Source: Candidatus Versatilivoraceae bacterium (GTDB taxonomy: Bacteria; Acidobacteriota; Terriglobia; Versatilivoradales; Versatilivoraceae). Taken from it: a stretch of DNA of 64,000 bases. The notes beneath the pieces are model-generated. The model ran no database searches. It worked only from the letters and a program-made list of their open reading frames with translations, and was not told where the DNA came from. The position numbers and the translations under genes are program-made. Each line of letters starts with the position of its first letter. Within the stretch, counting starts at the first letter, position 1. This document shows, piece after piece, positions 1 through 64,000 of this stretch. The stretch is from the NCBI GenBank assembly GCA_965197895.1, contig OZ240232.1, positions 228,211 through 292,210 on the forward strand, in the 5' to 3' direction.

Positions 1-995
1 ACCAGATCGCCCAGTCGAATCACGTTCCCATGATGCACCCGCATTCTCTTGTTGAACCACAGCTCTTCCACCGAGGTCTTCCCCTGGCTCCGGGTGAGCT
101 TGAGGGCACGGCTTCCACCCTTGTAGGCCGTAGAGAGGAACAGCAGGTTGTCCTCGCCCCAAACCGGGGTGCTGACCGTCAGGCCTCCGGCCAGACCATG
201 GGTGTGGCTCCACAATAGTTCTCCGGTATCGGGATCGGCACCCACCACCTCCTGGTCCATCATTCCCACCACCTGATCCTGACCGTCGAGGTTGATGAGG
301 ATGGGTGAGGAGTGAGAGCGTTTGAAATCGTGTTTTGCCCAGGCCACCCGGCCGTCTCCGGCATTGAAGGCCATCAGGCTGTGACCGGGTCCACCCACCA
401 GACAGATGACCAGGTCTTTGTAGGCAATGGGGCTGGAGGAGAATCCTCTGCTCATGGGAGTGCTCTGGAAATCCTGTGCCAGGTCGTGTGACCAGAGGAC
501 CTTTCCGCTAGTCTTCTCCAAACAATGCAGGTTGCCCTTCCAGCCGATGGTCACGATGGCGTCCTTGATCAGCAAGGGGGTCGAGTGTGGTCCGAGGCCG
601 TATTTGCGATCGGTATTATCCTGCTTCTTTTGGATCACTGCCGGGTAGCTGTATTCCCAAAGGGTGTGGCCCGTTCCGGCCTCCAAGGCGACCACGATTT
701 CGGTGTCTTCCCTTCGGTATAGGGTGTATAGACGGTCCCCGTCCACCAGGATTCCCGAGTAGCCCTCGCCGAGATCACGACTCCAAAGCTGAGGAGGGCC
801 GTCAGGCGACCAGGAGGTGGAAAGGCCGGCCGCGTTGACTTTGAAATCCCCGCTGGGTCCGCCCCAACCCGGCCATCCCGGTGAGGGGGCGGTACTGCAA
901 CCGGCCAGCAGGAGGATTGCGATCGCGATGAATTGGGGGAGGCTCGGTGGCCACCATCCACAACCGGACTGCCGGTCTGACAGCAAGAATTTCAT
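1..995 (-). CDS. PQQ-like beta-propeller repeat lipoprotein (start at 995, 3' end runs off the window)
   Basis: Minus-strand ATG at 995-993 preceded by an AAGGAG SD. The N-terminus MKFLLSDRQSGCGWWPPSLPQFIAIAILLLAGCS carries a lipobox, followed by repeated G..L.A.D..TG..LW blades. The ORF track omits it because it is open at the window edge. Confidence 0.6.
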   Translation of the reverse strand, partial: MKFLLSDRQSGCGWWPPSLPQFIAIAILLLAGCSTAPSPGWPGWGGPSGDFKVNAAGLSTSWSPDGPPQLWSRDLGEGYSGILVDGDRLYTLYRREDTEIVVALEAGTGHTLWEYSYPAVIQKKQDNTDRKYGLGPHSTPLLIKDAIVTIGWKGNLHCLEKTSGKVLWSHDLAQDFQSTPMSRGFSSSPIAYKDLVICLVGGPGHSLMAFNAGDGRVAWAKHDFKRSHSSPILINLDGQDQVVGMMDQEVVGADPDTGELLWSHTHGLAGGLTVSTPVWGEDNLLFLSTAYKGGSRALKLTRSQGKTSVEELWFNKRMRVHHGNVIRLGDL

Positions 996-1079
996 CAATG
1001 AATTCTCCTTGAGGGCAAGCCACAGGGATCCAGCCGCGTTCCGTCCTGGAATCCCTGCGCTGGGACATTCGAGGTCGGG

Positions 1080-2126
1080 TCAGACGCCGCTGATCCCCAG
1101 TGATTTTGCGGTGTCGACCACCTTCTGCCAGACGTCCTCCGCAATCGGGATCCCCTCTCGTTCCCGCCTTGCCCGGGTCTGAACCTCGGGATCTCCCGGT
1201 ACCTTCACCTCCCGGAACCCCGGTGCCGGTGGAACCGCCCGAACGCGCTGCTGCATCCGGTCGGCTCCTTCCGCGAATTGGGAGAAAGGCTGGAACAGAT
1301 CCGCTCGAAATACCAGAAACGTATCCCCTTGGTGACGTAAAACTCCGTCGGATGTTTCGGGATCGGCAAAGGAGTCGGAACCCAGCAAGATGCGGCTCAG
1401 GAACTCGGCCGCCAGCATGATGGCCCATCCCTTATGCTGCCCAAACGGGATGTGCCCGCCCCCTTCAAAAAAGTCGCCAGGGTTAGTGCTGGGCCGGCCT
1501 TCTTTGTCCACAATGCAACCGGGAGCTAGCGATTCTCCTCGGTTGTAGGCATTGTCGACTTTGACGCCGGAGATGGCCGACGTGGCGAAGTCGACGATCA
1601 TGGGTGGCTCGTCCCCTGCCGGTATACCCAGAGCAATGGGATTGGTGTGCAAGAGCCGCCGGCTGCCGCCGTAGGGCATGGTCTTGGGATCGTTCTCGCT
1701 CAACCCTCCCACCCACACCATGGAGATCATTTTCTCTGCGGCCGCCATTTCCACGAAATGTCCCAGACGTCCGATGTGGTGGGATTGGACCAAACCCACC
1801 AGAGCGACCTGATTCTGGCCTGCCTTCCGGATGGCCGTTTGCATGGCGAATCGGGCAGCCACCTGGCCGAACGTCCAGTTGCCGGAGATTAAGGCGCTGG
1901 TCGGCGTTTGCTTGAGGATTTCGGGTTGCTGCGTGGGTGCGAGTTGTCCGGCTCGGATCGCCTTCACATATCCGGGGATATGCCACACGCCATGGGTGTC
2001 AACTCCCTTGAGGTTGGCCAGCACCAAATGCTCGGCAACCTGGCCGGCATTGGACTCGTCGGCACCGGCGGCCAACAGGATTCGGCAGGTTAGTTGGCGG
2101 AGCGCTTCCGCCGTTCGGATAGCCAT
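1080..2126 (-). CDS. Ldh_2 family oxidoreductase (malate/L-lactate/sulfolactate dehydrogenase type)
   Basis: 348 aa; the motifs KGVDTHGVWHIPGYV and HIGRLGHFVEMAAAEKMISMVWV are typical of Ldh_2. ATG start with an AGGAG SD ~10 nt upstream. Confidence 0.75.
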   Translation of the reverse strand: MAIRTAEALRQLTCRILLAAGADESNAGQVAEHLVLANLKGVDTHGVWHIPGYVKAIRAGQLAPTQQPEILKQTPTSALISGNWTFGQVAARFAMQTAIRKAGQNQVALVGLVQSHHIGRLGHFVEMAAAEKMISMVWVGGLSENDPKTMPYGGSRRLLHTNPIALGIPAGDEPPMIVDFATSAISGVKVDNAYNRGESLAPGCIVDKEGRPSTNPGDFFEGGGHIPFGQHKGWAIMLAAEFLSRILLGSDSFADPETSDGVLRHQGDTFLVFRADLFQPFSQFAEGADRMQQRVRAVPPAPGFREVKVPGDPEVQTRARREREGIPIAEDVWQKVVDTAKSLGISGV

Positions 2127-2231
2127 TTTGAATCGACTCCTGGAGTCAAGATCCCTTCTTGTCGGAACGTCGGGTCGGTGGCTACGGTGTCACCGCGGCC
2201 CGATGGCCTCTTAAAGAGAATTCACCGTTCA

Positions 2232-3602
2232 CTACTGAATCAAGCCGCTTTGAACGGCCAGTCCGAAGACCACACATCCAATGATGACGACGGCCGAGGC
2301 CAACAGCAGCAGCTCGATCGGCCGGCTCATTCTAAGAGGCCGCTCGGTGCGAAAGGCGAGCCAGCAGATGGCAATGGTCGCCAAAGGAGTGCCCAGCACG
2401 CCGATGATATAGTGGCTCATCAGCACCATAAGGGCGGGTCTGGTCGGAACCAGAAGAAAGAGCGTGAGAACGCTCAACAGAAAGACGGTCTGAACCACCT
2501 GGTGCGATCGACGAACGGCCTCGGGGCGGCTTCGATCGACCCATCCCAGGCTGCACAGGAAATCGGTAATGATTCGCCCATTGACGGCCGTTGCCGCCAG
2601 CAAGGTGGACAGCAGGGTTGCCAGAGCGCTGACCAGGAAGATGCTCTTGGACCAGGGACCATAGCTGGCCGTGAAGATGGAGGATATCTGGTCGACGACT
2701 CCGATGCCCGACGGCGTCTTGCCCTGGGGAAAGAGAATGGCAGCCCCCAGGATGAAGTAGGCAGCGGTCACGACGGTGGCCATGAGCGTGGCCAGGCCGG
2801 CATCCAGCTTGAGGACCCTGATCCAGCCCCGGGCCCGATCGAGCCATCCCTGAGAATCACGAGACCCTAAAAACCTGCCGTAGCCCTTCTCCAGCAACCA
2901 ATAGGGGTAGACCACCAGCTCCGAACCTGAGACGCCCAAGGCGCCGATGAGGCTGATGACGGCGAAGGCCGCCAGGCGAACGTCCGTATCCCCCAGAGAG
3001 AAAGCCATGCCCGACCACAAGTCCTGGCCACTCACTCGGTAGGGTGTGCCTTGAAGCATGACCAGGCCCACCACGGCTGAAGCACTCAACACCAGGGCCA
3101 GAACGATCATCAACTTTTCCAGCGGCCGATAGAGGCTCCTCCATAGCAGCAGTTGTACCCCGACCACGACCACCACCGCCCAGACCCGTACCGACCCGAT
3201 GGTGTTGGAGAAAAGTGGGGCGATTCCGTGCAACAGGCCCGCCATGGCTCCCACCAGCCCTGAGGAGCCCACCTGGGCTAATAACCACCCCACCATGAAG
3301 GTCCACACCAGCCAGGAAGTCTTCCGAAGCTTGGGCCCCGGGAAGTGGGTGAGGGCCTCGAAGATGGTTTGGTTGTTGATGAGGCAATAGCGGCCCACCT
3401 CGACTTGGAGAAAATATTTAATCAAGCAGGAAAGCAGAACGGCCCACAAGAGAACGAACCCGAACCGCGCGGCCTGCAGCGGTGTATTGATCAGCTCGCC
3501 GGAGCCAATCACGCCGGCCGCCAACACAATTCCCGGTCCCATGGTAAGCAAGACCGGCCAGGTTCCAACCGGCGCGGTTCTGATCTGAGGATCTGAACTC
3601 AT
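2232..3602 (-). CDS. NRAMP-related multi-pass membrane transporter (metal-ion transporter-like)
   Basis: ~11 TM helices. TM1 reads GPGIVLAAGVIGSGEL, analogous to the NRAMP GPGxLxxIxYIDPGN region. The start is uncertain: an internal ATG at 3602 was chosen, while the track start at 3680 is TTG. Confidence 0.5.
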   Translation of the reverse strand: MSSDPQIRTAPVGTWPVLLTMGPGIVLAAGVIGSGELINTPLQAARFGFVLLWAVLLSCLIKYFLQVEVGRYCLINNQTIFEALTHFPGPKLRKTSWLVWTFMVGWLLAQVGSSGLVGAMAGLLHGIAPLFSNTIGSVRVWAVVVVVGVQLLLWRSLYRPLEKLMIVLALVLSASAVVGLVMLQGTPYRVSGQDLWSGMAFSLGDTDVRLAAFAVISLIGALGVSGSELVVYPYWLLEKGYGRFLGSRDSQGWLDRARGWIRVLKLDAGLATLMATVVTAAYFILGAAILFPQGKTPSGIGVVDQISSIFTASYGPWSKSIFLVSALATLLSTLLAATAVNGRIITDFLCSLGWVDRSRPEAVRRSHQVVQTVFLLSVLTLFLLVPTRPALMVLMSHYIIGVLGTPLATIAICWLAFRTERPLRMSRPIELLLLASAVVIIGCVVFGLAVQSGLIQ

Positions 3603-3753
3603 GGATGCGTCCTGGGTCCCCAAGCTTGTATTCTGTGGCCTCTTCCGTACAGCGGTCGATCGGGCTGTGAACCGGTCCAAGCGGAAGCCGCCCCTGCAGG
3701 CCCTTTATTGCCGCGGGCACCGCAGCGATTGGATAAGCGGGCACGGCTCCCGG

Positions 3754-4452
3754 TCAGGGCTTGTCGGGCCGCATCCGACGTTTCAACTCATCCAGGCTGA
3801 ATCGATTCTCCAGGAAATCGAAATATTCGGCTTCTTCATCGCGGACCATCTGTGCCTTGGCCGCCAGTGAATCGACGATGCCTTCCGGGATTTTGATCAA
3901 ACCGCTCTCGTCTCCGTGCAGCAGATCGCCCGGTGCGATGGTTAAACCGCCGACGGTAACGGTTGTGTTGAAGCTGACGTAGGCCGGATACCCGTGGGAA
4001 GCCACCCAACCGGCGCTGAAGATCTGAAATTCGGGCGTTCGCTGCGCGATGCCGCTTCGATCTCGGGCATTGGCATCGGTGACGATGCCAATGCAACCCA
4101 GTTTGTCCAAAGCACAGCAGAACATATCTCCGATGACGCAACATCGCTGGCGATCGTGACCATTGTGCTTGATCACCAGCACGATGGGCCGGGGGGCCGC
4201 TTCCAGGGCTTCCAGCAACTCGCCGATTCTAGGCGACCGCCGGTCGCCGGGAGTGGTGCTGTCCGCCGTGGCCGTGACCGCGTAGCCGGCCATCGGTTTG
4301 AGCCGGGGGAACTGGCAAACGAGCTGGTTGGAGGCATAGCCGGTGGCTCGATCGCGAACGCCGTACTTCTCTATGGCGTTGGAAACAGTGGCCGTATCGA
4401 AGGTCCTCAGAGCGTCCAGGGCTTGCGGCGAGGGATTGGATTTCTTGGTCAT
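3754..4452 (-). CDS. RraA family protein (HMG/CHA aldolase / RNase E regulator fold)
   Basis: ATG at 4452 gives MTKKSNPSPQALDALRTFDTATVSNAIEKYG; the TATVSNA motif and 233-aa length match the RraA-like family. The track ORF 3754..4746 has a non-protein-like N-extension. Confidence 0.75.
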   Translation of the reverse strand: MTKKSNPSPQALDALRTFDTATVSNAIEKYGVRDRATGYASNQLVCQFPRLKPMAGYAVTATADSTTPGDRRSPRIGELLEALEAAPRPIVLVIKHNGHDRQRCCVIGDMFCCALDKLGCIGIVTDANARDRSGIAQRTPEFQIFSAGWVASHGYPAYVSFNTTVTVGGLTIAPGDLLHGDESGLIKIPEGIVDSLAAKAQMVRDEEAEYFDFLENRFSLDELKRRMRPDKP

Positions 4453-4655
4453 TGGGTCTCCTATGTCCTCAACCAGGGCAGAGAACTGAAAACTGGATTG
4501 GTAGCAACCTGCCGGAGTGATGAACACGGGCTGCGGGCGTGGATCCCATCCCAAGTCCCGGAGAACGTTCCCCGTAGCTGCTTGCGCCGGCTTCCCATCG
4601 ATTCTGGTCTGGAACCGGCCACCGAGCGGAGCGGTGAGCGCCCGGCTGAGAAGGC

Positions 4656-5537
4656 TCAGACGCCTTTGGCAATTCTCTCCTGCAAGTCGGCCATTTGCTC
4701 CATCTGTTTCATGAAGGCGATGGTTCCGGTGAGGATGGTTCTCCAATCGGGTTTGGCCGGAACGCTGTCGAGAGAGATATAGCCCGAGAACCCCATGGCG
4801 TTGAGAGTCCGCACAACCTGCAGAAAGTCGATATGACCGGTTCCGGGCGCCTGCCGGTTGTTGTCGGCCAAATGGATATGCATCAGCCGGTCACCGGCGG
4901 CCCGGAGGGCGTCGTTCAGGGGACCATCTTCCATGTTTACGTGGAAGAAATCGGCTAGGACGCCCAGGTTGCTGGCTCCGATCTCTTCAACGATGTCTTT
5001 GGCTTCAACCAGGCTGTTCAGAAAACCGGCGTAGCCTTCGAAACGATTGATGGGCTCGATGGCGATCTCGACGTTGCGTTCGGCTGCATACTCTGTGATT
5101 TCTCGGGTGGATTTGATGAAATTGGCGCGCAGGACGTTTCGGGGCGTCTTGGCCACCGGGTACTCGGATTGCGCCGGAGAGGCGACAATTTCAAAGACGG
5201 GAGGCTCGTCGAAGGTCGTTGCCAGATCGACGCTTTTTTTGGCATAGTCTACGCCGTGGCGCCGCTCCGATTCGTCACTCGAGGCCAGGTCCCGGACTTC
5301 GCCCGCGTGCCACGGTGCCCAGGCTCCAATCAAAGCCGGCACTTGTAGGCCCAGGGAGGTGGCCAGGTCCTTCACCTCGTCAAATTGCCTGGCATCGATG
5401 CGGTCCGGCTCGGCGTCCAGGTCGACACCGTCATAGCCCGCTTGGGCCACAGCCTCCAGAACCTCGCGGGGTTTCTCCCAGACGTTGCCGCCGCTCGACG
5501 CCAGCGTGCAGAGAATCACTGAATACTTGTGCCCCAT
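4656..5537 (-). CDS. sugar phosphate isomerase/epimerase (xylose-isomerase-like TIM barrel)
   Basis: The pattern ...IEPINRFEG...HIHLADNNRQAPGTGHIDF is characteristic of AP_endonuc_2. ATG at 5537 has a GGAGG SD 9 nt upstream, whereas the track start at 5558 lacks one. Confidence 0.8.
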   Translation of the reverse strand: MGHKYSVILCTLASSGGNVWEKPREVLEAVAQAGYDGVDLDAEPDRIDARQFDEVKDLATSLGLQVPALIGAWAPWHAGEVRDLASSDESERRHGVDYAKKSVDLATTFDEPPVFEIVASPAQSEYPVAKTPRNVLRANFIKSTREITEYAAERNVEIAIEPINRFEGYAGFLNSLVEAKDIVEEIGASNLGVLADFFHVNMEDGPLNDALRAAGDRLMHIHLADNNRQAPGTGHIDFLQVVRTLNAMGFSGYISLDSVPAKPDWRTILTGTIAFMKQMEQMADLQERIAKGV

Positions 5538-5683
5538 GGTAAAACCTCCCTCCATCACTTTGGATGGGTTAGTAACCTGGATGGCTGACCTTCGGTTCCA
5601 CGTTAGCCAAGCGCCAGGGCAGTCTAATCCAAAGCCCGGTCACGTTCAAGGATTGGAGTGATTGCTGAGGCCGGAAACCGTTA

Positions 5684-7123
5684 ATGAAGAAGCGAATCAT
5701 CCTGATCGGCTTTTTGCTTTGGACTGTCTTTGCAGTGGAGCGGCTGCAGGGCCACGGCGTCCTGGGCCAGGTGGTTCAGCACCACATCATTGTCACAGCC
5801 GGGGAGTTTCATATTGATGTGACAGTTGAACTGACATTTCATTCCGTTTTCGCCCAACGAGAACGCCAACGGTTGGATACCAATCGCGATGGGTTCATCG
5901 AGGCTAAGGAAGTCGAGCAATACCTTGCCGGTATTTTGGCCAAGCTCGAACCAGGCCTGAGAATGGAGACTCGGCAGCGAGAGATTGACCTGATACGGTT
6001 GCACCCTCCCGAGCTGGATTTATTGGGGAATGAGGAGTCAGGGGCTCATCCGCTCCGAGTGAGTGCCTTCTACCTGGCCAGACTTGACCGGGGGTTGCGG
6101 AAGGCGGGCGTTGTGGACCTGGAGGATCGCCTTTGGATGGAGGGTCATGCTCTGGCTATGAACACCACCAGCCTGGTGCGGGATCCCGATCGATACTATC
6201 TCTACGGCTGGATGTTCGACCGGGTCCACCGGCAGGGTGGGTTGACGGGCTACGCTCACGTTCATCGAACCTATCCTCAACTGCATCGGGACATGAGTAT
6301 CAATGTTCCCAAAAACAAAGTGGATTTCCTCGAGTTGATGCAAATTGGTATTTTAGGGACGAATCTCTACTACGAGTTTCTCAATCTCGGCTTCAAATTG
6401 ACCGCCGCCGCCGGATCGGATGTGCCTTTTGCGGGTACCGTGGGGGAAGTCAGAGTTTATGCTTACGCCCAGGAGCCTGCCGATGCCGACTCTTGGTTTG
6501 AAGCCGTGCGTCAGGGGCGGACCTTCGTCACCAATGGCCCCATGCTGGAATTGGAGGTCGGGGGAGCCATGCCGGGTGGGGAGGTCTTGGTGGAAAAGGA
6601 CCGGAAGGTTCGAGTCCGCGCGCGGACCTGGGGCCATCCCGAGCGGTCCCGCCCTTCTCGATTGGAGATTGTGCGCCACGGTCAGGTCATCCGCCAGGTT
6701 CACCCTGGCCATGCCGGTGAGCACGAATTGCGCCTTTCTTTCGAGCTTGAAGCTGAATCCGGCTACTGGATCGCGGCCCGTGCTGAAGGGGCCGATGGAT
6801 CTCGAGCCCATACCACCCCGGTCTACGTGGTTCGGAAACCCCTTCGTTTCTGGAAATACGACCAGGTCGAGCCGCTGATCACAACCCGACTGCATAGCTT
6901 GGTTGAGGTGGAACGCTTAGTGGACCAAGCCACCTCCATGAGCCAAGGCCAAATTGCTTATGAGCCACTGGGCACGGGTGAGGGCACCGGATGGTGGGAG
7001 ATCCAGCGCCTGGCAGAGCAGGGACCCGAGTTGCTGGAAAGGGTGGCGGAGGCCAGGAGGATCTATGAGCAACTGCGAGAAACCTGGAAACTGGAAAAGT
7101 CTCAGCGTGAGGGGGCCCGTTGA
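5684..7123 (+). CDS. secreted hypothetical protein (possible PHP/CehA-like metallohydrolase C-domain)
   Basis: N-terminal signal peptide MKKRIILIGFLLWTVFAVERLQG. The central segment GYAHVHRTYPQL...AAAGSDVPFAG...RTFVTNGP resembles PHP-type metal-dependent hydrolases. The functional assignment is weak. Confidence 0.5.
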   Translation: MKKRIILIGFLLWTVFAVERLQGHGVLGQVVQHHIIVTAGEFHIDVTVELTFHSVFAQRERQRLDTNRDGFIEAKEVEQYLAGILAKLEPGLRMETRQREIDLIRLHPPELDLLGNEESGAHPLRVSAFYLARLDRGLRKAGVVDLEDRLWMEGHALAMNTTSLVRDPDRYYLYGWMFDRVHRQGGLTGYAHVHRTYPQLHRDMSINVPKNKVDFLELMQIGILGTNLYYEFLNLGFKLTAAAGSDVPFAGTVGEVRVYAYAQEPADADSWFEAVRQGRTFVTNGPMLELEVGGAMPGGEVLVEKDRKVRVRARTWGHPERSRPSRLEIVRHGQVIRQVHPGHAGEHELRLSFELEAESGYWIAARAEGADGSRAHTTPVYVVRKPLRFWKYDQVEPLITTRLHSLVEVERLVDQATSMSQGQIAYEPLGTGEGTGWWEIQRLAEQGPELLERVAEARRIYEQLRETWKLEKSQREGAR

Positions 7124-7188
7124 TTCTTTGCAGAGGGGTCTCGCTCCGGGGATCGGGCGGGTGTACGACAAAAACGTTGGAATCGCAA

Positions 7189-7670
7189 ACCGGTTTAACG
7201 GGACATGGTCCTTGCTCCCGAAAGGCCATGAAGGCCGGTTGTTTCACCCTCGAATGATCCGCCCCGTCGTGGGGGGCGGGGGCCCCACTTGCCTGAAACA
7301 AACCTGGGCTCGGGTGACGGAAAATCGGTTCAACAGATTGAAAGAAAGGGGGTTGGAGAGGAATTGACAACTTCTGGGGGTTATCCAGGAAGGACACGGA
7401 GCCACACCCTACAATTCCCGGCGTTGGGTCTCGGCGTCGAGCATGAGTCGATCCCTGATTAACATCGATAGACAGGATAAACAGGATGGTTTGGAGAGAG
7501 GTTTCAGCGTCTTGAGTTCGACCATCGCCTTTTCTTCAACAAGGATTCCAAAAACCCGCTCCCAAGTTCATGGATCACTTCAAACGTGCACCCGATCATC
7601 GAGCGAGTCAGCTTCCTGTGCAGCAACACCCTTACAAATTCCAGTAACGTTTAATCTCATCCATTACAGT
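7189..7670 (+). repeat. single copy of the dispersed ~490-bp repeat unit (MITE-like core plus spacer), directly upstream of integrase 1
   Basis: Near-identical to the units in the 16805-17885 array and to 25915-26440 (inverted). Contains ATCGATAGACAGGATAAACAGGAT 9-mer iteron inverted repeats. Confidence 0.7.
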
Positions 7671-7738
7671 CCATAACTGTATTTTATATCAGTGGTTTAT
7701 ATGAGTCCCGCAATCGCGCGGCCGGCTCGAAACATCCC

Positions 7739-7773
7739 TTGCAATCCACTACCATCCCCCATATAATTAGGGG
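7739..7773 (+). promoter_or_regulatory. sigma70-type promoter TTGCAA-17nt-TATAAT with the -10 box inside the palindrome CCCC-ATATAATTA-GGGG, abutting the integrase ATG (leaderless mRNA predicted)
   Basis: TTGCAA at 7739-7744, 17-nt spacer, TATAAT at 7762-7767, ATG at 7774. The same architecture recurs at 39825-39859 in front of integrase 2. Confidence 0.55.
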
Positions 7774-9006
7774 ATGATTAATGTAACCAAAACCACCCGC
7801 CTGCTACTTAAGACGAAACCCAAGGGCCGCCATCCCCCAAAGGCCCTCTCGGCTGCCTTCATCCGCTCCGCTCCGCCTGGAAGACACGCCGACGGGAACG
7901 GATTGTACCTCTTCGTCCAACCCAGCGGAACCCGCAGCTGGATTCAGCGCCTTCTCGTCCGCGGTCGCCGCCGTGAGCTCGGACTCGGAAGTGTTGCCCT
8001 CGTTCCATTGGCCGAAGCCCGGGAGAAGGCCCTCGCCAACCGCAAGCTCGCCCGCCAGGGCGGAGACCCGCTCGCCGAGAAGCGCCGTGCCGAAGGCATC
8101 CCCACTTTCGCCGAAGCCGCCATGCGTGTGCTGGAGCAGAAGCAGGGCGGATGGCGCGGGCAGCGTCACCCTCGCGAGTGGCTGTCGAGCCTGAGGCGGT
8201 TCGCCTTCCCTCGCATCGGCAAGGTGCCGGTCTCAGAGGTTACGAGCGCCGACGTGCTTGAGATCCTCACGCCCATCTGGCACCGGAAGATAGAGACGGC
8301 CCGGCGAGTGCGCCAGCGCCTGCGGGCGGTCCTGGAATGGGCGGTAGCGATGGAGTACCGCCTTGACAACCCCTGCGACCGGATCGGACCGGTGCTGGGT
8401 GCCCAACAGGACGTTACCGAGCACAGGCAGGCCGTGCCCCATCGGGAGGCGGGTGCGGTGATCCGTAGGGTGCGGGCATCGGCAGCGCCGCCGGGCGTCA
8501 AGTTGGCTCTTGAGTTCCTGGTGCTGACGGCAGCCAGGTGGGGCGAGGTGCGGTGGGCCGAGTGGGAGGAGATCGATCGCAGCGGGAGGGTGTGGACCGT
8601 CCCGGCCAGGCGGATGAAGACGAACCGCCGGCACCGGGTGCCGCTGTGTGGCCGCGCCCTGGAGATTCTCGACACTGCGGAGATACAGGAGGGGGGAGTC
8701 GGTCCACTGGTGTTCACCCATAGGGGCGGGAAGCCTCTCAATGACAGCGTGCTGCGCCGGCTGCTGCGGGAGCTTGGGATTGCGGCGGTGCCGCACGGTT
8801 TCCGCTCGACCTTCCGGGATTGGGCGGGTGAGGAAACGGATCATCCCCGGGAAGTGATCGAGGCGGCCTTGGCGCATGTGGTCCGGAACCGGGTGGAGGC
8901 GGCCTATGCCCGCTCGGACCTGTTCGAACGCCGGCGCACGTTGATGGACGAATGGGCGCGTTACCTGGCCCAAGGGTCGGGAGAGGATCTGGAGCCCGTG
9001 GGATAA
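7774..9006 (+). CDS. int: P4-type tyrosine integrase (DUF4102 arm-binding N-domain + phage-integrase catalytic domain)
   Basis: N-terminal GRHADGNGLYLFVQPSGTRSWIQR (Arm-DNA-binding), C-terminal HGFRSTFRDWAGEE...AHVVRNRVEAAYARSDLFERRR with the R..H..R..Y catalytic residues. ~85% identical to the 39860..41092 copy. Confidence 0.9.
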   Translation: MINVTKTTRLLLKTKPKGRHPPKALSAAFIRSAPPGRHADGNGLYLFVQPSGTRSWIQRLLVRGRRRELGLGSVALVPLAEAREKALANRKLARQGGDPLAEKRRAEGIPTFAEAAMRVLEQKQGGWRGQRHPREWLSSLRRFAFPRIGKVPVSEVTSADVLEILTPIWHRKIETARRVRQRLRAVLEWAVAMEYRLDNPCDRIGPVLGAQQDVTEHRQAVPHREAGAVIRRVRASAAPPGVKLALEFLVLTAARWGEVRWAEWEEIDRSGRVWTVPARRMKTNRRHRVPLCGRALEILDTAEIQEGGVGPLVFTHRGGKPLNDSVLRRLLRELGIAAVPHGFRSTFRDWAGEETDHPREVIEAALAHVVRNRVEAAYARSDLFERRRTLMDEWARYLAQGSGEDLEPVG

Positions 9007-9162
9007 AGAGGCGGCCAGGGATCGGACCGACTCCACAGAAGGCGAGTCAGCGCCTCTGAGAGAGTGTGCCAGTCTCTAAGCACGGGACTACACCCGGACC
9101 ACCGCCCTCTTCGACACGCTGATAGTCTTCAGAAAGCTTGAATCTGCCAGCATGGTGACTGC

Positions 9163-10128
9163 ATGCCCAAGACCAGGGAAACCATGATTGCCCACCTGAA
9201 CGGACGGGAAAAACTGCTGAGGCCTCTTGGCTTCACCCCCCAACAGGCCGAATGGATCACCCTGGTCTGCCTGCACTCGGGCCTGTTCACCCGAGACCAG
9301 GTCGAGGCTTTCTTCGGATACGCCAAGTCTACCGCCAACCGCTTTATCCAGGCGTTGCTCCAGACACGCATTTCACACAAGCCAATAGCCTCGGAGACCA
9401 TCACCGACGGCCGCCGAGTTTGCCGGATCTTCGGCAAGCAGATCTACGGGGAGCTGGAGGTCCCCCACATCCGTCACCGCCGGGAGACCTCGCTTGAAGT
9501 CACCCGGCGGCGACTGCTATCGCTCGATTTCGTGCTGGATCATCCGGAGTTGGCTTGGCTGCCGACCGAGCAGGAGAAGGTCGCCTGCTTCCAACAGCTC
9601 GGGATCGAGCGAGGCTTTCTGCCTTTCAGGATCTACTCCGGCCATGCCAAGGGGCAGGTCCGGTATTTCCCCCTCAGGCTACCGGTTGCCATGGGGCCGG
9701 AGGCGGCCGTATTCGTCTACATCGACCCCGGCATGGGAACCCGTACGGAGCTGGACTCCTGGAGACATACCCACCGGCCGCTTTGGCAGGCGCTCCGCGA
9801 GTGCGGCTGGCGGATCGAGGTGGTTGCGGTCGCCTGGGAGCAGGAACTCCTGGACCGCGCCGAGCGGGTGATGCAATCCTGGGTCGGCAGAGACCTGACT
9901 GAGGCCGGCAGAGAACTTCTCATTCTCCGGTGGGCTGTCTCCAACGCCGACCGGGAAACAGTCGAACGCTATGGTGGCCTCAATGCCGCCCTCAAGAAAA
10001 TCAACCAATTGAAGCAGGCAACGCCGGAGCCCCAGGGCCTGGGAATGATCGACGATTTCCACCTCTGGGGGTCAAGGCGGTGCCGTCGTAGGCATGCGCC
10101 ACTGAAAAAGGGGGGGTGGCTCCTCTAG
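9163..10128 (+). CDS. integrase-element-associated hypothetical protein (wHTH-like N-terminus; possible replication/maintenance function)
   Basis: 321 aa, co-directional with int. A 5'-truncated paralogue lies at 46972..47506. No recognisable catalytic motif. Confidence 0.55.
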   Translation: MPKTRETMIAHLNGREKLLRPLGFTPQQAEWITLVCLHSGLFTRDQVEAFFGYAKSTANRFIQALLQTRISHKPIASETITDGRRVCRIFGKQIYGELEVPHIRHRRETSLEVTRRRLLSLDFVLDHPELAWLPTEQEKVACFQQLGIERGFLPFRIYSGHAKGQVRYFPLRLPVAMGPEAAVFVYIDPGMGTRTELDSWRHTHRPLWQALRECGWRIEVVAVAWEQELLDRAERVMQSWVGRDLTEAGRELLILRWAVSNADRETVERYGGLNAALKKINQLKQATPEPQGLGMIDDFHLWGSRRCRRRHAPLKKGGWLL

Positions 10129-10323
10129 TGGCGCACGCTCTTGACCACCGCAATGCTTCTCTCTCAGAGAGCGGAGCCCTCTCTGCTGTGGTCGGGGCCT
10201 TGCCTGGAAAGCCTTGTTGGAAGCGGTTTGGCACGGATTCCTGGCGTCGGCTGAGACAGCCGTGGTGGGGTGGCGGCTGGCGTGTTCCCGCCTCGCCCGG
10301 CGCACCGCACGAGACGGGTGATG

Positions 10324-10459
10324 GTGGAGGGAGCGACCCCCCGATTTTTGCCGCTGGTGCGGCACCGGGGAGGGGTAAAGGGTGACAGGCAAAACGACAC
10401 CTTTACCCTCCCCTTAAAGGGGGGTCGCTCCCTCCACAGTGATCCCTGCGGGAAGGCTG
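10324..10459 (+). repeat. palindromic module copy 1: 17-bp perfect inverted arms GGAGGGAGCGACCCCCC / GGGGGGTCGCTCCCTCC around a nested hairpin, with tail ACAGTGATCCCTGCGGGAAGGCTG
   Basis: Arms at 10326-10342 and 10419-10435. Other copies at 41208-41342 (inverted) and 47711-47846 (different centre). Confidence 0.75.
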
Positions 10460-10619
10460 ACGAGCCGATGAGGAGGTCAGGGCCGCCGCATCGACCACAG
10501 GCGGTGCGCTGCGCGGACCGACTGGAAGGAATTCAGTGGGGCAGTGTGGCGGGTGACCAGGGTGTCGAAGAAATGCCTGAGGGCAGCCAGGCTTGGTTGT
10601 TGGTTGCGTTTGGACATCG

Positions 10620-11108
10620 TCATGGACAAGATCCTTTATTGTCCTGAGGATACCAATCGCGAATTTGTGCGTTATTTGTTACACGCATTTTCTGGAAGCA
10701 CTCCATCGCACGCGTGAGATTTTGGGTTAGCGAATAGTAGTTGTCGATTGCGCGTTCCAGCATGTCCTTCGCCTCCTCATTTGCATCAAATTCGACAGTC
10801 TTCGAATCGCCAGGAGACCAGTGCTTTAGCTTATTCCTTGCGTAGTTTGCTCGTTTGGCAACGTCCCTTTCACTGAGTTCCCCGTCATAAAGCTGCTTGT
10901 GGATTTCAGGGACATCTTTCTTGAGAGAGTCCAAAGAATTCTCAGACTTCTCAAGTTTGTTTTCCTTTAGAAGTTTCCCAAAGATCTCCTCTGAAGCGCC
11001 CGCCAATGTGATCACGGAATAGTAATCCTCTTGTTCGAAGTACAGGCGAAGGGCGGTTTCAAGTTGCCTAAGCGCCATACACTGCGGGTCATGAGCCATG
11101 AGGGTCAT
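10620..11108 (-). CDS. small alpha-helical protein with Rx4H (HEPN-like) motif
   Basis: Start at ATG 11108 (AAGGAG SD 6 nt upstream) gives MTLMAHDPQC..., 162 aa. Contains ...AKRANYARNKLKHW. Local GC is markedly lower than in flanking genes. Confidence 0.5.
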   Translation of the reverse strand: MTLMAHDPQCMALRQLETALRLYFEQEDYYSVITLAGASEEIFGKLLKENKLEKSENSLDSLKKDVPEIHKQLYDGELSERDVAKRANYARNKLKHWSPGDSKTVEFDANEEAKDMLERAIDNYYSLTQNLTRAMECFQKMRVTNNAQIRDWYPQDNKGSCP

Positions 11109-11205
11109 TACATCTCCTTCTATCCTGTGTTGCGTCGAGCGCCTTACGGGAATACTGTTCCCGGGGCCGCTTGAATGTACTTCATACTCATCCATCGCCC
11201 GCGTT

Positions 11206-13779
11206 TTATTTTACCGCTGCTAGGCGCCCTGCGATGTCCGCTAGCGCCAGAGATCGGTAATACGCGTTCTTGATATGCATGGCAATTGTCATCGCGTGCT
11301 TGAAGTCTCCTTCTTCCGCCTGCATCACGGCGATGTCCACCAAGGCACTGCTACCAAACCCGGCCTCTTCGACGCTGTGGGCATTTCGCACAGCAGCGGC
11401 TATGTCTCCAAATTTCGCCTGCTCTGTGATGAACTCCTCAATGTTGTTAGACACGCTGGCTCTGTCACCAAGTTCGTCGATTGCGCGGGCATGAGCAGCC
11501 TTGAGGGCGGAGGCGAATGTCTGGTTGGCTTGCGGCGCATGCCCTGCTTCCATTTGTGCGGTGGCGATCTCGCACAAGCTTTCGACGCGGGAATTGGCAG
11601 CGCCAATGCCACGGGCGGCTCGGAAGGCGGCCCCAAATGTTTGCATGGCTGCTGGACCATCCCCCGTTTTTGCCTGCACAGTGGCGATCTCGCGTAACGT
11701 CTCCGCGCAATGGACTCTGAACCAACCGGGACATAAGGCAGCCTGAGCGGTGGCGATCTGTAGTGCTTTCCAACTGTCTGGAGATGATGGATCCCACTGC
11801 CCTAAAATAGCCTCCAATTGTTCTGGAGTGGTGTCCTTCGGCGCTTCAGCTGTGAATTTCTTACTGCTTTTCTCGTGTGTGACTTCATATTTGCTCATCG
11901 GAATGCCGATGGGCTGAGCAAGCTCAAGAGCAGCGGCGATGTCTCCCGCTTTCGCCTGGGCCACAGCGATGTCCATCAAGGCCCAGCTACGGTCCCAAGC
12001 GTCATCAATGTCATAAGCGGCCTTTAGGGCAGTGGCGAGCATTGACTTGGCTGCTTGCTTGTCCCCGACTTCCCTCTGTGCATCGGCGATCTCGCACAAC
12101 GCTCGTACTCGATTTTCGGGCTGGCCTATTTCGTGGGCAATCTTGAGGGCCGTGGCGAATGTATGCCCAGATGCGAGTCTGTCTCCCAATTCCGCCTGCT
12201 TCTTGGCGATATCATCAAGCACCGTGGCCCGTTTTTGGGCAGACTCGATGGTGTGAGCAGCCTCTATGAAAAGAGCAATGTCATCTGTTGTTTTCGTGTG
12301 CTCAGCGACGAGTTGGTGAAGCATCTCAGGCCGAGAGGGGAAAAAGCCATAGTCGGAAAGATTGCGGGTAGTTGAGAGGGCAGCAGCTATATCTCCTGCC
12401 TCCGCTTGAATAGTAGCCATTTTCTCCAAGTAAGAGTCCCGACCCCAAGACGCGCTAGCTTCGATATCGTGAGCCTTCTCCAAGGCGAGAGCGGAATCAG
12501 CTGTTTGTCTGGCTGCTCGCAAATCTCGTGCTTCTGCCTGCCTTTCGGCAATCCCGTACAATGCGCCGACGCGTTTTTCAACATCGTCGATATCGCGAGC
12601 GGTCCGGAGCCCGCCGGCGATATCGCCTGCTTCTGCTTGCTCTATGGCGATATTGCTCAAGGTATAAGCGTGAGACCCTGCTCCGTCGATAGCAGCGGCA
12701 ATTGTTTGTCTGGCTGCTTGCAAATCTCCTGCTTCTACCTGCACCTTGGCAATCAATCGCAATGCCCCGACGCGCGTTAAGACATTGTGGATACCGTAAG
12801 CAGTCTGGAGGCCGCCAGCGATATCCCCTGCTTTGGCCTGGGCGGTGGCGATTCCGTGCAGGATTTCAGCGCGGACAGCGCGGAGTGTCCCGCCAATACT
12901 GCTGGCGGCCTTGATGGCGGCGGCGAATGATTGTTTGGCTACACTCAAGTCACCTGCTTCCGCTTGCGCTGTACCGATTTTCCGAAACACGACGGCGCGA
13001 GAAAGACTGTCGTTGATGCTGTTTACCCCATGCAATACAAGGCCTATAACGCACTCGTAGTTCGGGTTCTTCGGGCACTCATTGCGTCGCGTTGCTTCCA
13101 TGAGCTGTGATCGACCCTGGACCCGCAGTTCTTCGATCCACTCCGCCGGCAAGGCAAAGTTCAAACTCTCACCCCGCCACTTGAAGGTTGTGATTCCCAC
13201 CAGTTCGCCGGATTGATTGAAGAGCCCGCCGCCCGATGAACCCGGAGAGATGGCCGCATCCGTCTGCACCAGGGGCGCGGACCGCTTGCCGAAAGCGCCG
13301 CGCAGTTGCGATACGACCCCACGCGACAGCGACAGTTCCAGTCCCGCCGGAGCGCCCACCGCGTACACTTCCTCGCCTACCGACAACACCTTGGCTGCAC
13401 CCAGTCGGACTGCCTGAGCTGCCGGAGGCTCGGGCAACTGGTCCACGAACAGGAGACACAGATCGCGCTCGTCATTTCGCGCCAGCAAGTACGCGGGCAT
13501 CCGGTAGGTTTCTCGACCGGACCAATCAGCTGCCTGGCGCACCGCGACATCGGCCGCCTTACGAAGCACATGGCAATTGGTGACCACTTCGTAATCTCCC
13601 ACGACCACGCCGCTGCCTTGGCCTGTCGTCTTGCCTTGCTCATCCAACGCCAACACGACAACCACCGAGGGAGCTACTTTGGTAAAGACATCCTTGGCAG
13701 AGGCTCCCCAAGCACTAGCTGGCAAGGTCAGAACCGCCCACGCAATGACGGCGGCGCGGAGAATGAGCGTCACTTTCAT
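11206..13779 (-). CDS. secreted trypsin-like (S1/Trypsin_2) serine protease fused to ~13 HEAT/PBS-lyase-like repeats
   Basis: Signal peptide MKVTLILRAAVIAWAVLTLPASAWG. Catalytic His in VVTNCHVL, Asp in ERDLCLL and Ser in AISPGSSGGGLF. Followed by ~650 aa of degenerate repeats centred on I-A-x-A-Q-A-E-A-G-D-I-A. The internal DNA repeats generate many spurious opposite-strand ORFs. Confidence 0.75.
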   Translation of the reverse strand: MKVTLILRAAVIAWAVLTLPASAWGASAKDVFTKVAPSVVVVLALDEQGKTTGQGSGVVVGDYEVVTNCHVLRKAADVAVRQAADWSGRETYRMPAYLLARNDERDLCLLFVDQLPEPPAAQAVRLGAAKVLSVGEEVYAVGAPAGLELSLSRGVVSQLRGAFGKRSAPLVQTDAAISPGSSGGGLFNQSGELVGITTFKWRGESLNFALPAEWIEELRVQGRSQLMEATRRNECPKNPNYECVIGLVLHGVNSINDSLSRAVVFRKIGTAQAEAGDLSVAKQSFAAAIKAASSIGGTLRAVRAEILHGIATAQAKAGDIAGGLQTAYGIHNVLTRVGALRLIAKVQVEAGDLQAARQTIAAAIDGAGSHAYTLSNIAIEQAEAGDIAGGLRTARDIDDVEKRVGALYGIAERQAEARDLRAARQTADSALALEKAHDIEASASWGRDSYLEKMATIQAEAGDIAAALSTTRNLSDYGFFPSRPEMLHQLVAEHTKTTDDIALFIEAAHTIESAQKRATVLDDIAKKQAELGDRLASGHTFATALKIAHEIGQPENRVRALCEIADAQREVGDKQAAKSMLATALKAAYDIDDAWDRSWALMDIAVAQAKAGDIAAALELAQPIGIPMSKYEVTHEKSSKKFTAEAPKDTTPEQLEAILGQWDPSSPDSWKALQIATAQAALCPGWFRVHCAETLREIATVQAKTGDGPAAMQTFGAAFRAARGIGAANSRVESLCEIATAQMEAGHAPQANQTFASALKAAHARAIDELGDRASVSNNIEEFITEQAKFGDIAAAVRNAHSVEEAGFGSSALVDIAVMQAEEGDFKHAMTIAMHIKNAYYRSLALADIAGRLAAVK

Positions 13780-13787
13780 GGGATCGA

Positions 13788-14069
13788 TTATACCCTTCCG
13801 CGTCTCAGGAAGGGTTCGGTTTGCTGCGTTCGATTGGTGTAAAGGCCCGCCCTGTGACTTTCCCCCGAATTTAGGTCCGACTCCAGGCCGCGATACTGCT
13901 TCTTCCAGCGGTAGAAGGTCGGCTCCGCAATGCTTAACTTTCGGGCAAGGTCGGTCGCCGAAACCGCCAGATCGTGTTGCTTCACTGCTGCAACGATCTG
14001 CTCAACCGAGAATCGCTGACGCTTCATCTGACACCCTCCTTCCTTTCTTGGGAGTTTGTCAGAATTCAC
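13788..14069 (-). pseudogene. IS3-family OrfA (HTH) remnant
   Basis: MKRQRFSVEQIVAAVKQHDLAVSATDLARKLSIAEPTFYRWKKQY matches the IS3/IS911 OrfA N-terminus. It breaks off after ~55 aa and no OrfB follows. Confidence 0.6.
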
Positions 14070-14103
14070 TTTCTCAGTGGATCAGCTGTTGGGGAGACCC
14101 TCA

Positions 14104-14275
14104 ATTGATACTCGGCTGACCAGTCCGCTAACGTCCCTGAGGGTCCCGTGGATTCCTTTTTGAAAAAAGGGATATAATGAGGAAACTGTAGCGGGCTGAT
14201 CCGCGTTAAGTCTATTATAATTAATGGTTTATATTTGAGAGATTGCAGGCTGTGCAGGCGCGGGCTCGTTGTGAG
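14104..14275 (+). repeat. P1 repeat copy (TTGATACTCGGCT...GGGATATAATGAGG...GCAGGCTGTGCAG)
   Basis: Homologous to 16506-16804 and 48001-48165. Confidence 0.7.
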
Positions 14276-15005
14276 ATCTGGATAGGCGATCGATGTGTAA
14301 GGCTAAAGCTTTCCTCAGTGATCGAGAAGACCAGAAGGCGAGACCAATGGTGCAGACCGCCAAACCTGCATACATTACGGGTTGATGGTGACCGGCCAGC
14401 AGACTGAGCGCCAGGCACAAACCCGCCAGATTGGCATGGAGAATCCGGCGGCTGGGTTTTATGGTTTGCAAGGACTTGGCATAGAACAGGAAGACTGCCG
14501 GTACCCACACCGAGGCGTAGAAGAGGCTGGCCGCACTAACCACCCGCATGCCGATGGAGCCTGAATAGGCGAAGATCACGGCGGCCACACAGGAGCTGAA
14601 GGGACGAAGACCCAGGTGCCGTCCGAGCAGGTAAAATAAAAAGGAGGCAATGATGCAATGAAGGATGAGGAATCCTTCAATCACGGAAACAGGGATGAGC
14701 CCATTGGGGTTGAGGGGAACCAGTCCCAGGAGAAGATTAGGAGGGTAGAAGATCCCTGGTTGCATTTCGCCGGCAAATGGACGCCCGGCATCGGTGTAAC
14801 TGTCCCAGAATGGAAAGCTTCCCTGGTGTAAAGTACGGGCGATGTACTGAGCCCACGGATAAGTCTGATCGGCGGAGTCTTCATGCGTTAGTATCGAATA
14901 CTCGGCTGTAAAGACCACCTTCCAAAAGATGGCTATGCCAAAGAAAAAAAGGAGTAGGCCATATTTCCAAGTGTTTCTTTTACGGTGCCACGCCACGGGA
15001 ATCAA
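14229..15005 (-). pseudogene. YfhO-like polytopic membrane protein, 3'-truncated by IS3-remnant/P1 insertion
   Basis: N-terminal ~250 aa (DQTYPWAQYIARTLHQGSFPFWDSYTDAGRPFAGEMQPGIFYPPNLLLG...) match the YfhO family, which is normally >700 aa. The last 8 codons and the stop are supplied by the P1 repeat. Confidence 0.6.
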
Positions 15006-15364
15006 CTCTTGTCAGGAGAAATGACAACGGTAAGGCAAAAACGATAAGGAGGGAAAAGAACGCTGGTGCTTCAGATCGGAGAAGCCCTCCGCTTTAGATA
15101 ACTTGGTATTGCGATTTCTTGTAAGTTCCCCCTCTGTTCCCCCACGACGGGGTGGATCATTATATTCTAAGGTAAGTCTAGGCCCGTGCAAGCCATCATT
15201 ACAAATAAGGCTTGCCCTGAAGCTCTCTCCTGGGCAACGCTTGACCGGTACCGTCATCTCGGACCGGAACCGGTCGTAGAGGTTTGTTGAACAGCCACTA
15301 AAATCTTAAAGCTTCATCCCGCTTGACCAATATCGCCGGCGGCACAAGATACAAAGGAATTCCG

Positions 15365-16327
15365 ATGGCTTGCAGAACAACCAGTGTGTTCGAGAAGGAG
15401 ATGCGGTCTCTGGGATGGTGGTATCAACATTTCGAATTTCCCAATGGAGTCAAGACCGGAACCGGAGCCCCTCCAGGATACGACGCCCGAAGCCGATGGT
15501 CATTTATTGAGGCATTTGTTCCAGACGACCTGACGGGGAAGACCGTCCTGGATCTAGGGGGCAATGCTGGTTTCTTTTCAATTCAGATGAAGCTCAGGGG
15601 GGCTCAAAGATGCGTGCTGGTGGATCCGTTTGAGATCGCAATCAAACAGGCTGGGTTTGCGGCCAGGCAATTCGGCGTCAGCCTGGAACTGGTCATGGAG
15701 GACGCACATACCTTTTGTCTGACGACAGAAGAGCGATTCGATTTCGTGCTCTTTCTGGGCTTGTTTTACCACCTCAAATATCCGGGCATCGTGCTGGACA
15801 GGCTGGCTGAAATCACGCGAGAGCGAATCTACATTCACTCACACGTCATCGGTCACAAGAGAGAACCTTTTATCAGCAAACCGGACTACAAGAGGAAAAG
15901 TGACGACCACTTGCTGGAACACCCCGGTTTCCCAAGGCTGGCGTTTGTGGAAGCGCAATACAACGAAGATTCTACGAACTGGTGGATACCCAACCGGACT
16001 GGAATGGAGGCCATGGTAAGAAGCGCGGGCTTGCGCATCATTGACCGGCCTCACCGCCAAATAATCGTCGCAGTTCCCGAAATTTATTTCGGGAAGCAGA
16101 TATTTTCGAAGCTGGTGTTCCCGAGGTATGGCAAGAAAGGAGGTGCGGTCCTTCCTGGCTCACAGCGGTATGACCCTGAAGCGTGGATAGAAATATCCGA
16201 GGCCATTGCCGAAAGGCCGGTGGAGAAAACGAACTTTATCGTACGGACGGGGTGGAAATGGATTAACCGATTGCGGTCCCTGTACCTGAAGATTCGCAGT
16301 CGTCTGGTGAGCAAGCTGAGGCAATAA
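15365..16327 (+). CDS. class I SAM-dependent methyltransferase (DUF1698/CmoB-like)
   Basis: Motif I VLDLGGNAGFFSI, then acidic LVDP and DFVLFLGLFYHL. ATG at 15365 has an AAAGGA SD; the track start at 15323 is TTG. Confidence 0.8.
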   Translation: MACRTTSVFEKEMRSLGWWYQHFEFPNGVKTGTGAPPGYDARSRWSFIEAFVPDDLTGKTVLDLGGNAGFFSIQMKLRGAQRCVLVDPFEIAIKQAGFAARQFGVSLELVMEDAHTFCLTTEERFDFVLFLGLFYHLKYPGIVLDRLAEITRERIYIHSHVIGHKREPFISKPDYKRKSDDHLLEHPGFPRLAFVEAQYNEDSTNWWIPNRTGMEAMVRSAGLRIIDRPHRQIIVAVPEIYFGKQIFSKLVFPRYGKKGGAVLPGSQRYDPEAWIEISEAIAERPVEKTNFIVRTGWKWINRLRSLYLKIRSRLVSKLRQ

Positions 16328-16505
16328 TGTTCAAGAACCGCACTGATCCATCCTCCTACTTCCTTTACGTCAAATCCTGACCTGCTACCCTAGGACGTGC
16401 GGCTCGAGGCCGTGTAGTACCTGGTCGGCCACGCCAACCCCATTTCCACCCAGATCTATCACCGGCCCACGATTTGCTCGACGGACTTGGACTCCCGGAC
16501 TCACG

Positions 16506-16804
16506 ATTGATATTCGGCTGACCTGTCCCTCAGTAACTGTTCGGTCAAGCCGTGATGGCTTGGACCCGGACGAGGTTGGAGGTGCCTGCAATCACAGGCG
16601 ATCCGTCGGTTCTGCTCGCTGCGCCTCCCCGGGACGGCGGATGGTCTCCACGGCTTGGCCGAACGGTTACGTCCGCCAACGTCCTGGAGGGTCCAATGGA
16701 TTCCTTTTCGAAAAGAGGGATATAATGAGGGAACTTCAGTCGGATAAACCATATTAAGTCTATTATAATTAGAGGTTTACAAACTATAGGTTGCAGGCTG
16801 TGCA
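16506..16804 (+). repeat. P1 repeat copy carrying a ~130-bp internal insertion
   Basis: Shares both ends with the other P1 copies; the extra segment lies at 16520-16690. Confidence 0.6.
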
Positions 16805-17885
16805 GCAGCTTCTCGTCCTGTTTATCCTGTCTATCCTGTCTATCGATGTTCCCTAATGCAACAAACCGGTTTAACGGGACATGTCCCTACTCCGGAAAGG
16901 TCATGAAGGTCCGTTGTTTCACTCTCGAATGATCCGCCCCGTCGTGGGGGCGGGGGCCGGCTTGCCTGAAACAACATCTGGGTTCGGCTGAAGGAAAACC
17001 GGTTGAGGGGTTATCCAGGAAGGACACGAAGTTACACCCTACAATTCCCGGCGTTTGGTATCGGCCTCGAGCATGAAAAGACTAATTGACATCGATGGAC
17101 AGGATAAACAGGATTATTTGGCGAGAGGTTTCAGCCTCTTGAGTTCGACCATCGCCTTTTCTTCAACAAGGATTCCAAAAACCCGCTCCCAAGCTCATGG
17201 ACCCCTTCAAACGTGCACCCGATTATCGAACCAGTCAGCTTCCCGTGCAGCAGCTTCTCGTCCTGTCTATCCTGTCTATCCTGTCTATCGATGTTCCCTA
17301 ATGCAACAAACCGGTTTAACGGGACATGTCCCTACTCCGGAAAGGTCATGAAGGCCGGTTGTTTCACTCTCGAATGATCCGCCCCGTCCTGGGGGGCGGG
17401 GGCTATACTTGCCTGAAACAAACCTGGGTTCGGGTGAAGGAAAACCGGTTCAACAGATTGAAAGAAAGGGGGTTGGAGAGGAATTGACAACTTCTGGGAG
17501 TTATCCAGGAAGGACACGAAGTTACACCCTACAATTTCCGGCGTTTGGTATCGGCGTCGAGCATGAAAAGACTAATTGACATCGATGGACAGGATAAACA
17601 GGATTATTTGGCGAGAGGTTTCAGCCTCTTGAGTTCGACCATCGCCTTTTCTTCAACAAGGATTCCAAAAACCCGCTCCCAAGCTCATGGACCCCTTCAA
17701 ACGTGCACCCGATTATCGAGCCAGTCAGCTTCCTGTGCAGCAGCTTCTCGTCCTGTCTATCCTGTCTATCGATGTTCCCTAATGCAGCAAACCGGTTTAA
17801 CGGGACATGGTCCCTGCTCCCGAAAGGCCATAAGGGTCCGTTGTTTCACCCTCGAATGATCCACCCCGTCGTGGGGGCGGGGGCC
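16805..17885 (+). repeat. tandem array (~2.3 units) of the ~490-bp repeat
   Basis: The units beginning at about 16805 and 17230 are >90% identical, and a third partial unit begins at about 17725 and ends at 17885. Each unit holds a ~340-bp segment bounded by 23-bp inverted repeats ATCCTGTCTATCCTGTCTATCGAT / ATCGATGGACAGGATAAACAGGAT. Confidence 0.8.
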
Positions 17886-18341
17886 GAACCTGTCTGAGAT
17901 CACCCGCCAGGAATCATTGCTGCCGCCGCCTACGCGGCTCCCCTTGACCCCCCGGGCTGGCGCCCGGAGGATGATCATTAAAAAATCCTGTCCCCCGGCA
18001 GCGTTGTTATTTTTGGGAGAGCGGCGCAGCCGCGGCAGCACTTCGCCCTCGTGATGTTTGAGGGAGACTTTGGCCGCGCGTTCAGACCGCTTGCGGTTAA
18101 GGGGGAGGCCAGCAGCCATGCCGTCTGCCCGCAGTCGCACCGCCAAACCAGCGACGGGAAGATAGGCATGAAGACTCTTCATATCTGATAACGAATACTG
18201 ATACAGATACAGATATCCATGCTATCCCGCTGCCAGTAGGCCCTACGCGCCTCGCCTCACGAAGTTGTCGTACACCCGGGATCGGGCTTGCCTTTGGCTG
18301 GTGGTTGCCTGTAGCCTGGATCATGCGGGTTAGGAGAAAAG

Positions 18342-19208
18342 ATGCTGAGTCCAAAGCAGGTCCATCAATATCACAGCGACGGCTACACGGTCTGTGAGCG
18401 GTTTTTGGCGGCCTTGGAGGTCGACCGGTTCCGACACCGGATTGAGGAGATCTGCTCAGGGAATACCTTGGCCCGCCACGACCGGACCAGGATGGAATTG
18501 GAGCCCAACCAACCCCCTGAGGGGACTCGGGTGAGGCGGATCTACCAGCCTTGCGACGACGTTCCGGAATTCCGTCGCTTTTCGGAATCCGCCAAGCTGC
18601 TGGATTGTGTGGAACAGCTTCTGGGACCGGACCTGCTGCTCCAGTACAGCAAAATCAACATGAAGCCTGCGAAGGTGGGTTCAGTCGTCGAATGGCATCA
18701 GGACCTGGCCTACTATCCTCTGACCAATCGGGACTCTCTGGCGGTTTTGTTCTATCTGGACGACGCCGGCAGACGGAACGGTTGCCTCCGGATTATTCCG
18801 GGCCACCACACCGGATCGTTAATGAATCACACCCGCGACGGTCTGTTCCAGGGACGCGTCACCGAGGCAGTGGATAGCTCAGGAGCAGTGTTTGTCGAGG
18901 GAATAGCCGGAACGGCGATCTTCATGCACTGCATGGCTCCTCATGCTTCGGCTCCCAATACCTCCTCCCAGCCGCGCCGGACTCTGATCCTCAGCTACCG
19001 GGCGGCGGATGCCTTCCGCATTTACGATGGCGAAACCACCACCAGTGGGGAGGCTGTGGTTCGCTTGGTGCGGGGGCGACGTCGGGATGTCGCTCGCTTT
19101 ACCATGAACGAGTTTCCGATCCCGACCTACCCGGGAAAGTTTATCTCGCTCTACGACCTTCAGGGTAAGGCCCGCCAGTCTGAGGCACAGCAGACGACTT
19201 CCAGGTAA
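18342..19208 (+). CDS. phytanoyl-CoA dioxygenase (PhyH) family Fe(II)/2OG oxygenase
   Basis: Motifs WHQDLAYYP...D and ...GCLRIIPGHH...FMHCMAPHAS, giving the His-x-Asp...His triad. Confidence 0.85.
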   Translation: MLSPKQVHQYHSDGYTVCERFLAALEVDRFRHRIEEICSGNTLARHDRTRMELEPNQPPEGTRVRRIYQPCDDVPEFRRFSESAKLLDCVEQLLGPDLLLQYSKINMKPAKVGSVVEWHQDLAYYPLTNRDSLAVLFYLDDAGRRNGCLRIIPGHHTGSLMNHTRDGLFQGRVTEAVDSSGAVFVEGIAGTAIFMHCMAPHASAPNTSSQPRRTLILSYRAADAFRIYDGETTTSGEAVVRLVRGRRRDVARFTMNEFPIPTYPGKFISLYDLQGKARQSEAQQTTSR

Positions 19209-19282
19209 CCGACTCTCCCGAATCTCAAGACCAAAGACCCCGGCGGCGAAGGCCGGACGTGAGCAACGCAGTAGCCGTAGAC

Positions 19283-19741
19283 CTAGAAGAACGCTTCCAG
19301 GTATCTGAGGGGCTGAGGAGCGAGGAGGAGTTGATCCAGGTGGTATTGCCAGCAGCAGTCGGTGTCGGTGGCGTCGTAGTCAACTCGACAGCATGTGCAG
19401 TGAACCAGAGCGACCCATTGGTGTCGGTCGCTGCCAAAGAAGGCTTCAGCGAAATCCTCGGAAAAGAGGACGTGGCTATAGTGGTTGAAAAGCCAGGTCT
19501 TTCTGTCCAGCAAGGAGGCGTTGATGCGAACCGTTGCCTGCCGCAGGATCACCCCATCAAAGCGGTAGCCCGAATCCCGAATTCCCAGCCATCCGTTGGC
19601 CACCGCCCGGTCGACGGCCTTGATCAGGATCTCGGCCTCGGTCATGACCGGCGGGCCGGGCGAGCGTCTGTTGGGATAGGTCCCTGCAGAGTCACGGTGA
19701 GCCTGTTCAGTTGGAAGCACTCCCCATTCCTCACTCATCAT
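19283..19741 (-). CDS. hypothetical protein
   Basis: More protein-like than the overlapping plus-strand ORF 19259..19759. No recognisable domain. Confidence 0.3.
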   Translation of the reverse strand: MMSEEWGVLPTEQAHRDSAGTYPNRRSPGPPVMTEAEILIKAVDRAVANGWLGIRDSGYRFDGVILRQATVRINASLLDRKTWLFNHYSHVLFSEDFAEAFFGSDRHQWVALVHCTCCRVDYDATDTDCCWQYHLDQLLLAPQPLRYLEAFF

Positions 19742-19765
19742 TCCTCACTCATCACTTAGCAAAGC

Positions 19766-21208
19766 TCAAGCTATTATCTTGTGGGCGACCACGCCGTGAA
19801 CATCGGTTAGACGAAAGTCACGGCCGCCATGGCGGTAGGTGAGGCTCTCGTGATCCAGACCGAGCAGGTGAAGAATGGTCGCATGGAGGTCGTGGATGTG
19901 CATGCGGTCTTCCACGGCGTGGTAACCGAATTCGTCGGTCGCCCCGTAAATGGTTCCCGGCTTGACGCCGCCACCGGCCATCCACATGGTATATCCGTAG
20001 GGGTTATGGTCGCGCCCGTCGTGCTGAGCAAAGGGCGTGCGACCGAACTCACCTCCCCAAATGACCAGCGTGTCCTTCAGAAGTCCTCGAGCCTTGAGAT
20101 CGGTCAGCAGTCCCGCGATGGGTTTGTCCACCTCCCGGGCATTCTGAGCGTGAAGCCGGGCCAAATCGCTATGCTGGTCCCACTTGTAACTATGCCAGCA
20201 GCGCACCACCCGAACGCCTCGTTCGACCAATCGGCGGGCCAGCAGCAATTGCCAACCATAATCATGGGTGCGCTGGTCATCCAAACCGTAGAGTTTTTTG
20301 GTGGCCTCCGATTCCTGCTTGATCTCCAGGACCTGCGGGGCTTCCATCTGCATGCGAAAGGCCAGTTCGAATGACTGAATGCGAGCCTCCAGTTTCGGGT
20401 CGAAATCGTTGTTGAGGGCGTTGCGCCGGTTGATTTTTTGCAGCATCTCCAACTCGTAGCGCTGTTGCTCGGACGTTGCACCCTGATGGGTCAGGTGCTC
20501 AATGGGATTGTCCTTGACGTCTGCGACCTGGGTCGTGTCGTTGCTAATGGGAGTCCCCTGATAGACTCCCGGGAGAAAGCCGGAATGCCAGTTCCTGGCT
20601 CCCCCATGGTAGAAGGAAGGTTTGATTTCAATGTATCCCGGAAGATTTTGATTTTCGGTTCCCAAACCATAAAAAATCCAGGAACCCATGCTGGGGAGGG
20701 TGAAGTTGAGCGTACCGGTATTGAGTTGTAACAAGGCCGCTCCGTGGTCCACGCCCTCGCCGACCATGGAGCGGATCACGCAGAGATCGTCGGCATGGGC
20801 TCCCACCTTTCGAAAGAGATCGCTGACCGGAATGCCGCTTTGTCCGTAGCGCCGGAAAGCGAAGGGTGATTTCATCAAGCCGCCCAGATCTTTGGGCGCA
20901 AACTGGAGCGACAGCTTGAAGGGAATGGGTTTGCCGTGATCCTTCTCCAGCCGAGGTTTGGGGTCGAAGGTGTCGACCTGAGATGGGCCGCCGTGCATGA
21001 ACACGAAAATGACCCGCTTGGCTCCGGGCCTGAATTGGGGAAGCTTGGGGGTGAGTGGATTTTGAGAGGCAGACCGGGCCAGCAAGCCGGACTCCTCGGC
21101 AAGTAGGGCGCTCAATCCCAGGGCACCGAAGCCACAGGCTGTGCGGCGCAGCATCGCCCGCCGCGAAAGGGGTTGGGGTAGCAGATCCATGGTTCCCTCA
21201 GTTGACAT
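19766..21208 (-). CDS. DUF1501 (sulfatase-fold) protein with twin-arginine signal
   Basis: The signal reads SRRAMLRRTACGFGALGLSAL. The start overlaps the stop of the upstream DUF1553 gene, forming the classic PSCyt/DUF1501 pair. Confidence 0.9.
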   Translation of the reverse strand: MSTEGTMDLLPQPLSRRAMLRRTACGFGALGLSALLAEESGLLARSASQNPLTPKLPQFRPGAKRVIFVFMHGGPSQVDTFDPKPRLEKDHGKPIPFKLSLQFAPKDLGGLMKSPFAFRRYGQSGIPVSDLFRKVGAHADDLCVIRSMVGEGVDHGAALLQLNTGTLNFTLPSMGSWIFYGLGTENQNLPGYIEIKPSFYHGGARNWHSGFLPGVYQGTPISNDTTQVADVKDNPIEHLTHQGATSEQQRYELEMLQKINRRNALNNDFDPKLEARIQSFELAFRMQMEAPQVLEIKQESEATKKLYGLDDQRTHDYGWQLLLARRLVERGVRVVRCWHSYKWDQHSDLARLHAQNAREVDKPIAGLLTDLKARGLLKDTLVIWGGEFGRTPFAQHDGRDHNPYGYTMWMAGGGVKPGTIYGATDEFGYHAVEDRMHIHDLHATILHLLGLDHESLTYRHGGRDFRLTDVHGVVAHKIIA

Positions 21209-24011
21209 AGTTGAATTCGTTGGACGTCATCAGAATTCGACAGAGACTTTGCCAAGCGTCGAGGTAAGGGTCCCGGTCTTTTGCGGTTCCGGCAGGGTAT
21301 TTCTGCAAATAGAGCAGCGCCTCCTCGACCTCCTCTGGTGTGGCCGGTCGGGTCAAGGTGATCCGGTAAGCCCTCCGAACACGCTGGGAGTCCTCCAGGT
21401 GCTTCTCCGCGATCAAATACTGGGCCAGAGAGCGTGACCGGTCAGCCACGTTTTCGCTATTCATCATATAGAGCGCCTGGGTTGCCACGTTGCTTTCGGT
21501 CCGCTTGGCCGAGCTGGAGGAACTGTTGGCGAAATCGAACAGCTTCATGACGCCGGGAATCTTATTGCGAATGACGGGAACGTAAACGCTGCGCCGGCGG
21601 GTTTCATTGGGATGAAAAGCCTGCTCCGGGCCCTTCTGAGCGTAATCCATCTCCCGGGAACCCAGAGTGCCGCCCAGGGTCAGGTCCAAGGAACGATCCA
21701 AGGCAAGGAAGGCATCGCGCATTTCTTCCACCGTGAGCCGGCGCCGTCTGGCGCGAGACCAGAGTCGATGGTCCAGATCGGATTCCCTGGTCTCGGGAGA
21801 AGCCTGACTGCTCTGTTGATAGGTGTTGGACAGCAGCAGAAGCCGGTGCATGGCTTTGGTGGACCATCCACTCCGAACGAACCGCCGCGCCAGATAATCC
21901 AGCAACTGCGGGTGAGTGGGCTTTTCCCCGGTGGTGCCGAAATTATTGGGCGTGCGCACCAGCCCTTCGCCGAAGTGCCACTGCCAGATGCGATTGACCA
22001 TCACCCGGCTGGTCAGGGGATGGTCGGGCCCAGTCAACCACTCGGCCAACTCTCTGCGTCCGCTGCCCCGGGTGATGGGTGTTTGCCGACTGCCGGCCAG
22101 CACCACCGGGAACTGCTTGGCTACCGGCTCTCCCGGTGTCTGGTAACTGCCTCGGATAAACACCTTCTGTTCGACGCTTTTCCCCTCGGCTACGGCTGAA
22201 ACGAGAGGTGGCTCGGGAGGTGAGGACTGCTTCAAGACTTCCACTTCCTGTCGCAACCCGGCAATTTGGTCCTTGACCTCCTTGAGGAGCAGTTCCTCCT
22301 TGTCCTCTTCATGAATGCCGAAAGGTCCGCTGTCGGCCTTGGATCCCGCCGCCTTGGGAGGAGGGCTGGTCACCGAGTTGAAGAAACGCCCCTCGACCGT
22401 GATGAACCCATCTTCGAACGCGGGTTTCTTGGGCGGGGCTTTGTCCTCCCGGACTGCCAAATTCACCGCCTGTTTCCATTGCCGCAGACGCTGGTGCCAA
22501 TCTCCTGCCAGTCCGTCGAACAGGTTCTGGTATTCCAGCGCAATCTCCCTGAGCCGCGACGGCTCGGCTTGATGCCACTTGTCCAGGTAAGGCCGAAAGG
22601 CGTTGCCCGGGCCAAGGTAGTCGATCCACCTCTTGAGCAGGTCCGGGTCCAGTTCCTCCTGTTTCGCGACCTCTTCCTGAGATTCTCCGCCTCGGTAAAT
22701 GCGGTGAGCCGCCAACATGTACTCGGCCAGATGAGGGTAGAGGTGCTCCTCAGCATACTCGGCCGCTCCGGTCAACACTATGGCCTGAATCTGGGCTTCT
22801 CGTCGCTTGATTTTGTCCTGGTGCCTCCGATAGCGCTCATAGATTTCCTTGGGAACCAGGGGCTCGAAGTAGAACTTGGACACGAAGGGCGGTTTCATGT
22901 CGGCCGGCTTCAGGACGCTAAAGCTGCGGGTGCTGGCAAAGATGGAAGCCAGTGAGTAGTAATCCCTGGTCGAAATCGGGTCGAACTTGTGGTCGTGGCA
23001 GCGAGCGCAGGCGATGGTCAGGCCCAGGAAGGTTTTGGAGAGGGTATCGATCTGCTCGTCCACCAGGTCGTAGAGCATTTTCATCTTGTCCTGCTGGGCG
23101 ATGGCGCGGGGGCCGACCGCCAGAAACCCGGTCCCCAAGAGGCCGCGAACGTTGGGGTGGCCCGGCTGGCTGGAGGGGTAGAGATCTCCGGCGATCTGGT
23201 CTTTGACGAATTGGTCGTAGGGAAGGTCTTGGTTGAAGCTGTCGATCACGTAGTCGCGGTATCGCCAAGCGTAGGGCATGGTGATGTCTTCGTCCAGGCC
23301 ACTGGAATCGGCGTAACGGACAACGTCCAGCCAGTGCCGGCCCCAGCGTTCCCCGTATCGGGGGGAGGCCAGTAGCCGATCAATGACTCGAGCCATAGCG
23401 CCCGGGGCTGTATCGGCCAGAAATTGCTCGATTTCGGTTTCACTTGGGGGCAAGCCATGAAGGTCAAAGGTGACGCGCCTGAGCAGGCTCAGCTTGTCGG
23501 CGCGAGGTGCCGGTTCGAGACCATTTCCCTCCAGCTTTTTCAGAATGAAGGCATCAACGGGTGTCCGAACCCAACTTCGATTATGGACCTGGGGCAGCGG
23601 CGGGTCTTGCAGACGCTGGAAAGACCACCAGGAGGAAAGACCGGCCAAACGGTGAGGGTCCTCCCCCCACGGCGCCCCGTCTTGAATCCATTGGCGAAGG
23701 ACCTCGATCTCTTCGGCCGAAAGGCTCCCTCCCACCGGCATTTTCAGCTCTCCATTCTGAAGGACCGCCTGGTAGAGTAGACTCTCTGCCGGTTGTCCGG
23801 GCACAACGGCAGGCCCACGATTTCCTCCCCTGAGCAGGAACTCCCGCTCTCGGAGATCCAGGCCCGAGTTGCCCGCCTCCCCATGACAAGCCAGGCAATG
23901 CTGCTCGAGGATTGCTCGGGCATTTTGAGCCAAGGATCCCTCAGCAGCCAGACCCGGGGCCGAGCCGGCCGACAAAATCAGGAGAAGGATGGGAAAGACT
24001 CTCGGACTCAC
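21198..24011 (-). CDS. DUF1549/DUF1553 protein with N-terminal Planctomycete-type cytochrome c domain (PSCyt1/PSCyt2/PSD1)
   Basis: Signal peptide followed by a CLACHG haem-binding motif. 937 aa. Confidence 0.9.
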   Translation of the reverse strand: MSPRVFPILLLILSAGSAPGLAAEGSLAQNARAILEQHCLACHGEAGNSGLDLREREFLLRGGNRGPAVVPGQPAESLLYQAVLQNGELKMPVGGSLSAEEIEVLRQWIQDGAPWGEDPHRLAGLSSWWSFQRLQDPPLPQVHNRSWVRTPVDAFILKKLEGNGLEPAPRADKLSLLRRVTFDLHGLPPSETEIEQFLADTAPGAMARVIDRLLASPRYGERWGRHWLDVVRYADSSGLDEDITMPYAWRYRDYVIDSFNQDLPYDQFVKDQIAGDLYPSSQPGHPNVRGLLGTGFLAVGPRAIAQQDKMKMLYDLVDEQIDTLSKTFLGLTIACARCHDHKFDPISTRDYYSLASIFASTRSFSVLKPADMKPPFVSKFYFEPLVPKEIYERYRRHQDKIKRREAQIQAIVLTGAAEYAEEHLYPHLAEYMLAAHRIYRGGESQEEVAKQEELDPDLLKRWIDYLGPGNAFRPYLDKWHQAEPSRLREIALEYQNLFDGLAGDWHQRLRQWKQAVNLAVREDKAPPKKPAFEDGFITVEGRFFNSVTSPPPKAAGSKADSGPFGIHEEDKEELLLKEVKDQIAGLRQEVEVLKQSSPPEPPLVSAVAEGKSVEQKVFIRGSYQTPGEPVAKQFPVVLAGSRQTPITRGSGRRELAEWLTGPDHPLTSRVMVNRIWQWHFGEGLVRTPNNFGTTGEKPTHPQLLDYLARRFVRSGWSTKAMHRLLLLSNTYQQSSQASPETRESDLDHRLWSRARRRRLTVEEMRDAFLALDRSLDLTLGGTLGSREMDYAQKGPEQAFHPNETRRRSVYVPVIRNKIPGVMKLFDFANSSSSSAKRTESNVATQALYMMNSENVADRSRSLAQYLIAEKHLEDSQRVRRAYRITLTRPATPEEVEEALLYLQKYPAGTAKDRDPYLDAWQSLCRILMTSNEFNYVN

Positions 24012-24132
24012 TCCAGGGCCCCCCGGTTTTTCGGTTGGACTTAGCCATTTTTGCGCCTACTATAGACGTTCATTCTAGCATAGGGCCTTTTGAGCGGATA
24101 ACGGCTTTCAGATCAGGCAGGTCAAACCGACA

Positions 24133-24423
24133 GTGGCAACCAGAGCGGGATTCCACCAGCAGGGATGGGTTCTTGTTTTCGAGACCACCGACGTGTCTCT
24201 GCTGATGGTGGTCAAATCGGTGCTGGATGACGCCGGCATCGACTATATGGTGCAGGGCGAGGAAGCCTCTTCGCTTCTACCCCTGGGTCCCTTTGGGCAG
24301 GGCCTCAGCCGCCACGGCTTCGGCGCCAGAATCCACGTCCCCGAAGACCAAGCCTCGGATGCTGAGGAAGTGCTGGCCGTTCTGGACAACGAGCCCACGG
24401 ACGATGCGGACGCCGAGACTTGA
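24133..24423 (+). CDS. DUF2007 (putative signal-transducing) small protein
   Basis: WVLVFETTDVSLLMVVKSVLDDAGIDY matches the DUF2007 core. GTG start, so the exact start is uncertain. Confidence 0.5.
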   Translation: MATRAGFHQQGWVLVFETTDVSLLMVVKSVLDDAGIDYMVQGEEASSLLPLGPFGQGLSRHGFGARIHVPEDQASDAEEVLAVLDNEPTDDADAET

Positions 24424-24561
24424 TCCCCTTGTTCTCATCCACGACGCCGGGACCGCTCACGGTTCTCATTGCAGAGCCGTTTGAGCAGGGTTCCGATGGC
24501 GGCCGGCGGCGCTTCCGGCAACCGCTTTGACCGCCGGGGCAGGAACTGAGGAGGTGCTCTC

Positions 24562-25641
24562 TTGATCGATTGGACCCAAATTGGCGAGCACGCGACTCGC
24601 TACACGGGTGTAGGCCTCAAAATTGGTGGCCTGCTTCTGATGGCCTGGATTGCCTCTCGCCTGATTCATCGCTATGTGCCCAGGGTGCGGATGCGGTTGG
24701 TCAGGGTCATGCAGGCCCGACGGCCGGAGCCGGACCTCGAGTTGGAGAAACGGGCCGCCACGCTGGGGGGCATTTTCCGAAAGACGGTGGTGGTGGTGAT
24801 CTGGGTGGTGGTCTTCATGATGGCCCTGGAGGAAGCGGGCTTCAACGTAGGGCCTCTGCTGGCCGGGGCCGGGGTCGCGGGGCTGGCTGTCGGCTTCGGG
24901 GCTCAGAACCTGGTACGGGACGTGATTTCGGGATTGTTCCTGTTGATGGAGAATCAAATCCGCGTCAACGACGTTGCCGTCATCAACGGCACCGGCGGAC
25001 TGGTGGAGGAGATCAACCTGAGGACCACCGTGCTGCGAAGCCTGGACGGCACCGTTCACATCTTTCCCAACGGCGCCATCACCACCCTGTCCAACATGAC
25101 CCAGGAATATTCCTACTATGTCTTCAACATCGGCGTGGCCTACAAGGAGGATACCGACCACGTCTCGGCGGTGGTCAAGGAACTGGCCGACGAAATGATG
25201 CAGGAGGAGACCTATCGATCCTTCATTCTGGCGCCGCTGGAGGTGATGGGGGTGGATCAGTTCGCCGATTCCGCCGTCATGATCAAGGCCCGCATCAAGA
25301 CCGCACCCATCAAGCAGTGGATGGTCGGCCGGGAGATGAACCGCCGCATCAAGAAGAAGTTCGACGAGCTGGGCATCGAGATTCCCTTCCCCCACCGCTC
25401 CCTCTATTTCGGCGAGGCCAGCAAGGCCTTCGCCACCCGGTCGGCCGGTCACGATCCCGGCGAGACCAAGGCCACGATCAAAGAAGTGCTGGAGGAAAAG
25501 GGCCTGCGGACCGGAAAGGTGGAGCCTCCGGCCCCCAAGCCGGAGGTTCGCCGCCCGCCGGCCAAGCCGCCCGCCGCCCGCCGCCCCGCCCGCCCGGCTC
25601 CCCTGGGAGAAAGCACGGGCGACTCTGAGAGTTTCGAATGA
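24562..25641 (+). CDS. MscS-family mechanosensitive channel
   Basis: Three TM helices followed by NLVRDVISGLFLLMENQIRVNDVAVINGTGGLVEEINLRTTVLRSLDG. TTG start with a GAGGAGG SD. Pro/Ala/Arg-rich C-terminal tail. Confidence 0.85.
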   Translation: MIDWTQIGEHATRYTGVGLKIGGLLLMAWIASRLIHRYVPRVRMRLVRVMQARRPEPDLELEKRAATLGGIFRKTVVVVIWVVVFMMALEEAGFNVGPLLAGAGVAGLAVGFGAQNLVRDVISGLFLLMENQIRVNDVAVINGTGGLVEEINLRTTVLRSLDGTVHIFPNGAITTLSNMTQEYSYYVFNIGVAYKEDTDHVSAVVKELADEMMQEETYRSFILAPLEVMGVDQFADSAVMIKARIKTAPIKQWMVGREMNRRIKKKFDELGIEIPFPHRSLYFGEASKAFATRSAGHDPGETKATIKEVLEEKGLRTGKVEPPAPKPEVRRPPAKPPAARRPARPAPLGESTGDSESFE

Positions 25642-25914
25642 TCCAGGGAGGGGTCCCCGGCAATACTCAAAGTAGGGGTTTTAGGGCGAAGCAGGCCTTG
25701 GGCCGGGGGGAGCGGGCGCTGCCGCTGCTGCCCGAAGCCCGAGGAGTAGGGCCCCGAATGAATGCGACCAGGATGTTGCTTGAGGATTCGGGGACGGACG
25801 GCCCAAAGAGTCCCAAGGAGGCAATGGGAAGGCCGCTTACCAGACCTTCCCTGGCAGTGGGACTGTCAGGTGATTACCGTCACTGTACAGACACGGGCGG
25901 ACCAGAGGTAAGTG

Positions 25915-26440
25915 GGGCCCCCGCCCCCCAGGACGGGGCGGATCATTCGAGGGTGAAACAACGGATCCTTATGGCCTGTCGCGAGTAGGGACCATGTCCC
26001 GTTAATCGGGTTTGCTGCATTAGGGAACATCGATAGACAGGATAGACAGGATAAACAGGACGAGAAGCTGTTGCACAGGAAGCCGACTCGCTCGATGATC
26101 GGGTGCGCGTTTGAAGTGATCCAGTAGCTTGAGAGCGGGTTTTCGGAATCCTTGTTGAAGAAAAGGTGATGGTCGAACTCAAGGGGGTGAAAACTCTCGT
26201 CCCGGAGCATGCAGCCCAGACCATCAACAAACCATCCTGTTTATCCTGTCCATCGATGTTAATCAGGGATCGACTCATGCTCGACGCCGAGACCCAACGC
26301 CGGGAATTGTAGGGTGTGGCTCCGTGTCCTTCCCGGATAACCCCCACAAGTTGTCAATTCCTCTCCAACCCCCTTTCTTTCAATCTGTTGAACCGGTTTT
26401 CCGTCACCCGAACCCAGGTTTGTTTCAGATAAGTATAGCC
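25915..26440 (-). repeat. inverted copy of the ~490-bp repeat unit
   Basis: Reverse complement of the 16805-17885 array consensus. Confidence 0.75.
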
Positions 26441-26450
26441 CGAGCCGGAT

Positions 26451-26972
26451 TTAGTCGAGAATAGACTCTTTCTGACTCTCTTCTCTGAAATCCCCCGCAG
26501 CGCGAATGACGTAACGACGGAAAGAATCGTTCGGTTCACAATTGGGAAGGTGGCGGCATATGGCCTCCATGGCTTTCTGTAGAACCTTAGAATCTTCGTA
26601 CCTGATATATTCACCCAACACCCCGTTCCTGATCTTTTGATCGATTTCGTGCTCCATGATGACCAGTTCAATTCTACTGATCTGAAGTTCACTCCTTATT
26701 CCGTTCAAACCGACCAACAGAAGTTCCGTGGCTATCTCATGCTCTGCCAGCACGTCATTCCGTAGTTGAGAGGATTTACTGATCTCGGTATTGATTACTC
26801 TGTTTAGGGCAGACACTTTTTTCCAAAGAACGACCACTTTGCTATAAAGATCACCTATTTTCTTTTGCAATCTTCTTTTTTCGGGGTTGGTAAAATCGCC
26901 TGGGATTTCCTTCAGTTTTTTTTCAGTTTTATTATATGAGCCTTTTGCAAAATTCGGAATCGGGCATGACAT
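26451..26972 (-). CDS. hypothetical protein in AT-rich islet
   Basis: ~174 aa (MSCPIPNFAKGSYNKTEKKLKEIPG...). Conspicuously low GC. Sits between a repeat copy and an IS. Weak SD. Confidence 0.35.
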   Translation of the reverse strand: MSCPIPNFAKGSYNKTEKKLKEIPGDFTNPEKRRLQKKIGDLYSKVVVLWKKVSALNRVINTEISKSSQLRNDVLAEHEIATELLLVGLNGIRSELQISRIELVIMEHEIDQKIRNGVLGEYIRYEDSKVLQKAMEAICRHLPNCEPNDSFRRYVIRAAGDFREESQKESILD

Positions 26973-27099
26973 TGGGCTGGCAAAGGTGATGTTCCGCTGG
27001 TGACTACCCGACAGTAAAGACACTTCTGAACGGAAATACCTGGATCTGATGGCCAGATCGCCAGCGGTCGCCGGGCGCGGGCACAGCTTGCCCTCTGCC

Positions 27100-28350
27100 T
27101 GCCCTACGGCGGGCAAACCTGCTGCCTGTTCGGGGTGGCGGCCGAGTCTTCAGAGCGTCAGACGCATCAACTGTTCCACCGTCAGCGCGAGAATGCCGAA
27201 CATCAGGTGGCACATCACCTTGCCAGGGCCGCGAACCCTCACATGCCGCCCGCCAAATTCGTCCTTGAGCCGCCCGTTCACCCGCTCCACGGTCGAGCGT
27301 TGGCGGTAGCGTTGCGCCTCAGGAGACACGTGACCGATACAGCGCTGCGCCAGCGCCTCCCGCTTCCGCTCGGCTTTCACCTCCGGTCGCCTGCGGGGGT
27401 TGACGTCAATGATCGGCACATGGCCCAGCGTCTCACTGAAGGCCCGGATCTCGGGCGCGTCATAGGCGCTGTCCATCAAGTCGTAGAGGCTGTCGACCCG
27501 GCTCGCCGTCAGCCTCGCCAGCGGGATGGCCGCCTGACTGTCATGCACCGACGCCGAGGTGAGCAGGCAACTGACCGGAATCCCGCCGTCGATCGCGTCC
27601 AGGTGCAGTTTGTAGCCGGTCCAGCTCTCCTGATGCCCCTTGGCGTTGCGCTTGACACCGATGTCGCAGACCTTCGGCAGGTCCTTCAGCATCTCCTGCA
27701 GCGTCATCGACGCCTGCCGCTCCAGGCGGCGCGGCTCCTTCGGCCGTTGCTCGCCCTTCCGCGGCCGGCCCCGCCTTCGCTTCCGCTTACCCGTCGGGGC
27801 GCGCTTGGGCGCCGGCGACTCGCGTCCCGGGATGGCGGTGGAGTCCCTCGACACGTGGCCCGCCAGATGGCCCTCCAGCGTTCGGTCCAGCAGCGCCTCG
27901 TGCAGGCGCCCCGGCAGGTCGCTCTCAGCGAATGCCGCAAACGCGCGAGAGAAGGTCGCCTCGCTCGGCACCGCCCGCGCCCCCTCCCAGCCGCACAGCC
28001 GGCGCAGCAGGCCTTCCGTCCTCAGCCGCTCCACCAGCGCCCGCGTGGTAGGCATGTCCAGCACCGCCTTCGCCAGAAAGGCCCGCGCCAGCGCCGCCCG
28101 ATCCTCCAGCGGACGACCCCGCCAGCCCCGGCTGTAGGGCAGCGACTCCTCCACCCGCACCAACTCCAACACCCGGACCAGCCGCTCGTAGCGCTCGCCC
28201 AAGGGGCCCAGAGCCTCCTCCAGCCAGGGGAACAGCTCCCGTTGAAAGGTGAACCAGTGTCGTGATAGGGTTTGTTTAAGGGACAAGTTCTACCTCCGTT
28301 CATCATGTGGACTACGCACCTCCATGATACAACAGAGTGTGGACTTGTCC
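27100..28350 (-). mobile_element. IS5/IS4-family insertion sequence (approximate ends)
   Basis: Contains the transposase gene 27150..28286. A GGGACAAGT/ACTTGTCCC hairpin lies at 28287-28347 near the presumed left end. Confidence 0.6.
27150..28286 (-). CDS. DDE transposase, IS5/IS4 family (DDE_Tnp_1 type)
   Basis: 378 aa. Carries a KR-rich linker, D..YD..H.....A.VERVNGRLK and a C-terminal YRQRSTVER.NGRLKDEFG signature. Confidence 0.9.
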   Translation of the reverse strand: MSLKQTLSRHWFTFQRELFPWLEEALGPLGERYERLVRVLELVRVEESLPYSRGWRGRPLEDRAALARAFLAKAVLDMPTTRALVERLRTEGLLRRLCGWEGARAVPSEATFSRAFAAFAESDLPGRLHEALLDRTLEGHLAGHVSRDSTAIPGRESPAPKRAPTGKRKRRRGRPRKGEQRPKEPRRLERQASMTLQEMLKDLPKVCDIGVKRNAKGHQESWTGYKLHLDAIDGGIPVSCLLTSASVHDSQAAIPLARLTASRVDSLYDLMDSAYDAPEIRAFSETLGHVPIIDVNPRRRPEVKAERKREALAQRCIGHVSPEAQRYRQRSTVERVNGRLKDEFGGRHVRVRGPGKVMCHLMFGILALTVEQLMRLTL

Positions 28351-28429
28351 CTCGATTCACCTATCCCCTTACCCCTCCCGGCAAAAAAATCTCGCTACCT
28401 GCGGAATTTTGCAAAAGGCTCATATTGAT

Positions 28430-28572
28430 ATTCACTAATTTTATTGCTTTGATGAGTTCATCCTTTGCTTTTCAAGGTCTTTGAGCTTTTGCGGAATGAC
28501 CACTTCACCGCAAACAGAGCTTACGGACAGGGCGATAAAAAGAGCAAGGATCGATAGGGATAAGAATTTCAT
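28430..28572 (-). CDS. putative 47-aa secreted peptide
   Basis: ATG at 28572 with a GGAGG SD. MKFLSLSILALFIALSVSSVCG is signal-like. AT-rich. Not in the ORF track because it is shorter than 60 aa. Confidence 0.2.
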
Positions 28573-28789
28573 GACGCCTCCATGGTCGCTTTGGATCAAT
28601 ACAAACGTGGTCCGGAGAAAACCGGACAGGCTCTTAAAAGTGGAATCCCTCGGGGTGGATCATGCCGCTACCTGAAGCGGCCGCTGCTCAGAGAGAATAG
28701 GTCGTCCGGCGTTGGCCGGTCAATGAACCCGATGACTCCCCTTGCTTTTCTTCGCCTTCTTGTGTGTTTTCCTGCTCATATTACCATGG

Positions 28790-28990
28790 AGAAGCCGGTG
28801 GGAGACACACGGGGCCCCGGCTCCGGTCGGGCTCGTCCTTCCTTCGCTGGGCCCCTCACTACCTCCTCAGGTCCTGATGGAGACACTCACCCCAAGAGGG
28901 GCTATACTCATCCTCAACAGCAGAGCTCCACAACTGAGGAATACACCTTAATTCTGCCAATCAGCTGTCTAAAAAACGGGACCACCTCAA
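28790..28990 (-). repeat. IS3-terminal-region-like repeat (solo)
   Basis: Its reverse complement aligns, with one indel, to 63303-63475, the segment between DUF4276 and the IS3 OrfB stop. Confidence 0.55.
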
Positions 28991-29063
28991 TGACAACCCT
29001 CACCGAAGCCGAAGTTGAAACCGCCATAGCCTTAATGCAAGTTAATGCAAGTGAGGTAACCCA

Positions 29064-29291
29064 ATGACAGACTGGGAGAAATGCTCCGCGGTCGAACGCG
29101 ACCCGGATAAGCTCAGTGATGCTTGGGTGTTTCGTGGGACGCGAGTGCCGGTGTCCGCCCTGTTCGAGAATCTCAAGGACGGCGCGACGGTGGAACAGTT
29201 CCTTGAGTGGTTCCCCGGCGTCGATGGCCGGAAGGTGGAAGCTGTCCTTGCCCACGAAGTGAGTTCGCTGGCGGGTGGGGTGCGCTCTTGA
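29064..29291 (+). CDS. DUF433 antitoxin-like protein
   Basis: 75 aa; the WVFRGTRVPVSALFENLKDGATVEQFLEWFPGV core is typical of DUF433. Confidence 0.75.
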   Translation: MTDWEKCSAVERDPDKLSDAWVFRGTRVPVSALFENLKDGATVEQFLEWFPGVDGRKVEAVLAHEVSSLAGGVRS

Positions 29292-29533
29292 GGGTCTTGT
29301 TTGACCAGGGCGCCCCCGCTCCTCTCCGGCGTTACCTGGACGAGCACTCAGTCGACACCGCCTTCGAGATGGGCTGGTCCAACGCCCATACCGGCGAGTT
29401 GCTGGACCGAGCCGAAGATGGCGGCGACGAACTTCTCATCACCACGGATCAACAGTTGCGTCATCAACAGAATCTTGCCACTCGGCAACTGGCAGTGCTT
29501 GTACTGCTGTCGACTTCATGGCCTCGCATGTGA
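29288..29533 (+). CDS. DUF5615 (PIN-like/Mut7-C fold) toxin-like protein
   Basis: TTG start at 29288 overlaps the DUF433 TGA stop (TTGA). LRVLFDQGAPAPLRRYLDEHSVDTAFEMGWSNAHTGELLDRAEDGGDELLITTDQ fits DUF5615. Confidence 0.7.
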   Translation: MRVLFDQGAPAPLRRYLDEHSVDTAFEMGWSNAHTGELLDRAEDGGDELLITTDQQLRHQQNLATRQLAVLVLLSTSWPRM

Positions 29534-29938
29534 TCCAGGATCTACGCGATTCGGGAGGCCGTCAGCCAAATGCACTTGGCGATTACCGAGAGGTGGCGAT
29601 TTGATAGCTGCCCGCGGCTCCGTACTACGTAACCCAGTAGCCCATCGCTGATATCCCAAAAGCGGGACGAGTTGCTCCATGACCATCATCACCGAGGCCG
29701 ACTTTGAGCAGGTCGCCCTCGAGTGGCTGTCCGGCGTGGGCTGGCAGGTTGCGCACGGGCGTGATTGGCGCGCTGCTGAAGCGCCGTATCCAGCAGAGCC
29801 GCCTTGGTTGCCGCCCGAAGGAGAACCGGTTTCGATGGTCCGCCCTCCGGAGCGGGAGTATAATCCAAGCAGTGGGGTCGTCAGGCGCTGTCGGAGCCAA
29901 GCCTCTCCGACCATCCCTTGAAATCACGGCCAGATATC

Positions 29939-31063
29939 ATGGCAAACTTGCAAAACATTCTTAAGCACAAGGTGCGGGAAGGCGAGCTCTACGAGCGGAT
30001 CGACGAGAAAAGAATCCGTTGTTACGCCTGCGGACACTGTTGCCCCATTCCTGACGGCCATTTGGGTGTTTGCCGGGTCCGATTCAATCGGGGCGGCAAA
30101 TTGTGGGTTCCTTGGGGTTACGTTGGAGGGGTGCAGTGCGATCCGATCGAAAAGAAACCTTTCTTTCATGCTTTCCCCGGAGCGCTGGCCTACAGCTTTG
30201 GAATGCTGGGTTGCGACCTGCACTGCGGCTACTGTCAGAACTGGGTAACTTCCCAGGCATTACGAGATCCGGCGGCAGTGGCGCCCCCTCGCAGAGCCAC
30301 GCCGCAGGCGCTGGCCAGGGCCGCCGTGAGGCAACGTGCCCGGGTGATCGTGAGCACCTACAACGAGCCTCTGATCACCAGCGAGTGGGCGGTGGCGGTG
30401 TTCAAAGAGGCCCGCAAGGAGGGCTTGATTACCGGGTTCGTCTCCAACGGCAACGGCACCCCCCAGGTGCTGGATTACCTGCGGCCCTGGGTGGACCTCT
30501 ACAAGGTGGATCTGAAAAGTTTTGGCGACCGCCAGTACCGCAAGTTGGGGGGACGGCTGAAGCCTATCCTGGAAACCATCTGGAGCCTGTTTCAACAAGG
30601 ATTCTGGTTGGAGATCGTGACCCTGTTGATTTCCGGCTTCAACGATTCAGAGGATGAAGTCCGGCAGATCGCGGCTTTCCTGGCAGCCGTGTCTCCCGAT
30701 ATTCCCTGGCACGTGACGGCTTTTCACCAGGATTACAAGATGACCGATCCCGCCAATACCAGTGCGGAGATGCTGGTGCGGGCGGCTGAAATTGGGAAGG
30801 AAGAGGGGTTGCGCTTCGTCTACGCCGGTAACCTGCCGGGTCGGGTGGGAGATTTGGAGAACACGCGTTGCCCGGATTGCCAGGCTCTATTGATCGAGAG
30901 GTTTGGTTACCTGATTATGGGTTACCACTTGACTCCGGAGGGTTGCTGTCCCGACTGCGGTCTGGCCATTCCCGGGCGCTGGGCCGAATCTTTCCAAGGC
31001 CAGGTGGCCGCCCATCCCTTCCTGCCTTCACGGGGAATGAACCCGCCCCCGGCGCCTTCCTGA
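29939..31063 (+). CDS. AmmeMemoRadiSam-system radical SAM enzyme
   Basis: N-terminal Cys cluster RCYACGHCCPIPDGHLGVCRVRFNRGGKL. Radical-SAM CGYCQNW motif. C-terminal CPDC...CPDCG cluster. Confidence 0.8.
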   Translation: MANLQNILKHKVREGELYERIDEKRIRCYACGHCCPIPDGHLGVCRVRFNRGGKLWVPWGYVGGVQCDPIEKKPFFHAFPGALAYSFGMLGCDLHCGYCQNWVTSQALRDPAAVAPPRRATPQALARAAVRQRARVIVSTYNEPLITSEWAVAVFKEARKEGLITGFVSNGNGTPQVLDYLRPWVDLYKVDLKSFGDRQYRKLGGRLKPILETIWSLFQQGFWLEIVTLLISGFNDSEDEVRQIAAFLAAVSPDIPWHVTAFHQDYKMTDPANTSAEMLVRAAEIGKEEGLRFVYAGNLPGRVGDLENTRCPDCQALLIERFGYLIMGYHLTPEGCCPDCGLAIPGRWAESFQGQVAAHPFLPSRGMNPPPAPS

Positions 31064-31218
31064 GCTGAAAACCGACCGATAATTGAAAGCTGGCCAAGCG
31101 TCCGCTGCCGCCGCCGGCCGCTAGCTTGCTTGAACCGCAACGAAGTTGACAGATGAGTCAAGTTTCAGGCACCAGCAAACAGCTACAAGCTCGGCGGTCT
31201 GAAGCCGAGCCTCGCTAG

Positions 31219-31749
31219 TCGACACCTCCCCGGATACCTGCAGCACCCTTGCCACCACCCGCATGTCGCTGCTAGCGTGGCTACGGAGCTTGGTTTCTGT
31301 ATCTCACATCGATAGACAGGATGGACAGGATGAACCAGATGGTTTTCTGTCTCTATTATCCTGTCCATCCTGTTCATCCATGTTCCATTTCATCGATCCA
31401 TAATCTTCCACAGGTCATGCAGCAAGCGCAGGGTCTTTCCGAAGACATCAATCAGCAGTTTGCTAAAGGTTAGCCTTGCCCCCGCCCCATACGACGGGGC
31501 GGATCATTCGAGGAAAAACGGCTGATCGTTAATGAAGACGAACCACGAATGGACACGAATAGACCAGAAGACAGATGGGCCTCCTTCAACGACAAGCGGC
31601 ACCAAAATGCATCTGCAATTTTGTGACCTTGGTGCAGCCCTTGGTGTCCTTCGTGTCCATTCGTGTCCCTTCGTGGTTCTTCGTGCCCCTTCGTGGATTT
31701 CTTTTTTTTGGCCTTGGTGGATAACCCCTCAATTGGTTTCAGGTAAGCC
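31219..31749 (+). mobile_element. 531-bp non-coding insertion flanked by 23-bp direct repeats (GGTCTGARGCMGAGCCTCGCTAG) that duplicate the BNR-gene stop codon
   Basis: DRs at 31196-31218 and 31750-31772. The interior holds a TIR-TIR hairpin of the 9-mer-iteron MITE (31296-31400) and a CACGAAGG-type iteron block (31600-31700). Confidence 0.6.
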
Positions 31750-31768
31750 GGTCTGAGGCAGAGCCTCG

Positions 31769-34700
31769 CTAGAGTTCCAACGCCGGCAATCCTGCGTCGC
31801 GGACCAGTTGGTTGAAGGATGCCGCCTCGCCCTGGCACAACTCCCGGAGTCGGGAGAGCTGAACGTCGATCTGGGCGCAGAGGTGGTCGAAAACGTCGTA
31901 GGCCTGTTTGGGCGGGGCGGCATCGGCAATGCCGACCACACTCACCAGTCCGCCCAGTTTGGCGTTTAAGCGGACCGGATAGCGCAGGCGGTCGAAGGGG
32001 GTTTTGTCTTTCGTCTGAATCAATGCGTTCTCGATGGATTTCAATTGATCCCGGACATCATTGGCCTTATCGGAGATCTGCCGCGACTTGTCCTGGTCGG
32101 ATTTGTCCAGTTCCTTAGCGCGCCGTGACCACTCGTCCGTTTGCTGCTGCAAGCGCCGTGTGCGGTTGATGGCGCCGTTGGTTTCCGACAGCTTGTCGCG
32201 GATTTTGGTCCACAGTTCGAACTGGGCCTGGAAGTCGGCCGGCGTGGCTGTCACCCGCGGGTCCTTGAGAATATCGAAGGATTCCGTCTGGGTCTGTCCG
32301 CCCAGGGTGAGACGGACTTGATAGGTCCCGGGAGGGGCCAGGGGACCGTTCCCGCTCTTCTCCTGCGAGCCCAGGAGAGTGGGTTCGGCTTTCTTGTGTT
32401 CCTCGACTTTCTCGGCATCGGGGTAGCGCATATCCCAGACGAAGCGGTTCAGGCCGGCCTGGGCGGTGAGGTAGCGGTCCGGCTTGGAGGTGTCTTCCTC
32501 TCGGTCCTCTTCCTCCGACTCTTCCAATTTATTGGCGAAGCTCTTGACTGCATAGCCGGCGGCATCGAGGAAGGTCAGCTCGACGGGCTCGGTGGGCGCC
32601 TGCCCCAGCAGGTAATAGACGATGACGCCTGGGGGAGGGTTTTGGCCGGAGTCGAGGTAGTGGCGGACGATTTCGCCCTCCGGAGTCTCTTCCTGGGTGT
32701 AGCCGGCGTTGGCGCCCAGGCCCAGCATATAGTTCTTACCTTTTCCGGCGAATAGATTCAGGCTCCAGTGCAGCAGGGTACGGTAGGTGGGTCGTGGCGG
32801 GAACAAATGAGTCGCGGCCTGGGCTCCTTCGGGACCCAACCGGCGCAGCGGTGTCAGATCGTCGAGGACCCAGAAGGATCGGCCGTGGGTACCGGCCACC
32901 AGGTCGGAGTCTTTGATTTTGAGGTCGTAGACGGGTACCACCGGGAGGTTGTTTCGCAGCACCTGCCAGTGTTGCCCGTCGTCGAAGGACACGAAGACGC
33001 CCGTCTCGGTGCCCACGAAGAGCAGTCCCGGGCAAATGGGGTCGGCTCTGACCACCCGGGTGATTTGGGCCTGGGGGAAGTCGCCGTTGATGCTCCTCCA
33101 GCTCCGGCCGTAGTCCTCGGTCTTGTAGAGGTAGGGACGGTAGTCGTCCAGCTTGTAGCGGGTGGCGGAGACATAGGCCGAAGCCGGGTCGTGGGGGGAG
33201 ACTTCGACGCAACCCACATAGGCCCAATCCGGCAGTTCGGGGGGAGTCCTGTTGTTCCAATGGTCGCCGCCGTCTCGCGAGAGGTGAACCAGTCCATCGT
33301 CGGTCCCGGCCCAGAACACGCCCTTTTCGTGGGCCGATTCCACAAAGGTAGAGAGGGTGGCGTATTGCTCGGCCCCGCTGACGTCCTTGGTAATGGGGCC
33401 GCCGGAAGCCTCCAGCTTGCTGGGGTCGGCCCGGGACAGGTCCGGACTGATGGCTTGCCAACTGCTGCCCCCGTCGAGACTGCGGAAAAGGATGTTGCCG
33501 CCGGCATAGAGCACGTTGGCGTCGTGCGGTGAAATGGCAATGGGGAAGGTCCAGGCAAAGCGGTATTTGAGGTTCTTGGGCGCCCAGCCCGTCGACTCTT
33601 CGGGCCAGACGTTCACCAGGCGGATCTGCCTGGTTTTGCGATCATAGCGCTGCATCACGCCGTTGCCGCCCGGGGAGCTTCCGACGGCACCCAGGTAGAC
33701 AACGTCAGGATTTTGGGGATGCACCGCGATAAAACCGCTTTCTCCGGTACCAGGCGAAAAGCAGTGGCTCCAGGCGATGGCGCCGTACTCGGTGGCGCTG
33801 GGAACGCAAATACTGGCGTTGTCCTGCTGGGTGGCATAGACGCGGTAGGGGAACTGGTTGTCGATGTCGATGCGATAGAGCTGTGCCGTGAGCTGATTGT
33901 AGATGGTCGACCAACTCTGGCCGCCGTTGAAGGAGACACAGGCACCGCCGTCGTTCCCCTGCACCAGATGCCTGGGATCACGGGGATCGATCCACAAGTC
34001 GTGGTTATCGCCGTGGGGCGTGGTCACCTGGGCAAAGTGACGGCCGCCGTCAGTGGACTTCCACATCTTCAGGTTGGTGACGTAGACGGTGTCAGCCTGC
34101 TGCGGGTCGGCGAAGACGTGGCAGTAGTACCAGGGCCGGTGCATCAGGTCGCGGTTGTCGCTGACCCGCTGCCACTCTTGTCCGCCGTCATCCGACCGGT
34201 AGAGGCCTTCCTGCTCCGCTTCCACAATCGCCCAGACGCGGTCCGCCTGCGCCGGCGAGACGGCGACGCCGATCTTGCCCTTGATGCCCTTGGGTAGACC
34301 TTGGTTGTTGCTGATCTCGGTCCAGGTGTCGCCTCCGTCGGTGGATTTAAAGAGTCCGCTATCGGGCCCGCCGCTGGACAGAGACCAGAAGTTGCGATAG
34401 GCCTCCCAGATGGAGGCGTAGAGCAGGCGCGGGTTGTTGGGGTCCATGGCCAGGTCCACCGCACCGGCTTTGTCGCTGCGGTAGAGCACCTTTTCCCAGG
34501 TCCGGCCGCCGTCATCCGAGCGGTAGACGCCGCGTTCCGGGTTGGGGCCGAAGGCGTGTCCCAGAGCAGCTACGTAGACCAGGTCGGGATTGTGCGGATG
34601 GATGCGAATTTCGCCGATGTGGTGGGTTTCCTCAAGTCCCATGTGAGTCCAGGTTTTGCCTGCGTCGGTGGATTTGTAGAGGCCGTCCCCATAGGACACG

Positions 34701-34990
34701 TCCAGGCGGATGGTCGTTTCACCGGTGCCGGCGTAGATGACGTTGGGGTCGGAAGCGGCCACCGCCAGGGCGCCAATAGAGGCCGTGTTGAAGAAGCCGT
34801 CGGAGACGTTTTCCCAGTAAGTGCCACCGTCGGTGGTCTTCCATACTCCGCCGGCTACGGCGCCGAAGTAGGCGGTCATGGAGTTGACGGGGTCACCGGC
34901 CACGGCCACCACCCGACCGCCGCGCGGCGGGCCGATGCAGCGCCATTTGAGGTCTTGTAGCAGGCTTGGATCGTAGGGGGGGGTGCTCAT
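31769..34990 (-). CDS. BNR/Asp-box repeat protein (VPS10/sortilin- or GH74-like beta-propellers)
   Basis: 1073 aa from ATG 34990 (GGGAG SD). Many S-x-D-x-G-x-T-W Asp-boxes (KTTDGGTYW, STDAGKTW, SDDGGRTW, STDGGDTW, SLDGGSSW...). No obvious signal peptide. Confidence 0.8.
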   Translation of the reverse strand: MSTPPYDPSLLQDLKWRCIGPPRGGRVVAVAGDPVNSMTAYFGAVAGGVWKTTDGGTYWENVSDGFFNTASIGALAVAASDPNVIYAGTGETTIRLDVSYGDGLYKSTDAGKTWTHMGLEETHHIGEIRIHPHNPDLVYVAALGHAFGPNPERGVYRSDDGGRTWEKVLYRSDKAGAVDLAMDPNNPRLLYASIWEAYRNFWSLSSGGPDSGLFKSTDGGDTWTEISNNQGLPKGIKGKIGVAVSPAQADRVWAIVEAEQEGLYRSDDGGQEWQRVSDNRDLMHRPWYYCHVFADPQQADTVYVTNLKMWKSTDGGRHFAQVTTPHGDNHDLWIDPRDPRHLVQGNDGGACVSFNGGQSWSTIYNQLTAQLYRIDIDNQFPYRVYATQQDNASICVPSATEYGAIAWSHCFSPGTGESGFIAVHPQNPDVVYLGAVGSSPGGNGVMQRYDRKTRQIRLVNVWPEESTGWAPKNLKYRFAWTFPIAISPHDANVLYAGGNILFRSLDGGSSWQAISPDLSRADPSKLEASGGPITKDVSGAEQYATLSTFVESAHEKGVFWAGTDDGLVHLSRDGGDHWNNRTPPELPDWAYVGCVEVSPHDPASAYVSATRYKLDDYRPYLYKTEDYGRSWRSINGDFPQAQITRVVRADPICPGLLFVGTETGVFVSFDDGQHWQVLRNNLPVVPVYDLKIKDSDLVAGTHGRSFWVLDDLTPLRRLGPEGAQAATHLFPPRPTYRTLLHWSLNLFAGKGKNYMLGLGANAGYTQEETPEGEIVRHYLDSGQNPPPGVIVYYLLGQAPTEPVELTFLDAAGYAVKSFANKLEESEEEDREEDTSKPDRYLTAQAGLNRFVWDMRYPDAEKVEEHKKAEPTLLGSQEKSGNGPLAPPGTYQVRLTLGGQTQTESFDILKDPRVTATPADFQAQFELWTKIRDKLSETNGAINRTRRLQQQTDEWSRRAKELDKSDQDKSRQISDKANDVRDQLKSIENALIQTKDKTPFDRLRYPVRLNAKLGGLVSVVGIADAAPPKQAYDVFDHLCAQIDVQLSRLRELCQGEAASFNQLVRDAGLPALEL

Positions 34991-35082
34991 GAGCTTGGCT
35001 CCCTTCTGAGGGCGGGCGCCCCGCATGGCCGCGGGGCCGCCGGATAAGTGACGGGGACCATTATATATTTACTGTCGTGCCA

Positions 35083-35325
35083 GCCCGCATTTCTCACCGG
35101 GGGGCGTGATCATGGCGTAGGATTTTCCGCTTCAGCGCGTGCTCGTGACCGAAGAGCGTAGCCGGAACTACGTTCGAGGGAGCACGTGCGCGCTGAAGGG
35201 GAAAAGACAAGCCAGGGTGCGCCCAGCGTCGTGTGTAACTGCAAGCCCTCAATATAAGAGCAATAAGCTGCTGAAGACAACCTGCTTTTCATGACGTGTC
35301 CAGCGACCCGGTGAGAAATGCGGGC
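35083..35325 (+). mobile_element. 243-bp MITE with perfect 18-bp TIRs GCCCGCATTTCTCACCGG and an internal imperfect palindrome
   Basis: TIRs at 35083-35100 and 35308-35325. A second copy at 42055-43164 carries a group II intron. Confidence 0.75.
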
Positions 35326-35330
35326 TAACG

Positions 35331-37732
35331 TTACCAGTACCAGCGGACCTTGGCGGACAAGGTGCGGGGCTGCACCACGCGGGTCCCCACAAAGACCGAT
35401 TGGAAGTTGTAGAGCGCCGTCCTGTCGGTCAGGTTGGCCACCTGAAAAACGAGGTCCCAAACACGGCGGTCGCCGCGAATATGCCGGTAGCCGACGGTCG
35501 CGTCCACGATCGTCCTGGCCTTCATCCGAGGGGGCTCCGAGGTCAGGTTCACCAGGGGCAGTTGGTCGAAGTAGTCGGGATCCCGGGCCACCTCGGCCGG
35601 GTCGGAAGGGTTGGGCACCAGGCCGCTGTCGTAGCGAACCTGCCAGCTCGTCCACCAGTTCTTTCGCGGACGGTAGGTCAGCAAACCGCTGACCGCCAGT
35701 TTCTGGTCGTGGTCGATCACAAAAGGCCCCTCACTCAAGAGGCCCAGCGCGGCGCTGCCCAGAAAGAGTCCTCCGGTAAAGGGCGGGGTGACGACCACGT
35801 GATAGTGGGTGGTGCTGACCGACCCGCTGAAACGGCGAATTTCCGGAAGGGTGAGACGGGTTTCGAAGCCGTTGACGTTGGAGCCAGCCAGCGAGGTCGG
35901 GAAGATGATCCCGGTATTGAGGAAATTGTCGTTGTCCTGCAGATCGCGGGAATCCTTGTGGTAGAACACCGCGTTCAGGCTGGCCCGGTCGGCCAGTTTC
36001 TGCTGCAGCCCCACCTCGTAGACGTTCTGGCGCTGTGGGCCGATCGGGATGACGCCGCCGTTCAGGTCGCGCCTCACATTCGGCGGGGCCAGGCGCCCGG
36101 CCGCGGCCGAGTTGGACAGCAGCAGATTTTCGTTGGGCGGGGTCTGATAGTTCCGATTGTAGGAAGCCCTCAGAACGGTCCCGGTCTCTCTGAGGTGAAA
36201 GGCCAGACCGAGCCGCGGCTGGAGTTGAGCTCCCACCGTCACAAAGCGGTAGCGGTCATAGCGCCCGCCAGGTTGAGCTGGAACCGGCCCAGTTTGATAC
36301 GGTCCTGCAGGAAGAGGGTCTGCAGTTGGCCGGCGCCCTTGTCGGAAAACCGGAACCAATGCCCCCCTCGGGTGAGGTCGAAGGAAGCCAGGTTGGGGTT
36401 GAAATCCCGCGACCCGGGATGGTTGAAGCCGGGGTCGGTGATTCCGAAGAAGAAATTCTCGCTGACCGGAAAATACTGGTAGTCGAATCCGATTCTCCAT
36501 TGATGGCGGCCGCGCAGGATGTTGAAGCGGTTGAAGGTGGAGAAGGTCGAAAGATGCCGGGCCAGTGAGGCCGTCACCGGGGTGTCTGCGGCGCTGGGGA
36601 ACAGTTGGGCCACCGTGGTTCGGTAGGAGGTGGTGGAATCGAAGGTAGTCGAGGGGGAGATCAGCCGAACCCACCCCAGTGAAACTGCCGCATCGCGCAG
36701 GTGGCGCCTCTGTTGCTGGCCGTTCCGATGCTGAGACCTCAAGTTGGCCAACTGGAAGGAGGAGCGTCCGGCCAGCAGGCTCAGCCGAAGATTGTCTTTC
36801 GGGGTGGCGTGGGAGTCCAGCCGAAGGAAACCGCGTTCGGCGTTGCCGCCGTTGTGAAGATTATCGAGAGAGGGGCTGTCGAGGAAGCGGTTGCTCTTCA
36901 CCGCGGAGACGGAGGCGAAGTAGCCCAGGTTTTCCCTGGCCCCGCCGAGCTGCAGGATCGCCGAGCCGGTGTCGAACTGTCCCCCACCGAGTTCGAGCAT
37001 CCCGAAGGCATCGCCCCCCCCGTCAAAGCCTGAATGGGTGGTGATGTTGGCCACTCCCGAAATCTTGCTGCCATAGTCTGGAGGAATGTCCCCCGTGTAG
37101 AGCTCAAGGGATTGCACCATCGATGGATCGATCGAGGTGGCGAAAGAACCGGTGAATTGATCGCTGATCGGCATGCCGTCGATCACATAGGTCATCTGAT
37201 TGTGGGCCCCGCGCGGATGAACAGCCCCGTTGGCGTTGGCGGCAAAACCGGGCAAGGTGAGCAGGATCCCTTCCAGCCCGCGGGCTCCGGCCTGGACAGG
37301 CATCTCCTCGATGGCTTTGCGGTTGAGCTCGGTGCGGGTTCCGGTGGCCTCGGTATCGATCAGCGTCATTCGCTCTACCAGAGAGACCTCAATGGCCTCC
37401 TGCTGAGTAGCCAGCGAGAGCCGGATAGGGGTGAGGACGGGAAGGTTGGAGCGAAGATGGACGGCCTCGGTGTGGGTGGCGAAGCCGGAGTGGCTTACTT
37501 GCAGCTCGTAGGTTTGAAATGGAATGTTGAGAACCTGAAAGGAACCATCCGATTCGGTGGCGGTTTGGCGCTCGAATCCGGTCAGGAGGTTGGTCAAGCG
37601 AACGGTGGCTCCGGACACGGAGGCTCCAAGCGGATCGACCACGGTTCCGCCCAGTTGTGCCGTTGCCTGAGCCCCGGCCGGCCAGGGAACGGTCAAAATC
37701 AACAAGATTCCCAAAAGGATCGAATAGACCAT
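35331..37732 (-). pseudogene. TonB-dependent receptor (CarboxypepD_reg + plug + barrel) with a -1 frameshift near 36262
   Basis: N-part 36239..37732 (signal MVYSILLGILLILTVPWPAGAQA, TVVDPLGASVSGATVRLTN...). C-part 35331..~36260 ends in an aromatic C-terminus. The two frames join as ...FQLNLAGA|YDRYRFVTVG. This may be a sequencing error. Confidence 0.75.
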
Positions 37733-38009
37733 TGCTTGGAACTGCCCCGATTCGATCGCGGGCGACAGGGAGCTTCCCTGGCTGGACGGTTGCCGGGGAG
37801 CACCCGGGAAACGCCGCCTCGGGCTGCTCCGCCGCACCCCCCTGCCCTCCTTGAGCCACCGGGCCGAATCCCTTCCCCTGAAGCATGATTGCCCGCCTGT
37901 TGGCGCAAGCTTTTGCAAGCTTAAAATAAAGTTTAGATAAGGCTAAATATCTTGTCAACGCTTTTGTTCACAGGATGGAGGAGGATCTGCACCGATAGAT
38001 CGTCTGTGG

Positions 38010-39215
38010 TCAGGCCGTGACCAGAGAAAGGAGCCAGCCCAGGACCCCGCCCCCGACCACAATCCAGGCCAGGTTGACTTTCCAGCGAAGACCGATGAGG
38101 ATGGCTGCCAAGGCAATGAGCCAGGCCGGCCAGGCGGTGAGAGTGGCCTGGCCCAGCTTCACGGTGACGGCCGCCATCAGTGCCACGGCGCTGACGTTGA
38201 CCGAATCCAGGAAGGCTGAGGTCCATCGGGACTGGCGCAGGCGAGGCACCCAGGGATTGATGAGGGCTACGAAGAGGAAGGATGGAGCGAAAATGCCGGT
38301 GGTCGCCACCGCCGAGCCCGGAATTCCGCCGATCATGTAACCGATGAAGGTGGCGGTGGAAAGGACGGGTCCGGGTGTGAATTGACCGATGGCGATGGCG
38401 TCCAAGAGTTGGCGCTGAGTCAGCCAGCCGTATTCGTGTACCAGACCGCCCTGCAGAAAAGCGACCAGCACGTAACCGCTTCCATAGAGCACGGCGCCGA
38501 CTTTCAGGAAGAAGAGGCCCAGCGCCCACAACGAGGCCGGCGCCGCTCCCGCCCCGCCGGCTCCCACCATGGCCGCCAGCAGGATCTGCGACTTCGCGCC
38601 CAGCCACTGGCCCAACCAGGTTACCGCAAGGATCGGGAGGATCTTTCCCCGTTGGGAGCGAACCGCCTGGGGCAGCCGCAACCAGAGCATGCCGGCAACG
38701 CCGCCGATCAGCAGTGCCGCGACCTCGTTGACCTGGAGCAGGGAGGCGATCAAAACGCCACCGCCGATGACCCCCAACGACCAGGTCTTACAAGCCTTGT
38801 TCCCCAGCCTCCACACCGACAGGGCAATGACCGCCAAGACGGCGGGCTTGATTCCGAGCAACCAGGGTGCAACCTGCGGAAGCTGTCCGAACCCGACGTA
38901 GATCCAGGCCAGGCCGGCGGTCAAGCCGACGGCAGGAAGAATGAAGCAGATTCCTGCAACCGCCAGGCCGCTCCAACCGGCTCTGACGTAGCCGAGATGG
39001 ATGGCCATCTCGGTTGAGTTCGGACCTGGGATCAGGTTGGTGGCCCCCAGCAGATCCAGGAAGCGTTCCCGTTTCAGCCAGGCTCGGCGAGCCACCACCT
39101 CTTCTTCCATCATGGCGATATGGGCTGCCGGCCCCCCAAAGCCCAGGACACCCAGCTTCAGGAAGACCAGCGCCAGTTCCTTGAGGCGGGCGAGGTTGCT
39201 TTCGTTCGGGGTCAT
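38010..39215 (-). CDS. chrA: chromate transporter (CHR family, fused two-domain form)
   Basis: Has LKLGVLGFGGPAAHIAMMEEEVV and a second FLKVGAVLYGSGYVLVAFLQ half-repeat. Confidence 0.85.
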   Translation of the reverse strand: MTPNESNLARLKELALVFLKLGVLGFGGPAAHIAMMEEEVVARRAWLKRERFLDLLGATNLIPGPNSTEMAIHLGYVRAGWSGLAVAGICFILPAVGLTAGLAWIYVGFGQLPQVAPWLLGIKPAVLAVIALSVWRLGNKACKTWSLGVIGGGVLIASLLQVNEVAALLIGGVAGMLWLRLPQAVRSQRGKILPILAVTWLGQWLGAKSQILLAAMVGAGGAGAAPASLWALGLFFLKVGAVLYGSGYVLVAFLQGGLVHEYGWLTQRQLLDAIAIGQFTPGPVLSTATFIGYMIGGIPGSAVATTGIFAPSFLFVALINPWVPRLRQSRWTSAFLDSVNVSAVALMAAVTVKLGQATLTAWPAWLIALAAILIGLRWKVNLAWIVVGGGVLGWLLSLVTA

Positions 39216-39339
39216 GGCCGAGGAATCAAAGGTCGGGCACAGGGCGGGAGGATGCTAACACAGATCCAGCCCATCTCAACGGGAAGAGGCTTGCCTGAAA
39301 CCAATTGAGGGGTTTATCCACAAAGGCCAAAAAAAGAAA

Positions 39340-39635
39340 TCCATGAAGGTGATCCACAAAGAGCACGAAGGGGAAAAGAGATATCCACGAAGGGGCACGA
39401 AGGACCACGAAGGGCCACTAAGGGGTTGGAGAAGGCTCAAGAGGGATCCGCCAAAGGTCGGGAAGGGGGAATAGATTTCCAGGAAGGGGCTGAAGTATCT
39501 GTCAAGGGGGTAAAAGATTAATCCGCGAAGGGACTCTAAGGGGTTGGAAAAGACTCGAAAGGGGTCTGTGAAGGACCACGAAGAAAGACACTAAGGAAAA
39601 AAGAAATCCACGAAGGACACGAAGTTGCACCAACG
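39340..39635. repeat. array of >=12 degenerate 8-9-mer direct repeats (CACGAAGG / CACTAAGG) at ~10-25-bp spacing
   Basis: Seen directly: cacgaagggg, cacgaagggg, cacgaagga, cacgaaggg, cactaagggg, ctctaagggg, cacgaagaa, cactaagga, cacgaagga, cacgaagtt. A shorter inverted block lies at 31600-31700. Confidence 0.7.
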
Positions 39636-39824
39636 TTGCGAAAATAATGTAGATTTTGGATCGCTTCAAACGCGGATCTGATCATTGAGCTAGTCAGCTT
39701 CCTGTGCAGCAACATTCTTATAGATTCCAATGGCGTTTATCTTCGTCCAGTACAGTCTATTACTGTCTTTATTATCATTGACTTATGTGAGTTCCGTCGT
39801 CGCTTGGCCAGCTTGCATCATCCC

Positions 39825-39859
39825 TTGCAATCCACTGGCATCCCCTATATAATAAGGGG
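39825..39859 (+). promoter_or_regulatory. second copy of the TTGCAA-17-TATAAT integrase promoter inside the CCCC-TATATAATA-AGGGG palindrome
   Basis: Same architecture as 7739-7773; ATG at 39860. Confidence 0.55.
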
Positions 39860-41092
39860 ATGATTGCTGGAACCCATACCGCCTGTCTGCTACCCAGAAC
39901 CAAACCCAAGGGCCGCCATCCCCCAAAGGCCCTCTCGGCTGCATTCCTGCGCTCCGCTCCGCCCGGAAGACACGCCGATGGAAACGGATTGTACCTCTTC
40001 GTCCAGCCCAGCGGAACCCGCAGCTGGATTCAACGCCTCCTGGTCCGCGGCCGCCGCCGTGAGCTCGGACTCGGCAGCGTTGCCCTGGTCCCGCTGGCCG
40101 AGGCCCGGGAGAAGGCGCTCGCCAACCGCAAGCTCGCCCGCCAGGGCGGGGACCCGCTCGCCGAGAAGCGACGTAGCCAGGCCGTCCCCACCTTCGCCGA
40201 AGCCGCCATGCGTGTGCTGGAACAGAAGCGGGACGGATGGCGCAACCCGAGACACCCGCGCGAGTGGATCTCGAGCCTGAGGCGGTTCGCCTTCCCGCGC
40301 ATCGGCAAGGTGCCGGTCTGTGAGGTCACGAGCGCCGATGTCCTTGAGATCCTCACGCCCATCTGGCACCAGCAGGCCCCCACGGCCCGGCGGGTGCGCC
40401 AGCGCCTGCGGGCGGTCCTGGAATGGGCCGTAGCCATGGAGTACAGGATCGACAACCCCTGCGACCGGATCGGCCCGGTCCTGGGTCTCCAACAGGACGT
40501 TATCGAGCACATGCAGGCCTTGCCCCATCGGGAGGTGGCTGCGGTGATCCGGACGGTGCGGGTATCCCCAGCTCTGCCGGCCGCCCGGCTGGCCCTTGAG
40601 TTCCTGGTGCTGACGGCAGCCAGGTGGGGCGAGGTGCGGTGGGCTGAGTGGGAGGAGATCGATCGTAGCGGGAGGGTGTGGACCGTCCCGGCCAAGCGGG
40701 CAAAGACGAACCGCCGGCACCGGGTGCCGCTGTGTGGCCGTGCCCTGGAGATTCTCGAGGCGGCGCAGGCACTGGAGCAGGGAGCCGGTCCGCTGGTGTT
40801 CACCCATGGGGGCGGGAGGCCTCTCCATGACAGCCAGCTGCGCCGCCTGCTGCGCGAGCTTGGGGTTGCGGCGGTGCCACACGGGTTCCGCTCGACCTTC
40901 CGGGACTGGGCGGGTGAGGAAACGGACCATCCCCGGGGGGTGATCGAGGCGGCCCTGGCGCATGTGGTCCGGAACCGGGTCGAGGCAGCCTATGCCCGCT
41001 CGGACCTGTTCGAGCGCCGGCGTATCCTGATGGACGACTGGGCGCGTTACCTGGCCCAAGGGATGGAGGAGGAGTCGGAGCCCTTGGAGTAA
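39860..41092 (+). CDS. int: P4-type tyrosine integrase, copy 2
   Basis: 410 aa, collinear with 7774..9006. Confidence 0.9.
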   Translation: MIAGTHTACLLPRTKPKGRHPPKALSAAFLRSAPPGRHADGNGLYLFVQPSGTRSWIQRLLVRGRRRELGLGSVALVPLAEAREKALANRKLARQGGDPLAEKRRSQAVPTFAEAAMRVLEQKRDGWRNPRHPREWISSLRRFAFPRIGKVPVCEVTSADVLEILTPIWHQQAPTARRVRQRLRAVLEWAVAMEYRIDNPCDRIGPVLGLQQDVIEHMQALPHREVAAVIRTVRVSPALPAARLALEFLVLTAARWGEVRWAEWEEIDRSGRVWTVPAKRAKTNRRHRVPLCGRALEILEAAQALEQGAGPLVFTHGGGRPLHDSQLRRLLRELGVAAVPHGFRSTFRDWAGEETDHPRGVIEAALAHVVRNRVEAAYARSDLFERRRILMDDWARYLAQGMEEESEPLE

Positions 41093-41207
41093 AGAGGCCC
41101 AAGGGATCGGTTGCCCGGGGCAAACCAGGGTGAGAGCCAGGCTCGAAGTCCGGCGGCAGTCAAAGCCAGGTTGAGCAGGACAACCCGGGTCCAGGTCTTC
41201 AGCATTT

Positions 41208-41342
41208 CAGCCTTCCCGCAGGGATCACTGTGGAGGGAGCGACCCCCCTTTAAGGGGAGGGTAAAGGTGTCGTTTTGCGTGTCACCCTTTACCCCTACCC
41301 GGTGCCGCACCAGCGGTCAAAAAGGGGGGGTCGCTCCCTCCA
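41208..41342 (-). repeat. palindromic module copy 2 (inverted relative to integrase; centre identical to copy 1)
   Basis: Reverse complement of 10324-10459. The adjoining 41350-41520 is the inverted 3' flank of the 9163 gene family. Confidence 0.75.
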
Positions 41343-41660
41343 CCAGCACCCCTCTCGTGCGGCGCGCCGCCGCGCCGGTCGGGAGGGGGACACGCGAGGC
41401 GCAGCCTCGCTTCGCTGTTTCGCATTGGACGCGGAAAATGCTTGTCCTTCCGCGTCTGATGCGGCGTTTCGGGAAAACCCTTAACCACAACGGAGAGGCC
41501 TCCGCCCTCTGAGAGAAAAGCGTTGTCGTGCTCAAAAACATGTCACCCCTCGATGTCACCCCCCCCCTTCGGAAAGGGTGACACCCATACGGCGGCATCT
41601 GCTTGACCCCCAGAGGCGGAAATCGTCGACCATTCCGCGGTCATTGGGTGAGCCTGTTTC

Positions 41661-41897
41661 TTGCTCCGATTCATCCCCGCGTCTGTGGGGAACAGGACCG
41701 TGACCAGTATTCCCGAATGGCTGAAGACGGATCATCCCCGGGAGGTGATCGAGGCAGCCCTGGCGCATGTGGTCCGGAACCGGGTCGAGGCAGCCTATGC
41801 CCGCTCGGACCTGTTCGAACACCGGCAGGTCCTGATGGATGACTGGGCGCGTTACCTGGCCCGAGGGACGGGGGAGAATCTGGAGCCCTTCGGGTAA
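41661..41897 (+). pseudogene. integrase C-terminal fragment (third copy, ~65 aa)
   Basis: DHPREVIEAALAHVVRNRVEAAYARSDLFEHRQVLMDDWARYLARG. Homology begins abruptly at 41735. Confidence 0.8.
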
Positions 41898-42054
41898 ACA
41901 GGCCCGTGGACCCTGCCGGAGGTGTGGAAAACCCCGCGGCGCCGGACCGGTACGCTGCAAGCTCACTAGAGAGTTTCCCATACCTCCTTGGACGGGCACT
42001 CCCCGCCCACAGGCTCCACCGTCCCGGCGGCGGTCTTTTTGAATAATCCATTAA

Positions 42055-43164
42055 CCCGCATTTCTTGCCGGGGGGGCGTGAAAATGGCGCAGGAATTTTC
42101 CCCTCAGCGCGTGCTCGTGAGCGAAAAGCGTAGCGGTTTCTACGGTCGAGCGAGCATGTGCGCGCTGAGGGAAAAAGGACGAGCCAGAGTGCGCCCAGCA
42201 CCGTGTGTCATTGGAAACCGTCAAAATAGACCTACAAGCTGTTGAAAACACACCGTCGTTGCACGGTGTATCCAGCGACCCGGGTAGAGTCGAGGACTGG
42301 CGCGTTGACTATAGGGTCCGGTGGCTATTCCGTCGCTTTCGCTTCGGGCCTCAGTCCGGCTCCCTTATCACGTTTCCAGTCCCCGCTCTCCGAACCGGAC
42401 GTGCGGTTTTCCCGCATCTCGGCTCTCCAGTGGGATCATGCCTCTCGCACACAGGTCTCCGCTCGCATCCGTGGACGACTCCTATGGGACTGGCACTCGT
42501 CCCCCACTCCATCCACGTCCGCTCGCGGGTTGCCGCCAGGCCTGTTGACGCCCCGACGACGCCGTCCTCATCAGACGACCCCTTCGCTTTGGCATGTGAT
42601 GCTTCCGGAGTCTCCGGTCCTTTTGCCGGGGTTTCAGGCTTTCGCCACTCCCGGGACCCTTCCCCCTTCGGTCACCGCTCCTCACCTGAGGCCCCTTCCC
42701 TCCACCGGCATTACCCGGCTTCTCCAGTACTACGAGCCTCTCCGCCACCCTGCCGGCCCAGCCTCCCCCTCACGGGGTCCCGGTTCGATGCGTGCCTCAC
42801 CACCCACAGGGCTTCCCATGTTGCCACCTTCTTCCCCTTCCATGCGTGCCAGCGCCACTACCCCGGCGGATCCCGAGGGGTGCCCGCGTCGCTCGCTTCC
42901 CCCTCCGTCTTCGGCCTTCCCCATTTCTCAGGTGGGTCGCCCCCCGCATTGCCCGTTTCGAGGCCTGCTCGACGTTCACTCGCGTTCCGGCCCGCATGTT
43001 CGCTGAACCGCCCAAAGCAGCCCTTTGAACCAGGGTGCTTCAGACCCTATCGTTACCTCCATGATCCGCCCTGGCTGCTACCAACCGGAGCGACAGTTGT
43101 TGGACGGGTTTCGCACCCGTTAGAAGAAGGCGCCTTTCCATGGCGCACTGAGAAATGCGGGTTA
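42055..43164 (-). mobile_element. second copy of the 18-bp-TIR MITE, interrupted by a group II intron
   Basis: Left TIR 42055-42071; right TIR TGAGAAATGCGGGTTA at 43149-43164. Collinear with 35083-35325 except for the insert at 42285-43148. Confidence 0.75.
42285..43148 (-). ncRNA. ORF-less group II intron (864 nt)
   Basis: Minus-strand 5' end GUGCGC, 3' end ...CUCGACUCUAC. Domain V GAGCCGAGAUGCGGGAAAACCGCACGUCCGGUUC at 42392-42427. The insertion is precise relative to the empty MITE copy. No RT ORF. Confidence 0.7.
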
Positions 43165-43363
43165 GGCTGTCTCAGGACCGCGCTCTTCTTCAGCAATGGC
43201 GCGCCGTCCGTCAATGACCAGAGACCGGTTCCCTAATCTCATCAGTCCTTTAGTAAGGTGTGGCTCGAACGTGCTGTGTTTAAAATCACCCAAATACGTT
43301 ATAGTGTGCCTTTCATCATCTAACCCCTTCAGACATTACCCGAGAAACCGGAGAGAACTCGTC

Positions 43364-46300
43364 ATGGGAAACCCCGCTTTGACTGCCGCTTGCCTGCACC
43401 GATTTAGATTTCAAACCGCCCTGGCGTGCCTGCTGGCCTGTGTCTGGACCGTAGCTCTGAGTGTCGAAGGCAGCGCTCAGGACCACGCCGGGGACAAACA
43501 GGCGCTAGTCGCGCTCTACAACGCCACCGACGGCCCCAATTGGGCCAACAACGAAAACTGGTTGAGCGAGGAGCCGCTCGAGAACTGGTACGGCGTCAGC
43601 GTCAGCGATGGACGTGTTACGAGGCTTTTTCTCGCCGGCAACCAACTGACGGGCGCCATTCCTGCCGAGTTGGGCAACCTCTCCAACCTCACGGGGCTGA
43701 TTCTCTCCAGCAACCAACAATACTTGCCTGAAACGAGAACCTTTGAAGGGGGACTGACGGGCGCCATTCCTGCCGAGTTGGGTGACCTCTCCAGCCTGGA
43801 GGTCCTGGATCTCGCCGGCAACCAACTGACGGGGACCATCCCCGCCGAGTTGGGTAACCTCTCCAGCCTCACGGGGCTGTTTCTCCGGAACAACCAACTG
43901 ACCGGGACCATTCCGCCCGAGTTGGGCAACCTCACCAATCTCAGGTGGTTGGATCTTGCAAACAACCAGCAATACTCGCCTGAAACGAGAACCTTTGAAG
44001 GGGGACTGACGGGAGCCATTCCTGCCGAGTTGGGTGACCTCGCCAGCCTGGAGGTCCTGAATCTCGGCGGCAACCAACTGACGGGGACCATTCCGACGGA
44101 ACTCGGTGACCTCGCCAACCTCACGCGTCTGTATCTCGCCGGCAACCAACTGACGGGGACCATCCCCGCCGAGTTGGGTGACCTTTCCAGCCTCGTGGGC
44201 CTGGATCTCTCTGGCAATCAACTGACGGGGACCATTCCGCCGGAGCTGGGTGACCTCTCCAACCTCACGGAGCTGATTCTCTCCATCAACCAACTGACGG
44301 GAGCCATTCCGACGGAACTCGGTGACCTCTCCAGCCTCACGAGGCTGTATCTCCACAACAACCAACTGACGGAACCCATCCCTCCGGAGTTGGGCAACCT
44401 CTCCAACCTCACGGAGCTGATTCTCTCCAGCAACCAACAATACTCGCCGGAAACGGGAACCTTTGAAGGGGGACTGACGGGGTCCATCCCGCCCGAGTTG
44501 GGTGACCTCGCCAACCTCACGCGTCTGTATCTCGCCGGCAACCAACTGACGGGGACCATCCCCGCCGAGTTGGGTAACCTCTCCAACCTCACGGAGCTGA
44601 TTCTCAACAACAACCAACTGACGGGTCCCATCCCGACGGAACTCGGTGACCTCGTCAGCCTCACGAGGCTGTGGCTCTCCACCAACGAACTGACAGGCCC
44701 CATCCCCGCCGAGTTGGGTAACCTCTCCAACCTCACGGAGCTGATTCTCAACATCAACCAACTGACGGGTCCCATCCCGACGGAACTCGGTGACCTCGTC
44801 AGCCTCACGAGGCTGTGGCTCTCCACCAACGAACTGACAGGCCCCATACCCGCCGAGTTGGGTGACCTCTCCAGGCTCTTGGCGTTGTATCTCAACGGCA
44901 ACCAACTGACGGGGTCCATTCCTCCTGAACTCGGGGACCTCGCCAGCCTCACGAGGCTGTATCTCCACAACAACCAACTGACGGAACCCATTCCGCCTGA
45001 GTTGGGCAACCTCGCCAGCCTCAGGTGGCTGGTTCTCTCCGGCAACCAACTGACGGGGTCCATCCCGCCAGAACTCGGTGACCTCTCCAGCCTCGTGGGG
45101 TTGTATCTCAACGGCAACCAACTGACGGGGTCCATCCCTCCTGAACTCGGGGACCTCGCCAGCCTCACGAGGCTGTATCTCCACAACAACAAACTGACGG
45201 AACCCATTCCGCCTGAGTTGGGCAACCTCGCCAGCCTCAGGTGGCTGGATCTCTCCGGAAATCAACTGACAGGGACCATTCCTCCAGAGTTGGGTAACCT
45301 TTCCAGCCTCGTGGCACTGAATCTCGCCGGCAACCAACTGACGGCATCCATCCCTCAGAGTTTCACCAGCCTGATGCTGGAGCATTTCTACTTCCATGGA
45401 AATCCCGGTCTGAGCGTGCCGGATGACGTTGCCCTGCGGGAGTGGCTGGATGGCATCAAGGAACTCCGGGACCAGGATTACTCCCCCGCTACACCCTTTG
45501 TTCCGGTGATCCTGAGCTCCGCCGGGCAAAACAATTCTTTCTTCACCTCGGAGCTGACCCTGACCAATCGAGGAACCGTGGCGGCACCTCTGACCTACAC
45601 CTACACGGCTCATAGGGGAGGGGGAAGCGGCGTTGCCAATGACAGTCTGCGTCCCGGGGAGCAAAGGATCATTTCCAATGCCATCGAGTACCTCAGAACC
45701 CGGCTCATTCCCATCCCCATCCCCGGCACCGGCAATCGGATTGGGACGTTACGGGTAACGCTCGGACAGTTTTCATCGTCCCAGGTGGGGGTCACGGTGC
45801 GGACCACCACCACGGTGCCCGAGGGTCGCGCCGGTCTGGCCTACCCCGGGGTTTCCGCAGAGGCCGGTTTCGATGAAGCCGTGTATTTGTGCGGCCTGCG
45901 CCAGAACCAACAAGATCGCTCCAACGTTGCCTTCCAGAACCTGGGGACAGATGCCGACGGTCCCATTACCTTGAGGACCACGGTGTTTTCGGGAGACCCG
46001 GAGGATAGCCGTCCCCACGTTCTCGAGGATAGAACCCTGCAGCCGGGCGGGTTCTATCAGTATTCGGGGTTGTTGGGGGTGTTGGCCAGTGTGGGCGGCA
46101 ACCGACAGGGCTACGTCAAGGTGGAACGGGTTGAGGGGACGGCTCCGTTCTATGCCTACGGCGTCATCAACGACCAGGCCAACTCAGATGGGTCGTTCGT
46201 CTTTCCGGCCACGGCCAGTTTGCTCGAGGGGACAACGGGACAGACCCTGCCGGTGATTGTCGAGACCGGAGTCTTCACCAGCGAGCTGATGGTGACCAAC

Positions 46301-46966
46301 TTCTCAGACGTTGCCAAGACGGTGACCTTCCGCTTCAGGGCCGATGCGGTCCAGACTCCCGACAAGACGGCCACAGTGGAATGGACCTTCCATCCCGGCC
46401 AGCAAATGATCGTCCCCAACATCGTCGACATGGTGCGCAAGTTGGGAGCAGCAGGGGTCGGGCGGGCCGGACAGACCTTTGCCGGGGCACTGTTCGCCAC
46501 CGTGGCCGAGGGGGACATGAGCGGGATAGCGATCGGAGCCCGCACCAGCTCCTCCGACGGCCGCGGCGGGCAGTACGGGGTTTACTACAACGCGGTGCCC
46601 TACGGGGGGGCGTTCCTGGAAGGCGCCTGGGTGGAGGCTCTCCAGCAGAACGAGGAGAACCGCAGCAACCTGGCGCTGGTCAACACCGGTGAAGTCGATG
46701 ACAGTCCCAGTGTCTTTCAACTCGACATCTACGATGGAGCGACCGGGATGTTGGCCAACACGGTCACCGGCCTGACGGTTCCGGCCGGAGGGTGGCGTCA
46801 GATCAACACCCTCCTGGGGGACTATGCTCCCGGCACCATGCAAGGCTATGTGCGGATCAGCAAGATTTCAGGCAACAATCCCTTCCTGGCTTACGGAATC
46901 ATCAACGACGGCGGGGCGCCGGGACAGCGCAGCGGCGACGGGGCCTACCTGCCGGCTCGGGAGTAG
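43364..46966 (+). CDS. secreted plant-type leucine-rich-repeat protein (~30 x 24-aa LRRs) with duplicated uncharacterised C-terminal domain
   Basis: ATG 43364 with a GGAGAG SD. Signal peptide, then the LRRNT-like cap ALVALYNATDGPNWANNENWLSEEPLENWYGVSV, then repeats LxxLxLxxNQLTGxIPxELGNLSN. The last ~520 aa form two homologous ~250-aa halves. Confidence 0.85.
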   Translation: MGNPALTAACLHRFRFQTALACLLACVWTVALSVEGSAQDHAGDKQALVALYNATDGPNWANNENWLSEEPLENWYGVSVSDGRVTRLFLAGNQLTGAIPAELGNLSNLTGLILSSNQQYLPETRTFEGGLTGAIPAELGDLSSLEVLDLAGNQLTGTIPAELGNLSSLTGLFLRNNQLTGTIPPELGNLTNLRWLDLANNQQYSPETRTFEGGLTGAIPAELGDLASLEVLNLGGNQLTGTIPTELGDLANLTRLYLAGNQLTGTIPAELGDLSSLVGLDLSGNQLTGTIPPELGDLSNLTELILSINQLTGAIPTELGDLSSLTRLYLHNNQLTEPIPPELGNLSNLTELILSSNQQYSPETGTFEGGLTGSIPPELGDLANLTRLYLAGNQLTGTIPAELGNLSNLTELILNNNQLTGPIPTELGDLVSLTRLWLSTNELTGPIPAELGNLSNLTELILNINQLTGPIPTELGDLVSLTRLWLSTNELTGPIPAELGDLSRLLALYLNGNQLTGSIPPELGDLASLTRLYLHNNQLTEPIPPELGNLASLRWLVLSGNQLTGSIPPELGDLSSLVGLYLNGNQLTGSIPPELGDLASLTRLYLHNNKLTEPIPPELGNLASLRWLDLSGNQLTGTIPPELGNLSSLVALNLAGNQLTASIPQSFTSLMLEHFYFHGNPGLSVPDDVALREWLDGIKELRDQDYSPATPFVPVILSSAGQNNSFFTSELTLTNRGTVAAPLTYTYTAHRGGGSGVANDSLRPGEQRIISNAIEYLRTRLIPIPIPGTGNRIGTLRVTLGQFSSSQVGVTVRTTTTVPEGRAGLAYPGVSAEAGFDEAVYLCGLRQNQQDRSNVAFQNLGTDADGPITLRTTVFSGDPEDSRPHVLEDRTLQPGGFYQYSGLLGVLASVGGNRQGYVKVERVEGTAPFYAYGVINDQANSDGSFVFPATASLLEGTTGQTLPVIVETGVFTSELMVTNFSDVAKTVTFRFRADAVQTPDKTATVEWTFHPGQQMIVPNIVDMVRKLGAAGVGRAGQTFAGALFATVAEGDMSGIAIGARTSSSDGRGGQYGVYYNAVPYGGAFLEGAWVEALQQNEENRSNLALVNTGEVDDSPSVFQLDIYDGATGMLANTVTGLTVPAGGWRQINTLLGDYAPGTMQGYVRISKISGNNPFLAYGIINDGGAPGQRSGDGAYLPARE

Positions 46967-46971
46967 ACACC

Positions 46972-47506
46972 GCAGGAGAAAGTTGCCTGCTTCAAGTAGC
47001 TCGGCGTCGACCCCAAGCTACTCCCGAAACGCATCTACGCCGGCCGCGCCAACGGACGCATCCGGTATTTCCACATCAAGATGCCAGTCGCCGTCGACGG
47101 TGACCGGGCCATCTTCGCCTACATGGATCCTGGCATGTCCACCCGAAGCCCGCTCCATTGCTGGGGCCAAGCCCACCGGCAGCTTTGGGACAAGCTCCGG
47201 CAGGCAAGCCGGACTGTCGAAGTATTTGCGGTCGCTTGGTACCAGCACCATCTCAACCGCACCCAGCGGGTTCTCCAGGCCTGGACAACCCGAGACCCGG
47301 CAGCGGCCAAGACAGAAGCGGCGGGGCTGCGGCAAGCCATCGCTGATGCCGATTGGGACACCGTCGAACGCCATGGCGGCCTCGACGCCGTCGTGGATAA
47401 GATCGACCAAGCTGAGGAGGAAACGGCGGCCTGGGCCGGAGCAGGATGGATCGACCATTTCCGCCTCCGGGGATCAAGCTCGTGGCGTCAAATGACCGCA
47501 ATTTGA
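46972..47506 (+). pseudogene. 5'-truncated paralogue of the 9163..10128 integrase-element gene
   Basis: Homology starts 6 bp after the LRR stop and covers the C-terminal ~175 aa (..KVACFQQLG.., YMDPGMSTRS..). It is followed by the same 3' flank and palindromic module. Confidence 0.7.
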
Positions 47507-47710
47507 AAGTCATTGTCAAATTGCGCAGACAAGCCCTGTATTTCCGCCTCTCTCAGAGGGCGGGGCCCTCGCCGTTGTGGTGTGCTCGTTTCAGGAAAAC
47601 CGTTACGGGACGCGGGTTTTCCCGCGTCCTCACCCCCTAAGGGGGCGGGGCTGTGCCCCGCGCGTCCCCCTTCCGGCCAGCGGAGATGGTGGCGCACAAT
47701 AAGGGAGAAA

Positions 47711-47846
47711 GTGGAGGGAGCGACCCCCCTTTTTGCCTTCAAAGTGCGCCACCGAGCAGGGATGACAATTGCGCACCAAATTGCGCACTTTTCCTCCCCT
47801 TTTCGTGGGGGGGCGCTCCCTCCACAGTGATCTCTGCGGGAAGGCT
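47711..47846 (+). repeat. palindromic module copy 3 (same arms, different centre GTGCGCCACCGAGCAGGGATGACAATTGCGCACCAAATTGCGCAC)
   Basis: Arms at 47713-47728 and 47806-47822 (one mismatch). The tail ACAGTGATCTCTGCGGGAAGGCTG is conserved. Confidence 0.75.
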
Positions 47847-48000
47847 GTCGAGTCGGCTAGGAAGCCGACAGCGGAAAAACAGCAGACCATAAATGGCCCT
47901 CAGGCCGAGACGGGTAAGCCTGGGGGATGCACACAACCCAATATCTCCGACCCGCAGCACGGGCAGCTTGCCACTCCACTTGACGGCCTCGGACTCAGGG

Positions 48001-48300
48001 TTGATACTCGGCTAACCTGTCCGCCAACATCCTGGAGCGTCCAGTGGGTTCCTTTTCAAAAAGAGGGATATAATGAGGGAACTGCAGCAGGCTGATTTGT
48101 AGTAAGTTTATTATAATTAATGGTTTATATTTGAGAGATTGCAGGCTGTGCAGCAGCTTCTCGTCCTGTTTATCCTGTCTATCGATGTTCCCTAATACAG
48201 CAAACCGGTTTAACGGGACATGGTCCCTACACCCGAAAGGCCATAAGGGTTCGTTGTTTCACTCTCGTATGATCCGCACGGCGGGGCGGGGGCGGGGGCG
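48001..48300 (+). repeat. P1 repeat plus the first ~140 bp of the 490-bp unit
   Basis: Collinear with 16506-16950 minus the internal insertion. Confidence 0.7.
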
Positions 48301-48454
48301 CGCCGGTTCCCGGCCGGTCGGCTCACCGGCCGTGGGGCGTGCCTTTTTTGTTTTGAGTCCCTCCATCGGACTCGACTATGATGCCGTCGGGCCCGATGGT
48401 TCCGCGGGTTCAGGTGTATCCGGGACAGAGACGGGAACCGGCGAGGAGAGGAGA

Positions 48455-48940
48455 ATGACGCTGGCCAATTGGAAAACTCAATCTTACAACGGGATTCAAA
48501 GCCTGCTGTTCAACAACCCCCATCGCGTGGTCGAGTTTCACGTTGCCCAGAGCGATGGGGGTTGGCGCAACCGCGCCGAGCTGCCGGCCCCGGTAAGAAG
48601 GCTCTATGAAACCGAGGCGCCGGAGGAACGGACTTGCCTGCAGACGACCCAGTTCGTCCACCACATGATGATCCCTCCCGGGGGGCGTCACGTGGCGGAA
48701 CTCCATATCCATCCCGATGCCGAAGAGATCTTGGTGGTGACCCGGGGGCGAGGCCAGGCGCGCATTGCAGGCCAAAGCCATCCGGTGGAAAGGGAGGACG
48801 TGCTCTACATCCCCCCCGGAGCCGAACACGAAATTCGTAACACCGGCGAGGATTTTTTGGGTATACTGTTTGTCAACGTGCCGACGGGAGAAGGATTGAA
48901 GAAGCTCCTGTCGGTTCAGAATAAAGCCAAGAGCCCTTGA
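48455..48940 (+). CDS. cupin-domain protein
   Basis: ATG 48455 (GGAGAGGAGA SD). HIHPDAEEILVVTRGRG...LYIPPGAEHEIRNTG is the cupin_2 two-motif core. The track ORF start at 48131 lies inside a repeat. Confidence 0.75.
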   Translation: MTLANWKTQSYNGIQSLLFNNPHRVVEFHVAQSDGGWRNRAELPAPVRRLYETEAPEERTCLQTTQFVHHMMIPPGGRHVAELHIHPDAEEILVVTRGRGQARIAGQSHPVEREDVLYIPPGAEHEIRNTGEDFLGILFVNVPTGEGLKKLLSVQNKAKSP

Positions 48941-49252
48941 TTTCCTCGCACCGCCGGCTCAATTCCGGACCTGGGCGGTGCATCGCCGAAGTGATGTGGC
49001 GATTGACCCGGTCTGGCTGCAATTCGGTTTTGCCACCGAAGATGAGCATGAGTTTTTAGAGAGACCCTCCCGGACAGGACCTTCAGCGCTTCCCCACCAG
49101 GCAGCCACTCCTCCGATCAGGATTCATCCTGAGACGATGCAACTTTCCACCGGTGAAAGACATCTGGGTAGGAGGCCCGGCACTGCCCCCTGTTGAATGG
49201 CGAAAAGCGCTGGCCCGCCGGCATGATTTGATCAATTGAAGGAGTGTATTAA

Positions 49253-49450
49253 ATGTTTGTGACCTGCCCCAAATGCAATCGGGGACTTACCGTCAAGGAG
49301 CTGGTGACCGATTCACACCAGTGCAGTCAGGAAAAGCGCTCAAACCGAGCTTCCAATCAGGCCAAGCGCTCGGCCAGGATCCCCCGCAGTCCGAAATACA
49401 TCAAGGACAACTTCGATTCCCTGGTTTCAGCCGCTTTGAAGAATTCCTGA
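49253..49450 (+). CDS. small hypothetical protein (CPKC..C zinc-ribbon-like N-terminus)
   Basis: 65 aa, lower GC, no SD. Weak support. Confidence 0.2.
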   Translation: MFVTCPKCNRGLTVKELVTDSHQCSQEKRSNRASNQAKRSARIPRSPKYIKDNFDSLVSAALKNS

Positions 49451-49496
49451 AGCGTTTCCTCTCCCAAACCCCGGCGGCCATCGCTTCGCCCGGACC

Positions 49497-51350
49497 TCAA
49501 TGTTCGGATGCGGTCTCGATGGCGACTGCCGGGACCTCACCTTCGGGCTCACGGACCGAATCCACCAGATCCTTTACCTCCTCGCTCGGCTCTCGGCAGA
49601 AGGGCGTCAACCCGAGCGTCACCACAAAGTTGAGGGCCATGCCGATGGTGCCGATTCCCTGTGGGCTGATCCCTTGCTTGAAAAGGCCGAACGTCCAGGG
49701 TGCCATACCCCCGTAGACACTGGCAACGATGTAGAAGCTGGTGAAGGCCAGACCTGTGATCATTCCCATCACGGCCGGAACGGTCCCGACTCGTTTGGTG
49801 AAGATGCCCAGCACGATGGCGGGAAAGAATGATGCCGCCGCCAGACCGAAGGCAAAGGCCACCACCTGGCTCACGAAGCCAGGTGGGAAGATGCCGAAGA
49901 GTCCGGCGACCACCACGGCCACTCCGATCACGCTCCGACCCACCAGCAGGCGCTGTTTCTCGCTGGCGGCGGGGTTGATCACACGAGCGTAGACATCGTG
50001 AGCCACGGCCGAGGAGATGACGAGCAGCAGTCCCGAGGCCGTGGAGAGCGCGGCCGCCAATCCTCCGGCGGCGACCAGCGCCACGATCCAGGGGAAAAGC
50101 TCCGCCATCTCCGGCGTGGCCAGAACGATGATGTCGCGATCCGGACCGGAGAGCTTGGCCTCCCTGAGAACGGGACGCCAATCGCGTCCTTCCGCGCCGC
50201 TCGAAGCAATCCACTCTTGATGACTCCTGGCGATCTGGGCCAGCGACATCGATTCACCGTCAACGACGACCTTTCCGGCCTTGTAGCTGAAGATCTCGTT
50301 GTCCTTACCCGCCGAATAGCGGAGCCGGCGGTCGCCGTCGTCGAGCCACAGAATCAAGCCCGTCTTCTCCCAATTCCGGAACCAATCCGGCAACTGAGCA
50401 GCGGTCCTTCCCTGAACAGAGTCGATCATGTAGTAGCGTGCGAAGGCCCCTGTCGCCGGTGCCGTCAGGTAGAGCAGCGCGATAAAGAACAGGGCCCAGA
50501 AGGCTGAGGAACGAGCTGCCCGGACGGTTCTCACCGTGTAAAAACGCACGATTACATGCGGTAGGCCGGCGGTGCCGGCCATCAGGGCCAGGGTCACGAA
50601 GAAGACGTTGGCCATGTCCCAGGGTCCGTCGAAGGCCGCGGTGTAACTGGAGAACCCGAGGTCGGCGTGGATCCGGTCCAGCTTGTCGAGCAGGTAGCCG
50701 CCCTCCACCAGTTCGGAACCCAAACCGATTTGGGGCAGAGGGTGCCCGGTCAGACGAATGCTGATCGCGATGGCGGGAATGAGGAAGGCGGTGATCAACA
50801 CCCAGTACTGGGCGACCTGCGTCCATGTGATCCCTTTCATGCCTCCTAGCGTGGCATAGACGAAGACGATGCACATTCCGATTGCCACACCCACGTTGAT
50901 GTCTACTTCGAGGAATCGGGAAAAGACCACGCCCACCCCTCGCATCTGTCCGGCAACGTAGGTGAAGCTGACGAAGAGCGCAGAGACCACGGCGACCAGG
51001 CGCGCCGTGTTGGACGCGTAGCGGTCACCGATGAAATCCGGGACCGTGAAGTGACCGAACTTGCGCAGGTAGGGCGCCAGTAGGAGAGCGAGCAGCACGT
51101 AGCCACCTGTCCAGCCCATCAGATACATCCCGCCGGCGTATCCCATGAAGCTGATGAGCCCGGCCATGGAGATAAAGGATGCCGCGCTCATCCAGTCGGC
51201 GGCGGTCGCCATCCCGTTGGCCACCGCCGGCACACCGCGTCCCGCCACGTAAAAGCCCTTGGTGTCGCGAACCCGGCTGATCCAGGCGATGAGCAGGTAG
51301 AGACTGAAGCTCAGCCCGACGAACAGGAACGTCCAGGCGCCAACGGTCAC
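49497..51350 (-). CDS. sodium:solute symporter (SSF) family transporter, ActP/PutP-like with cytoplasmic insert
   Basis: 13-14 TM helices. SSF N-terminal signature GFYVAGRGVPAVANGMATAADWMSAASFISMAGL. Confidence 0.85.
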   Translation of the reverse strand: MTVGAWTFLFVGLSFSLYLLIAWISRVRDTKGFYVAGRGVPAVANGMATAADWMSAASFISMAGLISFMGYAGGMYLMGWTGGYVLLALLLAPYLRKFGHFTVPDFIGDRYASNTARLVAVVSALFVSFTYVAGQMRGVGVVFSRFLEVDINVGVAIGMCIVFVYATLGGMKGITWTQVAQYWVLITAFLIPAIAISIRLTGHPLPQIGLGSELVEGGYLLDKLDRIHADLGFSSYTAAFDGPWDMANVFFVTLALMAGTAGLPHVIVRFYTVRTVRAARSSAFWALFFIALLYLTAPATGAFARYYMIDSVQGRTAAQLPDWFRNWEKTGLILWLDDGDRRLRYSAGKDNEIFSYKAGKVVVDGESMSLAQIARSHQEWIASSGAEGRDWRPVLREAKLSGPDRDIIVLATPEMAELFPWIVALVAAGGLAAALSTASGLLLVISSAVAHDVYARVINPAASEKQRLLVGRSVIGVAVVVAGLFGIFPPGFVSQVVAFAFGLAAASFFPAIVLGIFTKRVGTVPAVMGMITGLAFTSFYIVASVYGGMAPWTFGLFKQGISPQGIGTIGMALNFVVTLGLTPFCREPSEEVKDLVDSVREPEGEVPAVAIETASEH

Positions 51351-51700
51351 TTCTCCTCCTTCCCAGCGCTCTTCTTCAAGAACTCCATCTCAGCGTAGTG
51401 CTTGGCGTCAAGCCGATTGAGTAACAGCGAGTAGATCAGAATAAGGAGGACGAAGACGATGATCGAGCCTTGCTGCGCGAACCAGAACCCCAGGGGGTAG
51501 CCGCCCAATCTGAAGGCGTTGAGAGCATCGGCGAAGAGCACTCCGCAGCCAAGACCGGCAATCGCCCAGATGACCAGGAGTACCGTCATGATCTTCAGGT
51601 TGGAACGCCAGTAGCGCTTCAGAGAATCCCGAACGGGCCCGCTCAGGTGTGGAGCTTTGGGTGAGCCGGATTCTGCGCCCGGCGAATTCTCATGAGACAT
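51347..51700 (-). CDS. DUF4212 small membrane subunit of the SSF transporter
   Basis: ATG 51700 with an AAGGAG SD. RYWRSNLKIMTVLLVIWAIAGLGCGVLFADALN...GFWFAQQGSIIVFVLLILIY matches DUF4212. Its stop overlaps the SSF start. Confidence 0.75.
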   Translation of the reverse strand: MSHENSPGAESGSPKAPHLSGPVRDSLKRYWRSNLKIMTVLLVIWAIAGLGCGVLFADALNAFRLGGYPLGFWFAQQGSIIVFVLLILIYSLLLNRLDAKHYAEMEFLKKSAGKEEK

Positions 51701-52233
51701 GGTTCTCCTTCGGGTGAGCTGGAGATTCAACGGAAGAACGCACATGTTACCAGCATCATCCCTTGAGGTAAACGGACAGGGTTATCCGGCGGATCGCTTT
51801 CTGAAGCTGCTGGCAGCCATTTTGGACAGGGCGAAATCCGATGCGTTTCTGGTGCGAATGAAAATCTCTGCGACAGTCTCCACGTCCAAGTCGGCATTCA
51901 ATCCGACGAGGCCGAGGGAGTTGTTGCGGATACTTCGAAGGCGCCCACTGCCGTCTTAGATCTTGCCCCTGTCAACACCCCAATTCACTTTGCTTGGGTT
52001 TCGGATCAGATCAGGACAGGGGCAACTCGATAGACCTGGAGAATCTATTGCCTTTGTAAGCAATTACTTATGAAATTTTAATGACAGCGGTGAGCGCAGT
52101 ATGGAACACTCTGAACTTTCGTGGTTTGGAGAAAACCGACCGTTTGCACAGCATCGGCCGTTCGACCCCGCTTGGTGACCAAGCCGTCGATCGAGGCCGA
52201 ATTCCCCGAAGAACAAAGGAGCCTGGACCAACG

Positions 52234-53958
52234 ATGAAACGCCGACATTTTCTGACGACGATGGGAGCTATGGCTCCCGGGGCTTTAGCCACACCTTTTG
52301 TGTCTCCGTCCGTGGCTGATCCGACACCATCCAAGAACCCCGAGGTGACCGGCGAGCCGCGTGTTTTCGTTTTCGATGACGGGCGTCACGCCGCAGATTT
52401 GTACTGTTTTGAACCCCCGGTCTCGCCGGCCGATCATGCCTATATCGTTGACCAGATCGCCAGCAGTGGCGCGGACGCTTTGGTCTATTTCGCCGGCGTT
52501 GAAGGCGGAACCGTGCTCTACGATAGCAAGGTGGCTCAGCTCTGGGGAGCTGAGGTGAAGCAGTGGACGCATTATGTGTGGTATCGAGCAGGACGGAGTT
52601 TGAGGCAACTCATCGATGAGGGCCATGATCCTCTCAAGATTCTGGTGGACCGCTGTCACCAGACAGGGATTCTGATGATTGCCAGTGCCTGGGTCAGTCT
52701 TCAAGGGGGAACCCGGGAAGACAACGAAGGCCTGGGCCGATGGGCGGCCTTTGCCATGGACAACCCTCAATTTCACGTCGGGGAAGATCCCGACCCCCGA
52801 GCCCAAGATATCGACAAGGCTCGATTCAATTTCCTGCATCCCGAGGTTCGGGAGGAACGGTTCCGTGTCTTCGAAGAGCTGATTTCGAGGTATGAAACAG
52901 ACGGCGTCGAGTTGCATTTGACCTGGTCCATGCCCTTTTGTCGCTTGGACCAAGTCGCCGAGCTGGCACCCGTCATGACCCAATGGATCCGTGATTTACG
53001 ACAGGTTGCCGATAAAGCCCAGCAGGCCCAGGGTCGCCGCAAGCGTATTTACGCCCGTATCCCGGCCCATCCCCAAGCCTGGAAAATGGTGGGCTACGAG
53101 GTGCCGACCTGGATTTCGGAAAAACTGGTGGACGGTTTCTTTTGCGAAGGCAGTTATACCGAGGACGAAGGAGTGGTGCAGGATGTGGATTGCACTCCGG
53201 TGGTGAAGTTGACGCGAGGGACCGGATCCCGCGCCTACTTTTCCTTCCATAACTCTCTGGGCAGGCAGTTTGCCAGATATGCCACGCCCGAGATGATCTG
53301 GGCCGGTGCCGCCAACGCCTACGATCAAGGTGTGGATGGCATTGCCATGGGCGACCATCATTGGACCCCTTCCGGTTGGCCGTGGACAGCCAAGGAGTAT
53401 GACACCTTGCGGTTGCTGGGCCACCCGGAACTGCTGGCCAGCGCTGACAAATACTATATGGTTCGTACCAGTCGGCAGCGCGACACTGCAATGGATTGGC
53501 TGCCTGGGCGCTCGAAAGCCTTGCCGCAAGAGCTCGGGGAGGGGGAGTCGACCGAGGTCTCTTTCCGCGTGGCGGACGATATTGAGCACTGGCGGAGGCT
53601 GGGACGAATCAAGGCGGTTGTCTTAAGGGTGCGCTTTGGGGGGATTGTTCCGACCGTTGATCAGGTCCGGGTCGAGTTCAACCATCGAGTGCTGCCGGAC
53701 TCCATCTTGCAAAAAGTCGACATGACCTATCGCTTGGTCGGCCAAGATTCCAGCTCGCATTCCATCGGACCCTACGGGTATGCCTATGACTATCACCTGG
53801 GTCCGGAGTTCACGCCCAAACGGGGGCGAAACAGGCTGAAAGTCAAAGTCCTGAAACGAGATCCGGACATTGCGGGGAATCTCTCTCTGGTCAATGTCGA
53901 TTGTAAAATCACCTACCGACTCCATCGTCACTTCGAACAACGGCCCATTGAATATTGA
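52234..53958 (+). CDS. TAT-secreted hypothetical protein (possible glycoside-hydrolase-like TIM barrel)
   Basis: ATG 52234 with an AAGGAG SD. MKRRHFLTTMGAMAPGALATPFVSPSVA is a twin-arginine signal. The domain assignment is tentative. Confidence 0.6.
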   Translation: MKRRHFLTTMGAMAPGALATPFVSPSVADPTPSKNPEVTGEPRVFVFDDGRHAADLYCFEPPVSPADHAYIVDQIASSGADALVYFAGVEGGTVLYDSKVAQLWGAEVKQWTHYVWYRAGRSLRQLIDEGHDPLKILVDRCHQTGILMIASAWVSLQGGTREDNEGLGRWAAFAMDNPQFHVGEDPDPRAQDIDKARFNFLHPEVREERFRVFEELISRYETDGVELHLTWSMPFCRLDQVAELAPVMTQWIRDLRQVADKAQQAQGRRKRIYARIPAHPQAWKMVGYEVPTWISEKLVDGFFCEGSYTEDEGVVQDVDCTPVVKLTRGTGSRAYFSFHNSLGRQFARYATPEMIWAGAANAYDQGVDGIAMGDHHWTPSGWPWTAKEYDTLRLLGHPELLASADKYYMVRTSRQRDTAMDWLPGRSKALPQELGEGESTEVSFRVADDIEHWRRLGRIKAVVLRVRFGGIVPTVDQVRVEFNHRVLPDSILQKVDMTYRLVGQDSSSHSIGPYGYAYDYHLGPEFTPKRGRNRLKVKVLKRDPDIAGNLSLVNVDCKITYRLHRHFEQRPIEY

Positions 53959-53999
53959 ATATTGAACGCTGCCCCCCGTCTCCACTCGGTTGCGGCTCC

Positions 54000-55511
54000 C
54001 TAAATTTTGGTGTGGTAGACGGGTTGGAGTTTCTGCTGGATCTCGAGGTAGAGGTTAAAGAGCGAGCTGTAGCGTTCCTTTCGCTTGGGGTCCGGCGAGA
54101 GGACCTGTGTCTCTTGCCTGGACCGGGCAAGCGGCTGGGAGACGTCGGAGTAGAGACCGATTCCCACCAGTCCGAGAAGGGCTGCCCCGTAAGCAGAGTC
54201 TGTCCCCCGCGAAACGTGTAAGGTCTCGCCAATGACATCACAGACAATCTGCGTCCACAGGCTTCCTGCCGTACCCCCACCAACAGCGGTGATGGTGCCC
54301 CGCCGGACCCCGAGGTCATCCAGCACTGTCAGCGCATCGCGCAGAGAAAAGGCAGTGCCCTCGTAGGCAGCGCGGACAAAGTGCTCGGGACGATGGCTGA
54401 AGGTTGCTCCCGTGAAGCTGGCACGCAGCCGGCTATCCCAGTAGGGGCAGCGCTCTCCTGAAAGGTAGGGGTGAAAGAACAGCCCTTCGGCACCCGGTGG
54501 GATGGCGGCAACCGTCGAATCCCATTCTTGGAAGGTCCGGGGCCGGTCGGAGCCGATGGTGCTGAACACCCAATGGAGAGCGGAAGTGCAGGAGTTGGTG
54601 CCGGCCTGAGAGTACCAGAGCGGGGGCAGGGGGTGCGGGTAGGTGATGAGTCGCGGGTGAGGGCGGGGACCGTCGACCACCAGGTGGATCCCTCCCGCTG
54701 TAGCCAATCTGAGCAAGCAGTCACCGGCTCGAACCACCCCGGCGCCGTAGGTTTCAGCCGCACTGTCCAGGGTCCCGTTGATCACCGGCACGCCGGCGGG
54801 AATTCCGAGCTCCCGGGCCGCAGGTGCCGTCAGTGACCCCACCGGCTCAGTGGAGGGGAGCACCTGGGGAAGTACCTCGGGGGTGAGTCCGAGCGGCTCC
54901 AACAAGCGCTCGGACCAGCGCTCGGCTTCCGCGTCCAGGAGCATGGAGGAAAGGGCCGTTGCCGGATCGGTGGTCTTCCGTCCCGTGAGCCAGCTCGACA
55001 GGTAATCCTTGGAGAGAAGCACCCGACGGACCTTCGACCACAGCTCTCTTTCCTGCCGACGAATCCAGAGGAGCTGAGGCAGGGTCCAGGTTGGAGAAAC
55101 ACTATTGTGGGACTGTCTGAAGATTTCGTCACCCTGCCGCGACTTCAGCTCGTCCACCTCAATTTGGGAGCGCTGGTCATACCACAGGATAGCGTTTCTC
55201 AGAGGGCGGCCGTCAGCGCCGAGCAGTACGGCGATATGGGCGGCGCTGGACAAGGAAATGCCTCCCACAAGCTCAGGGGGAACGGATCTCTCTGACAGAA
55301 GCTCACGGGTCGCTTGGGTCACTGCCGGTATCCAGCGCTCCGGATCCTGCTCCGCCCAGCCGGCACGCGGGGTGATGGTGGGAAAGCCGGCACTGCAGGT
55401 CCCCAGAGGTCTGCCTGAAGCATCGACCGCACAGACCTTGCAGGAAGAGGTGCCCAGGTCGATGCCGATGAGATAGGGTGGATCTCCTGATTGGATTGTG
55501 TCAGTGATCAT
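54000..55511 (-). CDS. FGGY-family carbohydrate kinase (xylulokinase/gluconokinase-like)
   Basis: N-terminal YLIGIDLGTSSCKVCAVDASGRPL. C-terminal GGG.AGS.LWTQI.ADV.G motif. Confidence 0.85.
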   Translation of the reverse strand: MITDTIQSGDPPYLIGIDLGTSSCKVCAVDASGRPLGTCSAGFPTITPRAGWAEQDPERWIPAVTQATRELLSERSVPPELVGGISLSSAAHIAVLLGADGRPLRNAILWYDQRSQIEVDELKSRQGDEIFRQSHNSVSPTWTLPQLLWIRRQERELWSKVRRVLLSKDYLSSWLTGRKTTDPATALSSMLLDAEAERWSERLLEPLGLTPEVLPQVLPSTEPVGSLTAPAARELGIPAGVPVINGTLDSAAETYGAGVVRAGDCLLRLATAGGIHLVVDGPRPHPRLITYPHPLPPLWYSQAGTNSCTSALHWVFSTIGSDRPRTFQEWDSTVAAIPPGAEGLFFHPYLSGERCPYWDSRLRASFTGATFSHRPEHFVRAAYEGTAFSLRDALTVLDDLGVRRGTITAVGGGTAGSLWTQIVCDVIGETLHVSRGTDSAYGAALLGLVGIGLYSDVSQPLARSRQETQVLSPDPKRKERYSSLFNLYLEIQQKLQPVYHTKI

Positions 55512-55839
55512 CGATCAACCTGTTTTCCGACACCAGCAACGTTTCCTTGGCTTCAGATCCCATTGGTAGGGGTTCGGCTACCGAGGTCGGCTGGTAAAGG
55601 TCCGGCTCGGCCTCCCGGTTGTTGGCGGTGAGACAGGTGATGTCCGGGTGCACGCGGTAGTTTTTAAAGGCAGTGGCAGCCCAGGAGGCCGCGGGGGAGA
55701 GTTGTCTCCAACCCCTCAACGACCCTGCCGTTACAAGCAGCATCACCAGAATGAACGCCCGCAAGAAGATGTGCTGGTACAGGTTTTTCACCTCCCTGGG
55801 CAGTTTCGGAAATCTAGACTGGAACGCCGCCGAAGTCAA
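55501..55839 (-). CDS. small hypothetical membrane protein
   Basis: One TM helix; overlaps the FGGY start by 11 bp. Weak support. Confidence 0.3.
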   Translation of the reverse strand: MTSAAFQSRFPKLPREVKNLYQHIFLRAFILVMLLVTAGSLRGWRQLSPAASWAATAFKNYRVHPDITCLTANNREAEPDLYQPTSVAEPLPMGSEAKETLLVSENRLIDDH

Positions 55840-56323
55840 TCTTGTTTAGCTCCAGGAAGCGCCAAGCGATAGCCGCCGAAATGCACAGGCCCGTCATGCG
55901 TTCCTCATGGTTTCCGCGGTCACCTATCCGCCCTCGAACGGCGCCACCGTCGGCCCTCGGGCCTCTAAAGATCAAATCGATCCATGTTACATTCTGTTGC
56001 ACTCCGTCACACTCTGTCGGCATTGGGGAATGCCTCTCAAGTTCGATAACTCGTTGTTACAGAAGAATTATCGTAGACTCACAGCCCCGATTCTGCTGAA
56101 CTCCGTGAGGTATTCGAATTGGACACCCTTTCCCGTTCCTTCGGTCCGGGCCTCCGACCTATTCGCCGACCCACCTTCGGGCTGCGCGCCCGCCTTCGCT
56201 CCTCTTACAGGTAGACGGACAGGCGACTACCCCGGTTTCTTGGCAACGCTATGCTGCTTGAAGACCGAAAGCGGTTCGGAGATACCTCAGGGGATAGGTC
56301 GGTATCAGGGCAAAAGCCGATAG

Positions 56324-56587
56324 GTGACGGTCGAGCGGCCGCTGCGGCTCGCCGTCGATCTGTCTCCGGAACGCCGCGCGTGGTTCCGCGGTGCCTGCGG
56401 CGAAGGGCTGCCCTACGCCCCCGATGCCTGGTACGACCCGGCCAGGGTCAAGACCGGCTACGAGATCAGCTTCACCCGCTACTTCTACCAGTCCCGGCCG
56501 CTGCGCACGTTGGAAGAAATCCGGGTCGACATCCTGGCGCTGGAGCAGGAGACCGAAGGGCTGCTGGATGAAATTATCGGCGGGTAG
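56324..56587 (+). pseudogene. hsdM: type I R-M HsdM C-terminal remnant (last ~70 aa only)
   Basis: VKTGYEISFTRYFYQSRPLRTLEEIRVDILALEQETEGLL is the conserved HsdM C-terminus. No N6_Mtase core lies upstream. Confidence 0.7.
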
Positions 56588-56741
56588 CGTGGGGGTGCTG
56601 TTATTAAATGCAGCCTTTAGTAAGTGCGAATTTCTCTTCCATATTAAACTCAACCTTTACCAAAGCTGTAACGATGCTCTATAGTAAACACAGCCTTTAA
56701 TATGAGCCTTCTAAGTGGCCATACGAAAGCGCCAGTTTACT

Positions 56742-57920
56742 ATGGAAGACCGTTCTCCAACCTCAATCCGAGCAGGGCGATACATCACGCAGCCAGCCGG
56801 CTACAGGACTTTCCTTCCGGCGCCGTTGCCGCCCGACCCGCCCGTCCGGATCACCGGGGGAATACAAGAGCTGCTCTCTCAGGCCGCCCTCGCACTCGGG
56901 CGTCTCGACGGGTCAATCCAAACGCTGCCCAATCCGGATCTGTTCGTTTACATGTACGTCCGCAAAGAGGCGGTGCTATCGAGCCAGATTGAAGGGACGC
57001 AGAGCTCGTTGCAGGATCTGCTAGCGGCTGAAGCGAAGATATTCGCGCCGAATCGAGCGAACGACGTAAACGAAGTGGCGAACTATGTCAAAGCCATGAA
57101 TCACGGGCTGAGAAGGCTGTCTGAGCTACCCGTTTCGGTCCGACTGATCCGCGAAATCCATACAAAACTCCTCCAAGACGTGCGGGGCTCTCATCTCACC
57201 CCCGGCGGGTTGCGAACCAGCCAGAACTGGATCGGACCTGCTGGCTGCACGCTCAGGGAGGCCCTCTTTGTCCCGCCTCAACCCCATCAGGTCGTGCAGG
57301 ATATGTCGCAATTGGAACGGTTTATCCGCGTCGACAAAGGACTGCCTCTATTGATCAAAATCGGATTGGTACACGCCCAATTTGAGACGATCCACCCCTT
57401 CCTGGATGGCAATGGTCGCGTCGGGAGGTTGCTTATCACCTTTCTGCTTTGCGAGCAGGGAGTGTTGCGAAAGCCGGTTCTCTACCTGTCCCATTTCTTC
57501 AAGCAGCACCGACAACAATATTACGAAGAACTGCAATCGGTGCGCGACGCCGGAACCTGGGAACGGTGGCTCACCTTCTTTCTGCGCGGCATTGTGGAGG
57601 TGAGCGGACAGGCTACCGACACGGCACGGCGGATACTCGCTCTCCGCGAAGAGCATCGTCGTATGATCAACGAAAACTTCGGCCGCGCCGTCGGCAACGG
57701 TCACCGCACGCTGGAATATCTCTACGAACACCCGATCGTATCGGTGGGCGACGTGCAGGGTTTAACTGGAACGACGTACCCGGCAGCGAACAATCTGGTC
57801 GCGCGGATGGTCGATAGCCGCATCCTGCACGAGTTTACCGGACAGGCACGCAACCGGGGATTCATGTATCAGAGCTACATTGAACTGTTCCACGAGACTG
57901 GGCCCGAGGCTGACCTCTGA
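56742..57920 (+). CDS. Fic/DOC family protein
   Basis: HPFLDGNGRVGRLL Fic motif. ATG 56742; the track start at 56715 is GTG. Confidence 0.85.
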   Translation: MEDRSPTSIRAGRYITQPAGYRTFLPAPLPPDPPVRITGGIQELLSQAALALGRLDGSIQTLPNPDLFVYMYVRKEAVLSSQIEGTQSSLQDLLAAEAKIFAPNRANDVNEVANYVKAMNHGLRRLSELPVSVRLIREIHTKLLQDVRGSHLTPGGLRTSQNWIGPAGCTLREALFVPPQPHQVVQDMSQLERFIRVDKGLPLLIKIGLVHAQFETIHPFLDGNGRVGRLLITFLLCEQGVLRKPVLYLSHFFKQHRQQYYEELQSVRDAGTWERWLTFFLRGIVEVSGQATDTARRILALREEHRRMINENFGRAVGNGHRTLEYLYEHPIVSVGDVQGLTGTTYPAANNLVARMVDSRILHEFTGQARNRGFMYQSYIELFHETGPEADL

Positions 57921-58109
57921 TCGCCTGCCTCCAACCTTACTCCGCCAAAGCCTACGATCCGCCGTACAAGGCAAGCCAATATGTCTACAGCTATATTCAG
58001 GACAACATCGAAGATTGGGTGGAAGAGGCAATCTGGATTCGCAACTAACTCTGGAATGGAGTAGCACCATGACCGAACACCCGACGCAGTTTAAGGAGGA
58101 CTCACCCGC

Positions 58110-58384
58110 AGTCCAGGCTCATTATTGCCAAGGTGACAGCACAGACATCTCCACTGAGCACTACCATTGACCGTGCCCGTCACCAAATCGAGTTGTTGCG
58201 CGAATACCGCGCCCGCCTGATCGCCGATGTGGTCACCGGCAAGCTGGACATGCGCGAGGCGGCGGCACGGCTGTCTGACGAAACCGAGGCATCTCAACCG
58301 ATGGACAGGTCAGACGCCCTGCCCACTCTCGAAGAAGACGTGATGACTAGCCTCGACTCGATCACTGAAAGCACCGAATCATGA
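58110..58384 (+). pseudogene. hsdS: HsdS 3'-terminal fragment (conserved C-terminal helix only)
   Basis: AKVTAQTSPLSTTIDRARHQIELLREYRARLIADVVTGKLD is ~95% identical at the DNA level over ~150 bp to 61197-61340 in the longer hsdS. Confidence 0.7.
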
Positions 58385-59277
58385 CGAATCACCGGGACCA
58401 CGATTACCTTCTCGGCTTGGTGCGCGAATTGCGCAACTTGCCGTATGAGACTGAATGGGTTGAGTTCAAGGTCAACTACTGGAAACCGCACGCCATCGGA
58501 GAGTATATCTCGGCACTGGCCAACGCCGCGGCTCTCCATGCCAAGATCCACGCATACATGCTCTGGGGGATTGAGAACGGAACGCATGACGTCGTCGGCA
58601 CGGACTTTTCGCCGGACACCGAGAAGAAGGGCAACGAGCCGCTTGAAACGTGGCTGCTGCAACTTCTGAATCCTCGCATTGACTTCCGCTTTCACGAGGT
58701 AACGGCCAGCGGACGGCGCGTCGTGCTCTTGGAGATCGACCGCGCGTCTCAGCACCCGGTCACATTCGAAGGCGTTGAGTACATCCGAGTGGGCGGCACC
58801 ACCAGAAAGCTCAAGGACTATCCCGAGAAGGAACGGGCACTCTGGCGTGTGTTTGACCGGGTGGGCTTCGAAGACGGAATCGCCGCCGAACGGGTGAGCG
58901 ACGAGGATGTTCGGCTCTGCGAGGAGCGCGGCAGCGGGATCGACAAGGTTGTTTTCGAGGTAGAACTTTACCAGTTGCCTGCACCGCTTTTTGAAGCGCC
59001 GGAAGGTTTCACGCGCACCGTCTTGTTCGCACATAGGGCTCTGGCCGACATGGACACAGCGGATCGGGTGCGGGCCTGTTACCTGCACGCCTGCCTGAAA
59101 TACGTGACGCGAGCTTTCCTGACCAACGCATCTCTAAGGGAACGGTTCGGCAACAAGGAGAAAAATAGGGCAGTCGTGTCGCGCTACATCCGAGAGGCGG
59201 TGGACGGAGGTATGATCAAGCCATTTGACGAACATGCCAGCAGGAGGATGATGAAATACGTTTCTTTTTGGGCTTGA
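58381..59277 (+). CDS. AlbA_2 (Schlafen-like divergent AAA) domain protein, putative DNA-binding regulator
   Basis: ETEWVEFKVNYWKPHAIGEYISALANAAALHAKIHAYMLWGIENGTHDVVGT matches the AlbA_2 N-domain. Its ATG overlaps the hsdS-fragment stop (ATGA). Confidence 0.65.
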   Translation: MTNHRDHDYLLGLVRELRNLPYETEWVEFKVNYWKPHAIGEYISALANAAALHAKIHAYMLWGIENGTHDVVGTDFSPDTEKKGNEPLETWLLQLLNPRIDFRFHEVTASGRRVVLLEIDRASQHPVTFEGVEYIRVGGTTRKLKDYPEKERALWRVFDRVGFEDGIAAERVSDEDVRLCEERGSGIDKVVFEVELYQLPAPLFEAPEGFTRTVLFAHRALADMDTADRVRACYLHACLKYVTRAFLTNASLRERFGNKEKNRAVVSRYIREAVDGGMIKPFDEHASRRMMKYVSFWA

Positions 59278-59547
59278 TTGTTGTGAATGGGTCATTGACA
59301 GATAACATGAAAAATAGGCCTGATTTCTCGCAAGTTATTGAATACAAAAATGTTTTTTAATTGATGGGTAATTGATGGAAGGGAAGGTCAGTGGGCTGTG
59401 ATGGCTAAGCAAGTTATTGATTTCATTGAAAAATTGCAAAAACTGCACGACACCGTCTGGTGATGCCGATGAGCCGGTCGGCGTTTCATTGCGTGGTCGC
59501 CGACAATTTCATATATTGTGAATCAGAAGAACTGTGAGACTGTGTTT

Positions 59548-59835
59548 ATGAAAAATATCACCGTATCTGTGGACGAAGAGACCTATCGGCTGTCCCGCGT
59601 CAAGGCGGCGGAACGGGGCACTTCGGTTTCGGCGTTGGTACGTGGCTACCTCAAAACCCTCATCCGCGAGCAAGCCGACGGGCCTAGGGCCAGTGAACAA
59701 GGCATAGAGACCGAGTCCGAACGGCGCCGGCTGTTGAACGAGGTGCTTGCGGACTTTGATGCGCGAGGCGTGGGATTGCGTATGGCTGACAATCTCCCCC
59801 GTGAAGCCCTGTACGACCGCGATGCGCTTCGTTGA
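59548..59835 (+). CDS. vapB: ribbon-helix-helix VapB-like antitoxin
   Basis: ATG 59548 gives MKNITVSVDEETYRLSRVKAAERGTSVSALVRGYL, an RHH fold. Overlaps the downstream PIN gene by 14 bp. Confidence 0.7.
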   Translation: MKNITVSVDEETYRLSRVKAAERGTSVSALVRGYLKTLIREQADGPRASEQGIETESERRRLLNEVLADFDARGVGLRMADNLPREALYDRDALR

Positions 59836-60313
59836 TACCAACGTGTTGCTCTATGCAGTAAGCGTTTTGCCGGAGGATGCCAACAAGCGCCGCCGCGCAC
59901 GCACGCTGCTGACCGAGGCTGACCTTGCGGTATCGGTGCAGGTCCTGCAGGAGTTCTACTATCAGGCGACGCGCCCAAGCCGCTCGGCGCCGCTGACGCA
60001 CGCCGACGCTTTGCTGTTTATGGAACCAATCATGAGCTTCCATGTACAGGCCGTCACACTCGAGGTGTTCCGCGCCGCGCTTTCAATCCGCCAACGCTTC
60101 GGGTTGTCCTATTGGGATAGCGCGATCCTGGCCGCCGCTGAGCTTCAGTGCGATGCTGCAGGCAGCCACCCTGTGGGCGGGAACAGCATCGGCCAAGCCG
60201 AAGGAGAGCCATGGCGCCATTCCCGGTTGATCCAAGTCGGGGAGATGGCCGAGGCTGTGCCGGGCTCTGTGCGGGCGGGACGCCCGCGCTCCCAGGAAGC
60301 CGTCATCCCATGA
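59822..60313 (+). CDS. vapC: PIN-domain VapC-like toxin
   Basis: MRFVDTNVLLYAV...DLAVSVQVLQEFYY...GLSYWDSAILAAA supplies the PIN acidic residues. The C-terminal ~40 aa are atypical, so a possible frameshift. Confidence 0.7.
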   Translation: MRFVDTNVLLYAVSVLPEDANKRRRARTLLTEADLAVSVQVLQEFYYQATRPSRSAPLTHADALLFMEPIMSFHVQAVTLEVFRAALSIRQRFGLSYWDSAILAAAELQCDAAGSHPVGGNSIGQAEGEPWRHSRLIQVGEMAEAVPGSVRAGRPRSQEAVIP

Positions 60314-60328
60314 CATCACTTTTCTGAC

Positions 60329-61411
60329 GTGCACCCGATCTTCAATGTAATTTCTGGCAAGGCTGGTATCGTGGATGCCAAAATGCCAGAGTTTGTCTTC
60401 AGTAACTTCTTATTGCGAGTTGTTGCACACGGTCGTGTTGTGAGCCCGCGCTACCTTTTTCTATTGCTTAGTGGCCACCTCACCCGCGAGCGTGTCAAAC
60501 GCATGGTTACAGGATCAACTTACCCCAATCTGCGAGTCGACGAATACACCTCCGCTCTCTTACCGATTCCACCCCTCTCTGAGCAAGCTGCCATTGTCCG
60601 TTACCTCGACCACGTGGACCGGCGGATTCAGCGCTACCTCAACGGCAAGCAAAAGCTCATCCGGTTGCTGGACGAACAGAATCAGGCCGTCATCCACCGC
60701 GCCGTCACCCGGGGCCTCGACCCCAACGTCCGCCTCAAGCCCTCCGGCGTCGAATGGCTGGGCGATGTGCCTGCGCATTGGGGAATTTCTCGGACAAAGA
60801 ATGAATTCCATTGCTGGAATCACCGGCGCGTGCCATTGAGTGCCAGCGAAAGAGGATTGATGAGCGTACGTCGATACGATTACTATGGAGCATCTGGCAC
60901 CGTAGACAAGGTTGAAGACTAACTGTTCGATAGCGAACTACTGCTTATCGCTGAGGATGGGGCAAATCTTATCCTCCGTAACTTACCACTGGCAATTATC
61001 GTTCGCGGGAAATTCTGGGTGAATAACCACGCACATGTCTTGAAACCGAAAAGAGGGAATCTCGAATATCTCGCGGCAGTTATGGAAAGGCTAAACTACA
61101 CCCCCTGGATTTCAGGTACTGCACAACCGAAGCTCACCCTAGACAGATTGATGAACATTGCCATCGCAGTGCCACCGAGAGCAGAACAAGATGACATTAT
61201 TGCCAAGGTGACAGCACAGACATCTCCACTGAGCACTACCATTGACCGTTCCCGTCACCAAATCGAGTTGTTGCGCGAATACCGCACCCGTTTGATCGCC
61301 GACGTGGTCACCGGCAAGCTGGACGTGCGCGCGGCGGCGGCGTTTACGGAGGAAGCTGAGGGAGACCCGGAACTTTATGATGAAGCCGAAAGGCCGGAAC
61401 CGCTTGACTAA
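60329..61411 (+). pseudogene. hsdS: type I R-M HsdS, 5'-truncated and carrying an in-frame TAA in the conserved DYLF motif
   Basis: The two track ORFs 60329..60922 and 61019..61411 are in the same frame. The sequence reads ...GTVDKVED-TAA-LFDSELLLIAEDGANL...KFWVNNHAHVL, where HsdS has Tyr at the stop position. The N-terminal TRD is only ~90 aa. Confidence 0.75.
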
Positions 61412-61443
61412 GCCGGTGGTCCCGTGGGAGAGATGGACTGATT

Positions 61444-62550
61444 ATGAGAAACAAGCTTCATGCAATAACGCTCAAGGGATTCAAGACCATTCAAGAGCTG
61501 GATGACTTCAAGCCTGGCTCCTTAACGGTACTCATTGGACCCAATGGCGCGGGCAAGTCCAACTTCATTTCTTTCTTTCGTATGATGAGTTGGATGCTGG
61601 CAGACCCAGACAATCTTCAATTTCACGTGGCGCAACATGGTGGAGCCAGCAAACTTTTGCACGACGGCTCGGACAGGACCCATGAGATTGAAGCCGAGTT
61701 AACGATTCGGACCGACGCCGGCGAGAACCAATATGCGTTCCGGCTGTTTTATGCAGCCGGGGATAGGTTGATTTTCGCTGATGAGCGTTACCGTTTTTCT
61801 CGCGATGATTACGACGGCATTGCACCTTGGCGAGAAACGGGTGCCGGGCACCGCGCTCCGCAACTCCTTGACAAGGCATCCGAGGACGATACTGCTCGCT
61901 TCATTCGAAACGTCCTAAGGAAAATAGTTTTATACCAATTTCACAACACGTCGGCCACAGCCCGCATCCGGAGCAAGTGGAGCGTGAACGACAACCGTTA
62001 CCTGAAGGAAGATGCGGCCAATATCGCTCCGCTCCTGCTTCGCCTCAGGGAGGAAGACGGCAGGTGTTACCAGCGGATTGTAGATACCGTCCGCCTGATC
62101 CTACCCTTCTTCTCGGATTTTGAACTGGAACCTGAGAACGGTCATCTGCTGCTTGCCTGGCGTGAACGAGACAGTGACCAGGTGTTCGATGTTTCGCAGG
62201 CGTCGGACGGCATGTTGCGGGTCATAGCGCTCGTCATGCTTCTCCTTCAACCGGAAGAGAACTTGCCGGACGTTTTGATTCTGGACGAGCCGGAGCTTGG
62301 ACTCCATCCCTACGCCATTACTGTGGTCGGTGGCCTGATACGGGCCGTGTCCACAAAGGTCCAGGTCATTGTCGCCACTCAGTCCACGGCGTTCGTCGAC
62401 TGCTTCGAGCCTGAGGACATCGTCGTTGTCGAGCGTGAAGGTCGAAAATCCATATTCCGACGGCTGGGTACCGAGGCTCTGGCAGAGTGGCTCAAAGACT
62501 ATACGCTTTCCGAGTTGTGGGAAAAGAACGTACTCGGGGGGCGACCGTAG
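61444..62550 (+). CDS. AAA_21/ABC-type ATPase (SMC-like, OLD/AbiL-type)
   Basis: Walker A GPNGAGKSNF. C-terminal LILDEPELGLHP (Walker B/D-loop) and VIVATQS. Confidence 0.85.
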   Translation: MRNKLHAITLKGFKTIQELDDFKPGSLTVLIGPNGAGKSNFISFFRMMSWMLADPDNLQFHVAQHGGASKLLHDGSDRTHEIEAELTIRTDAGENQYAFRLFYAAGDRLIFADERYRFSRDDYDGIAPWRETGAGHRAPQLLDKASEDDTARFIRNVLRKIVLYQFHNTSATARIRSKWSVNDNRYLKEDAANIAPLLLRLREEDGRCYQRIVDTVRLILPFFSDFELEPENGHLLLAWRERDSDQVFDVSQASDGMLRVIALVMLLLQPEENLPDVLILDEPELGLHPYAITVVGGLIRAVSTKVQVIVATQSTAFVDCFEPEDIVVVEREGRKSIFRRLGTEALAEWLKDYTLSELWEKNVLGGRP

Positions 62551-63227
62551 TGGCCGTAAGGTTACATTTCATCGTTGAAGGACAGACCGAAGAGACTTTC
62601 GTAAATCGGGCCTTGCGCCCACACTTGGCGAATCTGTCCATCTGGGTTAGAGCCCGGTGTGTGATGACGAGTCGTAGGCGCGGCGTCAGGCATCGCGGAG
62701 GTATCGGGAATTATGCGCAAGCGAAGAGAGACATCAATGCTTGGATGATGGAGGACCAGAACCCAGACGCACGCTTCACAACCATGTTTGATTTGTACGG
62801 GCTGCCGGCAGACTTTCCAAGTTACGAGAATGCTGTGAGAGTAAGCAATCCGTATGACCGCGTCAGGGCTTTGGAGCACGCCTTGAAGGAAGACATTTCT
62901 GATCCGCGATTCATTCCTTATCTTCAGCTTTACGAATTCGAGGCGCTATTGTTGTCCGATCCTCAGAAACTCGACTCGCAGTTTTACGATCATGGTGTCG
63001 GGATACAGAAACTTGTGGAGATAGCTTCTGGCTTCGAATCACCGGAGCACATCAATGACGGAATCAACACCGCCCCGTCGAAGCGAATTACTGATGCCAT
63101 ACCGGAATATGAAAGAATGAAGGCGTCCGCGGGTCCCATTGTGGCTGAGAAGATCGGATTGCCCACTCTGCGATTGCAATGTGAGCATTTCGGAGAATGG
63201 ATTGGTCAATTGGAGCGTCTGGGCTGA
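62550..63227 (+). CDS. DUF4276 family protein
   Basis: GTG at 62550 overlaps the ATPase TAG stop (taGTG). LHFIVEGQTEETFVNRAL...TTMFDLYGLPADFP matches the DUF4276 N-terminus. Confidence 0.8.
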   Translation: MAVRLHFIVEGQTEETFVNRALRPHLANLSIWVRARCVMTSRRRGVRHRGGIGNYAQAKRDINAWMMEDQNPDARFTTMFDLYGLPADFPSYENAVRVSNPYDRVRALEHALKEDISDPRFIPYLQLYEFEALLLSDPQKLDSQFYDHGVGIQKLVEIASGFESPEHINDGINTAPSKRITDAIPEYERMKASAGPIVAEKIGLPTLRLQCEHFGEWIGQLERLG

Positions 63228-63302
63228 GCAGTTCCGAGGCCAGGAAGCTTTCGTGCCGAATGGCATCATCGCGGTCGTCATACGCGTCGCGCCGCCGGCT
63301 CT

Positions 63303-64000
63303 GAGAGTCTTCGACTGAGGTGGTTCCGCTTTTTAGACAGCTGAACGGCAATTTTAAGGTGTATTCCTCAGTTGTGAGAATCTGCCGTTGGGGGACAGTA
63401 TAGCAGCAGTTGGGGGCGCTGGCGGAGGGAGGGCGGAGCCCGACCGGAGCCGGGGTCCGGTATGTCTCTTACCGACTTTCCCCTCTACCTTAAGCGGCCC
63501 GTAGCGCTTCTTTCGGCGTTCCCCCGCCCAGCGCCGAGTGAGGCCGCCTCCGGTTGTAAAACTCCAGCCATTCCCCGATCATCCGTTCGGCCTGGAATCC
63601 GTCCTCCGGTTCGGCCAAGTACACCGACTCGTACTTCAACGAGCGCCACAACCGCTCGATGAAGAGGTTGTCCATCCAGCGTCCCCGCCCGTCCATCGAC
63701 ACCTGTACGCCCATCTCCAGCAGGCGCCCCGTGAAGGCCTCGCTCGTCAACTGGCTGCCCTGGTCCGTGTTGAAGATCTCCGGCTTGCCGTAGCCCCCCA
63801 ACGCTGACTCCAACGCACTCACGCAGAACCCGCTGTCGAGCCTGTTCGACAGCTGCCACGCCAGCCCACAGCGGCTCGCCCAGTCCATCACTACCACCAG
63901 ATAGAGATACCCCCGCCTCATCGGAATGTAGGTGATGTCAGCACACCAGACCTGGTGGGGCCGTCTGATCTCCAGTCCCCTCAGCAGGTAGGGGTAGATC
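63303..64000 (-). mobile_element. IS3-family element, right part (continues beyond the window)
   Basis: OrfB DDE/rve domain 63490..64000 (DQGSQLTSEAF...YNRRRPHSALGGGTP). The terminal region 63303-63489 begins TGAGGTGG. Confidence 0.8.
63490..64000 (-). CDS. IS3-family transposase OrfB (integrase-core DDE), 5' part outside window
   Basis: rve-domain motifs; the ORF is open at 64000. Confidence 0.85.
   Translation of the reverse strand, partial: IYPYLLRGLEIRRPHQVWCADITYIPMRRGYLYLVVVMDWASRCGLAWQLSNRLDSGFCVSALESALGGYGKPEIFNTDQGSQLTSEAFTGRLLEMGVQVSMDGRGRWMDNLFIERLWRSLKYESVYLAEPEDGFQAERMIGEWLEFYNRRRPHSALGGGTPKEALRAA

Follow-up and report, generated by a model that had tools for sequence, protein, structure and literature searches.

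The gene and its product

The analysed stretch of DNA, referred to as the window, is 64,000 nt long, comes from an Acidobacteriota bacterium of soil or sediment and contains a gene for a probably secreted LRR protein with a large C-terminal module. The gene and the parts of its product are as follows:

43364-46966, plus strand: gene for the putatively secreted protein with LRRs and the C-terminal module, 1200 aa, stop codon included
43364-43477, plus strand: predicted Sec-type signal peptide, aa 1-38
43493-43609, plus strand: Trp-rich N-terminal LRR cap without cysteines, ALVALYNATDGPNWANNENWLSEEPLENWYGVSV...
43610-45421, plus strand: LRR solenoid with 23 full PS-type repeats of 24 aa and a partial first one (Pfam LRR_1 at 1e-77, LRR_8 at 2e-58)
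45497-46963, plus strand: C-terminal module of ~490 aa, aa 712-1200, with four predicted beta-sandwich subdomains in the order A-B-A-B

The gene lies in one long ORF, the open frame of which spans 43196-46966 on the plus strand in the ORF list. The ATG at 43364 is the start backed by the homologues, whose N-termini begin at the equivalent Met. Both the GC content (0.61) and the GC3 (0.765) of the gene are like those of the neighbouring genes. The signal peptide was read from the sequence: a basic n-region (HRFRF) and a hydrophobic core (TALACLLACVWTVALSV) are followed by the small residues GSA preceding QD, and the full-length relatives have the same layout. Judging from these sequence features, the protein is probably exported, extracellular and adhesin-like. 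It ends with a polar beta-strand (...GDGAYLPARE) without a hydrophobic tail, i.e. a terminal transmembrane helix is absent, and it matched none of the sorting-signal models (T9SS CTD, PEP-CTERM, LPXTG, GlyGly-CTERM) in NCBIfam/Pfam. A second contig (L018), assembled independently, encodes an identical 1200-aa product. The recurrence of exactly the same protein there speaks against an assembly artefact in the repeat number.

The LRR array

Three further features concern the array:

44558-44845, plus strand: block of two LRRs recently duplicated in tandem, 144 nt per copy (44558 versus 44702, 99.3%)
44918-45277, plus strand: second, older two-LRR duplication (44918-45061 versus 45134-45277, 95.1%), with one unit between the copies
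43505-45664, minus strand: antisense "mirror" ORF of 719 aa, judged not to be a gene

The earlier note, made from the sequence alone, described ~30 near-identical repeats. We counted 23 clear units and one partial first unit, and their mean pairwise identity is 74% at the DNA level (range 54-100%) and 66% at the protein level. The only recent duplicates in the array are the two 144-nt blocks, and no exact DNA repeat is longer than the 93-nt one at 44611 and 44755. The period found by TRF is 72 nt, i.e. a spacing of 24 aa, except for three units with the 12-aa insert QQYxPETxTFEGG. The consensus of 22 units is IPpELGdLssLtrLyLsgNQLTGp (general form IPxELGxLxxLxxLxLxxNQLTGx), with I, P, E, L, G, L, L, L, L and N invariant. 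Across these units, 12 of the 24 positions do not vary at all, and the variation is found mostly at the x positions of LxxLxLxxN, which form the usual binding face of LRRs. Since the repeat length is within 23-25 residues and the units fit the consensus LxxLxLxxNxL(t/s)GxIPxxLGxLxx (PMC2946307), the array belongs to the PS class, in agreement with the plant-type assignment made before.

Relatives in which the module is 91-94% identical possess 8-13 LRRs versus 23 in the protein described here. This supports the earlier expectation of a changing repeat number: the LRR count shifts over short evolutionary distances. The 719-aa antisense ORF does exist, but its use as evidence of recent expansion is not supported. 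It has no Pfam match, whereas the sense product has strong domain and homologue support. Other antisense frames over the array are open as well (233 and 335 aa).

The protein resembles PS-class LRR proteins such as PGIP, Cf-2 and the LRR receptor kinases in the 24-residue repeat LxxLxLxxNxLtGxIPxxLGxLxx and in having an N-terminal cap comparable to theirs in length and layout, the presence of which had been noticed correctly. Unlike theirs, the cap contains four tryptophans and no cysteine pairs (no cysteine at all), and it is not recognized by LRRNT_2 (PF08263), for which Pfam gave no match with the whole protein at E<=1 or with aa 1-118 at E<=10. Moreover, a kinase, a transmembrane segment and an effector domain are all absent, and the C-terminal partner is the four-sandwich module. 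The bacterial PS-class proteins, i.e. Xanthomonas XopAE, XopAC and XopL and the Leptospira LIC_11051 family, share the LRR class with the protein described here, but the NCBIfam scores for named bacterial LRR families are far below the cut-offs.

It has to be considered whether the LRRs are plant-derived, acquired by inter-domain transfer and used in a host-directed effector with unstable, near-identical repeats. The PS-type consensus, the mobile setting and the sub-threshold likeness to XopAE, XopAC and XopL would be in line with such an origin. We nevertheless regard it as most improbable, since the repeats average only 74% identity, the paired cysteines of plant caps are missing and the relatives come from Acidobacteriota MAGs (soil/sediment-type and sponge) and not from plant pathogens. 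A recent transfer from plants is not supported, given the neighbour-like GC and GC3 and the missing LRRNT_2 match. The type-III-effector reading is not supported either: XopAE scored 193 bits against a cut-off of 600, XopAC 161 against 450 and XopL 75 against 500, these NCBIfam matches cover the LRR units only, and the predicted signal is a Sec signal peptide and not a type-III signal. Of the candidate "secreted adhesin or effector" suggested originally, a probably secreted, adhesin-like protein is supported and a type-III-like effector is not.

The integrase island

The gene was previously thought to be embedded in mobile-element debris. Mobile-element sequences do flank it, but the gene is the cargo of an intact tyrosine-integrase island of ~8.5 kb with defined ends:

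39702-48155, no strand assigned: integrative island carrying the gene, ~8.45 kb, with 10-bp direct repeats CTGTGCAGCA at its ends (39702-39711 and 48146-48155)
39860-41092, plus strand: tyrosine integrase of the island (Pfam Arm-DNA-bind_3, Phage_int_M and Phage_integrase)
41661-41897, plus strand: 3' fragment of a second integrase copy, a remnant the translation of which matches the integrase C-terminus
42284-43122, minus strand: ORF-less group II intron of ~840 nt, directly upstream of the gene and on the opposite strand

Nearly the same segment is found on contig L018, where positions 6304-14938 correspond to 39667-48280 of the window (99.3% over 8,637 nt), with unrelated sequence on either side. 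The island is inserted in a dispersed ~200-bp repeat which is present in several copies within the window, two of them uninterrupted (17688-17884 and 25917-26123). A target of this kind offers many insertion sites per genome. ARAGORN found no tRNA or tmRNA genes in the 64,000-nt window. A paralogue of the integrase with 87% DNA identity is located at 7571-9025, and the integrase remnant is also apparent from a DNA repeat (40922-41100 versus 41727-41905, 89%). The group II intron was assigned by Rfam (RF02003 D1-D4 at 42980-43122, 79 bits; RF00029 D5-D6 at 42284-42427, 41 bits), and the 343-aa plus-strand ORF lying over it has no Pfam match. Like the P4-type integrase islands, whose integrases have the Arm-DNA-binding domain, this island has the integrase at one end, short flanking direct repeats and varying cargo and occurs at another site as well; unlike them, it targets the dispersed ~200-bp repeat and not a tRNA gene. 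The island illustrates how variable-length LRR surface proteins move within and between these genomes.

The C-terminal module and its family

The module can be divided into four subdomains:

45497-45862, plus strand: subdomain A1, aa 712-833, strand-2 motif FTSELTLTN
45863-46222, plus strand: subdomain B1, aa 834-953, motifs DRSNVAFQN and YGVINDxxNSDG
46223-46606, plus strand: subdomain A2, aa 954-1081, strand-2 motif FTSELMVTN
46607-46963, plus strand: subdomain B2, aa 1082-1200, motifs NRSNLALVNTGE and YGIINDGG...GDGAYLPARE, strand-1 Trp invariant

The last ~490 aa of the protein consist of two homologous halves (29% identity, E=7e-27), and the duplication itself had been recognized in the earlier note. 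The hhalign comparisons between subdomains gave E=2.5e-20 for the first and third and E=1e-32 for the second and fourth, and A versus B was not significant. Many polar residues (E, R, N, D, S) are invariant, the best-conserved ones are located on strand 2 (TSELTLTN, RSNLALVN), and GDGAYLPARE is the conserved C-terminal strand of B2.

The region matched nothing in Pfam, NCBIfam or PDB sequences, and the domain is thus absent from curated libraries, as had been suspected. It is by no means peculiar to this gene: the family comprises at least 1,424 clusters at 50% identity with E<=1e-3 (752 with E<=1e-30), and TM1070/ASRT in the PDB is clearly related to the fold predicted for it. Acidobacteriota and Acidimicrobiia modules are 50-54% identical. 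In every family member, no other part is as well conserved as the module. Genomes contain 3-5 or more paralogues with modules 67-98% identical, and the remainder of the protein differs. Besides LRRs, the module is fused to FN3, cadherin, TIG, CARDB, protease (trypsin, subtilase), Cache, Big_9, BACON and BNR domains; these partners are all of the extracellular type, in line with export. Among the 146 top representatives, the module is at the extreme C-terminus in 120 (~82%), N-terminal in 18 and internal in 8. The N-terminal cases show that its position is not essential, and they are neutral for a binding module.

This combination of one conserved, usually C-terminal module with varied secreted heads is reminiscent of surface-display handles (SLH, LysM/CBM-type wall-binding modules, the T9SS C-terminal domain). 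The module differs from them in being much larger (~490 aa, four domains), in having no sequence relation to them and in lacking linked machinery, and its envelope binding is only proposed. We consider it very unlikely that it is a secretion or sorting domain which, like the T9SS C-terminal domain, is recognized by its own machinery for export or attachment. Such a function might be expected from the prevailing extreme C-terminal placement, from the strongly conserved last strand (...RSGDGAYLPARE) and from the occurrence of the module in many otherwise unrelated secreted proteins. On the other hand, the module is larger than known C-terminal sorting domains by a factor of five, 26 of the 146 representatives have it at the N-terminus or internally, its conserved tail is modelled as a structural beta-strand, NCBIfam offers no sorting-signal model for it, and no conserved machinery was seen in the neighbourhood. 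No consistently linked glycan-synthesis or export genes were found in the neighbourhoods of the paralogues, which counts against the glycan tether proposed below.

The module might also be the active part of these proteins, i.e. a lectin-like toxin, a pore-former or an unrecognized enzyme, with LRRs and other heads serving only for targeting. The highest conservation across all family members is found in the module, the invariant polar residues mentioned above are numerous, and in one protein (L012) the module stands alone after a signal peptide. We find this improbable, somewhat less so than a sorting domain: the module is predicted to be an all-beta sandwich and matched no catalytic family in Pfam, NCBIfam, PDB or PADLOC-independent searches, the neighbourhoods examined do not consistently contain an adjacent small gene of the immunity type, and some of the heads are themselves enzymes (trypsin, subtilase), so that a common handle fits better than a common warhead.

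Predicted fold

Structure prediction, recommended earlier for the C-terminal halves, gave an all-beta AlphaFold model of the module (pLDDT 84.3, pTM 0.85). The subdomains are predicted to be eight-stranded beta-sandwiches of the TM1070 (ASRT/"ASRAH") fold. In Foldseek, where the B-type subdomain was not a separate query, a probability of 1.00 was reached by 1nc7 only. [quoted passage not shown] Neither any subdomain nor any of 17 modules matched PF07100 in Pfam at E<=10, and hhalign of the A and B profiles with a 121-sequence ASRT/TM1070 profile gave probabilities of 0.5-6%. Homology of the module with ASRT at the sequence level is not established.

Sugar binding was predicted, not measured, for the ASRAH fold (De Souza, Iyer and Aravind 2009, PMC2739507). 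According to the same study, TM1070 is a tetramer and the secreted ASRAH versions are dyads or tetrads, one tetrad family from Chloroflexi being fused to a peptidoglycan amidase (N-acetylmuramoyl-L-alanine amidase). The conserved ASRAH features include a Trp at the start of strand 1 and an Asn, invariant with few exceptions, that closes strand 2, the strand lining the predicted ligand cleft in TM1070 (PMC2739507). ASRT has also been reported as a DNA binder (PMC8660804).

The module shares several of these features. Like the secreted tetrads, it has four domains per chain, the mutual arrangement of which is predicted with confidence. An invariant Asn closes the second strand in all four subdomains (N28, N152, N272 and N400 in alignment A2), and these residues face the Asn of the TM1070 motif IMNTG in hhalign alignments which are themselves non-significant. 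The NTGE/NTGD turn is similar. Strand 2, the one lining the predicted cleft in ASRAH domains, is the best-conserved segment of the module. The strand-1 Trp gives a mixed picture, since it is invariant in B2 only (W382, alignment A2), with F, Y or L in the other three. In contrast to ASRAH proteins, the module alternates two subdomain types without detectable mutual similarity, has TSELTLTN or RSNLALVN in place of the SHEshChhN signature, is fused to LRR, FN3, cadherin, TIG and proteases, occurs in Acidobacteriota and Acidimicrobiia, and does not resemble known members significantly in sequence or profile comparisons.

The tetrameric state of TM1070 and the ASRAH dyads and tetrads could also mean that the module is a self-assembly or oligomerization scaffold (an S-layer-like or matrix lattice) which needs no glycan. 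The four sandwiches would then mimic the TM1070 homotetramer and dock onto their own copies, and proteins with different heads would co-assemble in a single surface layer. The compact predicted packing of the subdomains (pTM 0.85), the stand-alone module protein and the high identity of modules among the paralogues of a genome, as co-assembly would require, are consistent with this. A lattice-forming precedent for the TM1070 fold is not known, and the best-conserved residues are polar ones on strand 2, the strand along the predicted cleft of TM1070, for which a small ligand is a better explanation than a protein interface. We consider a scaffold unlikely, yet it is the least unlikely of the alternatives to a sugar-binding tether.

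Proposed function and significance

The best reading of the 1200-aa protein is an LRR binder that is secreted and displayed on the surface, where a glycan-binding module holds it; we infer this function from its parts. After export by the Sec pathway, the extracellular protein would have two functional parts. The variable residues on the concave face of the PS-type solenoid (23-24 repeats) would provide the ligand-binding surface, and unequal recombination between repeats would alter the solenoid length. The A-B-A-B module would bind carbohydrate, most likely a glycan from the envelope or matrix of the same cell, and would thereby keep the LRR "head" tethered to the surface. Hundreds of surface proteins of Acidobacteriota and Acidimicrobiia that carry other heads may share this module as their handle. 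The gene travels with the island, which inserts at CTGTGCAGCA inside the dispersed ~200-bp repeat. Taken as a whole, a Sec-exported LRR head on a sugar-binding, surface-tethering module, carried as island cargo, has in our judgement an even chance of being correct.

A broader proposal is that the module represents a new, widespread surface-display system, in which a glycan-binding, ASRAH-like intramolecular "pseudo-tetramer" would hold hundreds of heads on a lineage-specific envelope polysaccharide in Acidobacteriota and Acidimicrobiia and new head-module genes would be spread from genome to genome by small integrase islands targeting a dispersed repeat. This is tentative, and we would sooner expect it to fail than to hold.

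Acidobacteriota are among the most abundant soil bacteria, and their cell-surface biology is, to our knowledge, almost unknown. The module (at least 1,400 clusters, at least 50% identity across two phyla, not in Pfam/NCBIfam) makes a good candidate for an entry as a new domain family, and it may also stand for a shared way of attaching to the surface or binding the matrix. If the assignment to an ASRAH-like fold holds, no other extracellular branch of this little-studied, predicted sugar-binding superfamily would come close to it in size, and nature would here have turned a homotetramer into a single chain of four domains. These results do not change a paradigm; they are a solid lead for domain annotation and for the envelope biology of uncultured soil bacteria. 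The protein composed of a signal peptide and the module alone could have a function of its own beyond anchoring.

Gene product and leucine-rich repeats

The ORF list gave a single long open reading frame at the gene locus in the window (43196..46966, +). Its product was set at 1200 aa, since the full-length relatives start at the methionine corresponding to position 43364. As read from the sequence, the N-terminus has a basic region, then a core of 17 hydrophobic residues, and small residues ahead of QD, which is the layout of a Sec signal peptide; it is followed by a Trp-rich cap without cysteine. The protein would therefore be a substrate of Sec export.

The leucine-rich repeat (LRR) array has 23 complete units of 24 aa besides a partial one, with a mean pairwise identity of the units of 74% in DNA and 66% in protein; the earlier note, whose finding is real and was partly mis-described, overstated this as about 30 near-identical repeats. 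The longest exact DNA repeat in the array is 93 nt and only two two-unit blocks (99.3% and 95.1%) are recent duplicates. Another contig, assembled independently, also codes for exactly this 1200-aa protein, which speaks against the repeat count being an assembly artefact. Relatives with a C-terminal module (aa 712-1200 here) 91-94% identical have 8-13 LRRs, as compared with 23 here, with repeats possibly collapsed in some of those assemblies. The number of repeats changes over short evolutionary distances, and the length of the solenoid may drift by unequal recombination.

The consensus of the units, IPxELGxLxxLxxLxLxxNQLTGx, places them in the plant-specific (PS) class as defined in PMC2946307. 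Twelve of the 24 positions are invariant across 22 units, and the units differ mainly at the x positions of LxxLxLxxN. These positions lie on the concave face, the usual ligand-binding side of LRRs. Via this variable face the solenoid would bind a ligand, which is most likely to be a protein or other macromolecule. A plant-derived effector, a reading that builds on the earlier note, is highly improbable. The GC content of the gene (0.61) and its GC3 (0.765) are the same as those of the chromosomal neighbours, so that the composition gives no sign of a recent arrival from another organism, least of all from a plant. The closest relatives returned by the protein searches are bacterial. For a bacterial PS-type array the LRR part is long but otherwise ordinary.

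Three units are lengthened by a 12-aa insert, QQYxPETxTFEGG, which has the same form, NQQY[LS]PET[RG]TFEGGLTG, in all three (aa 117-130, 201-214 and 357-370). These inserts should form loop-outs on the solenoid. The insert was also found in some relatives, e.g. protein P0012 ('...NIRYSLETGTFEGGLTG'), and is absent from the full-length relatives with 8-13 LRRs.

The 719-aa antisense ORF opposite the array does exist (ORF list); its use as a sign of recent repeat expansion is not supported. It has no Pfam match, and further antisense frames of 233 and 335 aa are open over the array. It was rejected as a gene on these grounds, and we regard it as a by-product of GC-rich periodic sequence and evidence of nothing.

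The C-terminal module family

The interesting part of the protein is the module, whose predicted structure links its family to the little-studied ASRAH (ASRT/TM1070) fold. Its two halves are homologous (29% identity, E=7e-27), as had been proposed. The absence of a recognised domain was also borne out: no usable match was obtained in Pfam (the whole protein, each of the four subdomains by itself at E<=10, and a set of 17 modules), in NCBIfam, or among PDB sequences (phmmer and a 17-sequence profile). A weak match of one subdomain to DUF5719 (E=0.03) was treated as noise because it was not repeated in other family members.

A word-indexed search returned over 1,600 relatives, of which the 120 best share 62-99% identity across the whole module, with wholly different N-terminal parts (LRR, FN3 with PF16656, cadherin, trypsin, subtilase, CARDB, TIG or Cache). 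When 1.84 billion cluster representatives were scanned exhaustively with HMMER, 1,424 clusters matched at E<=1e-3, of which 752 also did so at E<=1e-30, with module-bearing proteins ranging from 500 to 3,400 aa. Further partners are typical and BspA-type LRRs on either side of the module, Big_9, BNR with TIG, and BACON. The module represents an extracellular family that is large and strongly conserved and has no annotation; it is not peculiar to this gene.

Among the top 146 representatives, the module lies at the extreme C-terminus in 120, directly after the signal peptide in 18 and internally in 8; the protein L012 consists of a signal peptide and the module and nothing else. We hold it improbable that the module is the active warhead, and more improbable again that it is a sorting domain, for all the prevalence of the C-terminal position. 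We prefer to see it as a handle which would be common to many heads.

Among named genomes, the module occurs in Acidobacteriota MAGs (Candidatus Versatilivorator, class Terriglobia, and sponge-associated 'Acidobacteria bacterium' bins); Acidimicrobiia MAGs also carry it, at 50-54% identity. One genome has at least five copies, 67-98% identical to each other, and the window has this single one. Our literature search found no source naming proteins of the family and none on 'Versatilivorator'.

Predicted fold and proposed function

From 49 aligned sequences AlphaFold2 gave a confident model of aa 700-1200 (pLDDT 84.3, pTM 0.85), which is all-beta with four runs of 8-9 strands. In sub-alignments subdomain 1 matches 3 (E=2.5e-20) and subdomain 2 matches 4 (E=1e-32), which gives the order A-B-A-B; similarity between the A and B types was not significant with 17-sequence and 116-sequence profiles. 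Foldseek against the PDB returned, apart from 1nc7 (TM1070), only low-TM multi-sandwich matches.

The ASRAH superfamily was defined around ASRT and TM1070 by De Souza, Iyer and Aravind (PMC2739507), and we found no literature on it beyond this 2009 paper. Its fold is a sandwich of eight strands, with a Trp at the start of strand 1 and a nearly invariant Asn at the end of strand 2; the cleft for which the authors predicted sugar binding is lined by strand 2. TM1070 is a homotetramer; the secreted members are either dyads, which are actinobacterial lipoproteins, or tetrads, which in Chloroflexi are joined to a peptidoglycan amidase (PMC2739507). The module likewise has four predicted sandwiches, in a single chain. 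Strand 2 is the best-conserved segment of each subdomain and ends in an invariant Asn (TSELTLTN, RSNVAFQN, TSELMVTN and RSNLALVN in subdomains 1-4). Of the four, only the last subdomain has the strand-1 Trp (F, Y or L stands there in the others); it also has an NTGE turn resembling the NTGD of TM1070. In contrast, there is no significant sequence or profile similarity: hhalign of 120 collected PF07100 members against the A and B profiles gave probabilities of 0.5-6% (the ASRT sequence was checked against PDB 2II7 and that of TM1070 was taken from the PDB alignment output). The module resembles ASRAH in predicted fold, in domain number and in two hallmark residues, one of them in the last subdomain alone, and common descent is not demonstrated.

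We propose that the four-sandwich module binds carbohydrate via its strand-2 faces and would thereby keep the protein on the envelope or matrix of the producer. The tetrameric state of TM1070 could instead bring to mind a self-assembling scaffold, which we consider unlikely. The carbohydrate-binding mechanism taken as a whole (Sec export, an LRR ligand and a glycan-binding handle) stands in our judgement evenly balanced between right and wrong.

The integrase island

The clean integrase island which moves the gene is also of interest.

Features of the island
39702-48155: island, about 8.45 kb
39860-41092: tyrosine integrase, first in the island
41661-41897: 3' fragment of another integrase copy
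42284-43122 (-): group II intron without ORF, about 840 nt (Rfam D1-D4 and D5-D6 pieces)
43364-46966 (+): LRR-protein gene
after the LRR gene: about 1.2 kb without recognisable genes

The segment recurs on a contig of another assembly, 99.3% identical over 8,637 nt and between entirely different flanks. The island ends in the direct repeat CTGTGCAGCA, and an empty att site would read …AGTCAGCTTCCTGTGCAGCAGCTTCTCG…. No tRNA gene is involved in the integration. The target is a dispersed repeat of about 200 bp with the core CTGTGCAGCA, and a second island of the same type with different cargo lies in the window.

Target repeat and second island
17688-17884 (+) and 25917-26123 (-): uninterrupted copies of the target repeat
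16671-16957, 17270-17403, 14105-14257 and 7185-7283: partial copies
7616-16807: second island
7616-7625: its left end, ...CTTCCTGTGCAGCA|ACACCC
16798-16807: its right end, GCAGG|CTGTGCAGCA|GCTTCTCG
7774-9006: integrase paralogue, 87% nt identity to 39860-41092
11206-13779 (-): trypsin-like peptidase with TPR, cargo
15323-16327: methyltransferase, cargo

The second-island cargo also includes several ORFs without Pfam matches, and GC is lower (0.51-0.54) at 14-17 kb of the window. The target repeat has a hairpin, GGGACATGGTCCC, and a tail rich in G, matches no Rfam family at the gathering threshold, and may be a REP/MITE-like element, a regulatory element or a small RNA.

Rfam at a relaxed threshold detected on the island the intron pieces and nothing else. 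The intron adjoins the LRR gene upstream, is antisense to it and is too short for a reverse transcriptase; no Pfam family matches the overlapping 343-aa ORF 42205-43236 (+), which is probably spurious. The sequence beside the intron 3' end (42055-42283) recurs at 35084-35311 (80%). An element of about 430 bp is present in inverted copies, ~75% identical (41208-41636, +, and 47549-47847, -), with the integrase fragment, the intron and the LRR gene between them; the element occurs once in the second island (10042-10464, -; 95% over 164 nt). It matches nothing in Rfam or Pfam and could be MITE-like or a remnant of a nested mobile cassette.

Gene neighbourhoods

No recurrent neighbour of the module paralogues was found at loci L001 and L018-L021; their neighbourhoods are not conserved and do not discriminate among the readings. 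At L019 (ENA ERZ25766727 ctg362284; 8001-10664) a TIG-domain module protein has as neighbours at 11113-14182 dTDP-rhamnose biosynthesis genes (NTP_transferase, dTDP_sugar_isom, RmlD/epimerase) and more TIG proteins, the lone case of linkage to surface-polysaccharide synthesis. At L021, in another Acidobacteriota genome (ENA ERZ25069191 ctg587110; 8001-10778 and 12302-15331), the module is N-terminal and the LRRs C-terminal. This gene is flanked by two tyrosine-integrase genes and transposases and adjoins a gene for a 1009-aa LRR and reprolysin metalloprotease. LRR surface-protein genes seem to be repeatedly mobile cargo in this lineage.

Upstream of the island in the window are a large sortilin/BNR-repeat protein of 1084 aa (31769-35026, -) and a TonB-dependent receptor ORF with CarboxypepD_reg and Plug (36239-37918, -) that looks truncated or overlapping; its overlap with the ORF 35331-36674 suggests a frameshift or pseudogene.

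Follow-up and report, generated by a model that had tools for sequence, protein, structure and literature searches.

A conserved nested inverted repeat downstream of an unannotated gene in Acidobacteriota and Gemmatimonadota, probably part of a MOBC-like origin of transfer

Three copies of the module and the neighbouring genes

The window, i.e. the whole stretch of 64 kb analysed here, contains three copies of a palindromic module, all of them located approximately where the original prediction had placed them: copy 1 at positions 10324-10456 and copy 3 at 47711-47844, both on the forward strand, and copy 2 at 41211-41343 on the reverse strand. The repeated unit is larger than the palindrome itself, running from the 3' end of a gene that we refer to as p321, through a spacer of ~200 nt, into the palindrome and a small tail hairpin. 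The inverted repeat measures ~114 bp from arm end to arm end (~133 bp with the tail), and its outer stem, which has the arm sequence GGAGGGAGCGACC, comprises 17-19 bp. In copy 1, a stem of 17 bp pairs 10324-10340 with 10421-10437 and is extended by two more C-G pairs to 10342/10419; inside this stem lie a small hairpin (10350-10363) and a longer, variable one (10367-10413), the tip of which (10380-10387) reads GGGTGACA. The outer stem is followed by ACAGTGA and then by the tail hairpin TCCCTGCGGGA (10443-10453), composed of 4 bp in the form TCCC-TGC-GGGA and overlapping a GGAAGG sequence at 10451-10456. The corresponding outer stem of copy 2 is formed by 41343-41327 and 41246-41230, with the tail hairpin at 41224-41214, and that of copy 3 by 47711-47727 and 47809-47825, with one mismatch and the tail TCTCTGCGGGA at 47831-47841.

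All three copies had been predicted to share the same arms and the same tail, which is correct for copies 1 and 2, whose arms are perfect, but needs an amendment for copy 3, whose right arm (GGGGGGGCGCTCCCTCC) has one change and whose altered tail carries TCTC. The nested hairpins are distributed as anticipated, with one type in copies 1 and 2 and another in copy 3, where the centre contains two direct copies of AATTGCGCAC (47767-47776 and 47779-47788); the same type of centre is present in L018, one of the related loci described below. The 15-nt tail occurs three times in the 64-kb window versus 0.33 occurrences expected, and the exact 10-nt core is confined there to the three paired arrangements, which excludes chance. 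The homology between copies 1 and 2 (10051-10460 versus 41627-41207, 77%) takes in the 3' end of p321 and includes a conserved block TCTCTCAGAGRGCGG...TGTGGT; the inverted flank attributed to copy 2 is thus present, but this homologous stretch is ~420 nt rather than 170 nt long. A block upstream of the palindrome, TCTCTCAGAGAGCGGAGCCCTCTCTGCTGTGGT (10160-10192 on the forward strand in copy 1), is common to all three copies in the window, and its TCAGAG(R)G motif is kept across the Acidobacteriota loci.

Copy 1 is preceded by two intact genes on the forward strand, one for a P4-type tyrosine integrase of 410 aa (7774-9006; Pfam domains Arm-DNA-bind_3, Phage_int_M and Phage_integrase) and p321 itself (9163-10128), which encodes a candidate relaxase of 321 aa with a predicted winged helix and a predicted restriction-endonuclease-like domain. 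A second intact integrase (39860-41092, forward strand; 86% identity to the first) is located near copy 2, where its 3' end abuts and overlaps a stub of a coupling-protein gene on the opposite strand (41047-41205; 52 codons, MLKTWTRVVLLNL...). The stub begins 5 nt past the tail of copy 2 and exhibits 62% identity in tblastn to residues 1-34 of the 680-aa coupling protein of locus L016; elsewhere in the window the coupling protein gene is absent. Upstream of copy 2, tblastn revealed a C-terminal fragment of p321 of ~41 codons (41562-41684, reverse strand; residues 278-318, 46% identity), followed by an extra 3'-end fragment of the integrase gene (41724-41894, forward strand; residues 354-410, repeat family D5). 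Copy 3 is adjoined only by an N-terminally truncated homologue of p321 (46943-47500, forward strand; residues 131-312, 47% identity) that abuts an LRR gene, and there is no integrase beside it. The claim that the module always follows the genes of an integrase element has therefore to be abandoned: what precedes it is p321. No type IV secretion genes were found in the 64-kb window, the other ORFs of which resemble ordinary chromosomal or cargo genes.

The orientation of copy 2 had been explained by site-specific inversion. However, the two integrase 3' ends that flank it (40922-41100 and 41727-41905) are direct with respect to each other, not inverted, and the inverted piece consists of truncated gene ends. 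These direct flanks, and the recurrence in another locus, L023, of a module next to a coupling-protein stub and an integrase that faces it, identify copy 2 as a junction of truncated elements, and site-specific inversion is not supported.

The p321 protein

Searches of Pfam, NCBIfam, PHROGs and the PDB sequences with p321 gave nothing useful, no Pfam domain was found in any of its 2392 homologues, and tblastn against 72,556 plasmids returned no match. A model built with AlphaFold2 from an alignment of 56 sequences (pLDDT 89, pTM 0.82; a poor model with pLDDT 52 was obtained from 18 sequences) is confident and predicts a winged helix at the N-terminus and a restriction-endonuclease-like domain at the C-terminus. 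A Foldseek search of the PDB with it gave weak hits. Its best structural match is the nickase N.BspD6I; according to the model, the C-terminal domain is nuclease-like and not a second winged helix. This predicted architecture, a winged helix combined with a PD-(D/E)xK-like domain, is that of the MOBC relaxases such as TraX of pAD1. At the sequence level, PF13814 (Replic_Relax) gave no match in p321 or 27 of its homologues, even with lenient E-values, and the hhalign comparison with a profile of the TraX family resulted in a weak match (probability 3%, E 0.014), collinear over 163 columns and with the common motifs LH..(T/S)R.Q and HP.L...(T/S)E. Some homologues of p321 are fused to ArdC.

Related loci and the type IV secretion context

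A profile-guided scan for p321 homologues, with one genome per species, led to 301 confirmed loci, 80 of which were kept. They come from Candidatus Versatilivorator, other Acidobacteriota and Longimicrobiales/Palauibacter (Gemmatimonadota), with more than one locus in several of the genomes. The arm motif is found 170-230 nt past the stop codon of p321 in nearly all of the 80 loci, even where the identity between p321 homologues falls to 43-48%. A membrane protein of ~680 aa has its ATG codon 5-11 nt past the tail in most of them, and its matches to TrwB_AAD_bind and TraG-D_C identify it as a type IV coupling protein.

The full-length loci, 65 in number, comprise 45 with the order VirB8-p321-module-coupling protein, with no adjacent integrase, and 10 with the order integrase-p321-module, without a coupling protein, all of the latter being close relatives of those in the window; in none of the 65 do the integrase and the coupling protein occur together. 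It follows from this census that the module accompanies p321, and that its association with an integrase is a special case of the close relatives of the window. In two intact elements (L081 and L082), the order of genes is TrbC, VirB3, VirB4, CagX, TrbI, TrbL, VirB8, p321, module, coupling protein and VirB11, after which RepB_primase and ArdC are encoded; these elements were viewed over ~21 kb, so that a canonical relaxase may be encoded beyond that stretch. Both types of loci can reside in a single genome, as in CBDAOQ010000003.1, which carries the integrase type (L001, L002 and L020) as well as the secretion-operon type with the same core (L016 and L021).

Conservation and covariation of the module

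Conservation was studied in 75-79 non-identical copies of the module from two phyla, and base pairs were analysed in 75 oriented modules. The pairs were counted with respect to anchors and on the two alignable helices, as RNAalifold applied to the MAFFT alignment mis-paired the variable hairpin (register shifts). The core of the stem, GAGCGACCCC/GGGGTCGCTC, is essentially invariant in the 75 modules, and covariation is seen in the outer arm, the inner hairpin and the tail hairpin alike. Seven positions of the outer stem exhibit covariation, with three types of pairs and 93-100% Watson-Crick pairing, for instance position -1 (56 GC, 18 AT, 1 TA), position -3 (37 CG, 18 TA, 15 AT) and position -4 (30 GC, 26 AT, 6 CG), and the tail hairpin is closed by CG in 64 copies, by TA in 9 and by GC in 2. 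In the MAFFT alignment, which was not fitted to the structure, the two helices are 94.6% paired, compared to 85.4% after shuffling and 44-56% in slid controls, and the covariation score of 0.251 (0.085 in shuffles) was reached by none of the 500 shuffles. In 67 of the 75 copies two hairpins are formed by the centre, despite its very divergent sequence. Such compensatory changes indicate that the pairing is under selection, hence that the single-stranded or extruded form matters, and that the centres are not random decay of one ancestral sequence, which had been named as the observation that would speak against the predicted combination of conserved arms with a variable centre; that combination is retained throughout the larger sample. 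A simple terminator had also been considered an improbable explanation, in agreement with our data: no T-run follows the stem, which is succeeded by ACAGTGATCCC, and a terminator scan was blank at the module. No sigma-70-like promoter was found there either.

The variable centre is related to the sequences upstream of it. The 5' strand of the long hairpin contains, near the tip, a motif of 8-12 nt with the general form GGTGnnnCA, which differs between elements (GGTGGCGCA, GGTGTTGCA, GGTGGAACAT, ATGTGCAC, GTTTGCGCAC and GTTTTCACA are examples, in addition to GGGTGACA) and recurs 2-4 times around the stop codon of p321, 100-230 bp upstream, which also argues against decay. In the usual layout around the stop codon, an inverted copy is separated by a G-rich spacer such as TCAGAGGGGGG from one or two direct copies, and these repeats overlap codons for the C-terminal tail of p321, which is of low confidence in the model. 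At least a 9-mer is common to the tip and the upstream region of the same locus in 52% of loci, versus 14% when tips are compared with the upstream regions of other loci. The type of the motif goes with the sequence that p321 has in the predicted recognition helix of its winged helix, a correlation that is confounded by phylogeny.

In the window, copy 2 exhibits the full pattern: its repeat cluster (41541-41584, reverse strand) is composed of GTGTCACCCTTT in inverted orientation, a G-rich spacer and two copies of GGGTGACA, which match its tip AAAGGGTGACAC. The upstream motif of copy 3, ATTGCGCA (47520-47527, forward strand), occurs twice in the centre of that copy. In copy 1, an iteron-like cluster extends across the stop codon of p321 (10094-10137, forward strand), with ATGCGCCACT inverted, a G-rich spacer, and GGTGGCTCC and AGTGGCGCAC direct; this layout recurs in most of the related loci with other motif sequences. 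The tip of copy 1, GGGTGACA as in copy 2 and in L009, disagrees with the upstream repeats and the p321 helix of the same copy, which are of the GTGGCGCA type found in L002 and L004, and this mismatch suggests that the centre of copy 1 has been exchanged relative to the repeats upstream.

DNA or RNA

A functional RNA of such size and diversity normally has G-U pairs on one strand only. In the module, G-U pairs account for 73 of 1673 pairs on the plus strand and 83 of 1720 on the minus strand, the total folding energy is slightly in favour of the antisense strand, and the check for strand-specific conservation, proposed together with the original prediction, favoured neither strand. Since neither strand is favoured, these results argue for the module acting as DNA over RNA. 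One transcript probably covers p321, the region and the coupling protein gene, so an additional role at the level of RNA is possible, and the GGAAGG of the tail probably doubles as the ribosome-binding site of the coupling protein in many loci.

In a rival explanation, the module would be a structured 5' leader or intercistronic RNA that determines how the mRNA of the coupling protein is processed or translated or how stable it is, with the tail hairpin sequestering GGAAGG. This would be in line with the covarying stems, with the distance of 5-11 nt between GGAAGG and the ATG of the coupling protein in many loci, with the folding z-scores of -5 to -6, and with a 5' extension GGGGTG... that can pair with ...GATCCC in competition with the tail hairpin. 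Nevertheless, we regard it as improbable, given that the sense strand shows no excess of G-U pairs or stability, that it is the duplex sequence of the two arms, rather than any loop, that is most strongly conserved, and that the motif of the centre is shared with double-stranded repeats upstream. Besides, the tail is unchanged in the Bryobacterales-type loci, where the ATG of the coupling protein is located 47-50 nt farther downstream and is served by a separate Shine-Dalgarno sequence, GGAGA, and it is kept in the integrase-type loci that lack the coupling protein. Comparison with the Rfam families, at the gathering and E-value thresholds, returned no match at the module.

Recombination and insertion at the module

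The original prediction took the module for a recombination site of the attC type or a part of a cassette-exchange system, and a more general form of this idea would make it the site of the adjacent tyrosine integrase, folded in the manner of attP or attC. Two of the copies in the window are indeed near integrase genes, and the homology between integrase-type copies stops sharply just past the tail. Moreover, the tail has been hit by other elements. In L005, an insert of 2.9 kb, with an intact integrase gene and a remnant of an oriT, is located in the tail hairpin and has TCCCTGCGG on both sides (a duplication of 9 bp), while L004 and L006 from the same genome have the uninterrupted site; a group II intron begins at the same point in L059, and in L060 as well, right after TCCCTGCG. 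The insertion in L005 and the introns indicate that the tail serves as a target for other mobile elements, and this is the kernel of truth in the idea of recombination; as a target, the tail would conform to what is already known for oriTs, in which integrative mobilizable elements have been documented to integrate when the oriT is that of a conjugative element (PMC5704250).

The module is, on the other hand, unlikely to be the att site of its own element, because it is internal to conjugation operons on large chromosomes: in 45 of the 65 loci, on chromosomes of multiple megabases, it lies inside a secretion operon with no integrase nearby, and not at an end of an element. There is one module per p321 gene, and the three in 64 kb form no cassette array; the integrase with its arm-binding domain is of the P4 type and not IntI. 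The left edge of copy 1 has no direct repeat of the tail, and neither flanking direct repeats nor att sites were found for the unit of copy 1, whose block of integrase-p321-module homology extends over ~7500-10465. Together these observations give the cassette-exchange version no support, and leave the module very little chance of being the site of the adjacent integrase.

Three more specific possibilities were discarded. Recombination of one oriT with another does not account for the insertion in L005, where no module precedes the right junction. An attP between the module and the coupling protein gene is at variance with the two being contiguous on large chromosomes in most loci. Finally, GATCCCTG, present at 7450 and 10441 and considered as a possible att repeat, falls within an unrelated repeat family, and in L009 not just this sequence but also the flanks on either side of it are conserved.

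A candidate origin of transfer

We propose, with a probability of about 0.65, that the module represents the large inverted repeat in a MOBC-like oriT, that copy 1 belongs to a minimal mobilizable unit of integrase, relaxase and oriT, and that copies 2 and 3 are remnants. The family of such oriTs would belong to conjugative elements of Acidobacteriota and Gemmatimonadota, and a full oriT would extend from ~40 nt before the stop codon of p321 to the tail hairpin (~10090-10456 in copy 1). The winged helix of p321 would bind the element-specific repeats around its own stop codon, as well as the copy of the motif at the tip of the inner hairpin. The stem with the core GAGCGACCCC/GGGGTCGCTC and the tail hairpin would form by strand extrusion or on single-stranded DNA, whereupon the restriction-endonuclease-like domain of p321 would nick one strand within or beside the inverted repeat, and the nicked strand would pass to the coupling protein, encoded directly downstream in the intact elements. 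Copy 1 (7774-10456), with its integrase, p321 and oriT, would be a minimal integrative mobilizable unit; lacking secretion genes of its own, it would depend on a related helper element. Speaking against the proposal are the tip of copy 1, which differs from the repeats upstream of it, the absence of a PF13814 match in p321, and the metagenome modules, described below, that have no detectable p321.

Iterons beside a conserved hairpin are also typical of origins of replication, which raises the alternative that the module is such an origin or a site of single-strand initiation, with p321 as the iteron-binding initiator and the hairpin as a priming or loading site of the excised element. The predicted winged helix of p321 would be compatible with the binding of iterons, and the intact elements also carry primase-like genes. 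However, p321 and the module are inside a transfer operon, next to the gene for the coupling protein, and the model gives p321 a nuclease-like C-terminal domain, not a second winged helix, for which reasons we find this alternative quite unlikely. It overlaps with the transfer origin, since integrative conjugative elements are known to undergo rolling-circle replication from oriT, driven by the relaxase.

In metagenomes, a scan with the core pattern hit at least 120 contigs, and the matches listed include true modules (from sponge and soil), chance hits and a palindrome family from soil, which among these matches is abundant, apparently unrelated and has the same 10-mer core. Within this DNA-only metagenome sample, among the 11 true modules in the matches listed that have at least 700 nt of upstream room, p321 is detectable in 4 and undetectable in 7; the latter may be remnants like copies 2 and 3, or hitchers that have only an oriT. 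A passive palindromic repeat of the REP or MITE kind, situated near p321 by chance, would agree with that soil family among the matches listed and with the copies that have no detectable p321, but can hardly be reconciled with the covariation, the matching of motifs and the constant placement and direction of the module with respect to p321 and the coupling protein gene in two phyla, at p321 identities of 43-48%.

If the module is part of an oriT, its signature, i.e. the GAGCGACCCC...GGGGTCGCTC stem, the TCCN...N'GGAAGG tail and an adjacent p321 gene, would mark origins of transfer in two abundant and genetically intractable phyla that include sponge symbionts and soil bacteria, and whose relaxases and oriTs are mostly unannotated at present. 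Many small islands bearing an integrase could then be read as mobilizable hitchers, and the match between the tip and the upstream repeats would be a directly testable hypothesis of how specificity is encoded. A more far-reaching and tentative proposal, which we consider possible but would not favour, is that p321 and the module represent a family of relaxases and oriTs missed by the current MOB models, with the restriction-endonuclease fold and no demonstrable sequence relationship to MOBC, which drives conjugation and mobilization in Acidobacteriota and Gemmatimonadota; in this proposal the repeats at the stop codon and their copy at the hairpin tip would act as a swappable address label that sets specificity, and the invariant stem and tail as the catalytic site and as a landing pad for integrase elements and introns.

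Comparison with known systems

The system to which we compare the module is oriT2 of the Enterococcus pheromone plasmids pAD1 and pAM373, with the MOBC relaxase TraX. Francia and Clewell reportedly described, in 2002, a large inverted repeat conserved between these two plasmids; the direct repeats are said to be plasmid-specific and to set the specificity, and TraX is said to nick within the inverted repeat. As a MOBC reference sequence we used pAM373, the record of CloDF13 being too frameshifted for MobC, and found there the order of a coupling protein gene, a nested inverted repeat of 142 bp (outer arms of 18 bp, inner arms of 25 bp), 5-6 tandem repeats of 12 bp and the TraX (replication-relaxation) gene. 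The arrangements have in common a nested inverted repeat of ~140 bp with outer arms of 17-18 bp around an inner hairpin, a nearby cluster of short element-specific repeats, a position between the coupling protein gene and a gene for a protein of ~260-320 aa with a winged helix and a restriction-endonuclease fold (both as predicted by the model in the case of p321), and a binding site, putative in our case, that is distant from the inverted repeat.

They differ in the order of the genes, which is reversed here (candidate relaxase, oriT, coupling protein), and in the repeats, which number 2-4, with one inverted, around a G-rich spacer here, whereas pAM373 has 5-6 tandem 12-mers; the inner hairpin of our module also bears the repeat at its tip, and none was seen at that place in pAM373. 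An extra small hairpin and the conserved tail hairpin are also particular to our module, no sequence similarity was found, p321 has no PF13814 match, and the hosts are Acidobacteriota and Gemmatimonadota with secretion genes of the VirB type. The MOBC relaxases, such as TraX of pAD1 and MobC of CloDF13, belong to the PD-(D/E)XK restriction-endonuclease superfamily, and TraX, with its N-terminal winged helix, binds five direct repeats located 70-120 bp from nic, according to a review of 2025 (PMC12857230). The oriT of MOBC systems is situated between the mating-pair-formation operon and the relaxase gene (2026 preprint, bioRxiv 10.64898/2026.01.13.699239). If our interpretation is correct, the module would be a second, distant case of MOBC-type logic, with a far binding site in repeats and a large inverted repeat.

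Within ~2.9 kb, copy 1 combines an integrase with a candidate relaxase and a candidate oriT and has no genes for secretion, a composition like that of the integrative mobilizable elements called iMOB, but the family of its candidate relaxase is uncharacterised and the unit has neither flanking direct repeats nor att sites that we could find. The coexistence of integrase-type and secretion-operon-type loci in CBDAOQ010000003.1 fits the pattern of hitchers and helpers described previously (PMC5704250; bioRxiv 10.64898/2026.01.13.699239).

With the attC sites of integrons, the module shares an imperfect palindrome with conserved ends and a variable centre, and a probable action in a folded single-stranded form. 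It lacks, however, the IntI integrase, the cassette array and the RYYYAAC/GTTRRRY ends, and it occurs in one copy per p321, inside conjugation operons. In the origins of rolling-circle plasmids and of circular Rep-encoding viruses, the iterons are recognised by the initiator and the hairpin is processed by a site-specific nuclease. The similarity of our module to these origins is in the element-specific iterons beside a conserved hairpin, and the difference is in the predicted nuclease fold, which is PD-(D/E)xK-like and not HUH, and in the context of a type IV secretion operon. Thus, the kind of element proposed here is already known, and what is new is an unannotated protein family, the unusual hosts and the presence of the repeat at the hairpin tip.

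Mismatch in the centre of copy 1

The module, a 135-bp palindrome read as a candidate oriT, carries in copy 1 (window 10324-10456, + strand) the tip motif GGGTGACA (10380-10387), which is the same as in copy 2 and in the related locus L009. The repeats upstream of copy 1 (10094-10137), together with the helix of p321, the 321-aa candidate relaxase encoded upstream of the module, are of the GTGGCGCA type, the same as in the related loci L002 and L004. In copy 1, then, the hairpin tip (GGGTGACA) disagrees with both the upstream repeats and the p321 helix type (GTGGCGCA), and an exchange of centres between elements appears to have taken place here.

Insertions at the module tail and repeats of the integrase end

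In the related locus L005, a 2.9-kb element (5263-8167) lies inside the module tail; its content is an oriT remnant plus an integrase of 406 aa that is intact. The insertion is seen with the 9-bp direct repeat TCCCTGCGG on both sides, and the empty site is seen in L004 and L006. In L059 a group II intron (5241-5501; RF02005, 171 bits) is inserted in the tail hairpin itself, starting directly after TCCCTGCG, and stands between the module and the coupling protein gene; the same is seen in L060. The window has its own group II intron (42284-43122, - strand; Rfam RF02003, 79 bits; RF00029, 41 bits), just past the copy 2 remnant.

A terminal stretch of the integrase gene, its final ~180 nt, is present in three copies in direct orientation (8836-9014, 40922-41100 and 41727-41905). 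Two of them bracket the copy 2 remnant (module at 41211-41343, - strand), which suggests that elements inserted more than once at the 3' end of the integrase gene or close to it. At copy 3 (47711-47844, + strand), the truncated p321 homologue is abutted by the 3' end of a leucine-rich-repeat gene (43196-46966, + strand; 1256 aa), which contains at least 18 copies of a 72-nt tandem unit.

Other repeats in the window

A separate multi-copy repeat family, present in both orientations (7131-7653, 16671-17883, 25906-26446 and 48019-48296), comprises units of 150-270 nt with 85-98% identity and includes the hairpin CCGCCCCGTCGTGGGGGGCGGGG; members of the family adjoin the copy 1 unit on its left side and follow copy 3 at a distance of ~170 nt on the right. 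Clusters of short CACGAAGG-like repeats (39288-39620 and 31657-31750; repeat pairs I16 and I19) are located upstream of the second integrase, with an inverted partner 7.6 kb away.

Metagenomic palindromes and p321 fusions

An abundant palindromic repeat from soil metagenomes (L094, L096, L097, L099, L100, L103, L111-L113, L117, L118, L125, L130 and others) has the same 10-nt core as the module. It contains GTGAGCGACCCCCT, followed by several inner hairpins such as TCTCCCCCTCACGAGGGGGAGA and, after these, AGGGGGTCGCTCAC, and has outer inverted flanks of 30 nt; in these loci it has neither the tail nor an adjacent p321. True modules with the tail are found in metagenome loci L089, L093, L098, L101, L116, L146 and L149, where p321 is not detectable in the available upstream sequence; these could be remnants or oriT-only hitchers.

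In some p321 homologues (P0140, P0143 and P0176), an ArdC module (ArdcN and MPTase-PolyVal) is fused ahead of the p321-like part, which ties the p321 family to proteins acting on transferred DNA.

What the first reader, a model, noticed from the sequence alone, without database searches (positions are those of the whole stretch)
56324..61411. Decayed type I R-M locus re-used as a defence/toxin islet
Only the last ~70 aa of hsdM survive, and no hsdR is present. Between hsdM and hsdS lie a Fic protein, an AlbA_2 (Schlafen-like) protein and a VapBC pair, whose PIN gene ends 16 bp before the 5'-truncated hsdS. A ~150-bp, ~95%-identical direct repeat of the hsdS 3' end (58110-58260 and 61197-61340) brackets AlbA_2-VapBC-hsdS. 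This repeat is a ready substrate for deletion or duplication, reminiscent of hsdS shufflons but in direct orientation.
Basis: partly seen in the sequence, partly recalled or inferred. Interest (0 to 1): 0.5.

Follow-up and report, generated by a model that had tools for sequence, protein, structure and literature searches.

The report
Wrecked type I restriction defence island
This is the wreck of a restriction-modification gene cluster that already carried other anti-phage genes; the restriction genes and two passengers are broken, two passenger systems look intact, and the whole thing is an ordinary case of a known pattern.

Summary
An hsdM 3' remnant, a Fic gene, an AlbA_2 gene, a VapB/PIN pair and a 5'-truncated hsdS are present. 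A 147-nt, 95%-identical direct repeat lies at 58120-58266 and 61195-61341. No hsdR lies in the window or within 10 kb to its right.

- hsdS-B has an in-frame TAA.
- AlbA_2 lacks 190 internal residues.
- PIN has lost its C-terminus.
- The locus continues into an intact HEC-01 pair (ABC ATPase plus DUF4276) and an IS3 element.

"Re-used" is the wrong direction. Relatives from other metagenomes carry the same passengers inside intact operons:
- hsdM-Fic-hsdS-HEC-01-hsdR
- hsdM-X-hsdS-AlbA_2-VapB-PIN-hsdR
- hsdM-Fic-hsdS-ATPase-AlbA_2-hsdR

The window is therefore a mosaic of two such operons. It was eroded by at least five deletions, a nonsense mutation and IS activity. One sister assembly has a further IS inside hsdS-B.

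Only SoFic and HEC-01 look functional. The repeat marks two related hsdS genes, not a shufflon. Three assemblies all keep both copies.

Embedding of defence genes in type I operons is already described. Interest is low.

The parts
56322..56587 (+). hsdM 3' remnant. It is an 87-codon ORF starting at 56324. The left deletion edge is at about 56321/56322, and about 70 codons are also missing internally.
   Evidence: PADLOC MTase_I model positions 602-660 of 661, E 7e-19. Bases 56322-56346 are 100% identical to L073 hsdM 4632-4656, and 56400-56580 are 83% identical to L073 4920-5100. Protein alignment with four full HsdM proteins.
56602..56707 (+). Three 26-nt direct repeats spaced 40 bp apart in the hsdM-Fic intergenic region. 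They may be an operator or promoter for Fic; this is inference.
   Evidence: the repeat finder family D2. The repeats are conserved in L003, the locus with the closest Fic relative.
56742..57920 (+). SoFic-type Fic protein (392 aa from ATG 56742; the ORF opens at GTG 56715). It appears intact, with HPFLDGNGR and an SSQIEG inhibitory motif.
   Evidence: Pfam Fic_N E 3e-29 and Fic E 1e-20. PADLOC SoFic E 1e-117 over model positions 5-359 of 361. The motifs were read from the translation.
57945..58119 (.). Filler of unknown origin between the Fic 3' flank and the hsdS-A remnant.
   Evidence: Homology to L003 stops at 57944. There were no blastn or tblastx matches in 115 related loci (all fetched by then except the four copies of this locus) and no Pfam hits.
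58120..58384 (+). hsdS-A 3' remnant: the C-terminal conserved region (repeat copy A, 58120-58266) plus an acidic tail. Its stop overlaps the AlbA_2 start (ATGA).
   Evidence: PADLOC Specificity_I C-terminal positions, E 2e-11. tblastn with L074 HsdS residues 650-731. Sequence read.
58381..59277 (+). AlbA_2 / HATPase_c_4 / DNA-binding protein with an in-frame 570-bp (190-aa) internal deletion. The junction lies at about 58910-58917.
   Evidence: Pfam AlbA_2 E 1e-19, and HATPase_c_4 matched only at model positions 49-88 of 89. Nearly all of the best 120 hits are about 488 aa. Alignment. The nucleotide junction was mapped against L073 and L074.
59278..59440 (+). Conserved non-coding element with a tandem TAATTGATGG motif (59358-59378). 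In relatives it lies upstream of the hsdR transcription unit.
   Evidence: 80% nucleotide identity to L073 11495-11657 (immediately upstream of hsdR), to L074 in two copies upstream of vapB-PIN-hsdR, and to L028 in two copies.
59548..59835 (+). VapB-like ribbon-helix-helix antitoxin, 95 aa, apparently intact.
   Evidence: Pfam FitA-like_RHH and RHH_1 matches, both below their curated cut-offs. It aligns along its length with the L074 107-aa protein that precedes PIN.
59822..60313 (+). PIN (VapC-like) gene with its 3' end replaced. The homologous part ends at about 60140-60160, and an unrelated tail of about 50 aa follows.
   Evidence: Pfam PIN model positions 2-103 of 120, against 2-111 for the L074 PIN. 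Alignment with the L074 PIN diverges after AILAAAE-LQCDA, losing the SED motif. Nucleotide homology stops at 60138.
60329..61411 (+). hsdS-B pseudogene. About 90 N-terminal codons are missing and there is an in-frame TAA at 60920-60922. It contains repeat copy B (61195-61341).
   Evidence: PADLOC Specificity_I match starts at model position 93-99 of 448. Residue 7 aligns to residue 96 of the 465-aa P0128, and the stop aligns to Tyr. Both ORF pieces are in the same frame.
61444..62550 (+). HEC-01A ABC-type ATPase (AAA_21), 368 aa, intact. Walker A is GPNGAGKS.
   Evidence: PADLOC HEC-01A E 9e-132 over model positions 1-362 of 363. Pfam AAA_21 E 6e-29.
62550..63227 (+). HEC-01B (DUF4276, TOPRIM-like), 225 aa, intact.
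   Evidence: Pfam DUF4276 E 3e-55. PADLOC HEC-01B E 1e-77 over model positions 10-226 of 230.
63316..64000 (-). IS3-family insertion sequence, cut by the window end. The full element is 1356 bp in the sister contigs. It has no target-site duplication.
   Evidence: Pfam rve and rve_3. Terminal inverted repeats at L002 11873-11891 and 13210-13228. The flanks are GAC and TAC. The full transposase genes are seen in L001 and L002.

Best explanation
The locus is the eroded remains of a composite defence island built on type I restriction-modification operons that already carried embedded anti-phage genes.

Structure:
- The outer frame is hsdM'-SoFic ... hsdS-B'-HEC-01A-HEC-01B. It matches intact operons of the form hsdM-Fic-hsdS-HEC-01-hsdR.
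- The inner block is hsdS-A 3' end-AlbA_2-conserved intergenic element-VapB-PIN'. It matches intact operons of the form hsdS-AlbA_2-VapB-PIN-hsdR.
- Two operons of one family were therefore joined. Either one was inserted into the other, or they lay in tandem and the DNA between them was deleted.

Decay:
- hsdR is lost.
- The 5' part of hsdM is deleted and the remnant has an internal gap.
- The 5' part of hsdS-A is deleted.
- AlbA_2 has a 570-bp internal deletion.
- The PIN 3' end and the hsdS-B 5' end are deleted at the join.
- hsdS-B carries a nonsense codon.
- An IS3 sits at the right edge, and one sister strain has a further IS inside hsdS-B.

Current function:
- Restriction and modification from this locus are dead (shown).
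- What can still work are the two self-contained passengers (inferred from intact sequence only). SoFic is an auto-inhibited AMP-transferase that the literature describes as acting by abortive infection. HEC-01 is an ABC ATPase plus TOPRIM-like nuclease pair, resembling PARIS and OLD in parts.

The 147-nt direct repeat is the C-terminal conserved region of the two hsdS genes. Its right edge is a recombination or gene-conversion breakpoint. Its left edge in copy A is a deletion junction.
For: - Domain assignments and their extents.
- Intact relatives with the same passengers in the same order: L073, L074 (including the same ATGA hsdS/AlbA_2 overlap), L078/L079, L003 (hsdM-Fic-SIR2-HerA-hsdS) and L071 (hsdM-Fic remnant-hsdS-orf-hsdR).
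- Other cargo in the same operon family: L120 and L121.
- Junctions mapped at nucleotide level against relatives.
- AlbA_2 family length is about 488 aa against 298 aa here.
- The PIN model coverage is shortened.
- No HsdR or further HsdM similarity anywhere in the window. No hsdR within 10 kb to the right.
- Three independent assemblies are collinear at 99.8-99.9% identity. One carries a 1300-bp IS with a 5-bp duplication at 60467-60471 inside hsdS-B, so that gene is dispensable.
- Repeat anatomy: the first ~70 nt are shared only by the two window copies, the last ~70-100 nt are conserved at 83-93% in hsdS genes of other loci, and identity drops to about 65% just after position 147.
- Embedding of defence genes in type I R-M, BREX and DISARM operons is described in bioRxiv 10.1101/2024.01.29.577857, PMC11411939 and PMC12707154.
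Against: - The order of events, and whether insertion or tandem-plus-deletion joined the two operons, cannot be resolved. Both join regions contain about 175-180 bp of filler with no match anywhere.
- Activity of SoFic and HEC-01 here is inferred from intact sequence only. In the one published test, HEC-01 gave no protection against the phages tried.
- The in-frame deletions in AlbA_2 and in the hsdM remnant leave open reading frames, so residual function of the short products is not excluded.
- I could not scan the rest of the about 5.5-Mb genome for another type I system.
- The relatives with intact operons come from other organisms, so the ancestral state of this particular lineage is inferred, not observed.
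Confidence: 0.8

Rival explanations
1. One reading: the type I locus decayed first, and the dead scaffold was then colonised by independent toxin and defence genes (Fic, AlbA_2, VapBC), forming a new islet.
For: - The R-M genes are indeed dead while Fic is intact.
- Defence islands do accrete genes.
- At least 50 of the 69 Fic-homologue loci showed no type I gene with my limited queries, so SoFic also travels alone.
Against: - The same genes in the same order sit inside intact operons in L073, L074 and L078/L079.
- The hsdS-A stop overlaps the AlbA_2 start exactly as in intact L074.
- AlbA_2 and PIN are themselves damaged, which fits joint decay rather than later arrival.
Confidence: 0.07
2. 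The two hsdS pieces form a working or switchable specificity module. Recombination between the direct repeats changes specificity, or an orphan HsdS is used by hsdM/hsdR genes encoded elsewhere.
For: - The direct repeat has a 55-nt perfect run, long enough for RecA-dependent recombination.
- Its right edge looks like an old recombination breakpoint.
- The rest of the genome could not be searched.
Against: - hsdS-B lacks about 90 N-terminal residues and has an in-frame stop.
- hsdS-A keeps only the last 87 codons.
- The repeats are direct, not inverted, and no recombinase gene is in the locus.
- One strain tolerates an IS inside hsdS-B.
- All three assemblies keep both repeat copies.
- None of the best 120 HsdS relatives comes from a contig the size of this genome's.
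Confidence: 0.03
3. The repeat arose from a segmental duplication of a single hsdS within one operon, not from the joining of two different operons. The different tails arose afterwards.
For: - The first ~70 nt of the repeat are specific to the two window copies and are not shared with any other hsdS found. This fits common descent of both copies from one B-type gene.
- Mismatches are not significantly clustered (Fisher p = 0.10).
Against: - Tail A with AlbA_2-VapB-PIN is syntenic with L074, including the ATGA overlap. Tail B resembles P0128-type HsdS tails.
- Identity collapses from 95% to about 65%, with an indel, immediately after position 147. This points to a breakpoint between two lineages rather than gradual divergence.
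- A hybrid origin remains compatible with the best explanation: a B-type gene recombined with an incoming A-type module inside the conserved region, with a second B-type copy retained.
Confidence: 0.1

Closest known systems
Type I R-M operons with embedded defence genes (PrrC in EcoprrI; TgvAB in Vibrio cholerae VPI-2; 'guilt-by-embedding' of Payne et al. 2024)
   Same: Accessory defence genes lie between hsdM, hsdS and hsdR on the same strand. Relatives of this locus show exactly that with Fic, AlbA_2, VapBC, HEC-01, SIR2-HerA, GmrSD and others. Literature.
   Different: Here the host R-M genes are dead and two of the passengers are damaged. It is also a mosaic of two such operons rather than one.
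SoFic (single-gene Fic anti-phage system)
   Same: It matches the PADLOC SoFic model over its full length and has Fic_N plus Fic domains, the HPFxDGNGR motif and an N-terminal SxxxEG inhibitory motif.
   Different: - Activity was not tested here.
- No homologue was identified of the 47-aa AS1 gene reported downstream of E. coli Sofic (PMC12249575).
- This copy is embedded between hsdM and hsdS rather than standing alone.
HEC-01 (ABC ATPase plus TOPRIM-like DUF4276; resembles PARIS AriAB and OLD/Gabija in parts)
   Same: It is an adjacent two-gene pair, and both proteins match the HEC-01A and HEC-01B models over their full length.
   Different: - HEC-01 was defined as embedded in Hma systems. 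Here and in L078/L079 it is embedded in type I R-M between hsdS and hsdR.
- It has no demonstrated defence activity.
Phase-variable hsdS shufflons / epigenetic invertons (for example the Streptococcus pneumoniae ivr locus)
   Same: There is more than one hsdS copy in a locus, sharing a conserved repeat.
   Different: The repeats are direct, not inverted. There is no invertase. Both copies are non-functional fragments. No variants were seen in three assemblies.
VapBC toxin-antitoxin pairs
   Same: A ribbon-helix-helix gene overlaps a PIN gene by 14 nt, as in intact L074.
   Different: The PIN C-terminus, including the last conserved acidic residue, is replaced by unrelated sequence. The toxin is therefore probably inactive.

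Membership tests
Functional type I R-M system | Intact hsdR (HSDR_N plus SF2 helicase/ResIII) | tested here: not met
   tblastn with three HsdR proteins found nothing in the window at E <= 1. None lies within 10 kb to the right in L001/L002.
Functional type I R-M system | Intact hsdM (HsdM_N plus N6_Mtase) | tested here: not met
   Only an 87-codon 3' remnant is present, and Pfam finds no N6_Mtase.
Functional type I R-M system | Intact hsdS with two target-recognition domains and two conserved regions | tested here: not met
   hsdS-B lacks about 90 N-terminal residues and has an in-frame TAA. hsdS-A is only a C-terminal remnant.
Type I R-M operon with embedded defence genes | Non-R-M defence genes lie between hsd genes, co-oriented, and this recurs in related loci | tested here: met
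   All genes from 56324 to 63227 are on the + strand. The same arrangement with intact hsd genes is seen in L003, L073, L074, L078/79, L120 and L121.
SoFic | Fic_N plus Fic domains, the HPFx[DE]GNGR catalytic motif, and a full-length match to the SoFic model | tested here: met
   (E 1e-117, model positions 5-359 of 361).
SoFic | Anti-phage activity / AMPylation | not testable with these tools
   This needs an experiment. The literature gives EF-Tu AMPylation (abstract of bioRxiv 10.64898/2026.07.09.737422) and abortive infection (abstract of PMC12249575).
HEC-01 | An adjacent ABC-type ATPase (HEC-01A) and a TOPRIM-like DUF4276 protein (HEC-01B), both full length | tested here: met
   PADLOC E 9e-132 and 1e-77, Pfam AAA_21 and DUF4276. 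The pairing is conserved in most of the longer HEC-01A homologue loci.
VapBC toxin-antitoxin | A PIN domain with all four conserved acidic residues | tested here: not met
   The Pfam PIN match ends at model position 103 of 120. Alignment to the L074 PIN diverges before its SED motif.
AlbA_2/HATPase_c_4 DNA-binding protein family (about 488 aa) | Complete AlbA_2, HATPase_c_4 and C-terminal DNA-binding regions | tested here: not met
   190 residues are missing between AlbA_2 and the last 40 positions of HATPase_c_4.
hsdS shufflon / phase-variable type I system | Inverted repeats between hsdS copies plus a site-specific recombinase | tested here: not met
   The only long repeat is direct. No recombinase domain was found in the locus ORFs. 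No rearranged variants were seen among three assemblies.

The most novel reading that the evidence does not exclude
The C-terminal conserved region of hsdS, together with the conserved hsdM 3' end and the conserved element upstream of hsdR, may serve as portable homology anchors. Through them, embedded defence cargo would be swapped between type I operons of unrelated bacteria.

On this reading the window preserves a frozen intermediate of such a swap. It would be a merodiploid junction in which a B-type hsdS recombined with an incoming A-type 'tail-AlbA_2-VapBC' module inside the conserved region, leaving two hsdS ends in direct orientation.

The evidence compatible with this:
- The sharp identity drop at the right edge of the repeat.
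- The tail co-varying with the downstream cargo.
- The different cargo behind near-identical conserved regions in L003, L028, L073, L074 and the window.

None of it is decisive. Purifying selection on the HsdS-HsdM interface plus ordinary horizontal transfer explains the same data.
Probability: 0.2. Interest if true: 0.45.

Novelty: new member of a known kind. Interest (0 to 1): 0.2.

Why it matters
The value is mainly in annotation and as an illustration. The example shows three things:
- Type I R-M operons of this family are carriers of many different embedded defence genes.
- Self-contained passengers (SoFic, HEC-01) can outlive the R-M host genes.
- Automated tools would call "VapBC", "AlbA_2" and "hsdS" here although each is broken.

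It also gives natural type I R-M contexts for HEC-01. That candidate system has no demonstrated activity, and these contexts may help choose hosts and phages for testing. It does not open a new question.

Tried and rejected
- Looked for remnants of hsdR or more of hsdM anywhere in the window with tblastn at E <= 1. None found.
- Tried to identify the two filler segments (57945-58119 and about 60150-60328) and the 810 bp left of the hsdM remnant. blastn and tblastx against the related loci and Pfam gave nothing.
- Tested whether mismatches inside the repeat cluster, which would mark a crossover inside it. They do not (Fisher p = 0.10), so I do not claim an internal mosaic.
- Looked for a tRNA integration site (none) and for Rfam families in 55000-64000 (none).
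- Looked for deletion variants between the repeats. Only two other contigs carry the locus and both keep both copies. Exact-sequence look-ups of the window's own Fic and of a 246-aa version of HEC-01B found nothing, because of start-codon or one-residue differences.
- Tried to spot an intact hsdS from the same genome by contig-length signature among the best 120 HsdS relatives. None found. This does not exclude a divergent system elsewhere.
- A PDB sequence search with the PIN protein gave no match.
- One script compared positions without allowing for a 1-bp indel and produced meaningless output (second part). It was redone correctly.

Full report
**1. What is in the sequence**

All ORFs from 56324 to 63227 lie on the + strand. 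In order they are:
- An 87-codon ORF (56324-56587) matching only the last 59 positions of a 661-position type I methyltransferase model (PADLOC, E 7e-19).
- A 392-aa Fic protein (56742-57920). It has Fic_N and Fic domains and matches the SoFic model over its full length at E 1e-117. It carries HPFLDGNGR and an SSQIEG inhibitory motif.
- An hsdS C-terminal fragment (58120-58384).
- A 298-aa AlbA_2 protein (58381-59277).
- A ribbon-helix-helix gene (59548-59835) overlapping a PIN gene (59822-60313).
- An hsdS in two same-frame pieces (60329-60922 and 61019-61411), separated by a TAA at 60920-60922.
- An AAA_21 ATPase (61444-62550) and a DUF4276 protein (62550-63227). These match the PADLOC HEC-01A and HEC-01B models over their full length at E 9e-132 and 1e-77.
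- An IS3-family element from 63316 to beyond the window end.

The direct repeat is at 58120-58266 and 61195-61341. It is 147 nt long, 140/147 identical, with a longest perfect run of 55 nt. The host is a planctomycete, judged from PSCyt1/PSCyt2/PSD1 and DUF1501 proteins in the window (inference).

**2. No hsdR and no other hsdM**

None of the window's largest ORFs is an R-M gene. tblastn with three HsdR proteins and one full-length HsdM from relatives found nothing at E <= 1 apart from the hsdM remnant.

The same locus occurs in two long-read metagenome contigs that are 99.8-99.9% identical to the window: L001 (a 5.5-Mb contig) and L002. They extend 10 kb past the window. After HEC-01B comes a complete IS3 and then sulfatase genes, with no hsdR. 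The IS3 has 19-nt terminal inverted repeats but no target duplication (flanks GAC and TAC). That fits an IS-associated rearrangement having removed what lay to its right; this is inference.

**3.

- hsdS-B: residue 7 aligns with residue 96 of a 465-aa relative, and the TAA aligns with a Tyr.
- AlbA_2: nearly all of the best 120 family hits are about 488 aa. The window copy lacks 190 internal residues, from just after the AlbA_2 domain to the last 40 positions of HATPase_c_4. At the nucleotide level, 570 bp present in L073 and L074 are missing at about 58910-58917.
- PIN: alignment with the 140-aa PIN of L074 is good up to AILAAAE-LQCDA and then fails. An unrelated tail of about 50 aa replaces the part that holds the last conserved acidic residue. 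Pfam coverage is 2-103 of 120, against 2-111 for L074.
- hsdM remnant: the first 25 nt are 100% identical to L073 hsdM about 165 codons from its end. Homology then resumes 210 nt further on in L073 than in the window, so about 70 codons are also missing internally.
- In L001 a 1300-bp ISAZ013-family IS sits inside hsdS-B, with a 5-bp duplication of 60467-60471.

**4. Relatives show the ancestral architecture**

- The closest Fic (84% identity, L003) lies in integrase-hsdM-Fic-SIR2-HerA-hsdS.
- L071 (Pirellulaceae SH449) has ATPase-hsdM-(37-aa Fic remnant)-hsdS-orf-hsdR.
- Full-length AlbA_2 relatives lie in two informative loci. L073 has hsdM-small ORF-Fic-hsdS-ATPase-AlbA_2-hsdR. L074 has hsdM-PRTase_CE-NADAR::hsdS-AlbA_2-107 aa-PIN-hsdR.
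- In L074 the hsdS stop and the AlbA_2 start overlap by ATGA, exactly as at 58381-58384 in the window. The VapB and PIN genes are homologous to the window's.
- The closest HEC-01A relatives (75% identity, L078/L079) lie in hsdM-Fic-hsdS-HEC-01A-HEC-01B-hsdR.
- The closest hsdS-B relatives carry yet other cargo: GmrSD, Mrr, DUF433, Macro.

This type I family is therefore a habitual carrier of embedded defence genes. The window combines a B-type frame (hsdM'-Fic ... hsdS-B'-HEC-01) with an A-type block (hsdS-A end-AlbA_2-intergenic element-VapB-PIN'). Embedding of this kind is described in the literature:
- PrrC within EcoprrI (PMC12707154).
- TgvAB within the VPI-2 type I operon (PMC11411939).
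- A systematic survey that also defined HEC-01 as an ABC ATPase plus TOPRIM-like pair (bioRxiv 10.1101/2024.01.29.577857).

**5. The repeat**

- The last 70-100 nt correspond to the conserved C-terminal region of HsdS. They are 83-93% identical to hsdS genes in L003, L011, L028, L073 and L074.
- The first ~70 nt are shared only by the two window copies.
- Just after position 147, identity falls to about 65% with an indel. Tail A then follows the L074 type and tail B the P0128 type.
- To the left of copy A there is no hsdS-like sequence at all, whereas copy B is preceded by VPPRAEQDD.

So the left edge of copy A is a deletion junction. The right edge of the repeat is a recombination or gene-conversion breakpoint at the end of the conserved region. 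Mismatches within the repeat (positions 56, 92, 97, 98, 109, 131, 138) are not significantly clustered (p = 0.10), so I claim no crossover inside it.

The repeat could still support RecA-dependent deletion, but all three assemblies keep both copies. There is no recombinase, and the repeats are direct, so this is not a shufflon.

**6. How it most likely works now**

Shown:
- The locus cannot restrict or modify DNA.
- The AlbA_2 and PIN genes are damaged.

Inferred:
- SoFic and HEC-01 remain as self-contained modules.
- SoFic proteins are auto-inhibited AMP-transferases. They are reported to be toxic, to act by abortive infection, and to AMPylate EF-Tu (PMC12249575 and bioRxiv 10.64898/2026.07.09.737422).
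- HEC-01 resembles PARIS and OLD in pairing an ABC ATPase with a TOPRIM-like protein, but it gave no protection in the one published test.
- Among the three haplotypes, the two HEC-01A differences are synonymous, and the two SoFic differences are conservative replacements. HEC-01B has one difference, Arg to Cys. This is too few to infer selection.

**7. Verdict**

The locus is a new, badly eroded member of a known kind. Interest is low.

The most novel reading still open is that the conserved hsdS end acts as a homology anchor for cargo exchange and that this locus is a frozen intermediate. My data are compatible with that but do not require it.

Noticed in passing
window 59278-59440 (motif 59358-59378); L073 11495-11657; L074 11469-11572 and 11620-11721; L028 13281-13298 and 13378-13395: A conserved AT-rich non-coding element with a tandem TAATTGATGG motif follows AlbA_2. 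In relatives it sits just upstream of the hsdR unit (or of vapB-PIN-hsdR). L028 has no detectable AlbA_2, so the element tracks hsdR rather than AlbA_2. It may be the promoter or operator of the restriction-subunit transcript in this type I family. It has no Rfam match.
   Followed up: partly
window 56602-56707: Three 26-nt direct repeats, spaced exactly 40 bp apart and sharing a CAGCCTTTA core, lie between the hsdM stop and the Fic start. They are conserved in the closest Fic locus, L003. They may be an operator for Fic expression.
   Followed up: partly
L001 7724-9023 (insertion site = window 60467-60471): One sister assembly carries a 1300-bp ISAZ013-family IS with a 5-bp target duplication inside the hsdS-B pseudogene. 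This is a presence/absence polymorphism among populations that are about 99.8% identical.
   Followed up: yes
window 63316-64000 (full element L002 11873-13228): The IS3-family element at the right edge of the island has 19-nt terminal inverted repeats but no target-site duplication. This hints that it mediated a deletion or recombination, possibly the loss of hsdR.
   Followed up: partly
L074 6761-10004: In an intact relative, the specificity subunit is fused to an N-terminal NADAR domain (736 aa) and is preceded by a PRTase-CE protein embedded between hsdM and hsdS. This is an unusual HsdS fusion.
   Followed up: no
L004 10001-15359 and L071 10001-10111: There is parallel decay elsewhere. 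L004 keeps Fic next to an AlbA_2 C-terminal remnant and an hsdR split into two ORFs. L071 shows the converse, an intact hsdM-hsdS-hsdR operon with only a 37-aa Fic remnant.
   Followed up: partly
window 57945-58119 and about 60150-60328: Two segments of about 175-180 bp at the joins between the operon pieces match nothing in the 115 related loci or in Pfam. The first ends in a plausible protein C-terminus (QYVYSYIQDNIEDWVEEAIWIRN*). Their origin is unknown.
   Followed up: partly
L003 11310-14926; L120 7494-9830 and 18546-20198; L121 9076-14542: Other cargo sits in the same type I family: SIR2-HerA between Fic and hsdS; GmrSD, Mrr and a 550-aa AlbA_2 protein; and a nucleoside deoxyribosyltransferase-like protein, DUF433 and a Macro-domain protein. 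Several of these contigs come from ENA assemblies with neighbouring accession numbers to those of the window's sister contigs, which may mean the same study.
   Followed up: no

Follow-up and report, generated by a model that had tools for sequence, protein, structure and literature searches.

The 64,000-nt stretch of DNA analysed here (the window), from Candidatus Versatilivoraceae bacterium, carries near its end an ATPase gene followed immediately by a gene for a DUF4276 protein, with remains of a Type I restriction-modification (R-M) system on one side and an insertion sequence on the other. The locus raises the question of what kind of module the two genes form, and whether it could still act in phage defence after the system around it has decayed. 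We found that the pair is an intact copy of HEC-01, a widespread two-gene candidate anti-phage module already catalogued in PADLOC, and that it is an ordinary member of this known family. The pair and its junction have the following features.

61444-62550, plus strand: HEC-01A, a 368-aa ABC (SMC/Rad50-head type) ATPase with an ATG start (ORF, Pfam, PADLOC)
62534-62539, plus strand: GGGGGG run, a Shine-Dalgarno-like candidate within the Gly-Gly codons conserved in the ATPase tail and 11-16 nt ahead of the GTG
62548-62552, plus strand: stop/start overlap TAGTG (...CGA CCG TAG TGG CC...)
62550-63227, plus strand: HEC-01B, a DUF4276 protein of 225 aa that combines a Toprim-like core and a helical domain, GTG start (Pfam, PADLOC, predicted fold)

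The initial annotation, made from the sequence alone, had proposed an AAA_21 ATPase and DUF4276 pair as a phage-defence candidate to be classified with defence-finding tools. Both ORFs are present and both Pfam domains were recovered: AAA_21 in the ATPase at E 5.9e-29, and DUF4276 in the second protein at E 2.2e-55 with the full profile covered, the only Pfam family there at E<=0.01. These E-values are far beyond chance. The PADLOC profile PDLC04175 (HEC-01A) matches the ATPase at E 9.2e-132 (residues 1-368 against profile positions 1-362 of 363) and PDLC04188 (HEC-01B) matches the DUF4276 protein at E 2.2e-77 (residues 3-224, full length), and with the literature these matches bear out the proposal. 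HEC-01, or Hma-embedded candidate 01, was published as an ‘embedded’ defence candidate whose description includes a conserved metal site (Payne et al., bioRxiv 10.1101/2024.01.29.577857). Our pair shares with it full-length matches to both models, an ABC-type rather than AAA+ ATPase followed by a Toprim-like protein, adjacent genes on the same strand with a 1-nt overlap, and embedding in multi-gene defence operons; the host system here is a decayed Type I R-M system and not Hma, and nothing structural differs. In the original test, protection against any phage was not seen (bioRxiv 10.1101/2024.01.29.577857), while one HEC-01 gave Escherichia coli B protection from one or more of the phages T4, T5 and T7 (PMC12881386). 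The anti-phage support for HEC-01 comes from one representative in one paper (PMC12881386), and the published activity data conflict. Standard defence-finding software would call the pair HEC-01 and, the family having thousands of members, little is gained from the locus as annotation.

The AbiL-type label first given to the pair had to be corrected to HEC-01, with MADS Mad3-Mad4 as relatives. AbiLii belongs to the RloB family (PF13707), whereas the second protein here matches DUF4276 and HEC-01B and no AbiLii or RloB model; the AbiLi model matches the ATPase weakly, its E of 1.1e-19 being some 110 orders of magnitude poorer than that of HEC-01A. What the pair has in common with AbiL and RloA-RloB is an ATPase with a Toprim-superfamily partner, and RloAB are embedded in the same way, as restriction-linked ORFs of Type I R-M loci. 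There is also a likeness to MADS, the methylation-associated defence system of Pseudomonas aeruginosa, in which Mad3 and Mad4, needed for MADS defence, are likewise an AAA_21-type ABC ATPase and a DUF4276-family Toprim protein in a methylation-based defence operon; the PADLOC mad3 model matches our ATPase at E 2.8e-30. Membership in MADS was rejected, as the ATPase scores 96.3 bits with NCBIfam MAD3 against a cutoff of 420. In addition, no mad4 model is among the matches listed for the second protein, and neither another mad gene beside the pair nor a MADS-like operon was recognised among the Pfam-annotated neighbours at 54-64 kb. PARIS was rejected because AriB is a DUF4435 protein and the second protein here a DUF4276 protein. 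AriA (53-55 kDa) is also larger than the 368-aa ATPase, and PARIS is often phage- or satellite-borne, whereas the family here had no match in phage genomes among 50,697 phage records.

The Walker A motif GPNGAGKS (G32-S39, nt 61537-61560) and the SMC-like motif VLILDEPELGLHP (residues 277-289, from nt 62272), both noted at the outset, read as described; the Walker B motif is V277-E282 (nt 62272-62289). A signature-like motif lies at Q252-A-S-D-G256, and the C-terminal tail ELWEKNVLGGRP is conserved. At the H-loop position (T312-Q313-S314, nt 62377-62385) Gln takes the place of His, so ATP hydrolysis may be slow. In structure comparison, the predicted ATPase model resembles the SMC head, Rad50, PtuA and AriA.

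For the second gene, a mechanical ORF list offers an alternative upstream GTG at 62487; the start at 62550 is supported because homologues of 224-230 aa begin M-A-V/I-R-L-H-F-I-V-E-G, and most relatives have ATG at the equivalent position. A Toprim/OLD-like nuclease fold had been suggested for DUF4276, and the proposal for the pair had been made to hang on it. By two methods, the best structural match of the predicted HEC-01B model is the Toprim-plus-helical C-terminal region of BpOLD and XccOLD, both class 2 OLD proteins. Sequence similarity of HEC-01B to OLD is undetectable: PDB sequence and profile searches with the protein returned chance matches only (mitoribosomal uS14 and a GroEL-like protein, for example), so the relationship is visible at the fold level only. 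Residue conservation was read from an alignment of 140 diverse representatives, throughout which the acidic residues E10 (nt 62577-79), E14, D81 (nt 62790-92), E129 and E131 (nt 62934-42) are invariant. The other residues classed as family-invariant are G50-G51, Y83, E166, P176-S177, R179 and K191. Compared by sequence position, the series Glu...Glu (i, i+4), Asp, Glu-x-Glu is analogous to E400/E404, D455 and T506/E508 of OLD, and the E10/E14 spacing equals that of E400/E404 of BpOLD (PMC6755086). The canonical Toprim Glu is represented by E10, whereas the second Asp of the DxD motif is replaced (D81-L-Y83; 94% of 141 sequences have Tyr here), and catalysis may for this reason not be that of OLD. 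OLD and Gabija GajA share the ABC-type ATPase with our pair. They were rejected as its class, since their ATPase and Toprim domains form one polypeptide, whereas here, as in all relatives, two ORFs are split by a stop. No UvrD/PcrA-like helicase of the class 2 OLD/GajB type lies beside the pair, which is followed by an IS3 element and then sulfatase genes, and the related loci have no helicase cluster other than HsdR.

An overlap of the DUF4276 GTG with the ATPase TAG (taGTG) had also been pointed out correctly: the G of the stop (62548-62550) is the first base of the GTG at 62550. Among 79 related loci, 33 have a 1-nt overlap (TAATG/TGATG/TAGTG) and 35 a 4-nt overlap (ATGA/GTGA/TTGA), 68 in total, which suggests that translation of the pair is coupled. 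The GGGGGG run before the junction may act on the second gene in the manner of a Shine-Dalgarno sequence; most related loci have GG(R)P codons ahead of the junction. No convincing plus-strand promoter or terminator for the pair was found in a scan with sigma-70 and terminator consensus sequences that may not be the host's.

By analogy with known systems, the reading that we favour, with a probability of roughly 0.7, is that the locus encodes an intact HEC-01-type module in which an SMC/Rad50-head-like ABC ATPase and a Toprim-plus-helical nuclease, made with coupled translation, act through an OLD/Gabija/PARIS-like defence mechanism. HEC-01A and HEC-01B would be produced from one transcript, and an ATPase oligomer would bind the nuclease and act as sensor and switch. 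A phage cue would then lead to ATP binding or hydrolysis that activates or releases the nuclease, which would cut nucleic acid in a metal-dependent manner, with E10/D81 as site A and E14/E129/E131 as site B. DNA has a slight edge as the substrate, given that a class 2 OLD DNA nuclease is the best structural match; tRNA, as in PARIS, may be the target instead. Complex formation, trigger and substrate are what we infer, as are expression and activity of this copy after the R-M decay.

A proposal of this kind would lose its footing if the two genes did not occur together elsewhere, as the initial annotation had recognised, and they are linked in all 80 related loci. Across many phyla, the DUF4276 gene directly follows the ATPase gene or its remnant; the arrangement is adjacent and co-oriented in 79 loci, and the 80th keeps an ATPase remnant. 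Beyond these two, no gene is conserved across the neighbourhoods of the related loci. Compared with eight relatives, both genes have dN/dS values of 0.09-0.30, which shows long-term purifying selection, not necessarily selection since the R-M decay. The distribution is patchy, and identity between copies in taxonomically different MAGs reaches 85-95%, which indicates horizontal transfer of the pair; the family was also found on 13 plasmids. IS elements or frameshifts have repeatedly inactivated the pair in some genomes, and in four loci (L079, L033, L028 and L061) the ATPase gene is disrupted while the DUF4276 gene is apparently intact. DUF4276 copies beside disrupted ATPase genes may be silent.

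Such a patchy distribution with horizontal transfer and plasmid carriage could also belong to a selfish addiction module resembling toxin-antitoxin systems, with the ATPase holding a nuclease toxin in check and the pair mainly stabilising itself and its island rather than defending against phages. The pair has indeed stayed intact while adjoining R-M genes decayed and IS elements accumulated, and the Pfam AAA_21 label mentions a TA system. We regard this as improbable, since toxicity is without support, the ATPase gene is disrupted in the four loci above, which an essential antitoxin would not allow unless their DUF4276 copies are silent, and the published data favour phage defence (PMC12881386). 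The ‘AbiEii toxin, Type IV TA’ wording of the Pfam AAA_21 description was taken as a family-name artefact and not as evidence.

The sporadic phylogenetic distribution and clear horizontal transfer, together with repeated embedding in R-M and BREX operons, repeated inactivation by IS or frameshift in some genomes and the reported anti-phage activity (PMC12881386), make it very improbable that the pair has a housekeeping role in DNA metabolism (repair, chromosome or cell cycle) instead of one in immunity, as some archaeal OLD-family ATPases do. That role would suit the SMC and Rad50 heads as best structural matches of the ATPase, the synteny of the pair with peptidase genes in Latescibacterota, the lack of matches in the 50,697 phage records, and a cell-cycle role reported for an archaeal OLD-family ATPase (PMC12796447).

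The favoured reading has to accommodate the state of the surroundings, described initially as an R-M/TA islet bounded by an IS3. The islet is real and the IS3 was identified, but the R-M part of the description applies to a decayed Type I system. The islet contains the following features.

56324-56587, plus strand: hsdM remnant, an 87-aa stub (tblastn with HsdM of loci L003 and L023)
56715-57920, plus strand: Fic-domain protein, SoFic single-gene defence model (Pfam Fic_N and Fic; PADLOC SoFic E 1.2e-117)
58133-58384, plus strand: orphan 3' fragment of hsdS (tblastn to HsdS C-termini)
58381-59277, plus strand: SLFN/AlbA_2-domain protein (Pfam SLFN_AlbA_2 1.3e-19)
59548-60313, plus strand: ribbon-helix-helix and PIN (VapBC-like) toxin-antitoxin pair (weak Pfam RHH matches, PIN 6.8e-11; gene calls of locus L002)
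60329-61411, plus strand: hsdS pseudogene (both halves match Pfam Methylase_S; tblastn aligns it without a break to HsdS residues 135-492)
63316-64000, minus strand: IS3-family insertion sequence running past the window end (rve and rve_3 domains, terminal inverted repeat, gene calls)

Only C-terminal segments of hsdM survive, matching residues ~545-571 and 695-755 of a 763-aa relative, and no Pfam domain is left in the stub. The hsdS pseudogene lacks approximately the first 130 codons and is interrupted by an in-frame stop at 60920-60922, between VDKVED and LFDSELL, and HsdR queries from L003, L023 and L027 detected no hsdR similarity across the window and a further 10 kb. Judged by its sequence, with hsdM a stub, hsdS truncated and carrying a nonsense codon, and hsdR absent, the Type I R-M system here is not functional. 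The stop of the hsdS 3' fragment overlaps the start of the AlbA_2 gene by 4 nt, and no PADLOC model matches the SLFN/AlbA_2 protein (58381-59277). The stretch at 55.9-56.3 kb, upstream of the hsdM stub, is ORF-poor, and no non-coding RNA came up at 50-64 kb when the region was scanned with Rfam and for tRNAs. The IS3 starts 89 nt downstream of the pair and occupies the place of hsdR in relatives. Its integrase-core ORF is on the minus strand at 63490-64000, and its terminal inverted repeat (TGAGGTGGTTCCGCTTTTT / AAAAACCGGCACCACCTCA in L002) starts at window position 63316. As seen in L002, the full element of 1356 bp is equivalent to window positions 63316-64671, beyond the window end, and the L002 gene calls place the sulfatase genes after it.

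The sister contig L001 has an additional transposase inside hsdS and differs from the window by a C>T at 62859 that changes R104 of HEC-01B to Cys, at a position that is always R in close relatives and either R or K across the family; the remaining two differences are synonymous. This HEC-01B change and extra transposase, the truncated, interrupted or absent hsdM, hsdS and hsdR, the nearby IS3 and the lack of a promoter-like site matching the sigma-70 consensus, which may not be the host's, would all suit a non-functional relic decaying with the rest of the islet. Such a fate for this copy is extremely unlikely, given that both ORFs are full length against the profiles with every conserved motif intact, that the other two L001 differences are silent, and that dN/dS relative to other copies, reflecting long-term selection, is low at 0.09-0.30.

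Embedding of the pair in defence operons is recurrent in related loci, with Type I R-M genes nearby in 12 and BREX genes in 5 (about a fifth of the 80). The pair lies between hsdS and hsdR in six loci (L003, L023, L027, L033, L006 and L081) and immediately ahead of pglZ in four (L047, L049, L067 and L082), and the hsdS stop overlaps the ATPase start in L003, L023 and L008. About three quarters of the 80 loci gave no sign of R-M or BREX genes within 7 kb, by a detection of limited sensitivity. The PrrC and RloC anticodon nucleases have a comparable position: an ABC-type ATPase-containing effector between hsdS and hsdR that is held in check by the R-M complex. Set side by side by description, PrrC differs in being a single polypeptide with another nuclease domain.

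These placements and overlaps, and the decay of the R-M system in the window itself, raise the alternative that the pair is non-autonomous, an accessory nuclease effector or guard of Type I R-M, BREX or MADS. It might cut unmodified DNA for these systems or fire when phage anti-restriction disables them, as in PrrC or PARIS, and would then be orphaned and inert here. In MADS, mad5 can be deleted only if mad2 or mad3 is deleted as well, and deletions of mad3 or mad4 lower defence, both of which fit such a dependence. We consider it unlikely, because the detection of limited sensitivity showed neither R-M nor BREX genes within 7 kb in most of the 80 loci, a HEC-01 of just the two genes reportedly sufficed to protect E. 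coli B (PMC12881386), and this copy has kept both ORFs intact and every conserved residue although R-M was lost.

We also put forward, tentatively and with considerable doubt, that HEC-01 is a PARIS/PrrC-like back-up which monitors methylation-based immunity and can persist autonomously once its host system is gone, as it would have done in this window. An ATPase that senses phage anti-restriction proteins, or the state of the R-M or BREX complex, would then explain why the pair was recruited between hsdS and hsdR or ahead of pglZ. If so, the Gln at the H-loop would mark a slow-switch ATPase, and the D-x-Y Toprim variant a non-canonical nuclease chemistry. Together with its relatives, the locus is a record of a probable and conserved coupling of translation, of the obligate linkage of the two genes and of their repeated insertion between hsdS and hsdR or ahead of pglZ, and any well-behaved HEC-01 homologue could serve for the biochemistry of trigger, substrate and stoichiometry. 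The survival of this pair through the decay of its host R-M system bears on the autonomy of embedded modules.

The ATPase and DUF4276 genes lie in an islet with the following features.

56324-56587: hsdM remnant, C-terminal segments only
56715-57920: Fic protein gene of the SoFic type, directly after the hsdM stub (PADLOC SoFic, E 1.2e-117)
58133-58384: hsdS 3' fragment
58381-59277: AlbA_2/Schlafen-domain gene, its start overlapping the end of the orphan hsdS fragment by 4 nt
60329-61411: main hsdS, lacking about 130 N-terminal codons and carrying an in-frame stop at 60920-60922
61444-62550, forward strand: ATPase gene, ATG start, 368 codons (from the ORF listing)
62550-63227, forward strand: DUF4276 gene, GTG start (from the ORF listing and homologue starts)
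63316 onward: IS3-family element of 1356 bp, its inverted repeat beginning 89 nt past the DUF4276 stop

At the junction of the two genes (CGA CCG TAG TGG CC), the TAG stop and the GTG start have base 62550 in common, confirming the overlap reported in the initial annotation. An alternative upstream GTG at 62487 was among the mechanical ORF candidates for the DUF4276 gene; we set the start at 62550 because the lengths (224-230 aa) and N-termini (MAV/IRLHFIVEGQTEE) of several thousand homologues agree with it. The ATPase matches Pfam AAA_21 (E 5.9e-29) and the second protein matches Pfam DUF4276 over its full length (E 2.2e-55). These domain labels had been proposed earlier and hold, as do the ATPase motifs, Walker A GPNGAGKS at residues 32-39 and VLILDEPELGLHP at residues 277-289.

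PADLOC classification, suggested at the outset as a check, identifies the ATPase, over its whole length, as HEC-01A (E 9.2e-132) and the second protein as HEC-01B (E 2.2e-77). Matches of the ATPase to other PADLOC models are far weaker (mad3, E 3e-30; the generic AriA/AAA_21 model, E 3e-28; AbiLi, E 1e-19; Old, E 1e-14), and no PADLOC model except those of HEC-01B matched the second protein. Judged by these sequence models, the pair is a textbook HEC-01 member; it is already known in kind, and standard tools would detect such a pair. Payne et al. count HEC-01 among their 'Hma-embedded candidates' and describe it as combining an ABC ATPase with a TOPRIM protein whose metal-binding site is that of BpOLD (bioRxiv 10.1101/2024.01.29.577857). 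DUF4276 has independently been assigned to the Toprim superfamily, with a homologue being Mad4 of MADS (PMC12065111), and the PARIS paper names AbiL (RloB) and MADS3-4 (DUF4276) as other systems that pair an ABC ATPase with a TOPRIM protein (PMC11464382). By analogy, the pair may work like OLD, Gabija, PARIS, AbiL and MADS3-4. Identity with each was rejected: the pair has no fused polypeptide, canonical DxD motif or helicase partner (OLD/Gabija), no DUF4435 AriB (PARIS) and no RloB AbiLii (AbiL), and the ATPase scores 96 bits against the NCBIfam MAD3 equivalog, below its cutoff of 420 (MADS). The initial reading of an ATPase/DUF4276 defense candidate therefore stands without its AbiL-type label, since the second protein matches HEC-01B/DUF4276 and not RloB AbiLii; that reading also left the decay of the R-M genes unstated.

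A scan for relatives, using one genome per species, found 547, and the best 80 of the 547 loci were analyzed. These are distributed among Acidobacteriota, Latescibacterota, Chloroflexota, Planctomycetota, Desulfobacterota, Bacteroidota, cyanobacteria and other groups. The expected co-occurrence in other genomes was found: an ATPase homologue ends at the DUF4276 start in 79 of these best 80 loci, with a stop/start overlap of 1 nt in 33 of the 79 and 4 nt in 35, and in the 80th (L079) the ATPase has been removed by an IS, its last residues (...YSLSELWEKNVIGARPV, then the stop) still being there. All-against-all clustering of about 1100 neighboring ORFs left only the ATPase and DUF4276 common across loci, and comparison of the window with eight relatives gave dN/dS values of 0.09-0.18 (ATPase) and 0.15-0.30 (DUF4276). 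Constant linkage, overlap, the absence of other shared genes and low dN/dS thus point to a self-contained, horizontally mobile and selectively maintained two-gene cassette. Readings of the pair as an addiction module, as a gene set with a housekeeping role or as a decaying relic are less likely. The family is found on 13 plasmids and has no match in 50,697 phage records.

The ATPase is damaged in several genomes, by IS truncation (L079), an insertion split (L033) or interruption (L028, L054 and L061); the DUF4276 ORF persists in all five, so occasional decay begins with the ATPase. The ATPase is better conserved than DUF4276 in close relatives (95% versus 85% in L004), and the order is reversed in distant ones (36-41% versus 52-54% in L053, L069 and L047), which suggests that the ATPases fall into distinct sub-clades, perhaps with different sensors, and that the nuclease paired with them is more uniform. 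In locus L008, the region directly after the HEC-01 pair (10715-12594) encodes a second, divergent AAA_21-type ATPase of 419 aa, which matches HEC-01A models at about 1e-40, and then an overlapping 224-aa ORF that no PADLOC model matched. Additional ATPase-like ORFs are present in L006, L040 and L081.

Rad50 is among the several ABC ATPases that best match the ATPase model (pLDDT 84.7), and the protein is therefore predicted to be an SMC-head-type ABC ATPase without the coiled coil. Invariant in the family are Walker A, a Q-x-S-D-G signature-like motif, Walker B (D281-E282) and the tail ELWEKN..GGRP. In addition, the H-loop position has an invariant Gln in place of the usual His (T312-Q313-S314, window 62377-62385; 58 of 58 aligned family members), which may slow ATP hydrolysis; the second ATPase of L008 has the usual THS there. 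At the junctions of L003-L082, as in the window (62514-62547), the tail ELWEKNxxGGRP is near-invariant. The Gly-Gly codons of this tail give a run of G-rich sequence that lies 11-16 nt upstream of the DUF4276 start, and the conservation of the tail may partly reflect a putative dual-coding ribosome-binding site.

The AlphaFold2 model of DUF4276, built from 30 homologues (pLDDT 87, pTM 0.84), places a helical domain after a beta-alpha core. Its top Foldseek match is the C-terminal region of Xanthomonas OLD (6njv, E 3.5e-3, probability 0.97), supporting at model level the Toprim/OLD-like fold proposed initially. Among 140 representatives of 50%-identity clusters (the family comprises 4274 such clusters), the non-varying residues are E10, E14, G50-G51, D81, Y83, E129, E131, E166, P176-S177, R179 and K191, with E10 ending strand 1 within V-E-G and D81 ending strand 3. 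The BpOLD catalytic set is E400, E404, D455/D457, T506/E508 and K562 (PMC6755086). Judged by sequence position and predicted secondary structure, three features would fit the BpOLD pattern: the spacing of E10 and E14, an Asp following strand 3, and an E-x-E that opens the first post-core helix. In contrast to the second DxD aspartate of BpOLD (D457), the DUF4276 family has a conserved tyrosine, giving D-x-Y (D81-L82-Y83, window 62790-62798; Tyr in 94% of 141 sequences); the Menshen paper reported DxD for the DUF4276 domains of that system (PMC12065111). Mildly new, at family level and not found described in the literature read, are the H-loop Gln and the D-x-Y motif, along with the conserved tail overlapping the possible ribosome-binding site and the example of an embedded module surviving beyond its host system.

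For the pair, the scheme of the wider ABC-ATPase/Toprim group is the best-supported model: by analogy, the ATPase assembly would bind the nuclease and couple infection detection to its activation, and the activated nuclease would cut nucleic acid by two-metal-ion catalysis. Going by the fold match, the nuclease is more likely OLD-like and directed at DNA; tRNA, the target in PARIS, may be an alternative substrate. Experimental support for HEC-01 defense is thin and mixed: HEC-01 gave E. coli MG1655 no protection when challenged with the BASEL set (bioRxiv 10.1101/2024.01.29.577857), and in E. coli B a single HEC-01 of cold-seep origin was protective against at least one of the phages T4, T5 and T7 (PMC12881386).

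Neighbors were counted with profile searches built from neighbor clusters, their identities checked with Pfam. Type I R-M genes are present in 12 of the 80 loci, usually in the order hsdM ... hsdS-ATPase-DUF4276-hsdR (L003, L023, L027, L033, L006 and L081), and BREX genes in 5, with the pair immediately upstream of pglZ in L047, L049, L067 and L082. By rough estimate, such embedding is far above expectation for a random gene, and it agrees with the published 'embedded' description (bioRxiv 10.1101/2024.01.29.577857). This pattern would suit the rival reading of a pair that depends on, or guards, R-M or BREX, as would MADS, in which deletion of mad3 or mad4 weakens defense and mad5 is deletable only together with mad2 or mad3; the MADS results hint that ATPase/DUF4276 pairs can serve methylation-based systems as their effectors. 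Against such dependence, most of the 80 loci have no such neighbor, and the window pair is intact without a working host R-M. No similarity to hsdR was found in the window or 10 kb beyond, and the R-M around the pair is a wreck. The initially described R-M/TA islet is present insofar as R-M genes and an RHH-PIN pair between their fragments occur, but the R-M is decayed (hsdM stub, hsdS stop, no hsdR). The IS3-family element does bound the pair, as annotated, and occupies the place of hsdR in relatives.

A 50%-identical Fic gene follows hsdM in the matching position in L006. No PADLOC model matched the AlbA_2/Schlafen-domain gene, a possible further embedded candidate; its coupled position is that of the ATPase after hsdS in L003, L023 and L008. 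A direct repeat of 147 nt (58120-58266 and 61195-61341, 95% identical) corresponds in both copies to the conserved hsdS 3' end, the first followed by the AlbA_2 gene and the second by the ATPase/DUF4276 pair, which suggests that recombination at the hsdS terminus has exchanged cargo or produced a mosaic. The roughly 480 nt (55840-56320) that separate a small divergent ORF from the hsdM stub are ORF-poor, with no Rfam family or tRNA, and presumably represent degraded hsdM or the island boundary.

The identical ATPase sequence occurs on two metagenome contigs (5.5 Mb and 197 kb). In one of them, the sister contig L001, an ISAZ013-type transposase (7767-9005) lies inside the hsdS pseudogene, corresponding to about 60.3-60.9 kb of the window; the window and contig L002 lack it, and therefore the islet is polymorphic in the population and still eroding. 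L001 differs from the window at three bases in the pair, two of them synonymous in the ATPase; the third (C>T at 62859) changes R104 of DUF4276, invariant among close relatives and R or K family-wide, to Cys.
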